The notes under the pieces were generated by a model. The model did no database searches. It was not told where the DNA came from and was given only the letters and a program-made list of their open reading frames with translations. Positions 1 to 64,000 of a stretch of DNA of 64,000 nucleotides are shown piece by piece. The DNA is taken from contig NIVC01000269.1 of the NCBI GenBank assembly GCA_002269645.1, positions 670,687 through 734,686 on the forward strand. Direction: 5' to 3'. The translations under genes and the position numbers were made by a program. The stretch is from Macrostomum lignano. Lineage: Eukaryota. Within the stretch, counting starts at the first letter, position 1. The number at the start of each line of letters is the position of its first letter.

Positions 1-448
1 AAATATAAATAAAACTTAAAAACATATCAACAATTGTTGGTAATGCCATCGATACAATATAAATATACCAAAAAACTGTACATGTAATATGTTCATTTAA
101 TGTAAATTTTAACACAAAAATTACTTTAGTGTTCTTCGGCAGGAACCATTGTGAGTACGAAGCTGAAAACTCAGATCTGGAAGGAAAAATTATCAATCTA
201 GAAGCCTACAAGACGCCAAGGCTCCATCTGTTCCCTACTCGAACTTACAGACTCCCAAGTCCCCCCCCCCGCTTAGTACATTAATATGCAGAAAGTGACT
301 TTATAGTGTACTTCGGCAGGAACCATTGTGAGTACGAAGCTGAAAACTGAGATCTGGAAGGAAACATAATCAATCTAGAAGCCTACAAGACGCCAAGGCT
401 CCATCTGTTCGAACTTACAGACTCTTGAATGCCCCCGCTCAGTCCATT
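1..448. repeat. Left inverted arm (partial) with ~2 copies of the 172-bp unit
   Basis: Reverse-complement match to the right arm, including the unit variant cccccgcttagtacattaatatgcagaaag. Confidence 0.9.
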
Positions 449-1085
449 ATCCCCTCTCAGACGGCAGGGCGCTGTGTGTTGCTTCTGTTGCGGCACTGCC
501 ATTTGCGACTTCAATTGTTAATGCTTGAAATTACTTGTTGTACTAATAGATAATAGGTCTTTGTACGAAGCTGTCGCTTTTGTTTATTTTGTTTGATGTG
601 CCTTTTGTCAGACGTTTTCTGTGTTTTTTATTGTAATACTTTTATCTTTCGTCTGATGCTGTCAATGTGCTCTGTGCCGTCTTCTGTCTGTTTTTATTCC
701 CTCTTAGTCCCTGCTCGCCGCATTAAACCTCGTCTGTAAGCCCCCAATTCTTATGTGTTTAGTCTCATGGTATGAAAGAGCTTTACGCTTAGATCTGCCC
801 GATTGAATGGATCGTCCAATAAGGATGCTTCTGCTTAATTCCATGGACGACGATTCCCCGTTGCTCACTCCATATATGCAGCTGCTTTCATTGTTGTCCA
901 ACTTAAACTCGCCATCATAGCTTTCTGTCTTGTCTCTTCATTCGCATTTGCCTACTGGCTGCTCTTGTGTTGCTTTGTGACGGAACACACAATCGGCGCA
1001 TATCGTTTCTGGATTTGTCCAAAAATTTGTTTCAAGAGTACAGTGACGGAAGTCTTAGAAAGTCCTTTCGCTGCCCATATGGTGC

Positions 1086-4000
1086 TTGCGGGCAAATACT
1101 TGGAAAAATCTCAGCAAAAATAGTTTAGAAAATCGTCGAATTGTATGGCTATTCTACCAAAGGAAGATCGTTGGAGGTAAGTCAACTATCCCGACTAAAT
1201 CTAGTTACAAATTTTCTATTCCAAATGATAGGAGGAAAGCTTCTTTTGTTGCTGGTAAGAGTGCTGCTGGTGCTGCTGGTAGGAGTGCTGCAGGTGCTGC
1301 TGGTGTTGCAGGGAGGAGTGCTGCCGGTGTTGCTGGGAGGAGTGCTGCTTCTGTTGCTGGGAGGAGTGCTGCTTCTGTTGCTGCGAGGAGTGCTGCTGGT
1401 GTTGTTGTTGTTGTTGGTTGTTGTTGTTGGCGTTGCCGTACCACAGCCCTACTCTCTCTTCAGTCTAACCCGTTCTCGGAACTCGTTCCAAAGGGCCCGG
1501 TGCTGGTGTTGCTGGGAGGAGTGCTGCTTCTGTTGCTGGGAGGAGTGCTGCTTCTGTTGCTGCGAGGAGTGCTGCTGGTGCTGCTGGTGTTGCTGGTGTT
1601 GCTTTGAGGGGTGCTGCTGGTGTTGCTTTGAGGGGTGCTGCTGGTGTTGCTTTGAGGGGTGCTGCTTCTGTTGCTGGGAGGAGTGCTGCTGGTGTTGCTG
1701 CGAGGGGTGCTGCTTCTGTTACTGCGAGGAGTGCTGCTGGTGCTGCTGGTGTTGCTGGTGTTGCCTGTGTTGCTGGGAGGAGTGCTGTCGGTGCTGCTGG
1801 TGCTGCTAGGAGGGCTGGTGCTGGGAGTGATGATGTTGGGAGTGATGATGCTGGGAGTGATGATGTTGGGAGTGATGATGCTGGGAGTGATGATGCTGGG
1901 AGTGATGATGTTGGGAGTGATGATGCTGGGAGTGATGCTGCTGGGAGTGATGATGTTGGGAGTGATGCTGTTGGGAGTGATGATGTTGGGAGTGATGCTG
2001 CTGGGAGTGATGATGCTGGGAGTGATGCTGCTGGGAGTGATGATGTTGGGAGTGATGCTGCTGGGAGTGATGATGCTGGGAGTGATGATGTTGGGAGTGA
2101 TGCTGGTCGGAGTGATGATGCGGAGAGCAGTGATGCTGTGAAGCAATTTCATAATTCGAATTTTATTATTAAGTTGTCTTTTGATAGGTGGCAAAAAAAT
2201 ATGAAAATTAGGCAGAGTCAGAAGAATCATGCTGCACTCACGCGGAGTGCAGCATCATGGTGGCTGGATACGTTGAGGGAAAACTATCGAAGCTATTGCT
2301 CTGCTAGTGAACAGGGAAGTAATTGTGTGTTGAAATTCAAAATATTTTTTAAAACAAGTCGCTTTTTGTCAGCACGCTGGTTGCGAGATCGTTCACGATT
2401 TCAGAATTTCCAACGTACTCACCTCAAATCAGCCAGTGCAGAGGTAGTGGTACATAGCAGGGGCAGAAAATGTCACCAAAAAGCAACGATTTCGAGAATG
2501 ACCCCTGCGGAGGCGCAAAAGATAACGAAGCTGCTTGAAGCCGATGCACCAACAGAGGTTCACGATAGGCTTCTTTCCGAAATGTCTAAGAGAGACAGAG
2601 ACGAGTACAACTTCTCAAGAGCAAAGAATTTAGATGCCATTCGGCGCGTCAATGCAAAGCGTATTGTTTCTGCTGAAGATCGTCTCCACAATAATGTTGA
2701 AGTCGAACCCTCTGTGCAGCAGCAAATTTTGCACGATACAGATGTGGAGAGTAAGTACGTGCTAGGCTACATTCAAGCCACATCACGTCACCCTTATCAC
2801 CTTCATTTGTATCTGGAAAAGCAACTTGAATTAATAGTCAACAGGACTCAGTGTGTATTGCATCTTGACGCGACTGGCGGCATTTTCAAAAAGATCCAGC
2901 GCCTAGGCAAAAAGATGATGCTGTACTCCCTAGTACTTCCCTCCGCCAACCAGGAAACACGCAGTGTACCAGTGGCTGAGATGGTTACAAGCGATCATAA
3001 AACAAAATCAATTCAACATTTCCTATTCTCTGTGCGAGCTGATTTAGGAGCACTCGCTTCCGGCACACTGATGTCATACGAGTTTATGTCGGCTGTAATT
3101 GTCACCGAATTTTCATGGGCGATGTTGCATTCAGTTTGTCGGTAATTTGGAAACAGCTTAGAGGAATACCTGGTCGATTCATCCGAGGCAGTTCACAGTG
3201 GGAGGTCCATATCGTACACGATTCCGTTTATTTGCACTAATCATGCAATTCATGCATTTGCCCGAGGCATCAAAGCAAAAGGAACTGTCGACAAAGCCGT
3301 TCGAGAACTTTTTATAAATTCATTCGTTCTGCTTATTCACCAGGAAACTTTTGAGGCGTTTGAGTTCACATTGAATATCGTAACAGAAACATTCCTAGGG
3401 CAGCGCCATCCTCGGGACTTAATAAATCAAATCAATCAATGGGAAACGACTCACACCACAACCGATGAAAACATTTTGCTAGACATTAACGAAAAAGTAA
3501 AAAACCCTAAACCTTATGACGATAAATCACATGCTATTCGAATTAAATCGCTCCGAGAAAACTCGCCATTCTTTAGCCTGTTTCTGGCAAGGCAGAAAAT
3601 AATTGACAGCACTGAGCCTTCTAACACTTCTAAAATATTATTCTCCGCAGCTGCTGATTTACCTTCTAAAAAACTGGTGCAGCCTGGCGCCTCTCTTTTG
3701 TCATTTTATAGCTGCTCTAAAAAGATTTGAGAAGAAAAAGAGCTGGTTTTCAAATTCATACGTTGAATCATACTTTGCCGACGTGAAATCACGCATATCA
3801 AAGAGAGGAAAGAGAGTGCGCACGACATGTTTTGTTGAAATGCAGTTGAAGTACTTGAAAGCTCGCATATCTGCATTCAATATATTTAACAAGTGTGGAA
3901 AAGCTACATTGTCAGGACGAAAGAGAAAGCGTGAGGACATTTCATCATGCTAGGAGGAGTGGAAAAAACGTGAATAAAATACGCGCTCGAAATATAAACG

Positions 4001-4877
4001 GCAGAAAACAAGTCAAAGAGCCCACCGTACCAACCCAATGACATCTGGTCCATCAGGCACGCACGACCAAGAGCACTCAGAGGTTTGGTACACTCGGGCG
4101 GGAGACTTCCTGAGCAGGTACGACAAAGATTCTTTAGCACCAGGGCAGTGGCTGTCCATCGGCATCGTGAATGCTTTTATCCATCTTCTCTGCGTTAGCA
4201 ACCCGGATCGTGAAGTTGGTCACTTGCCGTCCAGTTTCTTCAACTGCATCCGAAACGTAGATTCGAATGATGCACTGAGGATGCTACAGAACTCTGTTTC
4301 AACCGGTTGCAAGCGCCTACTGAGTCCCATTTTAGAAAACGACCACTTTCACTTAGTCTATATTGATTTGAGCACAAAGCAACTTGCAGTCTTAGACACA
4401 AGGCCAATTAGGAACAGCAACATAACAAATCGATACATTGAGCTTTGGCACAGGTTCATCAACACGGCCCAAGTAAAGATGTGCGTTCCGAGTGTTCAAG
4501 GAAAATATAGGAATAAATCGATGCTAAGATCCATTCAAGCAGATGGCTACAACTGTGGAGTCTTTGTGTGCTTGTACGCAAAAGTATTGATCACATCTAA
4601 CGATAATGAATTCAGGTCTTTGTGCTTTCCAACTTCGAGGCAATTTTTTAACAAAGCAAGAACCCATATTTGGGAATATTTAGAAGGCACAGCCTATTCG
4701 AATAATGGAAACGCAAACTCGTGCATACTCTGCAACGAAGCAGAAGCTAGAGAGAGTGGTACATGGCTACAATGCGACCTCTGTGACTCATGGATACACA
4801 TTGAATGCGCCTCTCCAGAGATGCTCCAGCGCCACAGCGCTCATGGCTATGTGTGCTGCTGCGTGCCATACAACTAA
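1086..4877 (+). pseudogene. Decayed MULE/NOF-like transposase + Ulp1 (C48) cysteine protease + PHD finger
   Basis: Motifs: LHLDATGG (first D), PVAEMVTSDH, VTEFSWAMLHSV (second-D position, here E), ICTNH (CxxH), SNSYVESYF (E), Ulp1 NDHFHLVYID..AVLD..QADGYNCGVFV, PHD CILC..WLQCDLCDSWIHIECA..YVCCC. Reading continues past TAA 3143-3145 in the same frame, shifts frame near 3720, then passes TAG 3951-3953 and a TAA near 3975 into ORF 4038-4877. Confidence 0.85.
1255..2125 (+). repeat. Low-complexity coding minisatellites (GRSAA-type units and 15-bp GSDD[A/V] units) upstream of the transposase core
   Basis: Repeats of gggagtgatgatg(c/t)t are in frame with ORF 1604-3145. They also explain the spurious overlapping ORFs on both strands. 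Confidence 0.9.
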
Positions 4878-4918
4878 AGTTTTTCTTTGACTTTCACCGG
4901 CTTTGTGCGAACACATTG

Positions 4919-5453
4919 TTGTAAATACTCGTCTGCGTATTTGGCATATACTATCTGAAATTGTAAATACTCGTCTGCGTATTTTGCATATACTATCTGA
5001 AATTGTAAATACTCGTCTGCGTATTTGGCATACACTATCTGAAATTGTAAATACTCGTCTGCGTATTTTGCATATACTATCTGAAATTGTAAATACTCGT
5101 CTGCGTATTTGGCATATACTATCTGAAATTGTAAATACTCGTCTGCGTATTTGGCATACACTATCTGAAATTGTAAATACTCGTCTGCGTATTTGGCATA
5201 TACTATCTGAAATTGTAAATACTCGTCTGCGTATTTTGCATATACTATCTGAAATGGTAAATACTCGTCTGCGTATTTTGCATATACTATCTGAAATTGT
5301 AAATACTCGTCTGCGTATTTGGCATATACTATCTGAAATTGTATATACTCGTCTGCGTATTTGGCATATACTATCTGAAATGGTAAATACTCGTCTGCGT
5401 ATTTTGCATATACTATCTGAAATTGTAAATACTCGTCTGCGTATTTTGCATAT
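4919..5453. repeat. 42-bp tandem minisatellite, ~13 copies
   Basis: gtaaatactc recurs every 42 bp from 4921 to 5425. Each unit contains AAATAC-8nt-GTATTT dyad symmetry. Confidence 0.95.
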
Positions 5454-5459
5454 AGCGTC

Positions 5460-7237
5460 CTTTAAAAAATCATAGTTGCGTCATGTAAAAATCATAGAAG
5501 CGTCATGCAAACAATAATAGAAGCGTCATGGTAAAATCATAGAAGCGTCATGCAAACAATCATAGAAGCCTCATATAAAAACTAATGAAAGTGTCATTTA
5601 AAAAATTAAGAAGAATAATGGAAGAATAAAAGAAGCGTCATGTAAAAATCAAAAGAAGCGCCATGTCAGACATGAAAGGTGTCATATAAAAATTAAATGA
5701 AGCTATAGTACAGTGCTGTGCTGGGGAGAATTACTGAGACGTCAAGGCTCACAGAGAATAACTGAGATTACAGGTGGGGGGGGGGGTTTCTGAGATGTCA
5801 AAGCAAAAGTCAGAAGCTACTTCAAAGTTCATGTACTTTACTCAATTTTTATTACATTCATTGTTGGCTCGCCACAGGGGGGCGCTGATAGAAGCAGAGT
5901 CATGTAAAAAATAAAAGTAGCACTATGTATACATATAAGAAAAGTCATGTCGAAGTTAAAAGATTCATTTGGGAATTGCTACAATGTCAAAGCTTGGTGG
6001 AAATCGTTATAGTGCTGTGATTCTTAAAGAAGGAAACACTAAAATGCCAAGGCTTAGGGGAGAAGAATTGCTGAGATTTCAAGGCTTTAGGTTGGGTTAA
6101 AGTTAGGTTTAGGTCAGGTGTGGGTTGAGGGTTATATTTTATCGGGTTTCAAGGTTAACAGGGGATTTTTTTAGATTTCAAGATTTATGGGGGGCATCGC
6201 TGACATGTCAAGGCTTACGGGGGGAATAGCTGAGATGTCAAGGCTCACGGGGGTATAAATGAGATTTCAAGGCTAAAGTCAGAAGCTACATGTAGTTTAA
6301 TGAAAACTTTTTATTACATTTTTTGTTGGCTCCTCAGGGCTCACTGATAGAAAAAGCATAATGTAAAAAATAAAAGAAGCTTCATGTCGAATTTAAGAGA
6401 TTCATTTGGGAATCCCTACGATGTCGAGGCTTGCAGGGAATCGCTATAACGCTGTAGTAGTGCTATAATGACTCAGAATTACTGAAATTTCAATGCTTTA
6501 GGGTTAGGTTAGGGTTAGGGTTAGGGTTAGGGTTAGGCTAGGGTTAGGGTTAGGGTTAGGGTTAGGCTAGGGTTAGGGTTAGGGTTAGGCTAGGGTTAGG
6601 GTTAGAAGGTTGACAGATTTTTTTAGACTTCAAGGCTTATTTGGGGCATCGCTGAGATGTCAAGGGGGGGAGTTGATTTGTTAAAGCTTGTGGGGGGAAT
6701 TACTGACATTTCAAGGCTTACAAGGGACTTCTGAGGTATATTGCAAAGAGATGCTACATGTAGTTTATTACAAAACTTGTACTGTATTTTTGGCTCCCTA
6801 ACGCTAAGATACTAAGCTAAAAAATAATACTAGCTCTTCACAAACTTATGCAGATGTCAGGCTGTAGGGTTAGTGTTAGGGTTGGTATTAGGGTTTAGGT
6901 TTAGGGTTAGGTTCAGGGTTATTGCGTTAAGATTCGGGTTAGGGTTAGGGTTAGGGTAGCTTATAACTTGGCTCATTTAGCTTATTAAAAATGTTTATCA
7001 TGGAAGCATCATGCAAAAATAATGGAAGCGTCATGCAAAAACAATGGAAGCGTCATGCCAAAAATCATAGAAGCATCGATCATGCAAAAACTCATGGACA
7101 AAATATTGAATTTAGGGTTTTGGTTAGGGTTAGAATTTTGACAGGAGATTTTTTAAGATTTCAAGGCTACATGTAGCTTATTAAAAATACGTGTATTGCA
7201 TTTCTTTGGCTCCCCAACGGGGGGCGTAGATTGCTAG
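5460..7237 (+). mobile_element. Non-autonomous Helitron-like element with internally repeated 3' modules and TTAGGG patches
   Basis: Ends in a GC hairpin (GCTCCCC-AAC-GGGGGGC, 7209-7225), 8 nt, then CTAG (7234-7237) followed by T. Similar modules recur near 5866, 6328 and 6792. A related copy lies at 52.5-53.3 kb. The 5' end is not defined. Confidence 0.55.
6503..6604 (+). repeat. Interstitial telomere-like (TTAGGG)n block with CTAGGG/TTAGGC variants
   Basis: Read directly from the sequence. More degenerate blocks lie at ~6090-6130, 6867-6958 and 7115-7135. Confidence 0.95.
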
Positions 7238-7886
7238 TCTTCTGTATAAAATCATGACATAAACTAGCCAACATAAACATTTAGCATAACAAAGCTAATA
7301 CCTTATACAGTAAAAAACTTGTACATGCTAAATATCATACGCATGAGAGAGCCAATAGCTCAGCAAAGAATACAATGCGGAAAATGCTCAAGCAACATTT
7401 CTTTGTGCATTTAACGAATTTTCTGCAAATCACAAAAACTTTGTGAGAAACTCTGCCAAAGCCAGTCCCAAGCCTGGTTGCAAAAAGAGGAGGGTAGCAA
7501 AGTTAACGAATTCACAAGCAAGGCAAAAACATGTTATAAAAAAATTGCAATGAACACGTGACCAAGAAAAAAACCTTTAGCCAACCGGACCGAAAGGAAC
7601 AAGAAGACGCAGGGGGTGGCGGCGAAAAGGCGGGCGAAACGAGCCCAGCGAGAGCGAGTGTATTTGACGCGAAATTGAAGTACGAGTATTACAAGCGATG
7701 GGATAAAAGCAGAGGGATAAAAAGAGGGGAAAGGCAGTGGGCAAAGTCAAGCGCACAAGAAAAAAAATTTAGCCAAGCATGCCAGCGCTGAGGGGCAGAG
7801 TACGCGAATAAAAGGGCCAACGCGACCCCAACCCCCACCACCCCACACCACGCACACAACACACCGCACCCACACCCCCACCCAGC

Positions 7887-8700
7887 ACAGAGGCAAAGGC
7901 TCGCTTGCACTCAGCTTCTGTCCTCGCCATGACAAGAAAATCATCTATGAAGACACTGGTGGCCAGGAAGCCTTTGCGGCATATCATACGCCGAACCGCT
8001 TGAGTGAGACGATGGAAGATGCTGACAGAGGCACGACTGCCGAATGGTAGCCGCGTGTTCACTAAGTAAGCCGAGCGCCCGTCACCGAAATCCCAGTGAA
8101 TCCCGGTGGCTTGGTAGCACTGCGGAGAAATGGGCACAGCACGGTAGGCGGACGCGATGTCAACCTTCGCCATGAACCAGCCCGGTTGCATCAAATTAAC
8201 GGCCTCATCGACAGAAGTGAAGCGGAGCTTGCGCTGATGGGCGTAGTGGTCGTTCAGGCTTTGGCGGTGAGGAACGGAGCAGTCATGGATCAGCCACATG
8301 CTGGCACTGTCCTTAGGAATCGCGCCGAGTTTGCAGACCATCGTGGGCTTGTCCGCCACCGGGATGTATCTGCCCAGACGGATTTCTTCTTCTAGGGCTG
8401 CTTGGACTTGGTCGCGCTTTTGGTAGGAGGATTGGTAGTTGCGTAAAAAACAGGGCGTAAAATCAAGGTCATCAGCGATAGGGAAGCCATGCTTGATGCT
8501 GTCAAGAATAAAATCAGCGTCGTGGTCACCGGCGAGCTCCTGGCGCCAGGCGTCGATTCAAAGATGACCAGACGGCCGCGTCAGAGCAGAGATTTGAGTA
8601 AGCGGCCTGAGGAGGCCCGCCGCTGGGGCAGGCTGCGTCGGGTTGATAAAATCAGAAGGCGTAAAATCGGCTGTGCGCGCGCAATCGGCGCGCTTTCTCA
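7887..8700 (-). pseudogene. DIRS/Ngaro reverse transcriptase, truncated after the palm
   Basis: WRQELAGDHDADFILDSIKHGF, LGAIPK..LIHDCS, MAKVDIASAYRAVPI, RLPFGSRAS, FIDDFLV. There is an in-frame TGA near 8553, and the ORF is fused to repeat A at ~7887. Confidence 0.85.
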
Positions 8701-9615
8701 GTTTTTTGAGTGATTCTGCTCAGAGTGGTTGCCCTCGCACACTCGGCAGGCATGCAGATAGCGGCAGTTCGTTCTTGAGCATCCATTGGTGCTGTTGAAA
8801 GACAGACAAAGCTCACGACCCGAGGATGTTCGCGGCCTAACGATGCGGTTCTTGATAGGCTGGGGGTGCCTAGCTGTCTGGTTTTGCTGGTCAGTCTTGG
8901 TGCTGAGCAGGTGCTTGATAGACATCTGGGAGCAGTCTTTGCTCCAGCGGAGACTGTTGGCGGCGCGGTGCTGGCGGTAGTCGTGGTCGAATCGGACCAC
9001 CCGATGCACCGAAAAGCGGTCGAAAAACTCGGCCACTTGGATGTTGTACCGGGCGTAGTCCTTGGCTTGTTCCACCGGGGTGTACGGCTGGCCCTTGCTA
9101 GTTACCTGATACGACGTCACGTCGAGCATCTGCAGCAGGATCCTCATGCTGCCTGATAGCCACTGTCCGACTGTCATGCCGTCTAATTTAGTTGTCGACT
9201 TCTTGAGCACCAGTCCGCCTGAGCTGCCCCGGGTGAGCAGCTCGTCTGCTTGGCCCGACAGGTCGTCGACGAAGTCTTTGACGAGCAGACACGGCATCCC
9301 AGTCGACCGGGGACTGGCATTCGCGCAGACGGTGCCTGTTTGGTTCAGGATTTCAGCGATAATGTTTTGATGCTCACCTGATTCCGTACCTGATGTTGCT
9401 CCCGCGTTTGTAGCTCCACGAGCTGCAGCCGCTTCTGGGCCTGCCGGATCTCGCCGTCCAGGTCCGCCTCCTGCGTGTCCCGGCCTCGCAGCTCCGTCCG
9501 CTCGCCCCGTGATGCCATTCGATCTGAGTGCTGTGCTGCATCCGCTTGGATCTCTGTCTGATCGATGTGCTGGCACAGTCTGGCTAGTAAGGCTGCTTTG
9601 TTGCCTGCCGTTCAT
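8698..9615 (-). CDS. Ngaro/DIRS Gag-like ORF1 (305 aa) with C-terminal Cys/His finger
   Basis: ..VVRFDHDYRQHRAANSLRW.. and CLSFNSTNGCSRTNCRYLHACRVCEGNH are typical of DIRS/Ngaro ORF1. Confidence 0.75.
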   Translation of the reverse strand: MNGRQQSSLTSQTVPAHRSDRDPSGCSTALRSNGITGRADGAARPGHAGGGPGRRDPAGPEAAAARGATNAGATSGTESGEHQNIIAEILNQTGTVCANASPRSTGMPCLLVKDFVDDLSGQADELLTRGSSGGLVLKKSTTKLDGMTVGQWLSGSMRILLQMLDVTSYQVTSKGQPYTPVEQAKDYARYNIQVAEFFDRFSVHRVVRFDHDYRQHRAANSLRWSKDCSQMSIKHLLSTKTDQQNQTARHPQPIKNRIVRPRTSSGRELCLSFNSTNGCSRTNCRYLHACRVCEGNHSEQNHSKN

Positions 9616-9929
9616 AGCCCTCGGCTACCAAGCTCATTCTTGAGTTGTTTGGCTGTTAGCTTGTCAGCGCGGAGCATATTGGCAGTGAGATATCGATATC
9701 TTAGGTAGCCAAAAAGATTTTAGCCAAGCACGCCAACGCTGAAGGGCAGAGTACATGAATAAAAGGGCCAACCCACACCTCAACCCTAACGGCAAACCCA
9801 ATCCTCACCACCCACACCCCACCCAGCGGGAAAAGGCACCGGACCCGGTCAGCTAAAACCGATTATAGAGCCAGTAAAACCGGCCATGAAATCGAAACAT
9901 TATTTCGGGAAATTCTCATCCAGCTGACA

Positions 9930-10916
9930 AAGTACTTTCTGCAACTGAGTGTACTGAGCAGGGGGGACTTGGGAGTCTGTAAGTTCGAGTAGGGAACAGA
10001 TGGAGCCTTGGCGTCTTGTAGGCTTCTAGATTGATAATGTTTCCTTTCAGATCTGAGTTTTCAGCTTCGTACTCACAATGGTTCCTGCCGAAGTACACTA
10101 AAGTACTTTCTGCAGCTGAATGTACTGAGCAGGGGGGGACTTGGGAGTCTGTAAGTTCGAGTAGGGAACAGATGGAGCCTTGGCGTCTTGTAGGCTTCTA
10201 GATTGATAATGTTTCCTTCCAGATCTCAGTTTTCAGCTTCGTACTCACAATGGTTCCTGCCGAAGTACACTAAAGTACTTTCTGCATATTAATGTACTAA
10301 GCGGGGGGGGGACTTGGGAGTCTGTAAGTTTGAGTAGGGAACAGATGGAGCTTTGGCGTCTTGTAGGCTTTTATATTGATAATGTTTCCTTCCAGATCTC
10401 AGTTTTCAGCTTCGTACTCACAATGGTTCCTGCCGAAGTACACTAAAGTACTTTCTGCAGTTGAGTGTACTGAGCAGGGGGGACTTGGGAGTCTGTAAGT
10501 TTGAGTAGGGAACAGATGGAGCCTTGGCGTCTTGTAGGCTTCTAGATTGATAATGTTTCCTTCCAGATCTGAGTTTTCAGCTTCGTACTCACAATGGTTC
10601 CTGCCGAAGTACACTAAAGTACTTTCTGCATATTAATGTACTAAGCGGGGGGGGGGACTTGGGAGTCTGTAAGTTCGAGTAGGGAACAGATGGAGCCTTG
10701 GCGTCTTGTAGGCTTCTAGATTGATAATGTTTCCTTCCAGATCTCAGTTTTCAGCTTCGTACTCACAATGGTTCCTGCCGAAGAACACTAAAGTAATCTT
10801 TGTGTTAAAATTTACATTAAATGAACATATTACATGTACAGTTTTTTGGTATATTTATATTGTATCGATGGCATTACCAACAATTGTTGATATGTTTTTA
10901 AGTTTTATTTATATTT
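9930..10916. repeat. Right inverted arm: five ~172-bp tandem units plus unique outer segment
   Basis: aagtactttct occurs at 9930, 10101, 10273, 10446 and 10617, with a variant at 10791. Two unit variants are present. Confidence 0.92.
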
Positions 10917-11738
10917 GTTTCAAGGTTTGATTAGCTAGAATGTTTAATTTCGGTGTTTTACTTTTAGTTTTCAAATAGGCATTTCAATAGGCATTAAGTT
11001 GCTGTAATGTAATTCGCTGAAACGAAATATGTTGAACGCTGTGCTGTGGTAACGCTTATAACAATTGCTAGAGTTGATTTTTTACTATTTTAGACTATTT
11101 TCTTGGTTATTTTTCGTTTTTTACTTGTATTTTGTATTTTATTTTTTGGTACTGGTTCTGGTACTGGTTCTGGTACTGGGAGTATAGCTGACATGTCTAT
11201 AGACTAAATCTAAACTTGACCTTTTTGTATAAAAAAAACAACTAGTCTAGGCCTATTATGGATGCCAAGCAGCCAATGTTGGACTTTAAAATTGTATATT
11301 CCAAGTGCATATTAAGATTCTTAGTGAGGGGCAAAAATATGCCAGCCTAGAATTTTCCAATGTAAAGACCATCCTCGGCCTAGCTCTAGGCTAGGCCCTA
11401 ATCCATGGTCCAAGTCCATGAACAAGGTTACATTAGGCCTATGAGAGCCCTGGATATAGGGCCTACTCGTAATAGGTAAGATTAAATCAGTAGAATAAAT
11501 AAATGAACACAGATACTGATAGTTTCAAAGCGTTTAGGAGAACTCTTAAGTCTTAAGTCTCTAAGTTTGGGTAAAATGATATAATCTGAACTTTAAAAAT
11601 AGCTTTCTGAAATTTGAACTAGGTATCAGTAGTATTATTGTTTTTTGTTTACATTAAAGCATCGAGTAAAATATTTTTAGGACCTTTCTGAAAACTTTAG
11701 GAATTGGACTTTTTGAAATAAAAATATTGCCACAAGTT

Positions 11739-12601
11739 CGCTTCAGGCTTGCGGGACTAACTAACTAACTAAATAAGTAAACCGGCGCCTCAGCCATTGA
11801 TCAGGCTCTTACGCCACTAGATAAATGTACTTATGTACACTAAGATCCTAATTAGAGCTAATGACAAATGACAAATGACAAAACAAAAACCTCCCCGGGG
11901 GACAGTGACAGCGGTTCGACGAACCAGTCAGGAAGCCCGTGCCCAAAAAACCTGGTTAGTAGACCCCTTTCCAATTAGGGTTGGCCCGAAGGCCGAGAGC
12001 CGTGGCTACCATACTGGGGCCGACCACCCACCACCCCCGGGTACTCAAGCCAAACATAACTAAAACCTCCCCGGGGCCAGAGGGGGGTGAACGAACCAAT
12101 CAGGGAAGCCCGTGCCTTCTCCGGGTTAGATAAGCCAAAAAAACCGGTCATATGACCGCCCCCACGGCCGTGGCAACCCTCGAGGAGCCTCCCCCCCCCA
12201 ACTAGACCCCGGGTACTCTTGCCAGACAGTCTCTTATCTTTGAAGCGGCGGGAGGGCTAATCGCCGGGACTATTTCACCCTTTGCTTCGCCAACCCGCTA
12301 TTTCTATAGTGACCGTGCCAACGGTCTCGTCCTGCTCAGACTCAGTCCTGGTTCTGGCACACTCCAGCTTTAATAGGGTCGCTGGCTGTTCGCTCAGAGG
12401 GCACTCCGAGAGCACCATGCAACTGGAACAGGTATAGGTCTGCCTTCCTATACAGCTACCCACAGCCCTTCCTGATCCACTATTACCCTCCAACCCAGCC
12501 TACTAACTCATTACAAGCTTTCGGCCAGGCAGAGACAAGTTTCACAGGGGTACTGCGGTTAGGCGCCTCTATGCGAGACAAAACGCTTCAGGCTTGCGGG
12601 A
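11739..12601 (-). mobile_element. Short retroposed insertion (LINE/SINE 3' end) with 18-bp target-site duplication
   Basis: cgcttcaggcttgcggga occurs at 11739-11756 and 12584-12601. On the minus strand there is a (TAGT)n tail next to the left TSD and an internal (TGTCATT)n tail-like tract near 11860-11885. Confidence 0.7.
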
Positions 12602-12638
12602 TCAGAAGATGTGATACTTATAGGTTGTTTCCAAGCAG

Positions 12639-13046
12639 GGGTCTCCCTGAAACACGGTCTTCCTAAAACACGCACCGCACCGCCTTCGCACAGCGCTACA
12701 CATTAAAACAAATTTGACTATAACTGAAGACATTTCAAAATGCGTTTTTTGTTAAGCTTCAAGTTTTTATTAAATTTAGTTTTTTACTTTGAAATATAAA
12801 ATTTGGTGAATAATAAGTGATAGTGATAAATAATAATATAAATAAAATAAAATATAATTTAATGATGAAAACGAGATATGAAAAACATTAATATTGTTTA
12901 TAATATTAATTAAAATTAGTTATTCCATTACTCTTACAGCAAATAGTTGTCTCTGCAATCAAATACTGCGTTGACAAAAATTTATAATGTGTTTTATAAT
13001 GTGTGTAGCGGTTCGGGGCGGTGCCGTGCGTGTTTTAGGGAGACCC
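12639..13046. mobile_element. MITE with GGGTCTCCCT.AAACACG TIRs and AT-rich core
   Basis: gggtctccct..aaaacacgcaccgcaccgcc..cgctacacatt pairs with aatgtgtgtagcg..gcggtgccgtgcgtgttttagggagaccc. gtttccaag flanks both sides (12627-12635, 13047-13055), with 3 extra bases on the left. Confidence 0.75.
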
Positions 13047-14004
13047 GTTTCCAAGCCCTAATCATATTTCGATCACGGCTTCATGGAAATTCCGTTGTGT
13101 CATATTTAATAGAATTTGCGTCATAAGCGCACATAAAAAATGCGGTACGAATTCGTGTATATACGTGTATAGTACATATTGTATTAGCTAATAGCTAAAA
13201 GAACTGCAGAATCTCTTTCGTTTAAGGTGTAACATGGGTTGAGCTGTATTGGTGACCATGCAGTCAACTCGTGGTACATCCTCTGCAGCCTTGCTCTAGA
13301 ACACCAAAGAGAGACGCTTAGACCAGCGACGAATGGAGGCGTGCAGATCGACAGACTATCAAGACAGATATTTGCAGACAGACGACATTCGTAGCCACAA
13401 CGGGGATGACAAGGCGGACAATCGCTCTGCGTCTACTAGAGCAGGACTGATGAGACGCGCAAGAGGATGAAGACGAGAAGATATAAAGGAGAGGATTGTT
13501 TTGAAGACTTGTGAAAGGTAATTAATTAAGCGGCTGCGTGTGGCGTGTTTAAGAGTGTTTTTCAATTCGGAGCAACATTTGATTAGCAATTTACATGTTA
13601 ATGTACTCGTGTGGGTTCAGTCGTGGTAACGGAACTGCGTGGCGGCCAGACCGGTGTGTACGGCTGAGAGCGGGGCCCGCCTGTACACTAGTGTTCGATT
13701 ACCGGGAGTTGGCCACGATCGCCAGGGAGCAGAGAGAGAGACAGCGTGTCTTAAATAATAAAGGAAAAGGAGGAAGAAGGGCCGACAGGGATGACGGGCA
13801 GCCAGCGGGCAGCCAGCGCGGGGCAGCCAAGACAACCCACCCCACGACCAGCTAATCACAAGCCTCTGCTGGGGGAGGGGCTCAGGGCAGGGAGACAAAA
13901 TTATTGGACGAAGGCAGAGCGTAGGCCAGCAGGATGAGGCGCAAGCACTAAAATTCAGCCTGATCCACCGGCCGAATCACAATCAGTGGGTGTGGACTAC
14001 TTAA

Positions 14005-16899
14005 AGTAGGACGGGAAACGATCGTTTCTTAGAAAATTTTTAATTAGGATGCAGGTTTTCCGAAAAATGCAATACGTTTTCATTTTTTCAGCACAAAAAT
14101 TGTTATTGCTTTCAATAGGAGGCAGACCCAATGTTCATCTTTTGAAATGTTGTGCCTTTCTATATTAGCTCTGTTGATATTTACGAGCATAAAGCTTTTC
14201 GTTCAGAAAATTAGGATTCTATGTTAAATTTTTTCTAGCACGACGTACGGTTTTTCTGCGAATTGACCACCAGACCGACAACTCGACATCGTCTGCAAAG
14301 TATGATAATGATGATTACGTTGGGTACGTCGTTCTACACACAGGTAACGGAATTTCCACGATTTCAGCAATTTGTCTGCTCTGGCAGTCTGACATAGCCA
14401 GCTGCCTTTCGTTCTGTGGGCCTGCTGGCGACCCCTTGAAAATTCAAGACCGAGTTACCAACGCGGTCCTCTATCGACACGCTGATTGACGGGTTCGTCT
14501 GAGAAAACTACATCCGACGTCGCCGAAAAAAAACCTTTGCTTTAACTTTACATCGACAGATAACGACGTCTTTAACGTGCGTCAGCTGAACGTTCGTGCA
14601 ATGTAAAAGTACATATTTGTCAGCGACATCGATCAATGTCAGAAGCTTCGGCTGACGTCGAATTGATGTACGCGATTTGCTCCAGCTGGTAGACGGGCAC
14701 AATTATCGACGCCAAGGCATCCAAAAGGCGCGCAAGACACGCGCACTTGGCGCTTTGTCGCCTGCCTACTGGCTGCCGCAGGCGCCCCCGAAGCCCATAT
14801 GGAGGCGCACCCCTGCTCCTGTTTAAAGAGACCTTGTATGTTTGCCTGCCAATTTGAACTGCTCGTAATTTATTAATAAGCGCTATATATTAATAAGCGC
14901 TATATCTTCCATATACAAGCACGTAGCTTGTAGAATTCGGATACGTCAGACAAGTCGCTTTAAAGATGATTTAGGCACATCCTGGCCCCCCCCCACTAAT
15001 TTTTGCGCAACCTCACTTCTTCTCCTTTGATTCCTGCGTCCCCGTGAAGACTCATTTGGATAAGTCATCACGATGACTCATGCTCATCGCACAACCCACT
15101 CCGGTCCCACGCGCACCAACCCCAACTCCTGCCTGTTGTTCGAAAACCCTCTCCCCAAGCTTTTTCCTGCCTGTTACGTGATCGATCATAAATATTTTTT
15201 CTCCGCTGCACCCCCCCCCCAATTTCTCGCCCAATCACAGCGCGGCAGAGGGGTGACGGCATCAGGTTTACTTGGTAACGGAGGTCAAGGACAAGTCACG
15301 ACCTTCAATATCATGCATCATGATCACGTGATCATGTGACGCGTGATTTCAGAGCTATAAATAAGAGCTCGTTTTGAGCCCTGAGCTCCAACTTCCCTGA
15401 ACTTCCTTCAACTTTCCATCGTTCCGCTTTAATTGGAACTAGGAACGAGAACGACCACCTTGCCAAGTAGCCCTGCAGCTGCCCGTCGGCCGCATCTGTT
15501 TTGCGTTGCTCTTGGATATAGTCAGCCCACCAGCTCACCAGCTCACCAGCTAAAAGATCGCCCTATGCAAAGTCCGCGTTTCCAGCACTGACTAGACTTT
15601 CCTCTTAATGCCTCACATCGGCCATGTACAGTTGGGGTCCAGAACCTTCGTCTATTTCAGACCGGGAGTCCTGTCTCGTTAAATTAGTGGGAGTCTGTAC
15701 CGGGTGTGCTCCTGCACAGGTGACTGACTAGTTGGAGGCCACGCCTCTGGCGTGAAACCCGCAAATAACAAACAAATGCTGATGGCAGCATACAAGTAGT
15801 ATATCGCCTTCTAGCAAATCATCAAGTCTGCAAGGAGAATTTCATTCTTGCGAGACTTTTAAAGCAGGGGGGGGACACTGTGCCTTCCGTCTTCCCCTTC
15901 CAGCCAGGTCCACCCTATTTCAGCAACCTTTTCGCGCCGGAGCTAGAAATACAAAAGCTCAGTTACTGCCGTGATGGTCAGCTGGGCTGACCATAGACTA
16001 TGGCTAGAATCTTATTGCGCCCCTGCGCAAAGCCTTTCTAGCCGAGAGGGGAGCATTTTGGACTCGGCTTGGACAAATCTAGGGTCGAAAAAAGCAGTTT
16101 CAAAGTGCATTTTACTTAATGCTCTCTAAATCAGCAGTCTGCTCTCAGCAGTGTGTACACACTCGATATAGTATTTGTCATGCTATCTCAGCCTAGAGAC
16201 ATCCAAACTCAGCCAGCCCATCTCGACAGTGCGATTTTTTACGTAAGCCAGTCAAGTTTTACCATAGACGTGCTTCTTGAGGCCATGCTATCTCAGCCTG
16301 GGACATGCAATCTCAGCCACTTTTCAGATGCTATGTCAAGCTGTCCGTGGCTTAGTCTGTGATCGAAGCAAATGAAACAGAATGAGAGCAACAAGCGACG
16401 AAGACGAAGCGAGAAGTGTTTGCAATTGAAATCTATATTGGCTGAGATTGCATGTCCCAGGCTGAGATAGCATGGCCTTAAGAAGCATGTCTATGGTAAA
16501 AGTCGACTAGCTCGAGCCAAAAAAACGCATTGCGGAATGGGACTGGCTGAGTTTGGATGTCTCTAGGCTGAGATAGCATGACAAATACTATACTAGCTAT
16601 AGACACTACGGTTCACTTTAAAATCTGCAAGCAGGCCTTTTTGAAAGAGACAGCACCGCACCACTTAATAAGCACTTAATCCAAGTAGTGCATTATTTTA
16701 CTGAAAATTTCTGCCTCCTATCAAATGCAATAACAATTTTTGCATCATTTTACTGAAAATTTCTGCCTCCTATCAAAAGCAATAACAATTTTTGAGCTGA
16801 AAAAATGAAAACATCCTAACTCCGTACTGTATTTTCATTTTTTCGAAAAAACCTGCCTTCAAAAATTTTCCAAGAAACGAGGTTTCCCGTCCTTCTACT
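14005..16899. mobile_element. Candidate old non-autonomous DNA transposon with ~150-bp imperfect TIRs (Kolobok-like: TTAA then AG)
   Basis: 14005-~14150 (agtaggacgggaaac..tttcagcacaaaaattgttattgc..ataggaggcaga) is the inverse of ~16740-16899. TTAA is on the left only. A partial third copy lies near 35195-35240. Confidence 0.45.
16169..16590. mobile_element. Foldback MITE, ~150-bp TIRs starting TAGTATTTGTCATG, TA duplication
   Basis: 16169-~16320 is the near-perfect inverse of ~16438-16590. TA lies at 16167-16168 and 16591-16592. Confidence 0.85.
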
Positions 16900-17974
16900 C
16901 AAGTCGTCCTTGATAGTAATATTGAAATCACCCATATACATGTAAATAATAGTGCATATAATGTAACATTATATTATATTAATACATATGGGATATCCCT
17001 CAGCTGCACCATTGGGTTAATAAATCCAAGCGTTACTAAATCCAAGCGTTACTAAATTCACATACATGTAGACCCGTTTTCTACGAAACGAAGTTCTTCG
17101 ACGATGGCAGGACAACGTTCCGCTTCGACAGTTAAAATTCTTTCGTTTTTTGGTTCACTTCTCTTGAGGTTCGTTTCTAATAAGAAATCAAGCGTCTAAT
17201 TTCAACCATTGATTCGAGAAAATGTCTTTCAGTAGCCTTACGAATTATCGCTCGAAATCACCAGATTAGCACCCGGTTGAGCCGTTTGTGATGCACGGAA
17301 ATCACACTCACTTGAATGGTAGCTAAGGGTCGGAAACCCCTCAGTCAAACTAAGCTAGGCCCTTAGAAACAAAGCTCAACCGCGAAAAGGCTATAATAAA
17401 AGCAAAGGGACGAAGGGCGTGGTTCGATTCTTAAAATTATCAGATTTTTATCTTAATCTGGCCGAGCTGCTGGATTGTCAGCTGCTCATCCGTGACAAGC
17501 GGCCGGCTGCTAATCGATCAAAGGATCGCGTCTTTGAAAAGCAGCGAGATGCATCAGAAACAAAGACAATAAAAGGCTTCCATGACCTCACTTTGACACT
17601 GACGAACATTTCTTCTTTCATCGCCGAATCTATTTAAAGGACAAAATTTTCTAAATTCAGCTCTGATCTGTGCCCAAGTTTGCACAGCGCGTCTACCCAG
17701 CAAATACCGACATCATGGTGCAGTTTTTCTACGGAAACCGCACTGGTAAGTCAGAATGCGACATTTGACATTTTCAAACAAAATTTTTCAGGCGTTAACT
17801 AATCAACATAGCCTCCGTATGTGGTTGGTTCACATAAAACCTGACACACAGCCAGGATTATTTCTGGTTGGGTGCTTGCTTGTGGGGCACCACTTCATAT
17901 TAGGCTGCGCCATTTTCTCGTATTAAGAAGCGTCATTTAATTTCCTCTAATAAACGCCTCAACGCCCTCTACTT

Positions 17975-18295
17975 ACTTACTTACTACCGAAGGGTGGCCC
18001 TATTGCAAGCCCAAGGTAAAAGAACCAAGGATTAACCCTGGGGGTGCCAGTAGTCGGCAGGTTCGCAGAGGAGGCATCGGCGACCCTCATCCGTTCGGTA
18101 TCTCGAACGAAGGCGCGGAGGTAACGGATGTTGTTCGGGGTGGTCAGCTCGTCCATCCGCTGGGGATGGTCGAGGTACACTGTATTTTTTGCCGCGCCGT
18201 ACTGAAGTAAGGGCAGAAGGTGACGTGATGCTCCGAGGTCTCCTCTTCTATGCCACGGCAAGGACAGGTGGGAGGGCAACCGGTTTGCAACGAAA
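17975..18295 (-). mobile_element. 3' end fragment of an R1/LOA-type LINE with (TAAG)n tail
   Basis: CCHC knuckle [19 protein letters not shown]. Tail appears as cttacttacttac on the + strand at ~17975-17990. Matches the 3' end of the 23.5-26.9 kb LINE. Confidence 0.75.
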
Positions 18296-19014
18296 ATACA
18301 GCAATCAGACCTCGGCCGACGTTCCCGACGTATATCAACGTCGCTGACAAATATGTAATTTACGTGACGTCGAAGGATATCGACGTCATACGTCGACTGA
18401 ACGTCGGTGCAATGTGGTCAGATTGCTCTACGGGAATGAAACAGTAGAACCAAAGACAGGACCCACAATTCCTGGCTACGCTTAGAATTAAAATCATTAA
18501 CAACGGAAGCAGAAAGAGGCTACACTTGCATCTCGGGCACTTTCGCAGCAGGAGCCCGGCTTTCGTTAACTGAATTGTCTATGGTCGAAACAGGAATTTT
18601 AGTTAACGACCAGCCATTAAGCAGTGGTCATTACTGTGAAGTGGAATTTCGATCAATGCTCAAAATACAGTTGTATTATTTATTCAGATGATGTCGCAAA
18701 GATTCGTGTTCTGCATAGCAACCCTTGAAAAATGAGATTTCGCCATAGAATAAGGGCTAAATCGGGCCAACAAAATCTGCAATAGAAAACAGCTACAGAG
18801 ATAGGAAGACTTCACTGAAACTTTGCTTGCTTCGGTAAAATAGCTGGTTGCATTTAGTGACAAAAAACAGCTTGATAAACTTGTGAAGTTCACCTCGAAC
18901 GAACAACATACTTTCAACTGAATTTGAAGTCCAAAAGATTAGATATTATTATGAACTTGCAGGATTTTCGAGTGCACCCGCCTTATACTTTAGTAGTCCA
19001 AGTGCTTAGAACAT

Positions 19015-20553
19015 TTGATTACACGCAATGAGGTGGCTCTCCTACCCATTGAAACAATTACAGCGATTCTGCTGTACTACTTCGGTACAGCCAACCTCAA
19101 CTACTCCATTTACCCGCCCAACTTCGTGGACCGTCTCGTCAGCTTTCGCATTCGCTTTGAGCTGGGACTTCTAATCAAGTTTTTCATGGCCATCATCAAA
19201 AGTGCCGGATACCCAATTGGATTGCTGCTACAAATTCTAACTATTATTTACCTGGTGCGCGGCAACTCGGGCTATTCAAGGTCTGCTCGAAACTGGTTCC
19301 TCATCGTGCTGAGCGCTGACATTAGCAGCATCCTGTACCGGCTGTTCGATCTCATGACGGTCGATTATAACATAACCAACCCGTTTCTAGACGTTGGCCT
19401 TAAAGGAAATTTTGGCCAGTTGTTCATGGCCCTCATGTGGGGCCTGAGGCGTGCTGAGGATGCACACTTGCAAGATGTATTTTGCAAAGTGTTCTTCATT
19501 ATTTTGTACTTTCCAATTCACCTATCGCCAATTGCGCTCACTGTGAGCTCACTGATTCGTTGCTATTGCGTCAAGTTTCCTCTGAGAGCGAAAGCTGTGT
19601 TGACGACTCGAGTGGACAGGTTGCTGATGCTTTTTACCGTGGTGCTGTCACTGGGCATCGCCATCATCATCGGCATGCTGGTTATCGAAGGCTGGTCCAA
19701 CACTCACACCACCGTCCTCACAACTTTGGGCGACAGATATTTCTACGGCGAGTGTATAATTCCTGTCTACAATGCTGTCAATACAGACAGGAACTTGCTT
19801 TTCATCGGCCTGAACTTTATGCTAGCTGTAGTCTTCCTGATCTGCGCGTTCAACATCCTGTCAGCAGTTGCTATCATTATGGTTCTGTTCGAGGCCAAAA
19901 GGAATCGCAAGTCAATGAGCGCTAATGAGAGCACCGACTCAAAAGCCGAGGTTCGAGCCACTGCCATGCTTCTCGGCATGAATGTCACGCTTTTTATCTG
20001 TTTTTTCATGTCCCGCCTTCTAGCGGTTCTGAGCAACAAAGTCAACCTTACTACCCAGCCTATTGAGTGTGAGTAGCAGTTGATTTGAACCTGTTTTGCC
20101 TTGGTCACGTATTTTATAGAAAGATTCTTATCTTTCTACATAATCCATATTTCTAACCCATATGGAATATTAATTGATATTTGAAGGACAGGGACAGCCG
20201 ATCGGGATTGCTGGCTGTCGGGGCCGCGTTAGCCCACCTCTCTATACTAATAGCATAGCAACCTAAGATGAATTGAGAAATGATTTTATTCTTAGTGCAG
20301 AGAAGATACGCACATATTAGAGTTATCAATACATACATTGTTACTAAAACTTTATTGATTAAATTTTGCAGTCCTAGTTTTCGAACGAATGTCATCCTAT
20401 CTGTTCGACATCCCCTACTACACCAACGCTCTGTTTATTGCGGGTTTCACGAGGAAATTTTACGAATTCTACCTGCCGTGTCTGCTCAACAAGGAGATGA
20501 AAACGGCCTCGGCGATCAGCCAGAAGACCATGGAGGAGAGCAAGATGGGCTGA
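19015..20553 (+). CDS. Divergent rhodopsin-like 7TM receptor, paralogue A (exons ~19015-20068 and 20372-20553; 5' end uncertain)
   Basis: Six hydrophobic helices lie in the ORF. A GTGAGT donor at 20069 splices to tttgcAG at 20371, giving in-frame FLVFERMSSYLFDIPYYTNALFIAGFTRKFYEFYLPCL..TGA (20551-20553), which is TM7. The intron position and phase match paralogues B and C. The track start is TTG, so an upstream exon may be missing. Confidence 0.8.
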
Positions 20554-20809
20554 GCTCGGATTGGCTCGTAGCAACTCGTGCGTTTTGAAACTCAAAATTA
20601 AGTCATTCAAAAAAACAAAAAAATTAACAAAAACGGTTTTTAAACACGAGCATAACTAACTGATTATTCAACCTGGAAAATTCATCTGCTTACCCAAACA
20701 AACTACATTTCCTGAAAATCTCGACAGCTTGGGCTCGCTGGAATAAAATTGCAATATAATCTCTGTTAAATTATAGATTTTCTTTATTTGTTGACATTAT
20801 TTGTTTACA

Positions 20810-20884
20810 GGCCATCATAGCTCAGTGGTCTTAGCGCGGCGGCTTACGTTCCAGTGGCCCAGGCTCGATTCCATGTGCAGTCGC
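20810..20884 (+). other. tRNA-derived SINE head / tRNA pseudogene
   Basis: A-box TAGCTCAGTGG and B-box-like GGCTCGATTCC are present at tRNA spacing, but the acceptor stem does not pair. Confidence 0.5.
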
Positions 20885-21074
20885 ATTAATTTAAGGCTAA
20901 ATTGGAATTGGGTCTGCTCGTGCAATTAATATCCTTATGGCAGGTGTCGGCAAACGCAGGCCCCTGGTCGCAAAGCCTCTCTATCTGACCCTCGAGTCCT
21001 TTAAAACTTCACAATAGCAATGTGGCCCGCTCAAGGTTTGTGTCTCTTCTCTTCTCAAATATATCTTCTTTGAC

Positions 21075-21720
21075 CTCTCTCTTCTTATCTCATCTCCTCT
21101 CCTGTCCTCTCCTGTCCTCTCCTGCCCTCTCCTGCCCCCACCTGTACTTTCCTGTCCTCTCCTCCCCTTTCCTCTCCTCTCCTCTCCTCTCCTCTCCTGT
21201 CCTCTCCTGTCCTCTCCTGTCCTCTCCTGTCCTCTCCTGTCCTCTCCTGTCCTCTCCTGTCCTCTCCTGTCCTCTCCTGTCCTCTCCTGTCCTCTCCTGT
21301 CCTCTCCTGTCCTCTCCTGTCCTCTCCTGTCCTCTCCTGTCCTCTCCTGTCCTCTCCTGTCCTCTCCTGTCCTCTCCTGTCCTCTCCTGTCCTCTCCTGT
21401 CCTCTCCTGTCCTCTCCTGTCCTCTCCTGTCCTCTCCTGTCCTCTCCTGTCCTCTCCTGTCCTCTCCTGTCCTCTCCTGTCCTCTCCTGTCCTCTCCTGT
21501 CCTCTCCTGTCCTCTCCTGTCCTCTCCTGTCCTCTCCTGTCCTCTCCTGTCCTCTCCTGTCCTCTCCTGTCCTCTCCTCTCCTCTCCTCTCTTTTCTCCT
21601 CTTCTCTCCTCTTCTATCTTCTCTCTTTTTTTCAACTCTCCTCTCCTCTTGTCTCCCCTCTTCCCCTTTATTCTCCTGCCTCTCCTTTCTCTTTTTTTCT
21701 AAATTTCCTCTCCTCTCACT
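21075..21720. repeat. (CCTCTCCTGT)n 10-bp pyrimidine-rich minisatellite with pyrimidine flanks
   Basis: Pure repeat from ~21195 to 21570. Confidence 0.97.
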
Positions 21721-22746
21721 CAAGGACTACTAGACTTGAAGGACGCAATACTTGCAAATCGTGCAAAATAGTTGAAGGTCGGTAATTAAAATGTCTGTAT
21801 CTCCGAATCGGTTGCATGTAGAAGGTTAATTTTTTCGACAGATTGTTCAGATTTTTGTCCTCTACCAAGTAAGTCAGTTAGTTTAGCTTCCCACTAGATG
21901 TAGATGCAAGAAAATCCTGTACAATGGAGACACTCTATAGTTTCAATAAATAGGCCTACTTATACTTTGCAGGTATACGATCAATAAAAAGAAGTTAGTT
22001 AAAGCAGTTAGGGTTATGACTAGCCTAGCTAGAAATCAAATAGGTCTAGACCTATGAAGTATTTACTACTAGGTTCCCAGTCGATAAACATTTGTCCTTA
22101 GTCATAGGCCTACCTAGCCGGCCTACTAGTCATAAGTAGTGTAAAAACGGTAAATAACAAAAAAATATGACTAAACCACAAAATAATATAATTTGGCTAA
22201 GTGTTTTTGGTTACATACTGCAAAATTTCGGAAATTAATAGCCCTATAGGCTTCTGCAAACAGCACATTATGTTGAAAATCATGCAATTCGTTTATCTCA
22301 CTAATGTATACGAGAACGAAAATCGGCCTTCAAGTATTTTTACACGAATCGAGAGTGTTACGTCCTTATATAACGAAGTGTTTCTAGTGGTCCTTGCTCT
22401 CACTTCCTCTGGCCTTGAGGTAAAAAGTTTGCTAACCCATGCCTTAAGGGATGAGGGCCAACCCCCAACGCAAAGAGAAGCGTACATGACTAGCGATAAA
22501 TAAAGTTAAAATTATTAAAATTAGAAAAAAATAACTTTAGGAATACGAACCAATGCTAGCTAACATCTTCGGACTTTGATAGATGGCCAGGTAGCTAACA
22601 CATAATATTATTGAAGTCCATCAAAATGCCTTCGTCTTTTTATGTATGTACGTCTGTTCACCTGACCGACGGAAGTCTTATTAACATGCATGCACTATAA
22701 GGGAAACTGGGCTCAGACTGGATCAGAAGCTAAATCAAAGAGTTAA

Positions 22747-23080
22747 AACCATGGATTAATAATGTAACTGGATCGCCAAAAGCTCGATTTGTTTGGTCCT
22801 AGCCATAGACAGGCACCAGCATCACAAGAAGCTCATGACGCCATACTTTCACACATAGACAAATAGCAGTTGCAGAAGCTGCAAACCTTGACAAACAAAC
22901 AAACAATAAAAGGCGAAAACAAACATCCAAATGAGTTGCAAGCAAACTTGACAAATGAGAGTCAAGTGAAGACAATAAATTCATGGCGTCATGAGCTTCT
23001 TGTGATGCTGGTGCCTGTCTATGGCTAGGACCACAAAAATCGAGCTTTTGGCGATCCAGTTATATTATTCATCCATGGTT
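22747..23080. mobile_element. MITE with ~95-bp TIRs (AACCATGGAT..)
   Basis: 22747-~22843 is the inverse of ~22982-23080. TTAA/AAAA context at the ends is compatible with piggyBac or Kolobok but not clean. Confidence 0.75.
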
Positions 23081-23539
23081 AAAACCCCAAGACTGCGGGT
23101 GGCCTGCTCTGCAGGTCATGGTCTCATTTCTTTGGTCTGGGGCTCAATTTGCTGCTGATATGTCAAAACATTTCTATTTTGGATGCACTTTAAATTATTT
23201 TCTGTTTTGCAGCCGATTTTTTTGACGATTTTAATAGTTTTGAAATCGAGAACATTCATTATCAAATAGGGCTTGACAGGGATCTGAAAATGCGCGATTC
23301 TTGAGCATCATGGAATTTTTTTAGCATCAGCAACCGCTTTGAAGTAAAACAAATATAGCCAGCTACAAAGAAAGCGATAACCAGTTTAGGGCGTGGCCTT
23401 ATTTAAAAAAAATTTCCAAGCACGAACAACCTAACAAAAACGAATCGACAACAAATAAAAGGCTTCAAGGACTTCCATGATGATTTGCCTATCTAATAGA
23501 GCAGCCCATGTTTGCTGCATAGAAATTTCGATTGCTTTA

Positions 23540-26050
23540 TCGGTCGCAAAGGTGATCAGCTCGTCTATCTGCCTGGGGGTGGCCAACGTATTTGTGCCGC
23601 GCCTTATTGAAGTAAGGGCAGAAGGTGACGTGATGCCTCGTGGTCTCTCCTTCTATGCCACAGAAAGGACAGGTGGGAGGGCAACCGGTTTGCAACGAGA
23701 TATGTTTTTGGAAGAAGCCATGCCGGTTAGAATCATGTACATCTCCCCGAGGTCGGCTCTGTTAAGCGAGATCAGATAATCAGAGACTTTCCTGTTCAGG
23801 TTAGGCATTGCAGAGCGGGTCTGCATGTACTCTTCCAGTGGAGCTGGTGTTGCTGGTGGAGCCACCTGTTAAAATGGGGGTGATTTGCGAGCTAGGCATG
23901 GGTAGCCAGCACCGAGCTCGCTGTCATCATGATCAGACAGTGGTTTGCCATCTGGGTTGCTGCTCTCCTTTGCGGGAGAATCCGCGAGCTCGGTGCCCAG
24001 GATATTGCTGTCACCGTGTGTCCAGATGATTCTAATCCTGTTAAGACCTGTGAGAAACTGCACACTGCGGTGGCATTGAGATAGAGTTGCAGTGCAAATT
24101 TTAACGGTGATTATAGCCTTAATAGCGGCTTGGCTATCAGAGAAGTCCTGATGTTCGTCTAGAGCAGGTGCTGGGCCCATGACTCAGATTTCGGCTTGGA
24201 CGACCAAGCAAGGACGACTAAAGTAACATACAGTATAGGGCGCAAGACTCAACTTTCGTGGGAAATTCATTGAAGTCCTTGAGATCGAGGTGCTCTGACC
24301 GAGGTGCAGGTCCTTTCCTGAAAGAGCATCTTCCCTCGTGGAAGATGGCGATGCCCGCTCCAGCGCGTTCGTTAAACAGCGAGCCGTGAGTGAAACTGTG
24401 ATTGCTCTGGCTGCGTCGTTTCACACCGGTATTCAGCGGGGTGCTGTCTCGACCAAGGATGGCGGTCTGGAAGCTCCTCCTGACGTTGAAGGCACGGGAA
24501 CGGCTATCCACATCACTCGGGTCGATGTGGACGTTGATATGGTCGTGACGGACGAAACCCATATGTGGGATTAGAGTTTTTATCGGCATGAATCCATAGT
24601 GTGCATTATTTATAGTTTTACCACCGACAAGTCGTGATTCGGATTTCATAGACTCTGCCCTAATAAATAGATGGAACGGAGGTAAATTTCAGATGGTTTT
24701 CAAACCCTCGAAGAAGGTTGATTAGTACACACCTGCGGTGGCGCGGTAGATGCTGTGCTGCAGCTGGTAGAGGCGCTAACGAGCGATCTTGAGACTCTCA
24801 AGATTAGACTTTGGTTTTTAATGCTGGACCGGATGATACCGCTGTAAATCCAACTGACCGTTTTCGGGGAGAGGCCCTGGCCGGCCCGATGGCTCTGCGC
24901 ACTTGGGCATAGCAGCGCATCGCTCGACCGATGATATTGCCAGAGATGCTTCGTCCAGCGCAGGTCATGCTTTCCCATCAGACCGAGGTAGTTGACTTTC
25001 TTTTCAAAGGGGATATTTCTGCTAAATAAAAGGTGAGGTTTTGCATCTCCAACGCTGATTTTTAGGCCTTGCTGAGTGACCCAGCCCAGTATGCCACCTA
25101 GTTGCGACGTCGTCCACGTAGCCCGCCCACGTAGGAATGTCAGCGATTAGGAGTTCGTCCATGACGAGCTTCCACAGAAGTGGAGGGAGCACGCCGCCTT
25201 TCATCACCGCTTGGGTGCAGATAGCGCCCATAAGCCTGGAAGTCGCGAACCTGTTGCGGAGCAAAAATCGGTCCAGCGAAAAATACTGTCTCACATTCCA
25301 TCATGGAGTATATGAAATTGCCAAAGAGAAAACTTTCAAAGGCTCCCTTGATGTCGACGAACATTCTGTAAAAGATGTTACAGATGTTGCAGGTTTCAGC
25401 CTGCTAGGATGGCGCTCTCTGATATTAGAAGTAACAGCATAAAGCGAATGTTCAGTGGTCTTCCCCGGCTGGAAGACGTACTGATACTTACTCGCGAAGC
25501 AGCCACAGGATGAGCGCCTCCACCAGCTTAACGCAGTAAGAGGTGTGGCTTATAGAGCGGAAAGATTTCACATTGGTATAATCACCCATAGTAGGCTTCT
25601 GGATAAACACGACGCTGGACGTTCTCCAGGTACTCTCTAGTGGGGATGTAGCCTGTACTAGAAGTAAAACAGTCGATGAGCAACTTAGAAAATCAGAAAA
25701 ACTTTGCAGCTGAAGCGTCTCCTGAAGAATATGTGACGTTCTTAGTTGTAGGTTCCCAAAAGGATGGTGAACTCAACAATGGCGGAGTAGATTTGTAGCG
25801 GTAGCACTTGGCAATTCAGCGGCAAGATAAATAAGGGCTATAGCACGCGGAGGCGCTGGCGGCTGCAACAACGGGTTTGTATTTAATAGATTAAGTAGGA
25901 TGATGAGCAGATTGATGAAGGTGACGCAAATAGTAGAGCGATAGCGATGAGTAGACAGTGGTGGCAGCCTTCGGTGGCAAACTGGCAGACAGGAAAGTAG
26001 CGTAGCTCGTAGTAAGGGCCTAGCGAAAACGGCTAGCCCGTGGTGGCGTG

Positions 26051-26087
<37 letters not shown>

Positions 26088-26915
26088 AGGCGTAAACAAG
26101 CCTGGCCCAGACGGAGCGGGCCGTGGCGAGAGATAAGGAGGTAACAAACTGAGAGGAGCGGAAGGACAGAGGGCCGAGAGAAAGAGGAGGAGGAGAAGGA
26201 GGAGGAAGAGTGTAAACCCCCAGCCCGCCGCCAGGCGGGGTTAATAAAGGAGCGCAGGAGGGTTAGCATAATATATGCGCGGAGTTTCCATTGGCTGGCG
26301 GGGGAAAAGCAAAAACAGAAAGTATCGATCGCGCGAAGACCCTACAGGCGTACGCAAAGATTACAATGTACGCAATGATTAGCAATTGATACAGATTCGT
26401 TGGGCGCTACTACAAGTAAACGTGCGCATACAAGATTGGAGAATGTTAAATGAGGAATTTTAGTCCAACGGCCCTTTTGCGGGACCACTTTAAACTGACA
26501 ACGTCACAAATACATGTTTATGGGGCGATGTTGTTGGGGCCTGGCGATTTGAAAGGTTTAAACGAATTCGCCGCCAACTGAAGCAACCGGGGGCTGGCGC
26601 ACTGCTGAAAAAGTGCGCCGTCGTTGGATCTGTGGTCTTCGACCACATACTCCGGGTCTTCAACCTATGAAAAGCAGGTGGAGAATAATAGATTTAGCGA
26701 GCCTTCGGCACTGGTAGTATAGTTACCGTCCAGGTGCAGTCGGGAGTTGCACTGAGCGAACGTTTCGTGCCTGAGGGACCTGACCAACCGAGTCGTAGGG
26801 TGCCGCCCCTCAAGACTGGCGCAGTGGGCCTTGAAGGTGGTCTTCTTAGCCTTTCGGGTGCTACTTTTGTAGGTCCTTAGCACAGAATGGTAGTTCTCCA
26901 AGTCCTCTGGGATGC
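23540..26915 (-). mobile_element. Degraded R1/LOA-clade LINE (RT + RNase H + CCHC)
   Basis: Fragments in order: [111 protein letters not shown]. Many stops and frameshifts. Confidence 0.85.
25794..26414. mobile_element. Candidate solo LTR inserted in the LINE RT
   Basis: Begins TGTAG and ends CTACA, contains (GA)n, CCAAT/TATA-like and AATAAA motifs, and interrupts collinear LINE coding fragments. No clean TSD found. Confidence 0.4.
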
Positions 26916-29089
26916 TTGAACCGTTTGCTAGGCGATACAGCCGGCCTTTATACTGAAGAACTTTTATTTTTTATACTGAAGATACTGAAGAAAAATTTAT
27001 TATACTGTGTTCTTCGTGCGAGTGAACTCAGGACTCCACCAGGGAGAGTATTTTCTTCTAGAATTGGACCAATATTAAACACACAGACTATACAGGAAAG
27101 CAAGATGGACTGAGCAGGTGCAACACTGCCGCTTACTCGAACAATCGACTATAAATGATGAAGAATAACAATAGTTCGGAGTTCTGATATATCTGTCGTT
27201 CAGCCATTTGTAAGGCTGAGTGGAAAGAATTGCATTTCAAATATTAAATTAGCTAAGCATTTAAACTACATAGATTTTCCACTCTTTGGTTAGTTGTATT
27301 AGATCCTTGGGAGTTTGCGATCGATTTTAATTACCATAATCTAAGCTCGTTTAAGCTCAATATTTCCAGAAATTCCTAGACTGTTTTTTCTAGCTTATTA
27401 TGCCACAAATCTTTAAAAAATTGATAAGCCACTTCGCATTAACTCATAGTTGTGAGTTTTATGCCCTTCTGCTGCAGCTGTCTGGGAATGCACACTTTTC
27501 CTGGCTAAGTTAGAAACAACTTATATTTTTGTCTAACTTCCATGAAGACGCTATTTCGGTTATATAAAAAAATCTGTGCATCTGTGCATCTGCTGAACTG
27601 TTGCATGTGGCAGGGAGTTTACCAATCATTGCATCGGATACAACAGTTCAGCTGTAGGTCTTCGACTTCATAATCTCACTCAAGCCAGAGTATGAAACTG
27701 TACATCATCGTGGATGGCGTTTTCTGTATATAATTTAAACGTAAACCGTACTGCCAAAAATTGCCTAATTGTGTTTATGCATACAGTATGTTTCGTCTTC
27801 TATCAACCTCTAAACGCGAAGGTGACAAATATTAATAAGAAAAACAGTGTTTAAAATTGCCAACAAAAGTATCAATTAAGCATGCTCACTAGTGTTAAAC
27901 AAAAAAACATGACGATAGTACAATTCGGCCGCGTTTGGGACTTTTTTAACATTTATAAAACGCATTTGTTATGCAACGTTACACTGCATAAGCTGTTCAT
28001 GCGTGATATTTCTATTTTCATTCGTCTCGCTACGGACGTCTTTCTATACAACGACATTCTATGCAGCTGAGGTTTTTTTTCTTTTGCTTCCTGTGCTTTC
28101 TGATTTTTTACAACATAAGGCTATGAGCATTAGTGCGCGCTAAAACTCGGGTAGACCACATAAAACCATGAATACGGAAATAACAAGTAGTATAGCTACT
28201 TGGATAGCATTATTGCTATGGGAACGGAAGGCACTCAATTCTGGATACATGTGGCTACATGGAAAAGGAAGTCTCCAAACCGAGAAGTAGATACGTAGCT
28301 AGCTTAGATACCGCCTTTTTTTAGTGAAATTTTATTTTCTCATAAGACTATCAGCCATTTCCTGCTCAATTTACTCGTATTATACTATCCATGCAATGTA
28401 TCTCTCAAGCTGACAAAGATAAATACAATAGCAACATGCGTTTGGTCTATCAAGAGTAGTATGTGGAGTAAACAGTAGTGTTTTAAAGCTCCCAATTCAG
28501 GCAACGAATATTCTAGATTTCATATACATAAAGTTACCTGATAAAAATAACGTTGATTACTAATAGCCAACAGGTATAGCTCTCAATATCACACAGTTGT
28601 GTGGTAGCAACTCCCATCGTCTATTTCTACAGCAGCTCAATAAAGCTGCATCCCTTCAAATCAGGGGTGAGCGTTTATTGCGTGAAACATTATGCTGACT
28701 CCCTGACTCCTGAGCAAAATACAAGCGCGCTAATGCTGTACACAGGCACAGCACTCATGCACACGCTCACACAGGGTGCACAGCGGTCCTGACTTTCTAA
28801 TCGTCAAGCATGTACACTCTCTGTGCCTTTGAGGCTGGTGTCAGCATGGATTGAAACCACACGAAAACCCCCGCCGGCAAATTTCGTATCCGGGCCCAAA
28901 GTTGATGTGGCCGAACCAGAAGTCCCATGACAAGCTCTGGGTCCCTCCGCAGTCCAAATTACAGTGATTTTCGTGTTTATGGCGGAAATCACGTGCGCCC
29001 AGATCCGCGGCTTCTGTAAGGCAAATCCTTGAGTCAGTTGCTAAAAATAGCAACAGCATCACCCGATTTGGCGCAACGGGGAGTCTCGC

Positions 29090-29430
29090 GCGCAATGGTG
29101 TAATAGTTTCTGCCTATATATATGCGAACACTTAAGCTTTGTTTCCTCCAAGGAGTCAGTTTTCTCTGCTTTTTCTGTTTGCCCATTTCCCGATTTCTCC
29201 CAGTGTCTCAGTTTCTAACTTACCCGAAGTCCAAGTGTGCCTGACTCTAAAGTGTTACGAGCGTATTGTCATCTGAATCTCTATTGAGGAGATACCCGAA
29301 CCTAGCACCATCCTCCCATCCCCGCACTGAGCCCGACAGGACCTGCTGACCGAAACGCGGTTGATCGAGAACTGCTAAATCTGCATGAAGTGCTAGTCTA
29401 GCTCGTCCTGTTTATTTCGCTGCGGCGAGA
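29090..29430 (+). mobile_element. Possible Penelope-like pseudo-LTR remnant
   Basis: tatatata early, then ..cactgagcccgacaggacctgctgaccgaaacgcgg.. resembling a decayed hammerhead core, followed by gtgctagtctagctcgtcctgtttatt. Confidence 0.3.
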
Positions 29431-30734
29431 TCCTCACCTCACCGAAGGCTGAAACTCGAAGGAACTGTTGGCAGCACTACCTACGCTGCGACTAGAAGCT
29501 TCCGAGAGAATAGGCGCCCGCGATAAAGGCAGACCCGAAGGGCCTAAATCAAGAAGCTCAAACTCAAAGCCTACACAACATTGGTGGCAGCGGTGGGATT
29601 CCAAGACTTACAATACAGGCCACCTCGAGACAACCCCAAGCGCAAAGCAAATACTTCTCATAGGATAAAAAGCCATTGCACATTAAAACCGTCAACGAAG
29701 TGCTCGATTCGCTGATACTGTACAGTGAGTATCAAATCTGTGTCTCAACCTGTTTGAGCCAAAGATGCTCAAAGTGGAGTGCAGAGGCCTCACTTTATGG
29801 ACTTTCATCCTATTGGTAGAATTACGACTCCCGGTGCACCAATAAAATTCGACTGCTATTCATCCACTGAGGACTGCACCGATTTGTGTGCCATGATGCT
29901 GGAAGTCACCTGTCGCTTACTACACGTGTAATAAACAATATTGAGCTGAACAATAAAGATGAAGGAATATCATCTTCACAATAGCTAGCCTTTTCGTGAT
30001 GCTATTTTATTATAGCATTCATCCAAGGTCAGAGGCTGGGAAGAATCGATGCTACTTAATCACCTTCAATGACTATATCGGCTAATCATCCAGACACCGC
30101 GTTGGAGAGGGTGGCACCACTACGAAGCGAAGTATTGGCGAGCAGATTCACACAGCGTGAGACTGTGAGTGGGGATTGTTGGCCCCTCAGTTTTTAAACT
30201 TTTATCTTTTTGGCAGAATCGGCTAGTTAAGCCATTGATGAGTAATTAATGAGCTTACCAAAGCGGATGCTGCTGAAATCGAATGCAGCTTCAGCCCAGC
30301 ACATCATCTCTACGCTGATTTGGTTTTGCCAGTTCTATTCGACCAAGCGCAGTTGCATTACACAGAATGTCATTCAATGCTTTCGCTTTTTCTTTGCGAG
30401 AAAATTAACACATTGTGAAACCGTTTTGTGACGCATGGAATTTAGTCTTGCTGGACCAAAAAGGGGTCCAAAAAGTTCCTAAACCACCCAAAAGCTTTTG
30501 GCACACTGACTGGAGAAACTTTAGATATACTTTAGAATAAGCTAGACAACTGCAGCATTCTTAGAGAGCGCACATTTCCACTCCTGTAGAAGGTAGTTGA
30601 GAACCATACTGAAAGTATTTAAGCAGCGAGTTCAGAAGTAGTCCCGGATCGTGACCCTAAGAAGCAGTTGCCTCCAGACATTATTCAAAAGATTACACAT
30701 AGGATGAAGAAAATTTTACAAGAATACTAGAATA

Positions 30735-31862
30735 GACGTTCGAAAGGCGCTTGACTCGGTGTTGAGAGCCGCGCTTCCCTTTGTCCTTCGAGCCTACCGG
30801 GTAGCCCAGCAGCTAATCGACGCTGTCATGGCGCTGTATTGCGACACTCGAGCTGCTGTGGTGACGGCGGACGGCCTGTCTGACATGTTCGATGCTTCAT
30901 CAGGAGTTCTGCAGAGCGGCAAGCTGGCGCCGTTCCTCTTCGTGCTGCTGCTAGACTGGGTGCTTTGGACCGCACTTTCCTCGGCTGAAGACGGCTTCCT
31001 GCTGCGCACACGCATCGGTCGCCGCCACGTCGAAAAGCGCCTGAGCGTGCCTGGTTACGCCCTCCTGACCTCGTCCGTTGAAGGCGCCCAGCTCTAGATC
31101 GACAGGCTGGTCGAGGTGGCATCGAGCGTCGGTCTGGTTGTCAACACGCTGAAGATCGAGGTGCTGACTGTGCCGGCCGACATCCCAGCGGACCTGACGT
31201 GCCGCGGCGCATACAGGCAGACGAACAGGCTCGCACGCTGCCAGCGGTTCATTTACCTCGTCAGTCTGGTGCCTCACGTGGAGGAAGACCTTCGGCGGCG
31301 CAGAGAACTTGCCTAGGCGGCCTTCGGTTCAATCCGCGCCGTCGTCCAGTCCGAAGCGCTGCCCGACCGCCAGAGTGCTCGGCTGTGGCAGGGAGTGGTC
31401 GAAACCGTCCAGCGTAGCCGTCAGCGTCCACGTCCTGCCGAGACGTGGACGCTGACGGCTACGCTGGAGCGGCAGTTGGACTCGGCGCGCTCAGGGCTGC
31501 TCCGCGTGCGGCCTTTCGAGCTGACGAGAGCGTCGGGACCAAGGCCCTGTACGATCGGGCCAAGCTGCAGCGCCCGTCCATCATCCTTCGCCGGCGGCGA
31601 CTTCAACGGGCGGGTCACGTGATCCGGGCCGAGGGCTACTGCCGCCAACCTGTTCAGGAGGTTCTGCTGCTCAACTTGCAGGATCCGCTCAGGCGAGGTC
31701 AGGCCTAAACCCGTCGATACGTGGACTGCCTCCTACGCGACGCCAGGGCGCCCGACACTGCCAACGGGGCGGACTTCGTCTGGTCTCAGGCTTTGCGGCG
31801 CGTCATCTGACGCGCCCTGCTCTGTGACTTTGATTGCGGGGCTGCGTAATTTGTTGTTGTTT
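30735..31862 (+). mobile_element. 5'-truncated degraded RTE-clade LINE
   Basis: KALDSV, GVLQSGKLAPFLFVLLLDWVL, ETWTLT..LE.QLD, RAGHVIRAEGYCRQPVQEVLLL, and a (TTG)n tail at ~31850-31862. Confidence 0.85.
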
Positions 31863-32149
31863 AGAGTAGACAATTTCAGAGTTTCGGCTAATCAGGCGGT
31901 CAAAGAAATTAGAGCCTCAATCAGAATGCATCGCTACAGAAAGTATGAAAATCTGTGGCAAAAGTAGCGAAACTAGCTAAAGAACCTTGCCAGTTCTGGA
32001 TTGACATCAAGAAGATGACCGGTGAGGCCCACAAACCAATCTCGTACAATTATTTGAACTACTAAAGGGTCTTCTGCGGGAACAGTGGGTGCAACGCTTC
32101 CTTACTGATCAAATGCAGCAGCAGCCCCATCTAAATAAAAACTCCAAGG

Positions 32150-33650
32150 TTTATCAAGATATCAATGACAATGAGTCCCATGAGATGTTCCGCCCCATGA
32201 TAACATGATAAGGGCCATCTTTTATCGTCAGGATAGGCTGATCCCAACGATCCCGATAGGGAGGACACTGAGTCCGACATTCTTAACATCCTCGACTTGG
32301 ACGTCTCCATGGAGACCAAAAAACTCAGATCAGGTAGAGCTACTAGTCCTGATAAGACTTCAAACATTGTCCTGAAGCTTGGGTTGGGGTTAGCCCGGAC
32401 TCAGTTAAAGTTTTTGCCCGCATCGTTAATACCAGCTGTCTTCTAGCCTATTTTCCCAGTGCTTTGAAGAGAGCTGTAACTAAAATAATTCCCAAACCTA
32501 GGAAACCTGCAGGGGATATTATCAGTTACAGACCTATCAGCCTTACCTCGTGTATAGGCAAACTGTATGGAAAAAATAATCGCCAGAAACCTGCGAACAA
32601 TTATAGTAGAAAATAAAAGCATTATAAACGAAGACCAATGTGAGTACAGACGAGACCACTGTGCGCTTGACAAAATTGTTCGGCTCACAGGCGATGTTCT
32701 GAAAATGCTCCAAATTATGAACTAGCTACTCTATTCGCGTCTGCTTTGACGTCAAGGGAGCTTTCGACGGGGTCTGGCATAGCTATCTTAGAGGTTCCTC
32801 ACAACATGGTAAGGATCATGATTGCAGGGAGATTAAAATCCAGGTGGGTGTGCCGTTAGCGAGGGCTTTGATCTTGCTGCTGGCGTCTCCTCAAGGTTGG
32901 AGTGCTTTCGCCTCTTCTTTTCATAGTACATGTCAGCTCCATTCCCAGACTGCTGGACAACCAGGTTAATATTAGCCGATTTGCTGACTGGGCCAGCGCC
33001 AGAAAGTCCAGAATGTCTGCGAAGGGACTTAAAAGCTACTTTGGCACCTTGAAAAAATTGCTGGGCGACGTTGGCAGCACCATCAAAAGCAAGGCAGTTT
33101 CCTTCTTTAAGTTTAATGGCAACCACATCACGAAAAGCCTATCTTTACGTAAACTTTGTCAGGATGAAATTCAATACTACGACTCTGCGGCCTCCTAGGT
33201 GTCACTCTAGTAAGGAACTTAACTTTAAACCGCACTTTTCCAAGATTGCTGGCATCATGATGGCCAAGCTCAACGCCACGAGAAAGGATCGCTAGAAAAA
33301 CTAGGATCTCCCAACTCGCGCTCCGGCTCATCTACAGGTCTTAGATCGAAAGAAGTATGATCTATGGGGAGCTAGTTCTCATCAATGCTTCGGACACGCT
33401 CCTCCAAAAACTGCAGTTACTCCAAAATCTGGAGCTGAGGATCTCCCGTACCAGAATAAGCTAATTTCATGAAATCTCTGAAATTCCCAGGTTTAAAGAA
33501 AGAATAATATCACTTTAACTGAGGTCCATAACTTTGACCTCGATACCAAAACTTGAGTAGACCCGGTGATAGAGTCCCTGTGACCACCAAACTTAGACAA
33601 GCCATTGAAAACTACCTAAACTATTGAAAGTAACCTCGGGACGTTCCCGT
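32150..33650 (+). mobile_element. Degraded Jockey/I-like LINE RT fragment
   Basis: RATSPD, IIPKPRKP..SYRPISLTSCIGK, FDVKGAFDGVWH, LSPLLF, FAD. Many stops. Confidence 0.7.
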
Positions 33651-34080
33651 GGGTGCAGAGCTCCTCCCAACTTGCTAATTTAGTCTTGCCCACGGATACT
33701 ACACTCGTATATAAAATATTGTATATAGTATCCGTGGTTTTGCCTTAAATCATCTCAAATTTCGATGCTACTCGCTTATTTGTTTAATTGACTTATCTGG
33801 ATATTCTTTCCTAAACTGCACTGTACATTCTTTTTGCACCACCGACACTGAATTTGTTTTAGCTGTTATTTAGCTGTATTTAATCTTCGTCTGCCGAAAT
33901 TTAGGATTAGTAGAAAACTACTTATTCTAACCTGATCGTTAAAATATACATCAGCGTAAGAGTATGGCAAGGGCCAGGGGAGTCACCATGGATTTACGAC
34001 ACAGCCAATAATTCAACATGTACGTGTACATGACTAGATTTCTACATTTCCATTATTTTGAGAATCGTGTTGTCAGCGCT

Positions 34081-34190
34081 CATTTTGGCGCCGCAGTACT
34101 GATCATTTTAGCGCCACAGGCATTCATTTTGGCGCCGCAGGCACTCATTTTGGCGCAGCAGGCACTAATTTTGGCGCCGCAGGCACTCTA
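34081..34190. repeat. 21-bp minisatellite, ~5 copies
   Basis: cattttggcgccgcaggcact units. Confidence 0.9.
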
Positions 34191-36462
34191 TGTTAATTTT
34201 ATATCCCTACGTACAATATCGTACATGTAGTAGACGAGTTACGAGTTAGACAAGTCTGGCCAAGTCAGCAGGCCGAGCATTCTGTCGATGCTCAGTGCAC
34301 GGCATAGCTGTGATGCTGTGCAAAGAATCCGTCGACTGGAAAGATTGGTTTTATCACTTTTGGAAGGCATCAGCACATCCTTGTGTACGTCATCTGCAGC
34401 ATCGACGTCCACTGCAACCACAGACTTTGAGCCAATTGACTCCTGGGAGAGCTACATTCGCTTCATTTCATCACGGTAGATTCAAGGCAGCTCGGTAAGA
34501 GATTAGAATAAGTAATATTTAACCTTATTTTTAAGGCATGAGAGTATGAGAGTATATGAGAGACGAAGAAGTCTTTACAATCAGTCACTAATTCTTTCCC
34601 AAATATGAATAACGATTGTCAGTCGGTCGATAGCGCAGAGCTGGACAGTGAAAATTAATACTATTTTACTGAACAGAATGTTTTAACTACATGTACTATA
34701 ACTATAACTAAACAATTTTAGTCAGTTTTAGTTTTTTAACCAGTCTTAGTTTTAATTAGGTTTTGCATAGTTTTTTAATGCATTTATTACCTACTGCCTA
34801 ATGTGTTAAATTCTCTATCCAGTTTTTAAATACACATACGCTCTTACTAGCTGATGTGGGCAGGAGCCGCATGAATGCAATAGTGATAAATGTTTATAAC
34901 TATCTGATTTTTTGCGATAACAGAGAAAAAGCTGAGCGGCCTACTAAAAGTAGCAAAACTAGTGAGCGAAAACGCGGCGCGAGTCTTTTCTCAGTCCGCG
35001 ATCAGTCCCCATGTCGGTCTGAAATCAGAGGTTGTGGGACTCAGATAAAGCCGTACCGCTAAGATACTATGAGTCCTTCGGATTTTACTTTTTACACCTT
35101 TTCTACACATTTTTACACTTTATAGTTTGTACGTAGTATATAAAATTAACATAGATTCTTTCGGTAAAAGACGAAAGTAATGAAGGAGTAAAACCTGCCT
35201 CCTAAAAGTATTCCAAGAAACGTTACAGTTTCCCGTACTCAATTACGAAGTATAAGTTAAATTCTCGGCAATTTTTGTATGTAGTAAAATGAATTCAATC
35301 AACCTATCAACCTTTGAACATTATTCGCTACATATTTTCGATATTCAGTTCAAAAACACCGTTTGGGGCAGATTTTTCTGTAGCTTCCTACGATTTCTTT
35401 GCAATTGCGGAATTAATTAATTTTTAGATAAGCAACGAGTAGTTGCTAGACACTGGAAAGCTCCAAATTCTGGATAGCAATTAATTCGTGGCAAACGTGG
35501 CCACCAAAACTCAGCACTAAATTGCTTCATAAAATTGTCGTCGCACTATCAGCCCTTTACAGTTCTGTTAATGATGCCACACGTCACTCAAGCTTTGATA
35601 GCGCATGGGCGTTAAATCAGGCATAACTCGCATTGTTTTTATCGGGAAAAAGAAGGGTAGCTGTTTTTAAATCTAGCTAATGCAATTTTGTATCATCAGC
35701 ATCCACAATGCTGAAAATGTAAATTATCTTTAGTATTTTAGAAACATACGAGTACAAGAGTAAAAATCAATTTTATTTGGCTTATATCTAGCTAGAGTAT
35801 CTACTGCATATTAGCATGACAATTTTTACCATATGGAATTTCTATAAATCGTGCTATTGAAACCACTCAGGTTACTTTACTGATGTGGAAAAAAATTCCC
35901 AAGTTCTATTTACAGTTAGTATCGGAAAATGTATTTTTTCAAATCTGGAAATTTCAGAAAGAGAAAAATAATATTGCTTAAATTCAAACACTCGTACTAA
36001 CTCGAACCAATTTAGTTGTATAAAATCCTTGAAAAGCTACACAAATTGAAACGAACTATGGGTATTTTGTTGTACTTTATATTTGCAACTCAATTGTGCC
36101 TGGTTTCGTTTGGGCCACAAACGATTGCGTCGACGGAAATTGTGAAATAAGTAAATTTTTGCGCGCCTTTCAGGCATCGAAACAGGAATACAACAGATTG
36201 CTTATCTGCGAATAGTCTATGGTCAAGCTGCCCCCCATCTTTGGATAGCTATTCCCAACGGGTTATATTTGGATATACCCATTTGCAGATGAGCAATCTA
36301 TATATTCTTGTATCAATGCGTTTGCGAGGATATTTTTTATTCAATACAACAAAGCTGAATAAACGATTGCATAAATATACGAAAGCGGTAACGTGGGCAT
36401 AATGAAACGTGGACCAATTGTTCCGCAATAATCGATGAGTAGAGCTAGAATCGACAGTTCAT

Positions 36463-37600
36463 TCAGTCCTTCCGATGAATGGTAAATGTGCAGTTGGTGA
36501 ACGTGCAGGTAGAAAACTGAAATCCAGCAGGACCCGACTTCACTGCACCAACAAACGTGGAACCACTGCTTTGAACTTGCGACTGACGCTCTTCCACGAA
36601 GTTGAACCCTGACTGACTAGGCTGAACAGCATTCACTGGACTCTGCATGGCCTGACGCTGCTCCACGAGGCGAGACTCGGGCTGAATAGGCTGAGCAGCA
36701 TTCACTGGACTCTGCATGGCCTGACGCTGCTCCACGAGGCGAGACTCGGGCTGAATAGGCTGAGCAGCATTCACTGGACTCTGCATGGCCTGAGGCTGCT
36801 CCACGAGGCGAGACTCGGGCTGAATAGGCTGAGCAGCATTCATCGCACTCTGCACAGCCATTGACGCACGATAAAAACTTGCATCTCTTTGAACCCTTAG
36901 GTAGCCGCGCACACTCTTCTCAGACTTGTGTCCAGTCACGGCCATGATCTCGTTGACATTGTAGCCCAATGCATGTAGATCACAAACGCGTGACACACTG
37001 AAAAAGTATGGAAATATTAAGCAATAAGTTCAGTAACACGAGACCGCATGAATATAATATTATTAACAACATCGTGAAAAAATATCGGATCATTACCTGA
37101 CACAGTGGTTAGTGTACTGCCCATCCAAGCCAGCTTTCGCACTCAAATTCTTCATAAAGTTATTATAATAATAATTTTTGCCACGATTCACCAACGCTGA
37201 GAACCCCTGTCCCTTCAGTGGCTTCGGAAAGAGACTGTCATCCTGGGTTGTCATTGGAATACGGCCCAAATACCGCTGCAGAACTGCAACATCGTACAGA
37301 CGAACTTGCTTCATGTCAGAAGACTGTTCCGCTAAACTTTTCGTTCCAAACGTTTAGTCTATGGCCATCATTTGGCTTGCGCCAAGTGGAAAATGCTATG
37401 ACACAAATCCCTAGAATCGCTTAGTGAAAAATTCCCGTCTGGGAAGTTGTGTCCTAGCCGTTTTGAATTGGTTTTTGGACGAAAATAGACACAATTCCAC
37501 TATCGAGAGGTAACGCTTCACACACAACTGCCTTACCGCGTCTCGGCAGGCCTCGACGCTATGGCAGTTGTGTGTGAAGCGTGACCTCTCGATAATCATA
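36463..37600 (-). pseudogene. Crypton-like tyrosine recombinase (DUF3504-type) relic with an intron
   Basis: VAVLQRYLGRIP, GKN..NNFMKNLSAKAGLDGQYTNHCV, intron (GTAATG at ~37096 to tttcAG at ~36998), LHALGYNVNEIMAVTGHKSEKSVRGY, C-terminal FQFSTCTFTNCTF. Three 69-bp coding repeats (36661, 36730, 36799). The upstream part is frameshifted. Confidence 0.7.
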
Positions 37601-37946
37601 CATTGTCATAAGTCACCATAGACTAATTTCCTTTTACAGTTCTTTCTCGCAGTTAAGTTTCTCGCCCCAATCCTTTTCATCGTTAACTCATAAAATATAC
37701 TGCAATTCAAATCTAAGGTAGGTTGTAGTTTCACTACAAAACTCTGCAAAAGGTCGTTTTGGTAGTCATTCTTTTTACATTAAAATACATATACTAAAAC
37801 AATTTTAAAAGCAGCATTTAAGGGCGACGTATAGGTGCAGCCTTTGGCTCCATACCTCACTTAAAACGAAAAATTCAAAATTCAAATTTTTATTTGGGAA
37901 AGTCTATACGAGCGTATATCTATTAAAAATACCGGTAGCTGGTCTT

Positions 37947-39331
37947 TCAGTATGTCCTCTGGCTATCGGAGGAAGTCAGCTTCGGCTTTGGGTCCCCGAT
38001 GCAGGGAAAAAGAAACTGGTAAAAGCTTCTGGACAGACCGGCTATGAACAGCGAGTTCGTGAAGTACGGAATGTGGAACAGCATAGCCGCCAGTCGCTCA
38101 GAGACAACATCTGAAATTTGGTTGCTTTAAATTTTATAGCAAAAAGCACCAATACGAAAATATATCAATTCAAGCTGAGAAAAAGTTATGCTTTTACAAA
38201 AACAGTACTCACAGAGAACAGGATCCACGATAACTTCCACCCGCGTGCTGACCACCAGCAGCAGCCGGGAGAAGAAGAAACACAACAACAGCGTGACGTT
38301 CATCCCCAGCAGCCTGGCGGTGGCTCGAGCCTCCATGCTCACCGCGTCAGCTCCTTCATTGCTACTCATAGCCAACACGGCTCTCTTTCTCTTAGACTGA
38401 AACAGCACTATGATTATGATAGTAGCAGACAGCATGTTCAGGAAGCATATGAAGAAGGCCACTACTAGCATGAAAACAAAACCAATAAACTGAAGCTCTT
38501 TATCAGTACTTAGTGTCTGAAAAGACGGGACACTGCACGTTCCAAGATAAACTTGAATTCCGCGGACAGTAGTTAAAATGCGCGTATTGCTCCAGCCGTC
38601 TATAACCAGAGCGCCAAACACGACCGCCACAACCAGAGCAAGCAGCGAAGCCGCGAGAATCAAAATCAGGTCGAGTCTCTTGGTCAGGTGGGCTTTGGCA
38701 ACCAGCGGATACTTGATGCAGTAGCAGCGCAGTAGCGAGCTGATAGTCAGAGCGAACGGAGACAGGTACAGCGGGAAGTAGAGGATGATGAAGAATACTC
38801 TGCACATCACCTTCTGAAGGAATCTGTGGTCTTTAGACCGTAGGCCCCACATCAGAAGCTGCAAATCATTACCGGGTCCAGAGAATAGATATGGACTAGA
38901 GGCGTAAAAATCATTAGTGATCATTTCGTATGCGCGGTACAAGGTTCCCGCAATGTCTGCACTGACAACTAGCAGGAACCACTTCCTAGCGGACAGAGAG
39001 AAGCCGGTGTTTCCGCGAACCAGGAAAATGACGGTGAGGATCTGCAGCAGCAGGCCTGCTGGGAAGCCGATGGCTTTGGAAATCCCGATTCCAAATTTCA
39101 TAAACGCATTCCAATATTGTCGCACCAAATGGCTGTATTGTCCGCGTATGAACTCCTCTGTGCGAGTGTTGTTGTAGATTTTCTGCAGAAATCTCGCGTA
39201 TCCTGCAACCGAATTCGAGTTGGTATGCTGCTTATGATTTCTATTTGTAGGAATTGTCTGCAAATAGTTAAACGGCCGTATAATTCGAATTGCTTACCGT
39301 CAGGATCCCCAAAATATTTATAAATACTCAT
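37947..39331 (-). CDS. Divergent rhodopsin-like 7TM receptor, paralogue B, intact 3-exon model (39331-39298, 39202-38213, 38110-37947; 395 aa)
   Basis: ATG exon MSIYKYFGDPD-G with GTAAGC donor, ttgcAG acceptor, GTGAGT donor at 38212, tttcAG acceptor at 38111. Total 1188 nt in frame with TM7 LFHIPYFTNSLFIAGL. The same exon structure is conserved in paralogue C. Confidence 0.85.
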
Positions 39332-39874
39332 CTCAAGCGCTTAAAACCTTGAAATAAAACAGTATGGATCTGATCTGGTGCTGACTGTCAGCGAATTCTG
39401 CGATTGCAAGTCGAAAAACGACGCTCGACTTGGATTTTTATGAAGCTGACCGAAGATTTTTTTGGCTTCTGTTGTTTTCGTGCGCTTGTCCGTCGTTTGC
39501 ATACGAGCGTAGCTTAGCTCTCTTTTGTAAATATTTTTCTGCTTTCTAGGAGCTTCAGTCAAAATCGCTTTGATCTAAAACACGAAAAATGTTGCTTGTT
39601 TTTTTAACAGCCTAATGAGACGTGAACACCGATGTTCTGGGCAACATTTTGGCTGCGTAAATCTGTTTCTATAAGGATTCAAGTACGTATTACTGTAATT
39701 TTTGCACCATTTCTCAAAAAATTAGCCATCTAACTAATCCCTCGAGTAATAGGCGTTACAACACTGTAGTAGGGTTATAGTCAGTAGTAGTTAGCGAATG
39801 CTTTGAATGGCCAGTAAAAGGATACCACTATGAGTAGCCCTACGAACAATACTACAGACAGTTAGAGTTGTATA

Positions 39875-40100
39875 CATGAAGATGTAGCCTAGAAACGTTG
39901 GACTCTCTATGTCTGAAGTCGGGGGTTCGATTCACGATCCCACGGGAATAATTTGCGTTTTTAAGCAAGACTTTTGCCTCTGCACTGCTTCAGTTCACCC
40001 AGCTGTAAAATGGGTGCCAGCATTAGCTGGGGTAATTGAGGGTGTGTGTGGCGATCCCCCAGTCCTTGGACTGAACAGCCTACACATCAAATGCAACGAG
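39875..40100 (+). mobile_element. tRNA-headed SINE remnant
   Basis: B-box GGTTCGATTC at 39924-39933, followed by aagcaagactttt..tgcttcagttcacccagctgtaaaatgggtgcc, which resembles conserved metazoan SINE central domains. Confidence 0.5.
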
Positions 40101-41053
40101 CATGTGTTATCACACGTCTTGAAAGTGATTCAACATTTCAAAGTACGAAGGGGTAATTAAATGCAATGTTTATAGACATATGATTAAGAAAAAAATTGAA
40201 TGTTTATATTAATACCCAAAAATCATTGAGCTTCTAGATCTGCGGAATCCTTCGGCAAAGCGATGGATAGTCTGATGGAAAAGAGCATATTACAATATCG
40301 ATAAAGCTTTTTTCATATTTAAAACTTGGACATACACGAGAGCCTCAGAACAGTAAACTAGAATTCTCTGTACCTGCAATGAACGAGTTCACATACTCGT
40401 TTTTCATTAAACGTTCGTTTAGCGTTAATAAGTAACCGCAAAAGTGTTACAGCGTTCGCCGAATGTCAGAAGAAGACAGCTTGAGGTCTTGATGCAGAGA
40501 AGCAGAAACTCAGCTTCAGCTTTCGGCTTCAGATTTTTTAGGCTAGTTCTGCTACAAAAAAAATTAGCAGAAAGCTTAGAAAAAATAATACAGAGGACTG
40601 GATCCGCTACTTTGTTTAAATCTGCGCTGAAAATCAGCAGCAACCGGGGGAAAAATAAGTAGAACAGCTGCGTAAGGTTCATCACAAGCAGCCTGACGGT
40701 GGCTCGAGCCTCCATGTTTTATTCCGTCTCTGCCACCTAGTCACCATTTGGGGTCATTAGAGCTCTGATTCGCTTAGACTCAATCAGCACTGTGTGATGG
40801 CGGCCGACGCGATCAGATAGCATGTGAAAAACCGACGACAAGCATGAAGTAAATCAAGCCCTCTTCAGGCTTCACATGAGATGTGACCAGGTGCACTGGG
40901 GGCATCCGGGTTCGCGGAGTTAAGAGTGATAATCCGGTATGAGCGGTACAAGGTGCCAGTCCGCGATGTCAGAACTGACAACAACCAGAAACCACTTCCT
41001 GGCAGACAGGGAGAAGCTGGTGCTCCTCTAACCAGAAAAATGACGGTAAGCAT

Positions 41054-41338
41054 TGTTCTGGAGGTTCATTTTTTGTCATATTTTTGGGGTTTTACTTATT
41101 TAATTGTACATGTATTTGCTCTTTATTTAATGTACATGAGCCAACCCCCCTCGATTTGCTAACCCCACCCCACGTTAAATAATAATTAAAAAGGGCGTGA
41201 TTTTTGGTCAGCGTGTTTTTTGCTAACTTGGTTGTTTTGTTTTGCCTGCGCGAGAACGCAGAGGTATTGAAGCCTACAAGCATTCGATTTTTGCCTACTT
41301 AGTTATTTTTCGGTTTCGAAGAGTTAGTCGATTTAACA
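41054..41338 (+). repeat. 5' LTR
   Basis: TGTTCTGG...TTTAACA. Confidence 0.95.
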
Positions 41339-41340
41339 AC

Positions 41341-41358
41341 TGGTAGCAGAGCGTGGTT
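41341..41358 (+). promoter_or_regulatory. Primer-binding site, initiator tRNA-Met-like
   Basis: TGGTAGCAGAGCGTGGTT starts 2 nt after the LTR. TGGTAGCAGAG is complementary to the 3' end of eukaryotic tRNAiMet. Confidence 0.75.
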
Positions 41359-41363
41359 GAAAA

Positions 41364-44300
41364 ATGCAAAAGGACGGAGAAGAATTCGAGTCGAACTACC
41401 CGCCGGCTGACGAGGAAGAACGCAAGCTGATGGACGCGAAGGCCGCCAAGACGAGGGCCAAGGCCGCATTCACCAAAGGAAGAAACCGGCTGGTACAACA
41501 ACTCGCTGCTGGTGGTCAAGACGGCGCCGAAGTACAACAGCAAGCGACTCTCATGGAGAAGCTATTCGAGGCGGTGACAACTGAGCTGGAGAAGCTGTTG
41601 GAGCTCGCCGGAAACGACCTGCCACTGCGTCGCCAAACGATCAAGGAGCTGGAGAATGCTGAAAAGGACTACGGTGAGACTGTGGGTCTGATGACCGAGT
41701 TCTGGAAAGATCGTAGCAGAAGTGAAGCAGCTGAGAGGGAGGAACAGGATCGCTTGGCGGAGTCTGAAGGACAGCAGAGGCGTGAGGAAGAGCAGCGAAA
41801 AGTGCAAGCCGCAGAGCACAGAGCGCTGGAGTTGGAAGAGGTGCAGAGAGAGCTAGAGAGAGACTATCAACAACGGCATGAGCAGTTGGCAGAGGAGCTG
41901 AGGCGACTGAAAATTGTTACTGGCAGCACTAAGGCAGAGAGCCCGTGTGAAAGGGCAAGCCCAGGTTCAGGTTTGGCTGAACAGTCGATTGGGGCTGAGG
42001 TGGGTGTAAGCGCTGCGCCAGACAGGAGTGAAAAAGCTGATTGGACTGCCCACGAAGGGGGTCAGGCGAGCGATCGATAAACCAAAACCCTGCACCCAGG
42101 CCAGCCACCTCACAGTCAGCCAGTGTACAGTCGCAACTCAGAGAGCCAATCGTTCAGCAGGAGTGTACACAGAGGGTGAGAGAAGAAGCGGAGAGGCAGG
42201 TCAGTCAGGACATGTGGCGGCAATTGCAGCGGGTGGCGATTCCCAGTTTCTCAGGTGATAAGCGTCAATACGAAGGGTGGAAGGCGGCCTTTTACGCGTG
42301 TGTAGATGCTGCACCCTCCTCTCGAGTGTACAAGCTATTGCAACTGAGGCAGTGTCTGCAGGGCGATGCGCTAAAGCTAATAGCCAACCTAGGGCATTCT
42401 GAATTTGCGTACAAGGCGGCTCTGGATAGGTTGGAGAGAGAATATGGAGGAGAGAGGCGCCGGCTGGTGCTAGTGTTGGAGGACCTGGACCGTTTTCGGC
42501 CCATTGTGACGGAGAGTGCGCCTCAGTTGAAGAAGCTGGCTGATCTGGTGGATGTAGCGGTTATCAATCTGATGGAGGCGGGTCGTGAAGCTGAACTAGA
42601 CAGCAATGGATTGCTTCATCTTCGCGTGCAAAAGAAATTGCCGACTGACACCTTGGCACGGTACCACCGATGGGTCGGGGAGAATGGCAGAAATGACACG
42701 CTCAGCGCTCTTCATCAATGGCTGCTGCGGGAGGCTGAGTATCAGACGGTTGCTATGGAGGCAGTGCATGGAGTTGCGGCACAGAATGGGCCAGGAGCAG
42801 GGAAGATGGAGCAAAGTAAGAAATTCAGCGGGATGCAGCGCACGGAAACAGCTCGAACGCATTTTGGCGCTGTCGCGGAGTCAACGAGAGCCGATGAGCA
42901 GCGCAAGAAAAACTGCCGTGTCTGTGAAGGAAGCCATGGCGCCTGGGAGTGCCCGAAGTTTGTGGAGATGGATGTAGTGAAGCGATGGGCCGTTGCTCGT
43001 GAGAAGAAGCTGTGCTTTCATTGTCTCGGCGTCAATCACTCTGGTTTAGCTTGTCGGCGGTCTAGAACCTGTGGCGTAGATGGTTGCCAAGGAAAACACC
43101 ATCGAATGCTTCACCAGAAGCGGGAGCCGAAACCAGCAGCTGCAGTGACGAGAGGCGGCGAAGGAGAGGCACGAAAACCCGCGGAGGACATATCAGCGGC
43201 GACGAAGAAGGAGCGCACTATGCTGGCTGAAGTCGTAAAGGAAACTGCGTTGAGGACGGTGCCGGTGATATTGGTGGCTGGTGAGCGCCAAGTTCGGATC
43301 AACGCGTTGCTTGATGATGCGAGTACGCGCACGTACCTCAATGCGGACGTAGCAGCAGAGCTGGGACTGGAAGGTAAACTTCAGCGCATAAACGTTAAGG
43401 TGCTCAACGGAGGAGTCGAGTCGTTTGAAACAGCGCCTGTAGAGGTGACAGTCCGGAGTGTCGATGCAGCGTTTGAGACAAAAATTGTTGCTTTCACAGC
43501 GGAGAAAGTAACCGGCGGAATGAAGGCAGTTGATTGGAGTCAACTGGCGGAGCACTGGGCGCATCTGAGAGGCATTCCGTTTGAGTCAACATCAAGCCGG
43601 AAGACGATTGACATGCTTATCGGTGTCGACAATGCCGAGATGCATCTGGCTTGCAAAGAAGTCTGTGGAATGCCAGGGGAACCAATAGCTCGACTGACTC
43701 CTATTGGATGGACCTGCATCGGGCAGTTAGGTTCGGATGAGGGAAGCAGCAAGAGCGGGGAATCGTTCCTCTGCCACGAGTGTCAAGATCAGGTCGACAG
43801 TCAGGTTCGAAGGTTGTGGGCGATCGAGGAAGTTCCTGATGTAGCTGAGCTGAACCGCGAAAGAGGGACGTTAACTGCGGATGAGCAGCATGCTGTGGCG
43901 GTAGTCAAGGAGTCGATGTCGGTGGTGGAAGGAAGATATCAGGTAGCCATTCCATGGAAGTCTCAAAATCGTGCTCTGCCGAGCAATCGTGAAGCTGCGG
44001 AACGCAGACTGATCAGCACGGAGAAGCGACTGCAGAGGAGTGAAGGATTGCCAAAAGCGTATCAGGGGTGTTGGAAGGCCAGTTGGAAAAAGGTTATCTC
44101 AAGAAGGTCGAAGACAGCAGTGAGCTTCAAAACACCGAATGGTACCTGCCGCATTTTCCGGTAATCAGAGAAGACAAGGACACCACCAAAGTCCGTATCG
44201 TGTTTGACGCTTCCGCGCGCTGCCAAGGAGTGAGTCTCAATGACGTCATCCTTCCAGGACCGAAGCTTCAGAACGACCTATTTCAAGTGCTCCTTCGATT

Positions 44301-47150
44301 CCGTCGCGGTCCAGTGGCAATCGTTTGCGACATTGAAGAGATGTACCTTAGAATTCGCCTCAAGCCAGAAGATCGGCGCTACTTTCGATTTTTGTGGCGA
44401 GACAGGAACGAAACGGGCAAACCTGAGGTATTCGAGTTTCAGAGTGTCGTTTTTGGAGTTAATTGTTCGCCGTTTCTTGCTCAGTTCGTGTCGCAGGAGC
44501 ATGCTAGGAGTCATCAGGAAACTTTTCCAAGAGCGTCAGAAACCATTCTGAAGTCGACCTACATGGACGACAGTTTGGACTCGTGAACAGCGTCCATGAA
44601 GCTATCCAGTTGCGCCGCGAACTGACAGCTCTGTGGGAAAAAGCCGGCATGCGTGCGAGAAAATGGATGTCGAACGCGTCTGAGGTGTTGGAGACAGTAG
44701 CTCCGGAGGATCGAGCGGTGAAAGCGCAGCACGTGCTTCGTGGAGAAATGGCGACGTCGAAGGCGTTGGGAGTGACTTGGACAGCCAATGATGATATGCT
44801 CGCGATCACGGGAAATGCAGGTGCGAAGGAAGTGTCCGTTGAGTCGAAACGACAGCTGCTCAAGCGCGTTGCGATGGTGTTCGACCCATGCGGGTTTCTG
44901 AGTCCATTTACAATTCGCGGGCGAATTCTTCTGCAGGAGATTTGGCAGAATGGAGCGGATTGGGATGAGCCCTTGGACCAGCAAGTTGCCGCGAAGGCTA
45001 CGCAATGGGCAGCGGAGATTGAAGAGTTGAGCATGCTGAAAATTCCACGATGTCTATGGCCTGATCCTACCAAAAAGGCAGTGCTACACGTCTTTGTGGA
45101 TGCATCTCAGGTGGCTTACGGCGCGGTAATCTATCTCAGGAGCGCCACAAGCCTGGACGAAATCTGTGTTCGTCTTGTAGCCGCAAAAGCACGTGTAGCT
45201 CCATTGGCAGCATGCAGCATCCCCAGACTCGAGCTCATGGCGGCGGTGCTTGGCGTGCGACTTGCCCAGACGGTGGCAGATGCGCTCGATTTAGACCTGA
45301 GAGAGTCGGTGTTCTGGAGTGACAGTGCAAATGTGCTCTGGTGGCTTCGAGGTCGCAGTAGAATTTTCAAGCCGTTCGTAGCAAATCGTGTTGCGTTCAT
45401 TCAGGAGGCGGTGAAGACTTGTCAGTGGCGTCACGTGCCGACCGATCTGAACCCCGCTGATGCCGTATCGCGAGGCTGTAGCGCCAAAGACCTTTGCCAA
45501 TCAGCGGTCTGGAGCGCGGGACCAGAGTTTCTGCTGCTAGATGAGGATGGCTGGCCGGCAAGGCTAGTTCCGACATCGGTTGACGGAGATCAAGAAGTTC
45601 GGCGAGAGGCGAGCAAGAGTAGTAAATCGGCGGCCGTAACTCTGTTGTCGAACGACACCACAGACAACGATTGTCGTTTGAATCCAGAGCGATTTTCGAG
45701 CTACCGCAGGCTGCGTAGCGTGACAGCATGGGTTCAGCGCTTCATCAGTAATTGCCGACTTCCACGAGATGAGAGACGACTTGGTGACCTCGAGGTCGAG
45801 GAGCTGCAAGAAGCTGAGGATCGAATCCTACGCGTGGCTCAGGAAGAAGCTTTCAAAGCAGAAGTTCAGCAGGTGCGTAGGGGAAAGCCAGTCTTCTCCA
45901 GCAGTCAGCTTCGCTGTCTCCAACCATTTCTTGATGAAGACGGACTGCTGCGAGTGGACGGAAGACTGAAGTTCGACCAGAATCTGTCATATCAGTCCAA
46001 GCATCCGGTCATTCTGCCGAGGCGAAGTTGGGTCACGAAGTTGTTGGTGAAGCACTATCACGAAGATCAAGGACATGGCGGAACAAACCAGACGCTGGCA
46101 GCGATGTCGACGAAGTTTTGGGTGATCGGTGGGCGCGAAGCCATTCGAGAATGGGAGAAGGAGTGCGCGCGATGCAGAAGGCAAAAAGCAGGACCGGAGG
46201 TGCAGCAGATGGCGCCGCTGCCAGAGGCCAGGCTGAAGAACTCTCTCCGAGCGTTCAGCTTTGTGGCAGTCGACTTCGGTGGTCCGTTTGAAACGGTACA
46301 AGGACGCGGAAGACGGCGAACGAAGAGGTATTTGGCCCTGTTCACCTGTTTGGAGACGAGAGCCGTGCACCTAGAGATGGCGTATAGCTTGGATTCTGAC
46401 TCGTTTCTGAATGCTTTCGCGCGCATGATCAACCGTAGAGGCCGGCCACTCGAAGTTTACTCGGACAACGGCGGCAACTTTGTCAAAGGCGAGCGAGAAC
46501 TACGAGAATTCGAAAACGAGCAGCAGAACAAAATCCAGAGAGCGGCAGCTGAGCGCGGCATCAAGTGGCGCTTCCAGCCTCCGTCGGCGCCCCATTTCGG
46601 CGGCGCCCACGAAGTTATGGTTCGCGCCGCTAAGCGAGCTGTGCGCGCCATCCTTAGCAACGCTGACATCACCGACGAAGAGCTGCATTCCGCCTTCACA
46701 GGTGCGGAAGCGCTCATCAATTCCAGGCCGCTGACATACCAAACCGCAAGCCCAAAGGACGACACGCCGTTGACGCCAAACCATTTCTTGCATGGACAGC
46801 TGGGTGGTGACTTTGCTACGGAAGTCTCGACCGAGGTCAGCCGCGACCCGCGCCGGCGGTGGCGACGTGTCCAAGAGCTGGTGCGGCACTTCTGGCACCG
46901 ATGGCTGCGTGAGTGGGTGCCAAGACTCAACGCCAGATCCAAGTGGGTCAAGGAGCAGCCGGATCTCGCCGTCGGCGACATCGTCTTGGCGCTACGAGCG
47001 GATGCGCCTCGAGGACACTGGCCGCTCGGGCGAGTTCTCGAGGTATTTCCTGGACGAGACGGCCATGTGCGCGTGGCCAAGGTGCGGACTGGCGGTGGGA
47101 CAGTGCTGCGACCCGTGACGAAGTTGTGTGTGCTGCAGCGAGGTGAATAG
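41364..47150 (+). CDS. BEL/Pao Gag-Pol polyprotein (Gag, three Zn knuckles, protease, RT, RNase H, integrase), split here by three -1 shifts
   Basis: IPSFSGDKRQYEGWKAAF, CRVCEGSH..C / CFHC..H..C / CGVDGC..HH..LH, ALLDDAS, RIVFDAS, YMDD, HVFVDASQVAYGA, HHCC, DFGGP, SDNGGNF, and the C-terminal RPVTKL domain. Confidence 0.93.
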
Positions 47151-47744
47151 TGACTGTTGACTTATTGCTAAACAAAACTTTTCAAATATGTAGTTTTTTG
47201 ACGGCTAGTTTATGGTGTTTGGAATTATTTATCTTTTTCGTGTCATTATTTGCCGTTTTTTGCTCCTAATAGCTGAAGTGGTGATGGATTGCTTATTTTT
47301 GCGTATTTTGTGTTTTTTTATTCTGAGTAAAAAGACCTGTTGCTTGCTTGAATGCGAGTTCTTTTGGCAGTTTTTGTGCTTTGATATTTTTCATATGTTT
47401 ACAGTAGGGATTATTTAAGTTTTCAAGACATTTTTCATCCCGTGTTATTTCACTAATTATCGTTTGAGCATCTTTGAGTTCGTTTGTGTTCGTTTCTTAG
47501 CAGAGATTTTTTGTGTTGGCTAGCGATTGCAAAGGTTTATATTTGGCACACTATCCTTTGATCCCAATTGACACTTCACATTGCATGCGTTCTTAATGTT
47601 AATTTCTGATTTCGCGCGATTTATTTTTTTATTTACAGGAGTTTACTGTTTTTTCGAATTATGCTTGCAACCGTTTCAATTAATTGCACGTAAGTTTCAA
47701 GGAGGCAATTTTTTTTTCTGCTTTTTTGCTGATTGGCCCCAATC

Positions 47745-47756
47745 AGGAAGGGGGAA
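47745..47756 (+). promoter_or_regulatory. Polypurine tract
   Basis: AGGAAGGGGGAA immediately precedes the 3' LTR. Confidence 0.9.
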
Positions 47757-48041
47757 TGTTCTGGAGGTTCATTTTTTGTCATATTTTTGGGGTTTTACTT
47801 ATTTAATTGTACATGTATTTGCTCTTTATTTAATGTACATGAGCCAACCCCCCTCGATTTGCTAACCCCACCCCACGTTAAATAATAATTAAAAAGGGCG
47901 TGATTTTTGGTCAGCGTGTTTTTTGCTAACTTGGTTGTTTTGTTTTGCCTGCGCGAGAACGCAGAGGTATTGAAGCCTACAAGCATTCGATTTTTGCCTA
48001 CTTAGTTATTTTTCGGTTTCGAAGAGTTAGTCGATTTAACA
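47757..48041 (+). repeat. 3' LTR
   Basis: Same 285-bp sequence as the 5' LTR. Confidence 0.95.
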
Positions 48042-49554
48042 AGCATCTGCAGCAACAGGGCCAGCGGGGATCCAACATCAGCAGATTTGCAAATCGAAAA
48101 ATCGTAAAATATGCAGGTCTAATAAACCTAAGCCAATATACGAGCGTATTACAGGCAAAACGGCATCGCTAATCCGGTATGGTTCGATTCCGTAATCGAA
48201 TTTAAATTTTCAGGTTTTCAACGCATATTGGCTTGGCCAAATACGAGAATAGTTTAATGCACCTTTGTTCCTTGAAGTGCAATCATTTGGGCACGAGGGA
48301 AGATACGGCTTGCTTTATGATTGGAGCGATCCAGTCCAGCATTGAATTATTAAAACCTTCTCCCTAGGGCTTCAATTTGTTAATTAACTCTAAGATTTTA
48401 TTCGTCTGGTTACTGTTTAAGCTTTATGTTGTTGCTCGGTATACTTGAGATCATTCAAATTAAAATATTGGGCGTGCCTTCTAACAAGATGCTAGGCGTT
48501 GACTTGCGGTTTGGCGACTTGCTGCATCAAAAAATTAGTTTTATTTAGCAGACAGTGAGCATTCCTCATGCAAATTGAGAATTCGTAAGTCTTCAACAAT
48601 CAACGAAAATTCTGAAAAAACCAACTGTTGCTGTTTACAACGTATGGCTTCGCACTCCTGCCTCAACGGCCCGATTATCTTTCTAAATATCCATCTTTTA
48701 GAAAGACACAGCATTTTTCAGTGGTAACGGCAAGACGTAACTAAGAACTAGGCTCTAAAAGACCTATTTTACACGCCCTACACTGCCCTGTTGGCTCCCT
48801 GCCGCCCTTGAGATTAGCGATAAGTGTGACGAGCAAGTCACTGACGCGGCACTCTATCGCCGCACTCGTTAATCTTAAAAAATTACAGATTTTTGACAAT
48901 CAACAAGGCTGTAGATTGAATACTCAATGCCCAACACTTAAACTATCGCAAACTAATGAGGTCTGTGCAATTCAGTGACGCAATGTGATTGATTAAAAAA
49001 CGGCTTAACTGATTTACTACCATACTCAACTGTTTTATCAGACATTTCCAGAGTTTGCTAAAAGTGTCTTGAATAAGAGACTGACCAATGCTAAGGAGAT
49101 TAAGTTAAACTACACCAGTCTAAATGTAAATGGCCTGAACCGCTAAGGTTAAATATTTACCAATGTGTATTTACTAACCGCTAGAAACACTAAAATTCTT
49201 GAAGCAGGTTTTAAAAAACGAATAAACACCCTTTTATTTCGAAATCCCTCTGGTTGCAGACCATTTCAGAATGATAAATTGCATCGAACTAAATGAAATA
49301 ACTGACTTGCAAATTTTTAGTAACAGTTGCTAAAGCATATTTCGCAACCTGGGCTGCTGAATTTTTGACTAATTCTGTCGTAATTTTAATTTGTAAAAGA
49401 AAAAATGACTAAATACCAAGGTAATTCCAGTAATAGGTAAAGCTTGAAGCCACAGTACAAGAAGTGTGATTACTTCAATAATTTTAAAATTCTCAATTAC
49501 ACTTAATTGTTCACTATTGGTTAGCACGCACGAGTCGATTTTCGCTGATTTTTG

Positions 49555-50890
49555 TCACGTAGTCCTCTGGCTATCGGAAAAAGTCAGCTTCGGCTTCGAG
49601 TCCCTGATACAGGGAAACAGAAACTGGTAAAAGCCTCTGGACAGACCGGCTATGAACAGCGAGTTCGTGAAGTACGGAATGTGGAACAGCATAGCCGCCA
49701 GTCGCTCAGAGACAACATCTGAAATTTGGTTGCTTCAACTTCAGCATGGAGAGTAAAAACAGAAAGGCTTACACAAGACGGGGTCCGCATAGCTGTCAAT
49801 CCTCGTGCTGACCACCAGCAGCAGCCTGGAGAAGAATAAACACAACAACAGCGTGACGTTCATCCCCAGCAGCCTGGCGGTGGCTCGAGCCTTCATGCTC
49901 ACCGCGTCAGCTCCTTCACTGCCACTCATTGTCAGCACAGCTCTCTTTCTTTTAGACTGAAACAGCACTATGATTATGATAGTGGCAGACAGCATGTTCA
50001 GGAAGCATATGAAGAAGGCCACTACTAGCATGAAAGCAAAACCAACGAACTGCAACTCCTTATCAGTATTGACTGTCAGAAATATTGGAACGCTGCATTT
50101 CCCATAGTAAACATGGATGCCGTATGTCGTCGTAGATAAAAACCTTAAGCACCAGCCGTCTATAATCAGAGCGCCAAACACGACCGCCACAACCAGAGCA
50201 AGCAGCAAAGCGGCAAGAATCAAAATCAGGTCGAGTCTCTTGGTCAGGTGGACTTTAGCAACCAGCGGATATTTGATGCAGTAGCAGCGCAGTAGCGAGC
50301 TGATGGTCAGAGCGAACGGAGACAGGTATAGCGGAAGTAGAGAATAATGAAGAATACTCTGCACATCACCTTCTGGAGGAATTCGTGGTCTTTAGACCGC
50401 AGGCCCCACATTAGAAACTGCAGATCGTTTCCGGGTCCATAACTAGCGTAGGGATTGGAATCAAAAAAATCATCAGTGATCTTTTCGTATGCGCGGTACA
50501 AGGTGCCTGAACTGTCCGCACTGACGACTAGGAGAAACCACTTCTTGGCTGACAGAGAGAAGCCGGTGTTTCCGCGAACCAGGAAAATGACGGTGAGGAT
50601 CTGCAGCAGCAGGCCTGCTGGGAAGCCGATGGCCTTGGAAATCCCGATTCCAAATTTTATAAATGCTGTGCAATATTGTTGCACCAAACGGCTGTATTTT
50701 CAGGCTATGAGCTGAGTGCGAGTGTTATTGTGGATTTTCTGCAGAAATCTCGCGTATCCTGCAAAAGAATTCGAGTTGAAATGCTGAAATTTCTCAACTA
50801 TTTTTAGAAATTGTCTGCAAATGGTTAAGCCGACGCAGAAAAAGCAAGCCGCTTACCATCTGGGTTCCCAACATATTCAAAATTACTCAT
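49555..50890 (-). pseudogene. 7TM receptor paralogue C (exons 50890-50857, 50758-49773, 49718-49555), probable pseudogene
   Basis: Close paralogue of B (MSNFEYVGNPD-GYARFLQK..). In-frame TGA at 50702-50700, aligned with the Gly codon of B, plus a 1-nt deletion near 50333. Confidence 0.8.
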
Positions 50891-52509
50891 CCCAAGCGTT
50901 AAAACCTTGGAAAGTAGCAGCCTGAGTCTTGTCTGGTGCATTTTGTCAGTAATTCTGTCATTTATGCAACGATTGCAAGTCGAAAAATGTCGCCTGACTC
51001 CGGATTTTAATGAAGCTGAACAAAGATTTTTATTGGCACGCGTTTTTTATCGTGCTCTTGTCCGCCGTCTTCATGGCTCAACTCTCCTTTGTAAATACGG
51101 TTCCGTATTTTTCTGCTTTCTTGGAGCTTTAGTCAAAGTCGCTTTGATATAAAAGACAAAAAACATCTCGCTTTTTATTAGCCTTTATGGATTGTGTACA
51201 TCGATTTTTGGGCAACATTTTGGATGCGTAAATATGCTTTTGTGAGGGTTCGTGTACGTATTACAGTTTTTGCACCAATTCTCCAAAATTAGCTGTACAT
51301 GACGTGCATTGGCCATCTAATCCCTCGAGAAAAAGGCGTTACGACGCTGTAGTAGGGGTTTATTCATTAGTAGTTCACGGCTGTTTTGAATGGCCAGTTA
51401 AGGGTCGACACAAATACCAACTTTATAAGTAGTCCATAGTAGCTCGTACTACAAACAGTGAGAGGGGTATGAAGTAGGGGCTTATTGTGTAGAACTAAAA
51501 TGCAGTTGAGAATAGGAAACATATTGGCAGTCTCTTTTGAGATTGTACGCTCGTACACGGCTCAAATCGCATCCCTATATCGGATGATAAAAATCTGAGC
51601 TCAAGCTTCCGCAATCGTTGTTGAAAAAAAGATCCATCGCGTCAAATTGGTTTGCGTGCATGACTGCATGTCTGGGCTGCTGACGAGGTGGAATTAAGCC
51701 TTGACAGACCATTAAGGAGTTTTATGAACTCGTATACGTATTATATTTTTAAGTCTTTGAAAGCATACGAGTATGAAAGTATTCGTAAGTATAGTTAGTG
51801 AACACCCTGGCGCAACACTTTCGGCGAAATCGTCCCACAACCAGCGCTGACGCTATTCTGGCCATTCCGCTGACTCCTAAGCACATGCCAAGTGCGCCAG
51901 TACTGTACGACTCGTATGCAGGCACGCACGCATACGCACACCAAGTTTCTCATCATCAGGCATGCACACTCTGTGCCTTTATGGAGTTGGCACTCATGGT
52001 TGTGAATCGCAGGACAACCCCTGGCCAATTTTTTTCGCACAAGCCTCAAATGAATGTAGCCGCAGAATGAAATCGAAACAGGGGTTGTGGTGCGCCCCCA
52101 AACAATATTCCTTGCCAGCTGCTGACTCAATATTTAACTGTGCTACACTAGCACAGAATCACAATGTATTGTCCTGTATTCATAATTTTTCCTTGGCATA
52201 AGCAACGATTCTTGATCATACGCTTCTTGATCATACGCTGCAGTAAAACATGGTACTACACTAATTTAGTTGCACATATGTATCTCATGCAAAGGCGTCC
52301 CAAGTCTAACGCTGACACAGCTGAATAAAAAAGTAACTTAATGCTCGTTTCAGCTACTGACAAATATTCCCATTAACTAATGAATACTAGCTGAAATAAT
52401 CGCTTCTTGGAATGCTTCACATAGACTCAATGGGTTTGGCTGGGTGCCACTGAGTGGCCTATCTAGTGGATATAAGATCTATGAGCTAGTCTAGATTGTG
52501 AACTCATAA

Positions 52510-53323
52510 AATCTGCAGCGAACTATGTTTGAATGTTATGGTGTAAATTTTTTATTTAAATATTTTTTACATTTAAGCGGATTTACCGAAAGAAGCAATA
52601 AAAGAAGCGCCATGTCATCAATAAAAGACTCATTGGATTTTTGCTAAGATTTCAAAGCTCAGAGAGGGTGAATTGCTGAGTTTTGAAGGCTCCTGGGTGG
52701 ATTGTCAGGATTTCAAAGGCTCACAGTGGAATAGCTGGAATTTCCGGCTCAAAAGGAATTTATGAAATGTCAAGACTCATTGTGTAATTTTTGAAATGCT
52801 GTGGCTAATGGGGAATTGCGGAAATGCTGTGGCTCGGCAGGGTTTGTGTGTTAGGGTTGGGGTTCAACCTTAAAACAATCGCCCTGTCAACCATAAAAGA
52901 CTCATGGGAGAATTAATAGGATGCCAAAGCTTTTAAGGGGGTAAATTGCCAAAATTCTTGGGCTCAGAAAGAATTCATGAAATGTCAAGTTTCATTGTTA
53001 GAATTGCTGAAATGCTATGGCTCATTGGGGAATCGCTCAAACATCAAGTTTTATGGCAAAATGTTGACGTGGCAAGCCTCATGGGGATATTACTAAAATA
53101 CTGTGGGCCTTATGGCGGTTGCTCAGATGCTTTGAGCAAAAGCTCATAGGGGATCTGATGTCTTTGGCAAGATAGATGGCCTCCATGGTGGATGCTTTTT
53201 GTTTTAAACATCATTTGCTTAAGAGATAAAAATAGTGACTGTACAAATTCAAAACCTGCATGTAGTCTATTCAATATCTCATTCCTTTTTTGGTGCCTTC
53301 CCAATAGAGGCGCAGATTGCTAT
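52510..53323 (+). mobile_element. Second, more diverged copy of the Helitron-like family seen at 5460-7237
   Basis: Shares aagaagcgccatgtca and gatttcaa(a/g)gct arrays, a ttagggtt patch, and the 3' end catgtag..ggtgcc..gaggcgcagattgcta. Confidence 0.5.
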
Positions 53324-55289
53324 TCAAATTTACTAAAAATGAAATGCTTTATGTCTCGATCAATTTTCAAAAAACTTGCACCATTCGTTCAGAAAATTTT
53401 AAGAGTTTTATGCATTTTGGCTAAGAAATTTCAGAATGCTAAGTGTAATAAACATTCGAAAAGCAAGTTTTCGACGATTGATCGACGATTAAAGGCGATC
53501 GACAATTCAAAAATTGCTCGACTGAACTTTGTTTCGGATTAAGATTGCATCACAACTATAGCTTCTTATTTATCATGATTAACAAGTTGAACTGGCTAAA
53601 TTTTGGCTCTGGTTTGGATTGGTTTGGACTCTAGCGAAACTCGATCGCACACTCGTCCGACCTCGCAAGCGCCGCAGCGTCAATAACTGCAACTGCGACA
53701 CCATGGCGGCGCTGGCTTACCGGTGCAGTGCACGAACTTCTGCTTCGCGACGTGCGACACAACGACCAGCTCTACAGACCTCCCAGCAGTAAGCACAATT
53801 ATTCCAAACAGATTAGCACCTATTAATAGCATTATTAGCAAATTAATAGCATTTATATGATTATGGAAAACAGCCAGGCTCGAAATATTATCATTTTCTC
53901 GTGATAACGGTGGGTCTTCACATTTTGTCATTGCTTTATGTCGTAATTCATTATCTAAAACCAAATACGTTGTGATGAAACTGTAGGAAATCCAAATTTT
54001 CTATTTACCCAGAGAGGCTTCGTGGCGAAAGCTTTTTAGCTTAGTTGAAAGCAATTTAGGCAAGGGATTCAGTGCTGCATTCTGTTCAGTCAGGACGCTC
54101 TAAAAACATCTTATAATGTAATAAAGTAAAACTGTTTTCACTCATAGGTAAAAAAGATATAAATTGTACAGGAAAACCGCTAGCCTCACAAGGGCAGACC
54201 AGCTCAGCGATTAACGTTTGACTCTCGTTACTCGCGACAAAGAAACTAGCTCGTAAGTGTCGATTCCAATTATTGACGCATTCAATCCTGGCTTGTGCAT
54301 TGCTCTTCTAAAATTTCACAAAAAGTCACAGATAAGTTCAGTTGCCTGAGTGTGTGCCTGCGTACGTATCCGTGTGCTCGTGCTGAGCGGGCGGACTGGG
54401 CTACCTTAGATGAACTAGGCTCCTACAATTTGCCCATCATCCACCTGGCCCGCTCTTTGTTTGTGCACAGGTCACTACGCCTCCGCTTGCGCATCCACGG
54501 CGTCGACGTCCAGTTGCTTTATACTGACGACATTCCAGACAGAAGAAGACAGCTATTTAACTGTGAATTGCAGGTAGCTCACGATGAAGTTGCCCCCAAA
54601 GCCAAAAGTTTAAACTCTCTCGCCCAATCAAACAATCAGTGTTTAGGTGATCGCTTTGCTAGTACTACGGTTGGGCATCAAAATAGCGAAATTAATTATC
54701 AGCCTCCACGCTTGGCATCAAGCTGATTTGCTGCACTTCAGCACTTTATACTTTATTACGTTGTTTGCTTTCACAATCACATAAAAACCTAGTGATTCAA
54801 AGTTCAGGCACACTTAACTGAATAATAAACAACAAAAAAGCAGGCCAAAAAGTATAACATGAAGCAAAGAAATAAGAAGCCCATCAACCGATGGGCATGT
54901 CCGAAAATCTCTTGGTGAACCAAACATAAACTGATGAGAATGCCCTAATACAAAAACTCCGCAGATTAATCGTCAAAGCTAGAACAGCATAGCTTAATAA
55001 AATTCTGCTTATAAAGTTTATAGGATAGCCACCAGCGTCATAAGGGCAGACCAGCCCAGCGGTTAACGTGTCTGACTCTTGACTCTCGTGACAAACTACC
55101 GAGGTACCATTCCAAGCATGGTCACTTTCAATTATTGACCACCAAGGCACAGATACGTAGTTTACTTGTCTGACAATGAGAAATTTAGGGCCGCTGTACA
55201 CTCTGTGTAAGTGCGCGCCTGTGTACACACTCGAGTGCGAGTGAGCGCTCAGTGGTAAGAAAGGAAGCCGTCCGTTCCAACGGCTATCC

Positions 55290-55910
55290 TTAAAAGACTG
55301 TCTTGCCGAATAGCCAACCAGGTCAACTGCATGGCGTTTGCAAAATCCACAAACCGGACAAGCCCCTTGGACCGATTGTCTCCATGATTATTACTGCTAA
55401 GTACCAATTAGCTAAATATCGCGATCATCTGATCCGGCTAACCATTCCGCGTGAACATTCCAGCAAATCGACCAATAAATTTATGAATCATTTGAAAGAA
55501 GTTAGCCCAACTAACGTAAGCTAAATTTGCAGTTTTGATGTGACTTCTCTGTTCACGAACCTTCGTCTACAGTTGGCGATCGATCTGGCCGCTGATTTTG
55601 TCTATGCACATGCTCCCCTAAGTTTCCAAAAAGTTTCAATAAACTAATAAATTTTGTCACTTCTGGGCTGTTCCTGTTCAATGATCAGTACTATTGCCAA
55701 ATTAATTAACGACTGCACAATGGGTAGCCTTCTCGCGCCTTTAGCCAACATTTGGATTGCGCACTGGGGGAAGCAGTGGATGACACCCTAAATTGTGCGC
55801 CTAGATTCTACAAACACTATGTTGACGACACTTTTGCCATTTTCAAAGCGAACTCGTATCATGAACGGTTTCTTACCGCTCTGAACTCCACTCATAAAAA
55901 CATCCAGACT
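55290..55910 (+). mobile_element. Penelope-like RT remnant
   Basis: PGQLHGVCKIHKPDKPLGPIVS, SFDVTSLFTN, CTMGSLLAP, RFYKHYVDDTFAIF..FLTALNSTHKNI. Stops and frameshifts present. Confidence 0.8.
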
Positions 55911-56588
55911 TAGCATACCGGAATCAATGTACATCAAGAATAAAAAAACAAGTCTCAATGTCCAGCTTATTCACAGTGGTGCGGGTCATTTGTTCAAGGT
56001 ATTCTTAGTGTAGGCACGAAGCATTGTAGTGCGCCCGCCTGTTTAAAACTTCCATCCAATGTACCTTCATAATTGGACAATCTGCCCCCCTTTGGACTGT
56101 ACAGAAACGTTTTCTTATATAATTTGATGCATACGTGAAAAATAAAATATATCTCAGACGCTGAACATGGCCGCTGACTAAACCAAACGCGTTGGCTGAC
56201 TGATTTAATTAAAGCAATCTATGTTGGTTTTGTTATTTATATTTCTGTGCTTACTCAAGCGAGCTACTTTTTAGCTCAACAAAAGCTTCTGATGCATTCT
56301 GACCTCTACGTTATGTCGGATATACGTTCAACTCTAGTTGTTGCCTTGATAGGGTTGATTCTGGGCATCTCTGCACTTCGCACCGACAATGATATTGTCA
56401 TTTTCGTTGGGATTAAAATAGCAACAATGCAATTAACCGGTTCTCTCTCTCTCTCGCTCTCTCTTGCTCTCTTTCTCTGTCGTTTGGAGCCATTCGACAC
56501 TCATCTAATACCCAAAAAGGAAATAATAAAAAAGACAATGAACGAACAGCTTCAACGGAAATAATAACGCATACTTCCTTTCAATCGG

Positions 56589-56594
56589 TTTATT
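56589..56594 (-). terminator. Polyadenylation signal of peptide gene
   Basis: AATAAA ~104 nt after the stop codon, conserved in all copies. Confidence 0.5.
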
Positions 56595-56697
56595 TTTCAG
56601 TTTTGAATCAACTGAATCGCAGGTTGTCAAAACGCACTCCTCCTATTCTAGGACAATCGACGGTCATGCTTCCATCGTTACCTTAATTAAAACAGAT

Positions 56698-56883
56698 TTA
56701 TCCGCCATATCCTTCGCAAGGTACAAAATCCCCTGCGCCAGCGCAACCCAAACCGCTATTACATAATTCAGGATAGCTGATGTAGCAGACTTCTTGCAAG
56801 CAGTAACAGCCTTGTCCATTGGCTGAATATGCTGCAAACGCAAGAAGCAACACCAGAAGAGAGAGGAAAGCTAGTCTCTGCAT
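56698..56883 (-). CDS. Secreted six-cysteine peptide precursor, copy 1 (61 aa)
   Basis: MQRLAFLSLLVLLLAFAAYSANG (signal-peptide-like) + QGCYCLQEVCYISYPELCNSGLGCAGAGDFVPCEGYGG. ATG in tcaaATG context, with TATA upstream and AATAAA downstream. Confidence 0.75.
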   Translation of the reverse strand: MQRLAFLSLLVLLLAFAAYSANGQGCYCLQEVCYISYPELCNSGLGCAGAGDFVPCEGYGG

Positions 56884-56973
56884 TTGAACGGCGCTTGTTG
56901 CGATAAAAAAGGGACAAAACTTGCTGTCTCTTAGTGATTTCAATCAGCAATACTGCCAAATGCCCATGCAAGG

Positions 56974-56980
56974 CTATATA
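56974..56980 (-). promoter_or_regulatory. TATA box of peptide gene (present in copies 1-3; copy 4's lies at the window edge)
   Basis: TATATAG lies 26 nt upstream of an initiator-like GCAGT and 97 nt upstream of the ATG. Confidence 0.55.
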
Positions 56981-57664
56981 GAAAATCAGTCCGGATGCGA
57001 TAAGCAGATTTATTATCGAAAGCTCCTTATTTGGTATACACTGCATATACACACGCACACGCCTAGTAGCGATTATTGGTCGGACACACAATCTGAAAGA
57101 TTTTAGAAATTAGCGATGTTGAATGAACAGGAAAGGCGATAAGGGTAAACAGGCAGAGCACTACGGTAGGAGCACTAGCAGAATGCCGATTCCGAATGCA
57201 GAGTTGCGTTAAGAAATTTCCACTGACACTGGCAGGTGGAGTCTGGCTGATCACCACTTTAGCATCGATAGCATACTATACGAGAGTATTTTAGGCACGG
57301 CGAGATAGGAAAACGAGTTGAAGATTGAAGATTTAAGATTGGAGATTGATTGAAGACGGAGCATCATTGACTTTGCTAGGGGTAAAATATCCAGCGCGAC
57401 AGATAAAACATTTTTTATTATCGATAGGAGATGGGTACAGGCAAGGTGCAAGGTGAGAATATTGAACATTAATTAGCTAGCCCAGGGAGGTGACGGTAAA
57501 ATGACTGACCGCAAGCTACGTAGTGTACAAGTGTACATAAAAAGCTGCTTTGACTGGCCGACAAAACCATCAAAACAGCACTGCCTTGCAGCTTAATGAA
57601 AAGCGGTAGGCTGTGCGGCATCTTGCTTATTTTTAGGTTTGATGTTTGATGTTTTATCTGTCGC

Positions 57665-57960
57665 ATACGGATATCGAGATGCTGTTAAGGAACGCCGAGA
57701 CCTGGACGCTGACGGAATCGCTCGAACAGCAGGGTCGATGCGGCGCACGCTGGCCTGCTGCGCGCCGCCTTCAAGATCGGTTACGAGCGAGTCACCAATG
57801 CGGCACTCTATTGCTGCACCGGCCTGCTCCGTCCAAGCGAGCTGTTGTGCCGTCGGCGACTCCAGCTGGCAGGCCATATTTTATCCGAGCCGAGTCGTAC
57901 TGCCCACAGCCGGTGCAGGAGGTGCTGCTGCTGACGCTGCAAGCACCCTACCGGCGGGGG
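57665..57960 (+). mobile_element. RTE-clade LINE remnant ending at the unit junction (also ~60075-60372 and ~62495-62792)
   Basis: ETWTLTESLEQQ and IRAESYCPQPVQEVLLLTLQAPYRRG, the same family as 30735-31862. Confidence 0.8.
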
Positions 57961-58888
57961 AAGCAGTGGATGACACCCTAAATTGTGCGCCTAGATTCTA
58001 CAAACACTATGTTGACGACACTTTTGCCATTTTCAAAGCGAACTCGTATCATGAACGGTTTCTTACCGCTCTGAACTCCACTCATAAAAACATCCAGACT
58101 TAGCATACCGGAATCAATGTACATCAAGAATAAAAAAACAAGTCTCAATGTCCAGCTTATTCACAGTGGTGCGGGTCATTTGTTCAAGGTATTCTTAGTG
58201 TAGGCACGAAGCATTGTAGTGCGCCCGCCTGTTTAAAACTTCCATCCAATGTACCTTCATAATTGGACAATCTGCCCCCCCTTTGGACTGTACAGAAACG
58301 TTTTCTTATATAATTTGATGCATACGTGAAAAATAAAATATATCTCAGACGCTGAACATGGCCGCTGACTAAACCAAACGCGTTGGCTGACTGATTTAAT
58401 TAAAGCAATCTATGTTGGTTTTGTTATTTATATTTCTGTGCTTACTCAAGCGAGCTACTTTTTAGCTCAACAAAAGCTTCTGATGCATTCTGACCTCTAC
58501 GTTATGTCGGATATACGTTCAACTCTAGTTGTTGCCTTGATAGGGTTGATTCTGGGCATCTCTGCACTTCGCACCGACAATGATATTGTCATTTTCGTTG
58601 GGATTAAAATAGCAACAATGCAATTAACCGGTTCTCTCTCTCTCTCGCTCTCTCTTGCTCTCTTTCTCTGTCGTTTGGAGCCATTCGACACTCATCTAAT
58701 ACCCAAAAAGGAAATAATAAAAAAGACAATGAACGAACAGCTTCAACGGAAATAATAACGCATACTTCCTTTCAATCGGTTTATTTTTCAGTTTTGAATC
58801 AACTGAATCGCAGGTTGTCAAAACGCACTCCTCCTATTCTAGGACAATCGACGGTCATGCTTCCATCGTTACCTTAATTAAAACAGAT

Positions 58889-59074
58889 TTATCCGCCATA
58901 TCCTTCGCAAGGTACAAAATCCCCTGCGCCAGCGCAACCCAAACCGCTATTACATAATTCAGGATAGCTGATGTAGCAGACTTCTTGCAAGCAGTAACAG
59001 CCTTGTCCATTGGCTGAATATGCTGCAAACGCAAGAAGCAACACCAGAAGAGAGAGGAAAGCTAGTCTCTGCAT
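58889..59074 (-). CDS. Secreted six-cysteine peptide precursor, copy 2
   Basis: Identical translation to copy 1. Confidence 0.75.
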   Translation of the reverse strand: MQRLAFLSLLVLLLAFAAYSANGQGCYCLQEVCYISYPELCNSGLGCAGAGDFVPCEGYGG

Positions 59075-61301
59075 TTGAACGGCGCTTGTTGCGATAAAAA
59101 AGGGACAAAACTTGCTGTCTCTTAGTGATTTCAATCAGCAATACTGCCAAATGCCCATGCAAGGCTATATAGAAAATCAGTCCGGATGCGATAAGCAGAT
59201 TTATTATCGGAAAGCTCCTTATTTGGTATACACTGCATATACACACGCACACGCCTAGTAGCGATTATTGGTCGGACACACAATCTGAAAGATTTTAGAA
59301 ATTAGCGATGTTGAATGAACAGGAAAGGCGATAAAGGTAAACAGGCAGAGCACTACGGTAGGAGCACTAGCAGAATGCCGATTCCGAATGCAGAGTTGCG
59401 TTAAGAAATTTCCACTGACACTGGCAGGTGGAGTCTGGCTGATCACCACTTTAGCATCGATAGCATACTATACGAGAGTATTTTAGGCACGGCGAGATAG
59501 GAAAACGAGTTGAAGATTGAAGATTTAAGATTGGAGATTGATTGAAGACGGAGCATCATTGACTTTGCTAGGGGTAAAATATCCAGCGCGACAGATAAAA
59601 CATTTTTTATTATCGATAGGAGATGGGTACAGGCAAGGTGCAAGGTGAGAATATTGAACATTAATTAGCTAGCCCAGGGAGGTGACGGTAAAATGACTGA
59701 CCGCAAGCTACGTAGTGTACAAGTGTACATAAAAAGCTGCTTTGACTGGCCGACAAAACCATCAAGACAGCACTGCCTTGCAGCTTAATGAAAAGCGGTA
59801 GGCTGTGCGGCATTTTGCTTATTTTTAGGTTTGCATAATTAAGCTAAAGAGAGTAAATCCAGAAAAGAGATGCTAAGCTGTGGACAAGAATGACGCTTAG
59901 CACCTCTCCACAGACAATCCCGTTTCTGGTTTATCCAGCCTGGGGCTGGTGCACATTTTCGGTTTGGGAGGCCGTAATTACGTGCTGGCTGCTGTCTGGT
60001 GCAGGTGCAATTGCGCGCGTGCACTATCCCTGGATGATAACGCTGAAGCCAAAGCTTTTTAAGCCCAGGCCGATAGCATACGGATATCGAGATGCTGTTA
60101 AGGAACGCCGAGACCTGGACGCTGACGGAATCGCTCGAACAGCAGGGTCGATGCGGCGCACGCTGGCCTGCTGCGCGCCGCCTTCAAGATCGGTTACGAG
60201 CGAGTCACCAATGCGGCACTCTATTGCTGCACCGGCCTGCTCCGTCCAAGCGAGCTGTTGTGCCGTCGGCGACTCCAGCTGGCAGGCCATATTTTATCCG
60301 AGCCGAGTCGTACTGCCCACAGCCGGTGCAGGAGGTGCTGCTGCTGACGCTGCAAGCACCCTACCGGCGGGGAAGCAGTGGATGACACCCTAAATTGTGC
60401 GCCTAGATTCTACAAACACTATGTTGACGACACTTTTGCCATTTTCAAAGCGAACTCGTATCATGAACGGTTTCTTACCGCTCTGAACTCCACTCATAAA
60501 AACATCCAGACTTAGCATACCGGAATCAATGTACATCAAGAATAAAAAAACAAGTCTCAATGTCCAGCTTATTCACAGTGGTGCGGGTCATTTGTTCAAG
60601 GTATTCTTAGTGTAGGCACGAAGCATTGTAGTGCGCCCGCCTGTTTAAAACTTCCATCCAATGTACCTTCATAATTGGACAATCTGCCCCCCTTTGGACT
60701 GTACAGAAACGTTTTCTTATATAATTTGATGCATACGTGAAAAATAAAATATATCTCAGACGCTGAACATGGCCGCTGACTAAACCAAACGCGTTGGCTG
60801 ACTGATTTAATTAAAGCAATCTATGTTGGTTTTGTTATTTATATTTCTGTGCTTACTCAAGCGAGCTACTTTTTAGCTCAACAAAAGCTTCTGATGCATT
60901 CTGACCTCTACGTTATGTCGGATATACGTTCAACTCTAGTTGTTGCCTTGATAGGGTTGATTCTGGGCATCTCTGCACTTCGCACCGACAATGATATTGT
61001 CATTTTCGTTGGGATTAAAATAGCAACAATGCAATTAACCGGTTCTCTCTCTCTCTCTCGCTCTCTCTTGCTCTCTTTCTCTGTCGTTTGGAGCCATTCG
61101 ACACTCATCTAATACCCAAAAAGGAAATAATAAAAAAGACAATGAACGAACAGCTTCAACGGAAATAATAACGCATACTTCCTTTCAATCGGTTTATTTT
61201 TCAGTTTTGAATCAACTGAATCGCAGGTTGTCAAAACGCACTCCTCCTATTCTAGGACAATCGACGGTCATGCTTCCATCGTTACCTTAATTAAAACAGA
61301 T

Positions 61302-61487
61302 TTATCCGCCATATCCTTCGCAAGGTACAAAATCCCCTGCGCCAGCGCAACCCAAACCGCTATTACATAATTCAGGATAGCTGATGTAGCAGACTTCTTG
61401 CAAGCAGTAACAGCCTTGTCCATTGGCTGAATATGCTGCAAACGCAAGAAGCAACACCAGAAGAGAGAGGAAAGCTAGTCTCTGCAT
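61302..61487 (-). CDS. Secreted six-cysteine peptide precursor, copy 3
   Basis: Identical translation to copy 1. Confidence 0.75.
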   Translation of the reverse strand: MQRLAFLSLLVLLLAFAAYSANGQGCYCLQEVCYISYPELCNSGLGCAGAGDFVPCEGYGG

Positions 61488-63722
61488 TTGAACGGCGCTT
61501 GTTGCGATAAAAAAGGGACAAAACTTGCTGTCTCTTAGTGATTTCAATCAGCAATACTGCCAAATGCCCATGCAAGGCTATATAGAAAATCAGTCCGGAT
61601 GCGATAAGCAGATTTATTATCGGAAAGCTCCTTATTTGGTATACACTGCATATACACACGCACACGCCTAGTAGCGATTATTGGTCGGACACACAATCTG
61701 AAAGATTTTAGAAATTAGCGATGTTGAATGAACAGGAAAGGCGATAAAGGTAAACAGGCAGAGCACTACGGTAGGAGCACTAGCAGAATGCCGATTCCGA
61801 ATGCAGAGTTGCGTTAAGAAATTTCCACTGACACTGGCAGGTGGAGTCTGGCTGATCACCTAGCATCGATAGCATCGATAGCATACTATACGAGAGTATT
61901 TTAGGCACGGCGAGATAGGAAAACGAGTTGAAGATTGAAGATTTAAGATTGGAGATTGATTGAAGACGGAGCATCATTGACTTTGCTAGGGGTAAAATAT
62001 CCAGCGCGACAGATAAAACATTTTTTTATTATCGATAGGAGATGGGTACAGGCAAGGTGCAAGGTGAGAATATTGAACATTAATTAGCTAGCCCAGGGAG
62101 GTGACGGTAAAATGACTGACCGCAAGCTACGTAGTGTACAAGTGTACATAAAAAGCTGCTTTGACTGGCCGACAAAACCATCAAGACAGCACTGCCTTGC
62201 AGCTTAATGAAAAGCGGTAGGCTGTGCGGCATTTTGCTTATTTTTAGGTTTGCATAATTAAGCTAAAGAGAGTAAATCCAGAAAAGAGATGCTAAGCTGT
62301 GGACAAGAATGACGCTTAGCACCTCTCCACAGACAATCCCGTTTCTGGTTTATCCAGCCTGGGGCTGGTGCACATTTTCGGTTTGGGAGGCCGTAATTAC
62401 GTGCTGGCTGCTGTCTGGTGCAGGTGTGCAATTGCGCGCGTGCACTATCCCTGGATGATAACGCTGAAGCCAAAGCTTTTTAAGCCCAGGCGATAGCATA
62501 CGGATATCGAGATGCTGTTAAGGAACGCCGAGACCTGGACGCTGACGGAATCGCTCGAACAGCAGGGTCGATGCGGCGCACGCTGGCCTGCTGCGCGCCG
62601 CCTTCAAGATCGGTTACGAGCGAGTCACCAATGCGGCACTCTATTGCTGCACCGGCCTGCTCCGTCCAAGCGAGCTGTTGTGCCGTCGGCGACTCCAGCT
62701 GGCAGGCCATATTTTATCCGAGCCGAGTCGTACTGCCCACAGCCGGTGCAGGAGGTGCTGCTGCTGACGCTGCAAGCACCCTACCGGCGGGGAAGCAGTG
62801 GATGACACCCTAAATTGTGCGCCTAGATTCTACAAACACTATGTTGACGACACTTTTGCCATTTTCAAAGCGAACTCGTATCATGAACGGTTTCTTACCG
62901 CTCTGAACTCCACTCATAAAAACATCCAGACTTAGCATACCGGAATCAATGTACATCAAGAATAAAAAAACAAGTCTCAATGTCCAGCTTATTCACAGTG
63001 GTGCGGGTCATTTGTTCAAGGTATTCTTAGTGTAGGCACGAAGCATTGTAGTGCGCCCGCCTGTTTAAAACTTCCATCCAATGTACCTTCATAATTGGAC
63101 AATCTGCCCCCCCTTTGGACTGTACAGAAACGTTTTCTTATATAATTTGATGCATACGTGAAAAATAAAATATATCTCAGACGCTGAACATGGCCGCTGA
63201 CTAAACCAAACGCGTTGGCTGACTGATTTAATTAAAGCAATCTATGTTGGTTTTGTTATTTATATTTCTGTGCTTACTCAAGCGAGCTACTTTTTAGCTC
63301 AACAAAAGCTTCTGATGCATTCTGACCTCTACGTTATGTCGGATATACGTTCAACTCTAGTTGTTGCCTTGATAGGGTTGATTCTGGCATCTCTGCACTT
63401 CGCACCGACAATGATATTGTCATTTTCGTTGGGATTAAAATAGCAACAATGCAATTAACCGGTTCTCTCTCTCTCTCGCTCTCTCTCTGCTTGCTCTCTT
63501 CTCTGTCGTTTGGAGCCATTCGACACTCATCTAATACCCAAAAAGGAAATAATAAAAAAGACAATGAACGAACAGCTTCAACGGAAATAATAACGCATAC
63601 TTCCTTCAATCGGTTTATTTTTCAGTTTTGAATCAACTGAATCGCAGGTTGTCAAAACGCACTCCTCCTATTCTAGGACAATCGACGGTCATGCTTCCAT
63701 CGTTACCTTAATTAAAACAGAT

Positions 63723-63908
63723 TTATCCGCCATATCCTTCGCAAGGTACAAAATCCCCTGCGCCAGCGCAACCCAAACCGCTATTACATAATTCAGGATA
63801 GCTGATGTAGCAGACTTCTTGCAAGCAGTAACAGCCTTGTCCATTGGCTGAATATGCTGCAAACGCAAGAAGCAACACCAGAAGAGAGAGGAAAGCTAGT
63901 CTCTGCAT
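63723..63908 (-). CDS. Secreted six-cysteine peptide precursor, copy 4
   Basis: Identical translation to copy 1. Confidence 0.75.
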   Translation of the reverse strand: MQRLAFLSLLVLLLAFAAYSANGQGCYCLQEVCYISYPELCNSGLGCAGAGDFVPCEGYGG

Positions 63909-64000
63909 TTGAACGGCGCTTGTTGCGATAAAAAAGGGACAAAACTTGCTGTCTCTTAGTGATTTCAATCAGCAATACTGCCAAATGCCCATGCAAGGCT

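Follow-up and report, generated by a model that had tools for sequence, protein, structure and literature searches.

Near the end of one contig of the Macrostomum lignano genome, the same short open reading frame (ORF) for a cysteine-rich peptide recurs several times in tandem, and the question is whether it is a gene or a chance frame carried along in repetitive DNA. A preliminary description proposed a tandemly amplified gene for a secreted peptide under recent dosage amplification. In this study, we analysed a 64-kb window of assembly Mlig_3_7 (NIVC01000269.1:670687-734686), the last base of which is the last base of the contig. The sequence features reported below suggest that the locus probably represents a real, unannotated, lineage-restricted M. 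lignano gene for a putative secreted acidic three-disulfide peptide.

The repeats form a head-to-tail array (Table 1). Its start had been placed at 56589; the actual start is at 55767, about 800 bp further left, and the array extends to the contig end. The assembly therefore cuts the array off and the real copy number is at least four: the four copies described previously were found in the window, but they are a lower bound. When one unit was compared with the window by blastn, the other units showed 99.3-100% identity. The units are not as uniform as had been thought, because units 2 and 3 carry approximately 240 bp that are absent from unit 1 (blastn and junction alignment). Where the units differ, many of the changes affect the length of a homopolymer or microsatellite, and a few are true substitutions. 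The amplified unit of 2.2-2.4 kb consists mostly of non-coding DNA, with one peptide ORF each. A structured RNA gene array was rejected as an explanation of the repeat, since neither the Rfam covariance models at gathering thresholds (SL RNA, snRNA, and 5S) nor a tRNA scan gave any match in the whole window. Elsewhere in the window, lineage-specific rhodopsin-type GPCR genes are clustered 5-37 kb from the array.

Table 1. Positions of the array, its retroelement fragments, and the peptide gene features in the 64-kb window (CDS coordinates include the stop codon)
Feature	Position	Strand	Remarks
Degenerate reverse transcriptase (RT) fragment	55300..55915	+	KIHKPDKPLGPIVS, FDVTSLFTN, MGSLLAPLAN, YVDD (three-frame translation)
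Head-to-tail tandem array	55767..64000	.	Repeat spacings 2190/2412/2420; blastn, junction alignment
Array unit 1	55767-57956		2190 bp; junction-phased
Array unit 2	57957-60368		2412 bp; junction-phased
Array unit 3	60369-62788		2420 bp; junction-phased
Array unit 4	62789-64000		Partial, stopped by contig end; junction-phased
Frameshifted RT C-terminal fragment, right edge of each unit	60050..60368	+	...AETWTLTESLEQQ...VTNAALY...RRLQLAGHIL... (translation)
Peptide CDS, copy 1	56698..56883	-	61 aa + TAA
Peptide CDS, copy 2	58889..59074	-	Identical to copy 1
Peptide CDS, copy 3	61302..61487	-	Identical to copy 1
Peptide CDS, copy 4	63723..63908	-	Identical to copy 1
TATATAG, copy 1	56974..56980	-	97 nt upstream of ATG
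TATATAG, copy 2	59165-59171	-	
TATATAG, copy 3	61578-61584	-	
Initiator-like TGGCAGTATTG	56948..56958	-	CAGT, A at 56954; sequence reading
Polypyrimidine tract + AG (TTTTTTATCGCAACAAG)	56894..56910	-	Ends 11 nt before ATG; sequence reading
AATAAA, copy 1	56589..56594	-	103 nt past stop, then GT/T-rich sequence
AATAAA, copies 2, 3, 4	58780-58785, 61193-61198, 63614-63619	-	

Both edges of the unit lie in retroelement fragments. The left RT fragment, which we take to be Penelope-like from its motifs (HK...P.RPI.S, SxDVxSLFTN, MGS...AN, and YVDD), spans the left array border (55766/55767) without a break and runs on leftward at 55767 into unique upstream sequence; its 3' part (from GEAVDD...YVDD...) recurs at the start of every unit. 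The stitched fragment matched Pfam RVT_1 weakly (E=0.0055, below the gathering score). The right-edge fragment, which is shorter in unit 1 (57663-57956), had no Pfam match and is presumably LINE-like, judged from motifs only. The junction between the LINE fragment and the RT fragment, ...CCGGCGGGG(G)AAGCAGTGG..., was found at 57957, 60369, and 62789. A single novel junction common to the units, with a left border continuous with the flank, is the pattern of a tandem segmental duplication. Such a duplication probably founded the array, with its left breakpoint in the Penelope-like fragment, its right breakpoint in the LINE-like fragment, and the two joined at a GGGG microhomology. Unequal crossing-over would then expand and homogenise the array, holding the copies at about 99-100% identity. 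Recent duplication or homogenisation can leave copies near-identical with no dosage selection involved. Simple and tandem repeats make up approximately 15% of the M. lignano genome (PMC5730564); because tandem repeats are so common there, amplification alone is no sign of function. With this repeat content, and with a mostly non-coding unit bounded by retroelement fragments, recent dosage amplification is not supported.

Every complete unit contains one compact minus-strand predicted transcription unit, consisting of a TATA box and CAGT, a 5'UTR of about 70 nt, the 186-nt CDS, and a 3'UTR of about 100 nt followed by AATAAA. In copy 1, the TATA box (TATATAG), the initiator-like site (CAGT), and AATAAA were all present, as had been described. 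Counted from the first T of the TATA box, the initiator-like A comes 26 nt further downstream, and the predicted 5'UTR, with the transcription start site taken from sequence reading, is about 71 nt long and free of upstream ATGs. A TATA box had been assigned to each copy. It is present in copies 1-3, but that of copy 4 is expected at about 64005, beyond base 64000 and past the contig end, so that the promoter is complete in three copies only. The ATG context (cAA-ATG-C), previously called good, is only fair, with C at -3. The polypyrimidine tract and AG upstream of the ATG may possibly serve as a spliced-leader trans-splice or 3' splice acceptor.

The ORF (MQRLAFLSLLVLLLAFAAYSANGQGCYCLQEVCYISYPELCNSGLGCAGAGDFVPCEGYGG; 186 nt, 61 aa plus TAA) is intronless and present in four copies, as had been described; all four lie on the minus strand and are 100% identical. 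Residues 1-23 form a predicted signal peptide with the layout MQR / LAFLSLLVLLLAFAA / YSANG, in which a positive n-region is followed by an uncharged hydrophobic h-region (at least 10 residues) and then by a polar c-region whose -3 and -1 residues are small (A and G, respectively). The hydrophobic leader noted earlier thus has a canonical n/h/c layout within a compact ORF, and the precursor is predicted to be, probably, of the classical Sec secretory type. Cleavage would most likely occur after A-N-G, with A17 or S20 as possible alternative sites; the AF2 model is helical over residues 3-21. Residues 24-61 form a 38-aa acidic mature part with six cysteines at positions 3, 5, 10, 18, 24, and 33 (C-x-C-x4-C-x7-C-x5-C-x8-C). 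Our recomputation agreed with the earlier cysteine spacing, four acidic residues, and absence of Lys/Arg: the mature part has 3 Glu and 1 Asp, no K/R/H, a charge of about -4.3 at pH 7, and a mass of about 3.9 kDa. It was modelled as a beta-hairpin in low-confidence AlphaFold models (pLDDT 64-66). Gln24 is the first residue after the predicted cleavage site, and -Gly-Gly-stop closes the ORF; pyroglutamate formation at the N-terminal Gln and amidation from the C-terminal Gly are possible. The precursor has neither dibasic processing sites nor a multi-copy layout.

No homologue of the peptide was found in homologue searches. It matched no Pfam family at E<=1 and no PDB sequence at E<=10, and the fold search that had been suggested as a check, run in Foldseek with the low-confidence models, gave no match. 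The view that the peptide cannot be assigned to a family is upheld. The earlier doubt about its resemblance to alpha-defensins was also justified: the framework C-x-C-x3-4-C-x9-C-x6-10-CC is absent, as is the CC doublet, the peptide is anionic where alpha-defensins are cationic, and no defensin Pfam family was matched at E<=1. ICK, cyclotide, and squash-inhibitor knottins were rejected because the peptide has no adjacent cysteines, as a C-C-CC-C-C framework requires, and its CxC lies at I-II rather than IV-V; Pfam, PDB sequence, and Foldseek searches gave them no support. CS-alpha-beta invertebrate defensins, which pair a helical CxxxC with a CxC further downstream, were rejected for lack of a CxxxC motif, the N-terminal position of CxC, and a negative Pfam search. 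The spacings of EGF-like domains (C-x7-C-x4-5-C-x10-13-C-x-C-x8-C) and of hirudin/decorsin (C-x7-C-x-C-x4-5-C-x4-5-C-x10-C) both differ from that observed, and Pfam (E<=1) and PDB (E<=10) were negative for both. The peptide is therefore an orphan and, as far as its sequence indicates, probably a new lineage-restricted member of a gene kind that is already known, the cysteine-rich secreted peptides. Since the copies are identical and homologues are lacking, purifying selection on the cysteine pattern cannot be read from them. The locus carries no GenBank annotation, and that annotation left out transcripts overlapping repeats (PMC5730564); the absence of the peptide from protein databases is thus uninformative.

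Is the ORF a chance frame in a non-coding, TE-flanked tandem repeat, from which no peptide is produced? The repeat-rich genome, the retroelement debris at the unit edges, the suboptimal C at -3, and the lack of homologues and annotation would all fit, although the annotation filters account for the last. The same minus-strand stretch is also open in all three frames (ORFs of 59, 81, and 107 aa), so ORF length by itself means little. What the ORF encodes argues against chance. Under a crude home-made signal-peptide rule, with criteria and thresholds chosen post hoc, it alone among the ORFs of the window began with a signal-peptide-like N-terminus; none of 122 control ORFs (ATG-ORFs of at least 50 aa outside the array in the same window) had one, and none combined it with at least six cysteines. 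Under a crude first-order Markov null, such an ORF turned up in 1 of 200 simulations, or 0.005 per 64 kb, and here the six cysteines fall within 38 residues. The flanks point the same way, with TATA and initiator-like elements suitably spaced, no upstream ATG, and AATAAA. Among the controls, 3/122 had a TATA in the upstream window, 19/122 had AATAAA in the corresponding downstream window, and a single one had both, again by post hoc criteria. A chance origin is therefore unlikely. Unlikely, too, is that the gene is real but its array is mostly an assembly artefact or neutral repeat instability, with perhaps one or two true copies and no dosage adaptation. The array adjoins a contig end, a typical failure point of assemblers, many unit differences resemble long-read errors in homopolymer and microsatellite lengths, and the redundancy of Mlig_3_7 is known (PMC5730564). 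However, the structural indel of about 240 bp and the few true substitutions argue for distinct physical copies, and the three internal borders have a consistent junction sequence.

Two further readings accept the gene and differ on its role. A small disulfide-rich secreted product of tandemly repeated genes has typical effector architecture, and its first three cysteines mimic the start of alpha-defensins; yet a defensin- or knottin-like antimicrobial or toxin-type defence effector is quite improbable given a net charge of about -4 without basic residues, a framework unlike those of alpha-/beta-defensins, CS-alpha-beta, ICK, and cyclotide peptides, and negative Pfam, PDB sequence, and fold searches. 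It is very unlikely that the peptide is a ligand of the hormone, neuropeptide, or pheromone type, bearing pGlu and a C-terminal amide and acting on a receptor, possibly one of the nearby lineage-specific GPCRs. Dibasic sites and a multi-copy precursor are both absent, a high-copy tandem array is better suited to bulk secretory products, a ligand-receptor linkage is pure speculation, and a retrotransposon lies between the GPCR cluster and the array, even though Gln follows the predicted cleavage site, Gly is the final residue, three paralogous orphan 7TM genes lie within the window, and acidic six-cysteine water-borne pheromones occur in other phyla (Euplotes Er and Aplysia attractin).

For the preferred reading, a real gene for a secreted peptide, the 23-residue signal peptide would take the 61-aa product into the ER, where cleavage would leave an acidic peptide of 38 residues and 3.9 kDa, with six cysteines that may form three disulfides. 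A secretory (gland) cell would export the mature peptide, and several identical copies could allow more of an abundant secretory product to be made. Our best guess is an exocrine secretion with an extracellular role, whether reproductive/seminal or surface/defensive, and its sole basis is the prior expectation for orphan signal-peptide genes of the genus. In Macrostomum, transcripts of the tail region and prostate are enriched in signal peptides, and homologues of reproduction-related genes are hard to find (PMC7336406, PMC5977470). The prostate-limited putative seminal fluid transcripts of M. lignano (Mlig-pro series) are mostly orphan, many with a classical signal peptide, and belong to a rapidly evolving class (PMC5977470); the peptide comes from the same species and is likewise an orphan with a predicted signal peptide. 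Its sequence is absent from the text of that paper and from the supplements searched, which probably list no sequences. It is a long shot that the peptide founds a new macrostomid-specific disulfide-rich fold or family, anionic, pGlu/amidated, possibly Tyr-sulfated, and made in bulk, which would act as a seminal or pheromonal manipulator of mates or conspecifics and might be sensed through the adjoining GPCR cluster.

Among known systems, coral SCRiPs and cnidarian and mollusc orphan effectors are taxon-restricted small cysteine-rich secreted peptides in tandem arrays. The peptide shares with them a short precursor with a signal peptide and some 40 aa of mature sequence, the signal peptide and disulfide stabilisation being predictions here, and a compact, locally duplicated gene without homologues beyond a narrow lineage. 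It differs in being strongly acidic with only six cysteines, and sequence and framework are not similar. Like mammalian alpha-defensins, it has six cysteines starting C-x-C-x4-C, small size, predicted secretion, and clustered genes; unlike them, it has x7/x5/x8 spacing, no terminal CC, negative charge, and no propiece, and its flatworm host lies outside their known taxonomic range. The leech hirudin N-domain and decorsin/ornatin are acidic, have about 40 residues and three disulfides, and contain an internal C-x-C-x4/5-C. The peptide resembles them in size, acidity, this motif, and Tyr beside acidic residues, but theirs have a Cys seven residues before CxC, later spacings differ, and no Pfam, PDB sequence, or fold match to these families was found. 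The Euplotes Er-1 family and Aplysia attractin, acidic six-cysteine water-borne pheromones, are helical bundles; size, negative charge, and the predicted three disulfides and secretion are alike by analogy, not homology, whereas the cysteine spacing differs and the low-confidence model here is a beta-hairpin.

Invertebrate genomes commonly encode orphan cysteine-rich secreted peptides, and from sequence alone this one bears on no long-standing question. The locus does show where annotation fails systematically: the GenBank gene set was filtered to exclude short ORFs within repeat-flagged DNA, so other small effector genes of this kind may have been missed across the genome. If expressed, the peptide would add an unannotated high-copy secretory product to a flatworm model for regeneration, adhesion, and sexual conflict, and because M. 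lignano is a species in which RNAi, in situ hybridisation, and transgenesis are performed routinely, its function could be assigned quickly.

The peptide gene is a minus-strand ORF of 186 nt (183 nt of codons and a TAA stop), and its product is MQRLAFLSLLVLLLAFAAYSANGQGCYCLQEVCYISYPELCNSGLGCAGAGDFVPCEGYGG. A predicted 23-residue signal peptide with a textbook n/h/c layout (MQR / LAFLSLLVLLLAFAA / YSANG; Ala at -3 and Gly at -1) precedes a mature part formed by the 38 C-terminal residues. Cys occupies mature positions 3, 5, 10, 18, 24, and 33, which gives the spacing C-x-C-x4-C-x7-C-x5-C-x8-C. The mature part contains three Glu, one Asp, eight Gly, and four Tyr; Lys, Arg, and His are absent. 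Its computed mass is approximately 3.93 kDa and its computed net charge approximately -4.3. The ORF sequence, the Cys spacing, the acidic residues, and the lack of basic residues were recomputed and agreed with the preliminary description.

The gene is carried once by each unit of a head-to-tail array. The start of the array had been placed at 56589; phased on the junction between units, it lies at 55767, approximately 800 bp further left, and the array extends to base 64000. The units share 99.3-100% identity. The differences between them amount to a handful of substitutions, several indels of 1-7 bp, most of which fall in homopolymers or a TC microsatellite, and a segment of approximately 240 bp. 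This segment, part of a LINE-like fragment, is present in units 2 (59833-60075) and 3 (62252-62495) and absent from unit 1, where approximately 20 bp of other sequence replaces it (57640-57662). Since unit 1 differs in this segment, the units are physically distinct copies. From AATAAA to the initiator-like site, the four gene copies are identical and are therefore uninformative about selection. The last base of the window is also the last base of the 734,686-bp contig NIVC01000269.1 (assembly Mlig_3_7), so the assembly broke inside the array. The four copies counted previously are all present and identical, and four is the minimum number. No TATA is present for copy 4 in the sequence; the position falls beyond the contig end.

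Features of the array and of the rest of the window. Signal positions refer to copy 1, the leftmost gene copy, in unit 1.
Feature	Positions	Strand	Remarks
Unit 1	55767-57956		2190 bp; phased on junction
Unit 2	57957-60368		2412 bp; phased on junction
Unit 3	60369-62788		2420 bp; phased on junction
Unit 4	62789-64000		incomplete, ends with contig; phased on junction
Peptide CDS, copies 1-4	56698-56883, 58889-59074, 61302-61487, 63723-63908	minus	zero mismatches
TATATAG	56974-56980	minus (coding strand)	sequence reading
CAGT initiator-like site	A at 56954	minus	26 nt 3' of TATA
Polypyrimidine tract and AG	56894-56910	minus	ends 11 nt 5' of ATG; equivalent positions in other copies
AATAAA	56589	minus	103 nt past stop, then GT/T-rich sequence
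7TM receptor gene	19015-20076	plus	annotated BOX15_Mlig020260g1
7TM receptor gene	38127-39263	minus	
7TM receptor gene	49741-50364	minus	looks truncated (207 aa)
BEL/Pao-type LTR retrotransposon	41364-47150	plus	between GPCR genes and array
Retroelement remnant	7769-9615	minus	RT ORF (RVT_1, E=1e-10)
TTAGGG blocks	6498-6605, 6865-6957		~19 and ~15 copies
C48 peptidase/PHD finger ORF	4038-4877	plus	Ulp1-type C48 domain
42-bp tandem repeat	4919-5454		12.8 copies, directly after C48/PHD ORF
Further tandem repeats	1247-2121, 9929-10795, 21095-21588, 36613-36854		

Whether the ORF is a gene or a chance reading frame was weighed on its features rather than its length, which is no argument here: over this stretch, each minus-strand frame holds an open reading frame (59, 81, and 107 aa). 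A crude signal-peptide rule was applied (basic residues in the n-region, 12 consecutive uncharged residues averaging at least 2.2 on the Kyte-Doolittle scale, and a -3/-1 site). The thresholds for signal peptide, Cys, and flanks were set after inspection of the sequence, and the following figures are indicative only: the rule was passed by 0 of 122 control ORFs (ATG-ORFs of at least 50 aa in the window outside the array); a first-order Markov null gave, per 64 kb, 0.27 ORFs with a signal-like N-terminus and 0.005 that combine one with at least six Cys; and, in equivalent windows, 3 of the 122 control ORFs had a TATA upstream, 19 an AATAAA downstream, and one had both. The TATA, initiator-like site, and AATAAA described previously were all located on the coding strand, and the predicted 71-nt leader from the CAGT site to the ATG contains no upstream ATG. 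The ATG context, which had been called good, is only fair (C at -3 and C at +4). The polypyrimidine tract and AG would fit a candidate spliced-leader trans-splice acceptor, and use of this AG would leave the gene a very short 5'UTR. The conjunction of signal peptide, six Cys, and flanking signals would be very unlikely in non-coding DNA. Judged on these sequence features, the ORF is likely to be a genuine protein-coding gene.

The array borders bear on how the gene was amplified. A degenerate reverse transcriptase lies on the plus strand left of 55767, with the translated motifs KIHKPDKPLGPIVS, FDVTSLFTN, and MGSLLAPLAN. The element runs uninterrupted over the left border and continues there with the motifs GEAVDD…FYKHYVDD…LNSTHKNIQ. 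The stitched fragment gave a weak RVT_1 match in Pfam (E=0.0055, under the Pfam threshold); from its motifs, we take it to be Penelope-like. At all internal borders, a frameshifted LINE-like fragment (…AETWTLTESLEQQ…RRLQLAGHIL…) precedes the 3' part of the reverse transcriptase, and the two join at a GGGG(G) run. This pattern appears to reflect a tandem segmental duplication whose breakpoints fell in two retroelement fragments. After the initial duplication, unequal exchange would have expanded or homogenized the array. The reading that the retroelement itself encodes the peptide was rejected: the reverse transcriptase fragment stops at approximately 55915, and the gene occupies the opposite strand in the central part of the unit, which is otherwise featureless, with no TE-like overlap. 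A repeat scan of a unit for TIRs or LTRs bounding the gene found only short, chance-level repeats. An array of RNA genes was likewise rejected, as Rfam and tRNA scans found no RNA gene in the array. Simple and tandem repeats make up approximately 15% of the M. lignano genome (PMC5730564), so amplification alone is weak evidence for dosage selection.

Repeats and mobile elements also occur elsewhere in the window. The further tandem repeats comprise 15/24/48-bp GC-skewed minisatellites, a 171-bp satellite (five copies), a 10-bp TCCTCTCCTG microsatellite (50 copies), and a 69-bp repeat (3.5 copies) within an ORF, and the tandem repeats of the window fit the heavy tandem-repeat load described for the genome. 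The interstitial telomere-type blocks lie approximately 60 kb from the contig end. In the BEL/Pao-type element, the gag-like and pol frames are long and open (Peptidase_A17, integrase, DUF5641, and DUF1759), and the retroelement remnant has a gag-like ORF with a CCHC-like end upstream of its RT ORF. The C48/PHD ORF may belong to a DNA transposon or to a domesticated gene. The three rhodopsin-type 7TM receptor genes are paralogous and lineage-specific, with weak Pfam 7tm_1 matches. The annotated protein BOX15_Mlig020260g1 is identical to the body of the ORF at 19015-20076, and its gene extends beyond an intron that follows …QPIE; the receptor that looks truncated shares 88% identity with a UniRef M. 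lignano fragment.

The preliminary description had failed to place the peptide in a family, and protein, Pfam, and PDB searches again yielded none. A word-indexed search for homologs among 5.8 billion proteins returned no candidate, and an exact-sequence look-up returned no record. Run exhaustively on 1.84 billion cluster representatives, phmmer gave 0 matches at E<=0.001, a threshold that, with a 61-aa query, rules out only fairly close relatives. None of 600 pattern matches in a JGI metagenome scan was confirmed. Within the window, tblastn found no divergent paralogue besides the four copies. Pfam matches to the precursor were sub-threshold (DIM and GPR180) and fell on the signal peptide, and no PDB sequence matched in phmmer at E<=10. 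In a look-up for a paralogous locus as a source of a selection signal, neither the GPCR fragment with 88% identity nor a 167-aa ORF from within a unit had a database record, and the only contig obtained was the window's own. The peptide sequence was not found in the literature text searched or in the searched supplements of a seminal-fluid screen of prostate-limited transcripts (PMC5977470), which probably list no sequences. Literature searches on secreted peptides of Macrostomum (cysteine-rich, antimicrobial, toxin-like, or tandem) yielded nothing relevant. The GenBank annotation of M. lignano dropped transcripts overlapping repeats (PMC5730564). Such a pipeline would remove a 61-aa ORF in a TE-flanked repeat even if it were highly expressed; hence, database absence says nothing about expression. 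The structure prediction and fold search proposed earlier were carried out. AlphaFold2 without alignment modeled the precursor at pLDDT 63.8, with residues 3-21 helical, and the mature part at pLDDT 65.7, with an N-terminal beta-hairpin (mature residues 3-6 and 9-12). Foldseek gave 0 matches against the PDB, which is uninformative at pLDDT 63.8-65.7.

Known cysteine-rich families were compared on Cys framework, charge, and profile matches, and membership in the alpha-defensin, knottin, CS-alpha-beta, EGF, and hirudin families was rejected. Alpha-defensins share only the C-x-C-x4-C start and were rejected on the later Cys spacing, the lack of CC, the negative charge, the lack of a propiece, and the lack of a profile match. 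ICK, cyclotide, and squash knottins require CC, or CxC at positions IV-V, and CS-alpha-beta defensins require CxxxC; the peptide has none of these. EGF and hirudin/decorsin differ in Cys spacing and gave no profile or PDB match. The acidic six-Cys pheromones Euplotes Er and Aplysia attractin resemble the peptide in size and charge only, which is an analogy. The closest category is that of taxon-restricted small cysteine-rich secreted peptides from locally duplicated compact genes, and the peptide is effectively a new family inside a well-known class. The earlier interpretation has partial support, in that an orphan peptide that is secreted and carries three disulfides is plausible.

The precursor is predicted to enter the ER co-translationally and to be cleaved after A-N-G, with cleavage after A17 or S20 as a possible alternative. 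Three disulfides would then form, and the peptide would be secreted, optionally with pGlu at the N-terminus and an amidated C-terminus. Tyr residues adjoin acidic residues, which makes Tyr sulfation conceivable. As the peptide is anionic, the classical membrane-active mechanism of cationic AMPs is unlikely. Macrostomum tail and prostate transcripts are enriched for signal-peptide genes, and reproduction-related genes are the class with the hardest-to-find homologs (PMC5977470; PMC7336406). Based on these patterns, our best guess, as a prior, is an exocrine product made in bulk, which could be reproductive/seminal or a surface or defensive secretion from glands. That the peptide is a ligand of the GPCR paralogues in the window is unsupported speculation. 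Orphan secreted mini-proteins are commonplace; this gene would be of use to Macrostomum researchers and is easily tested.
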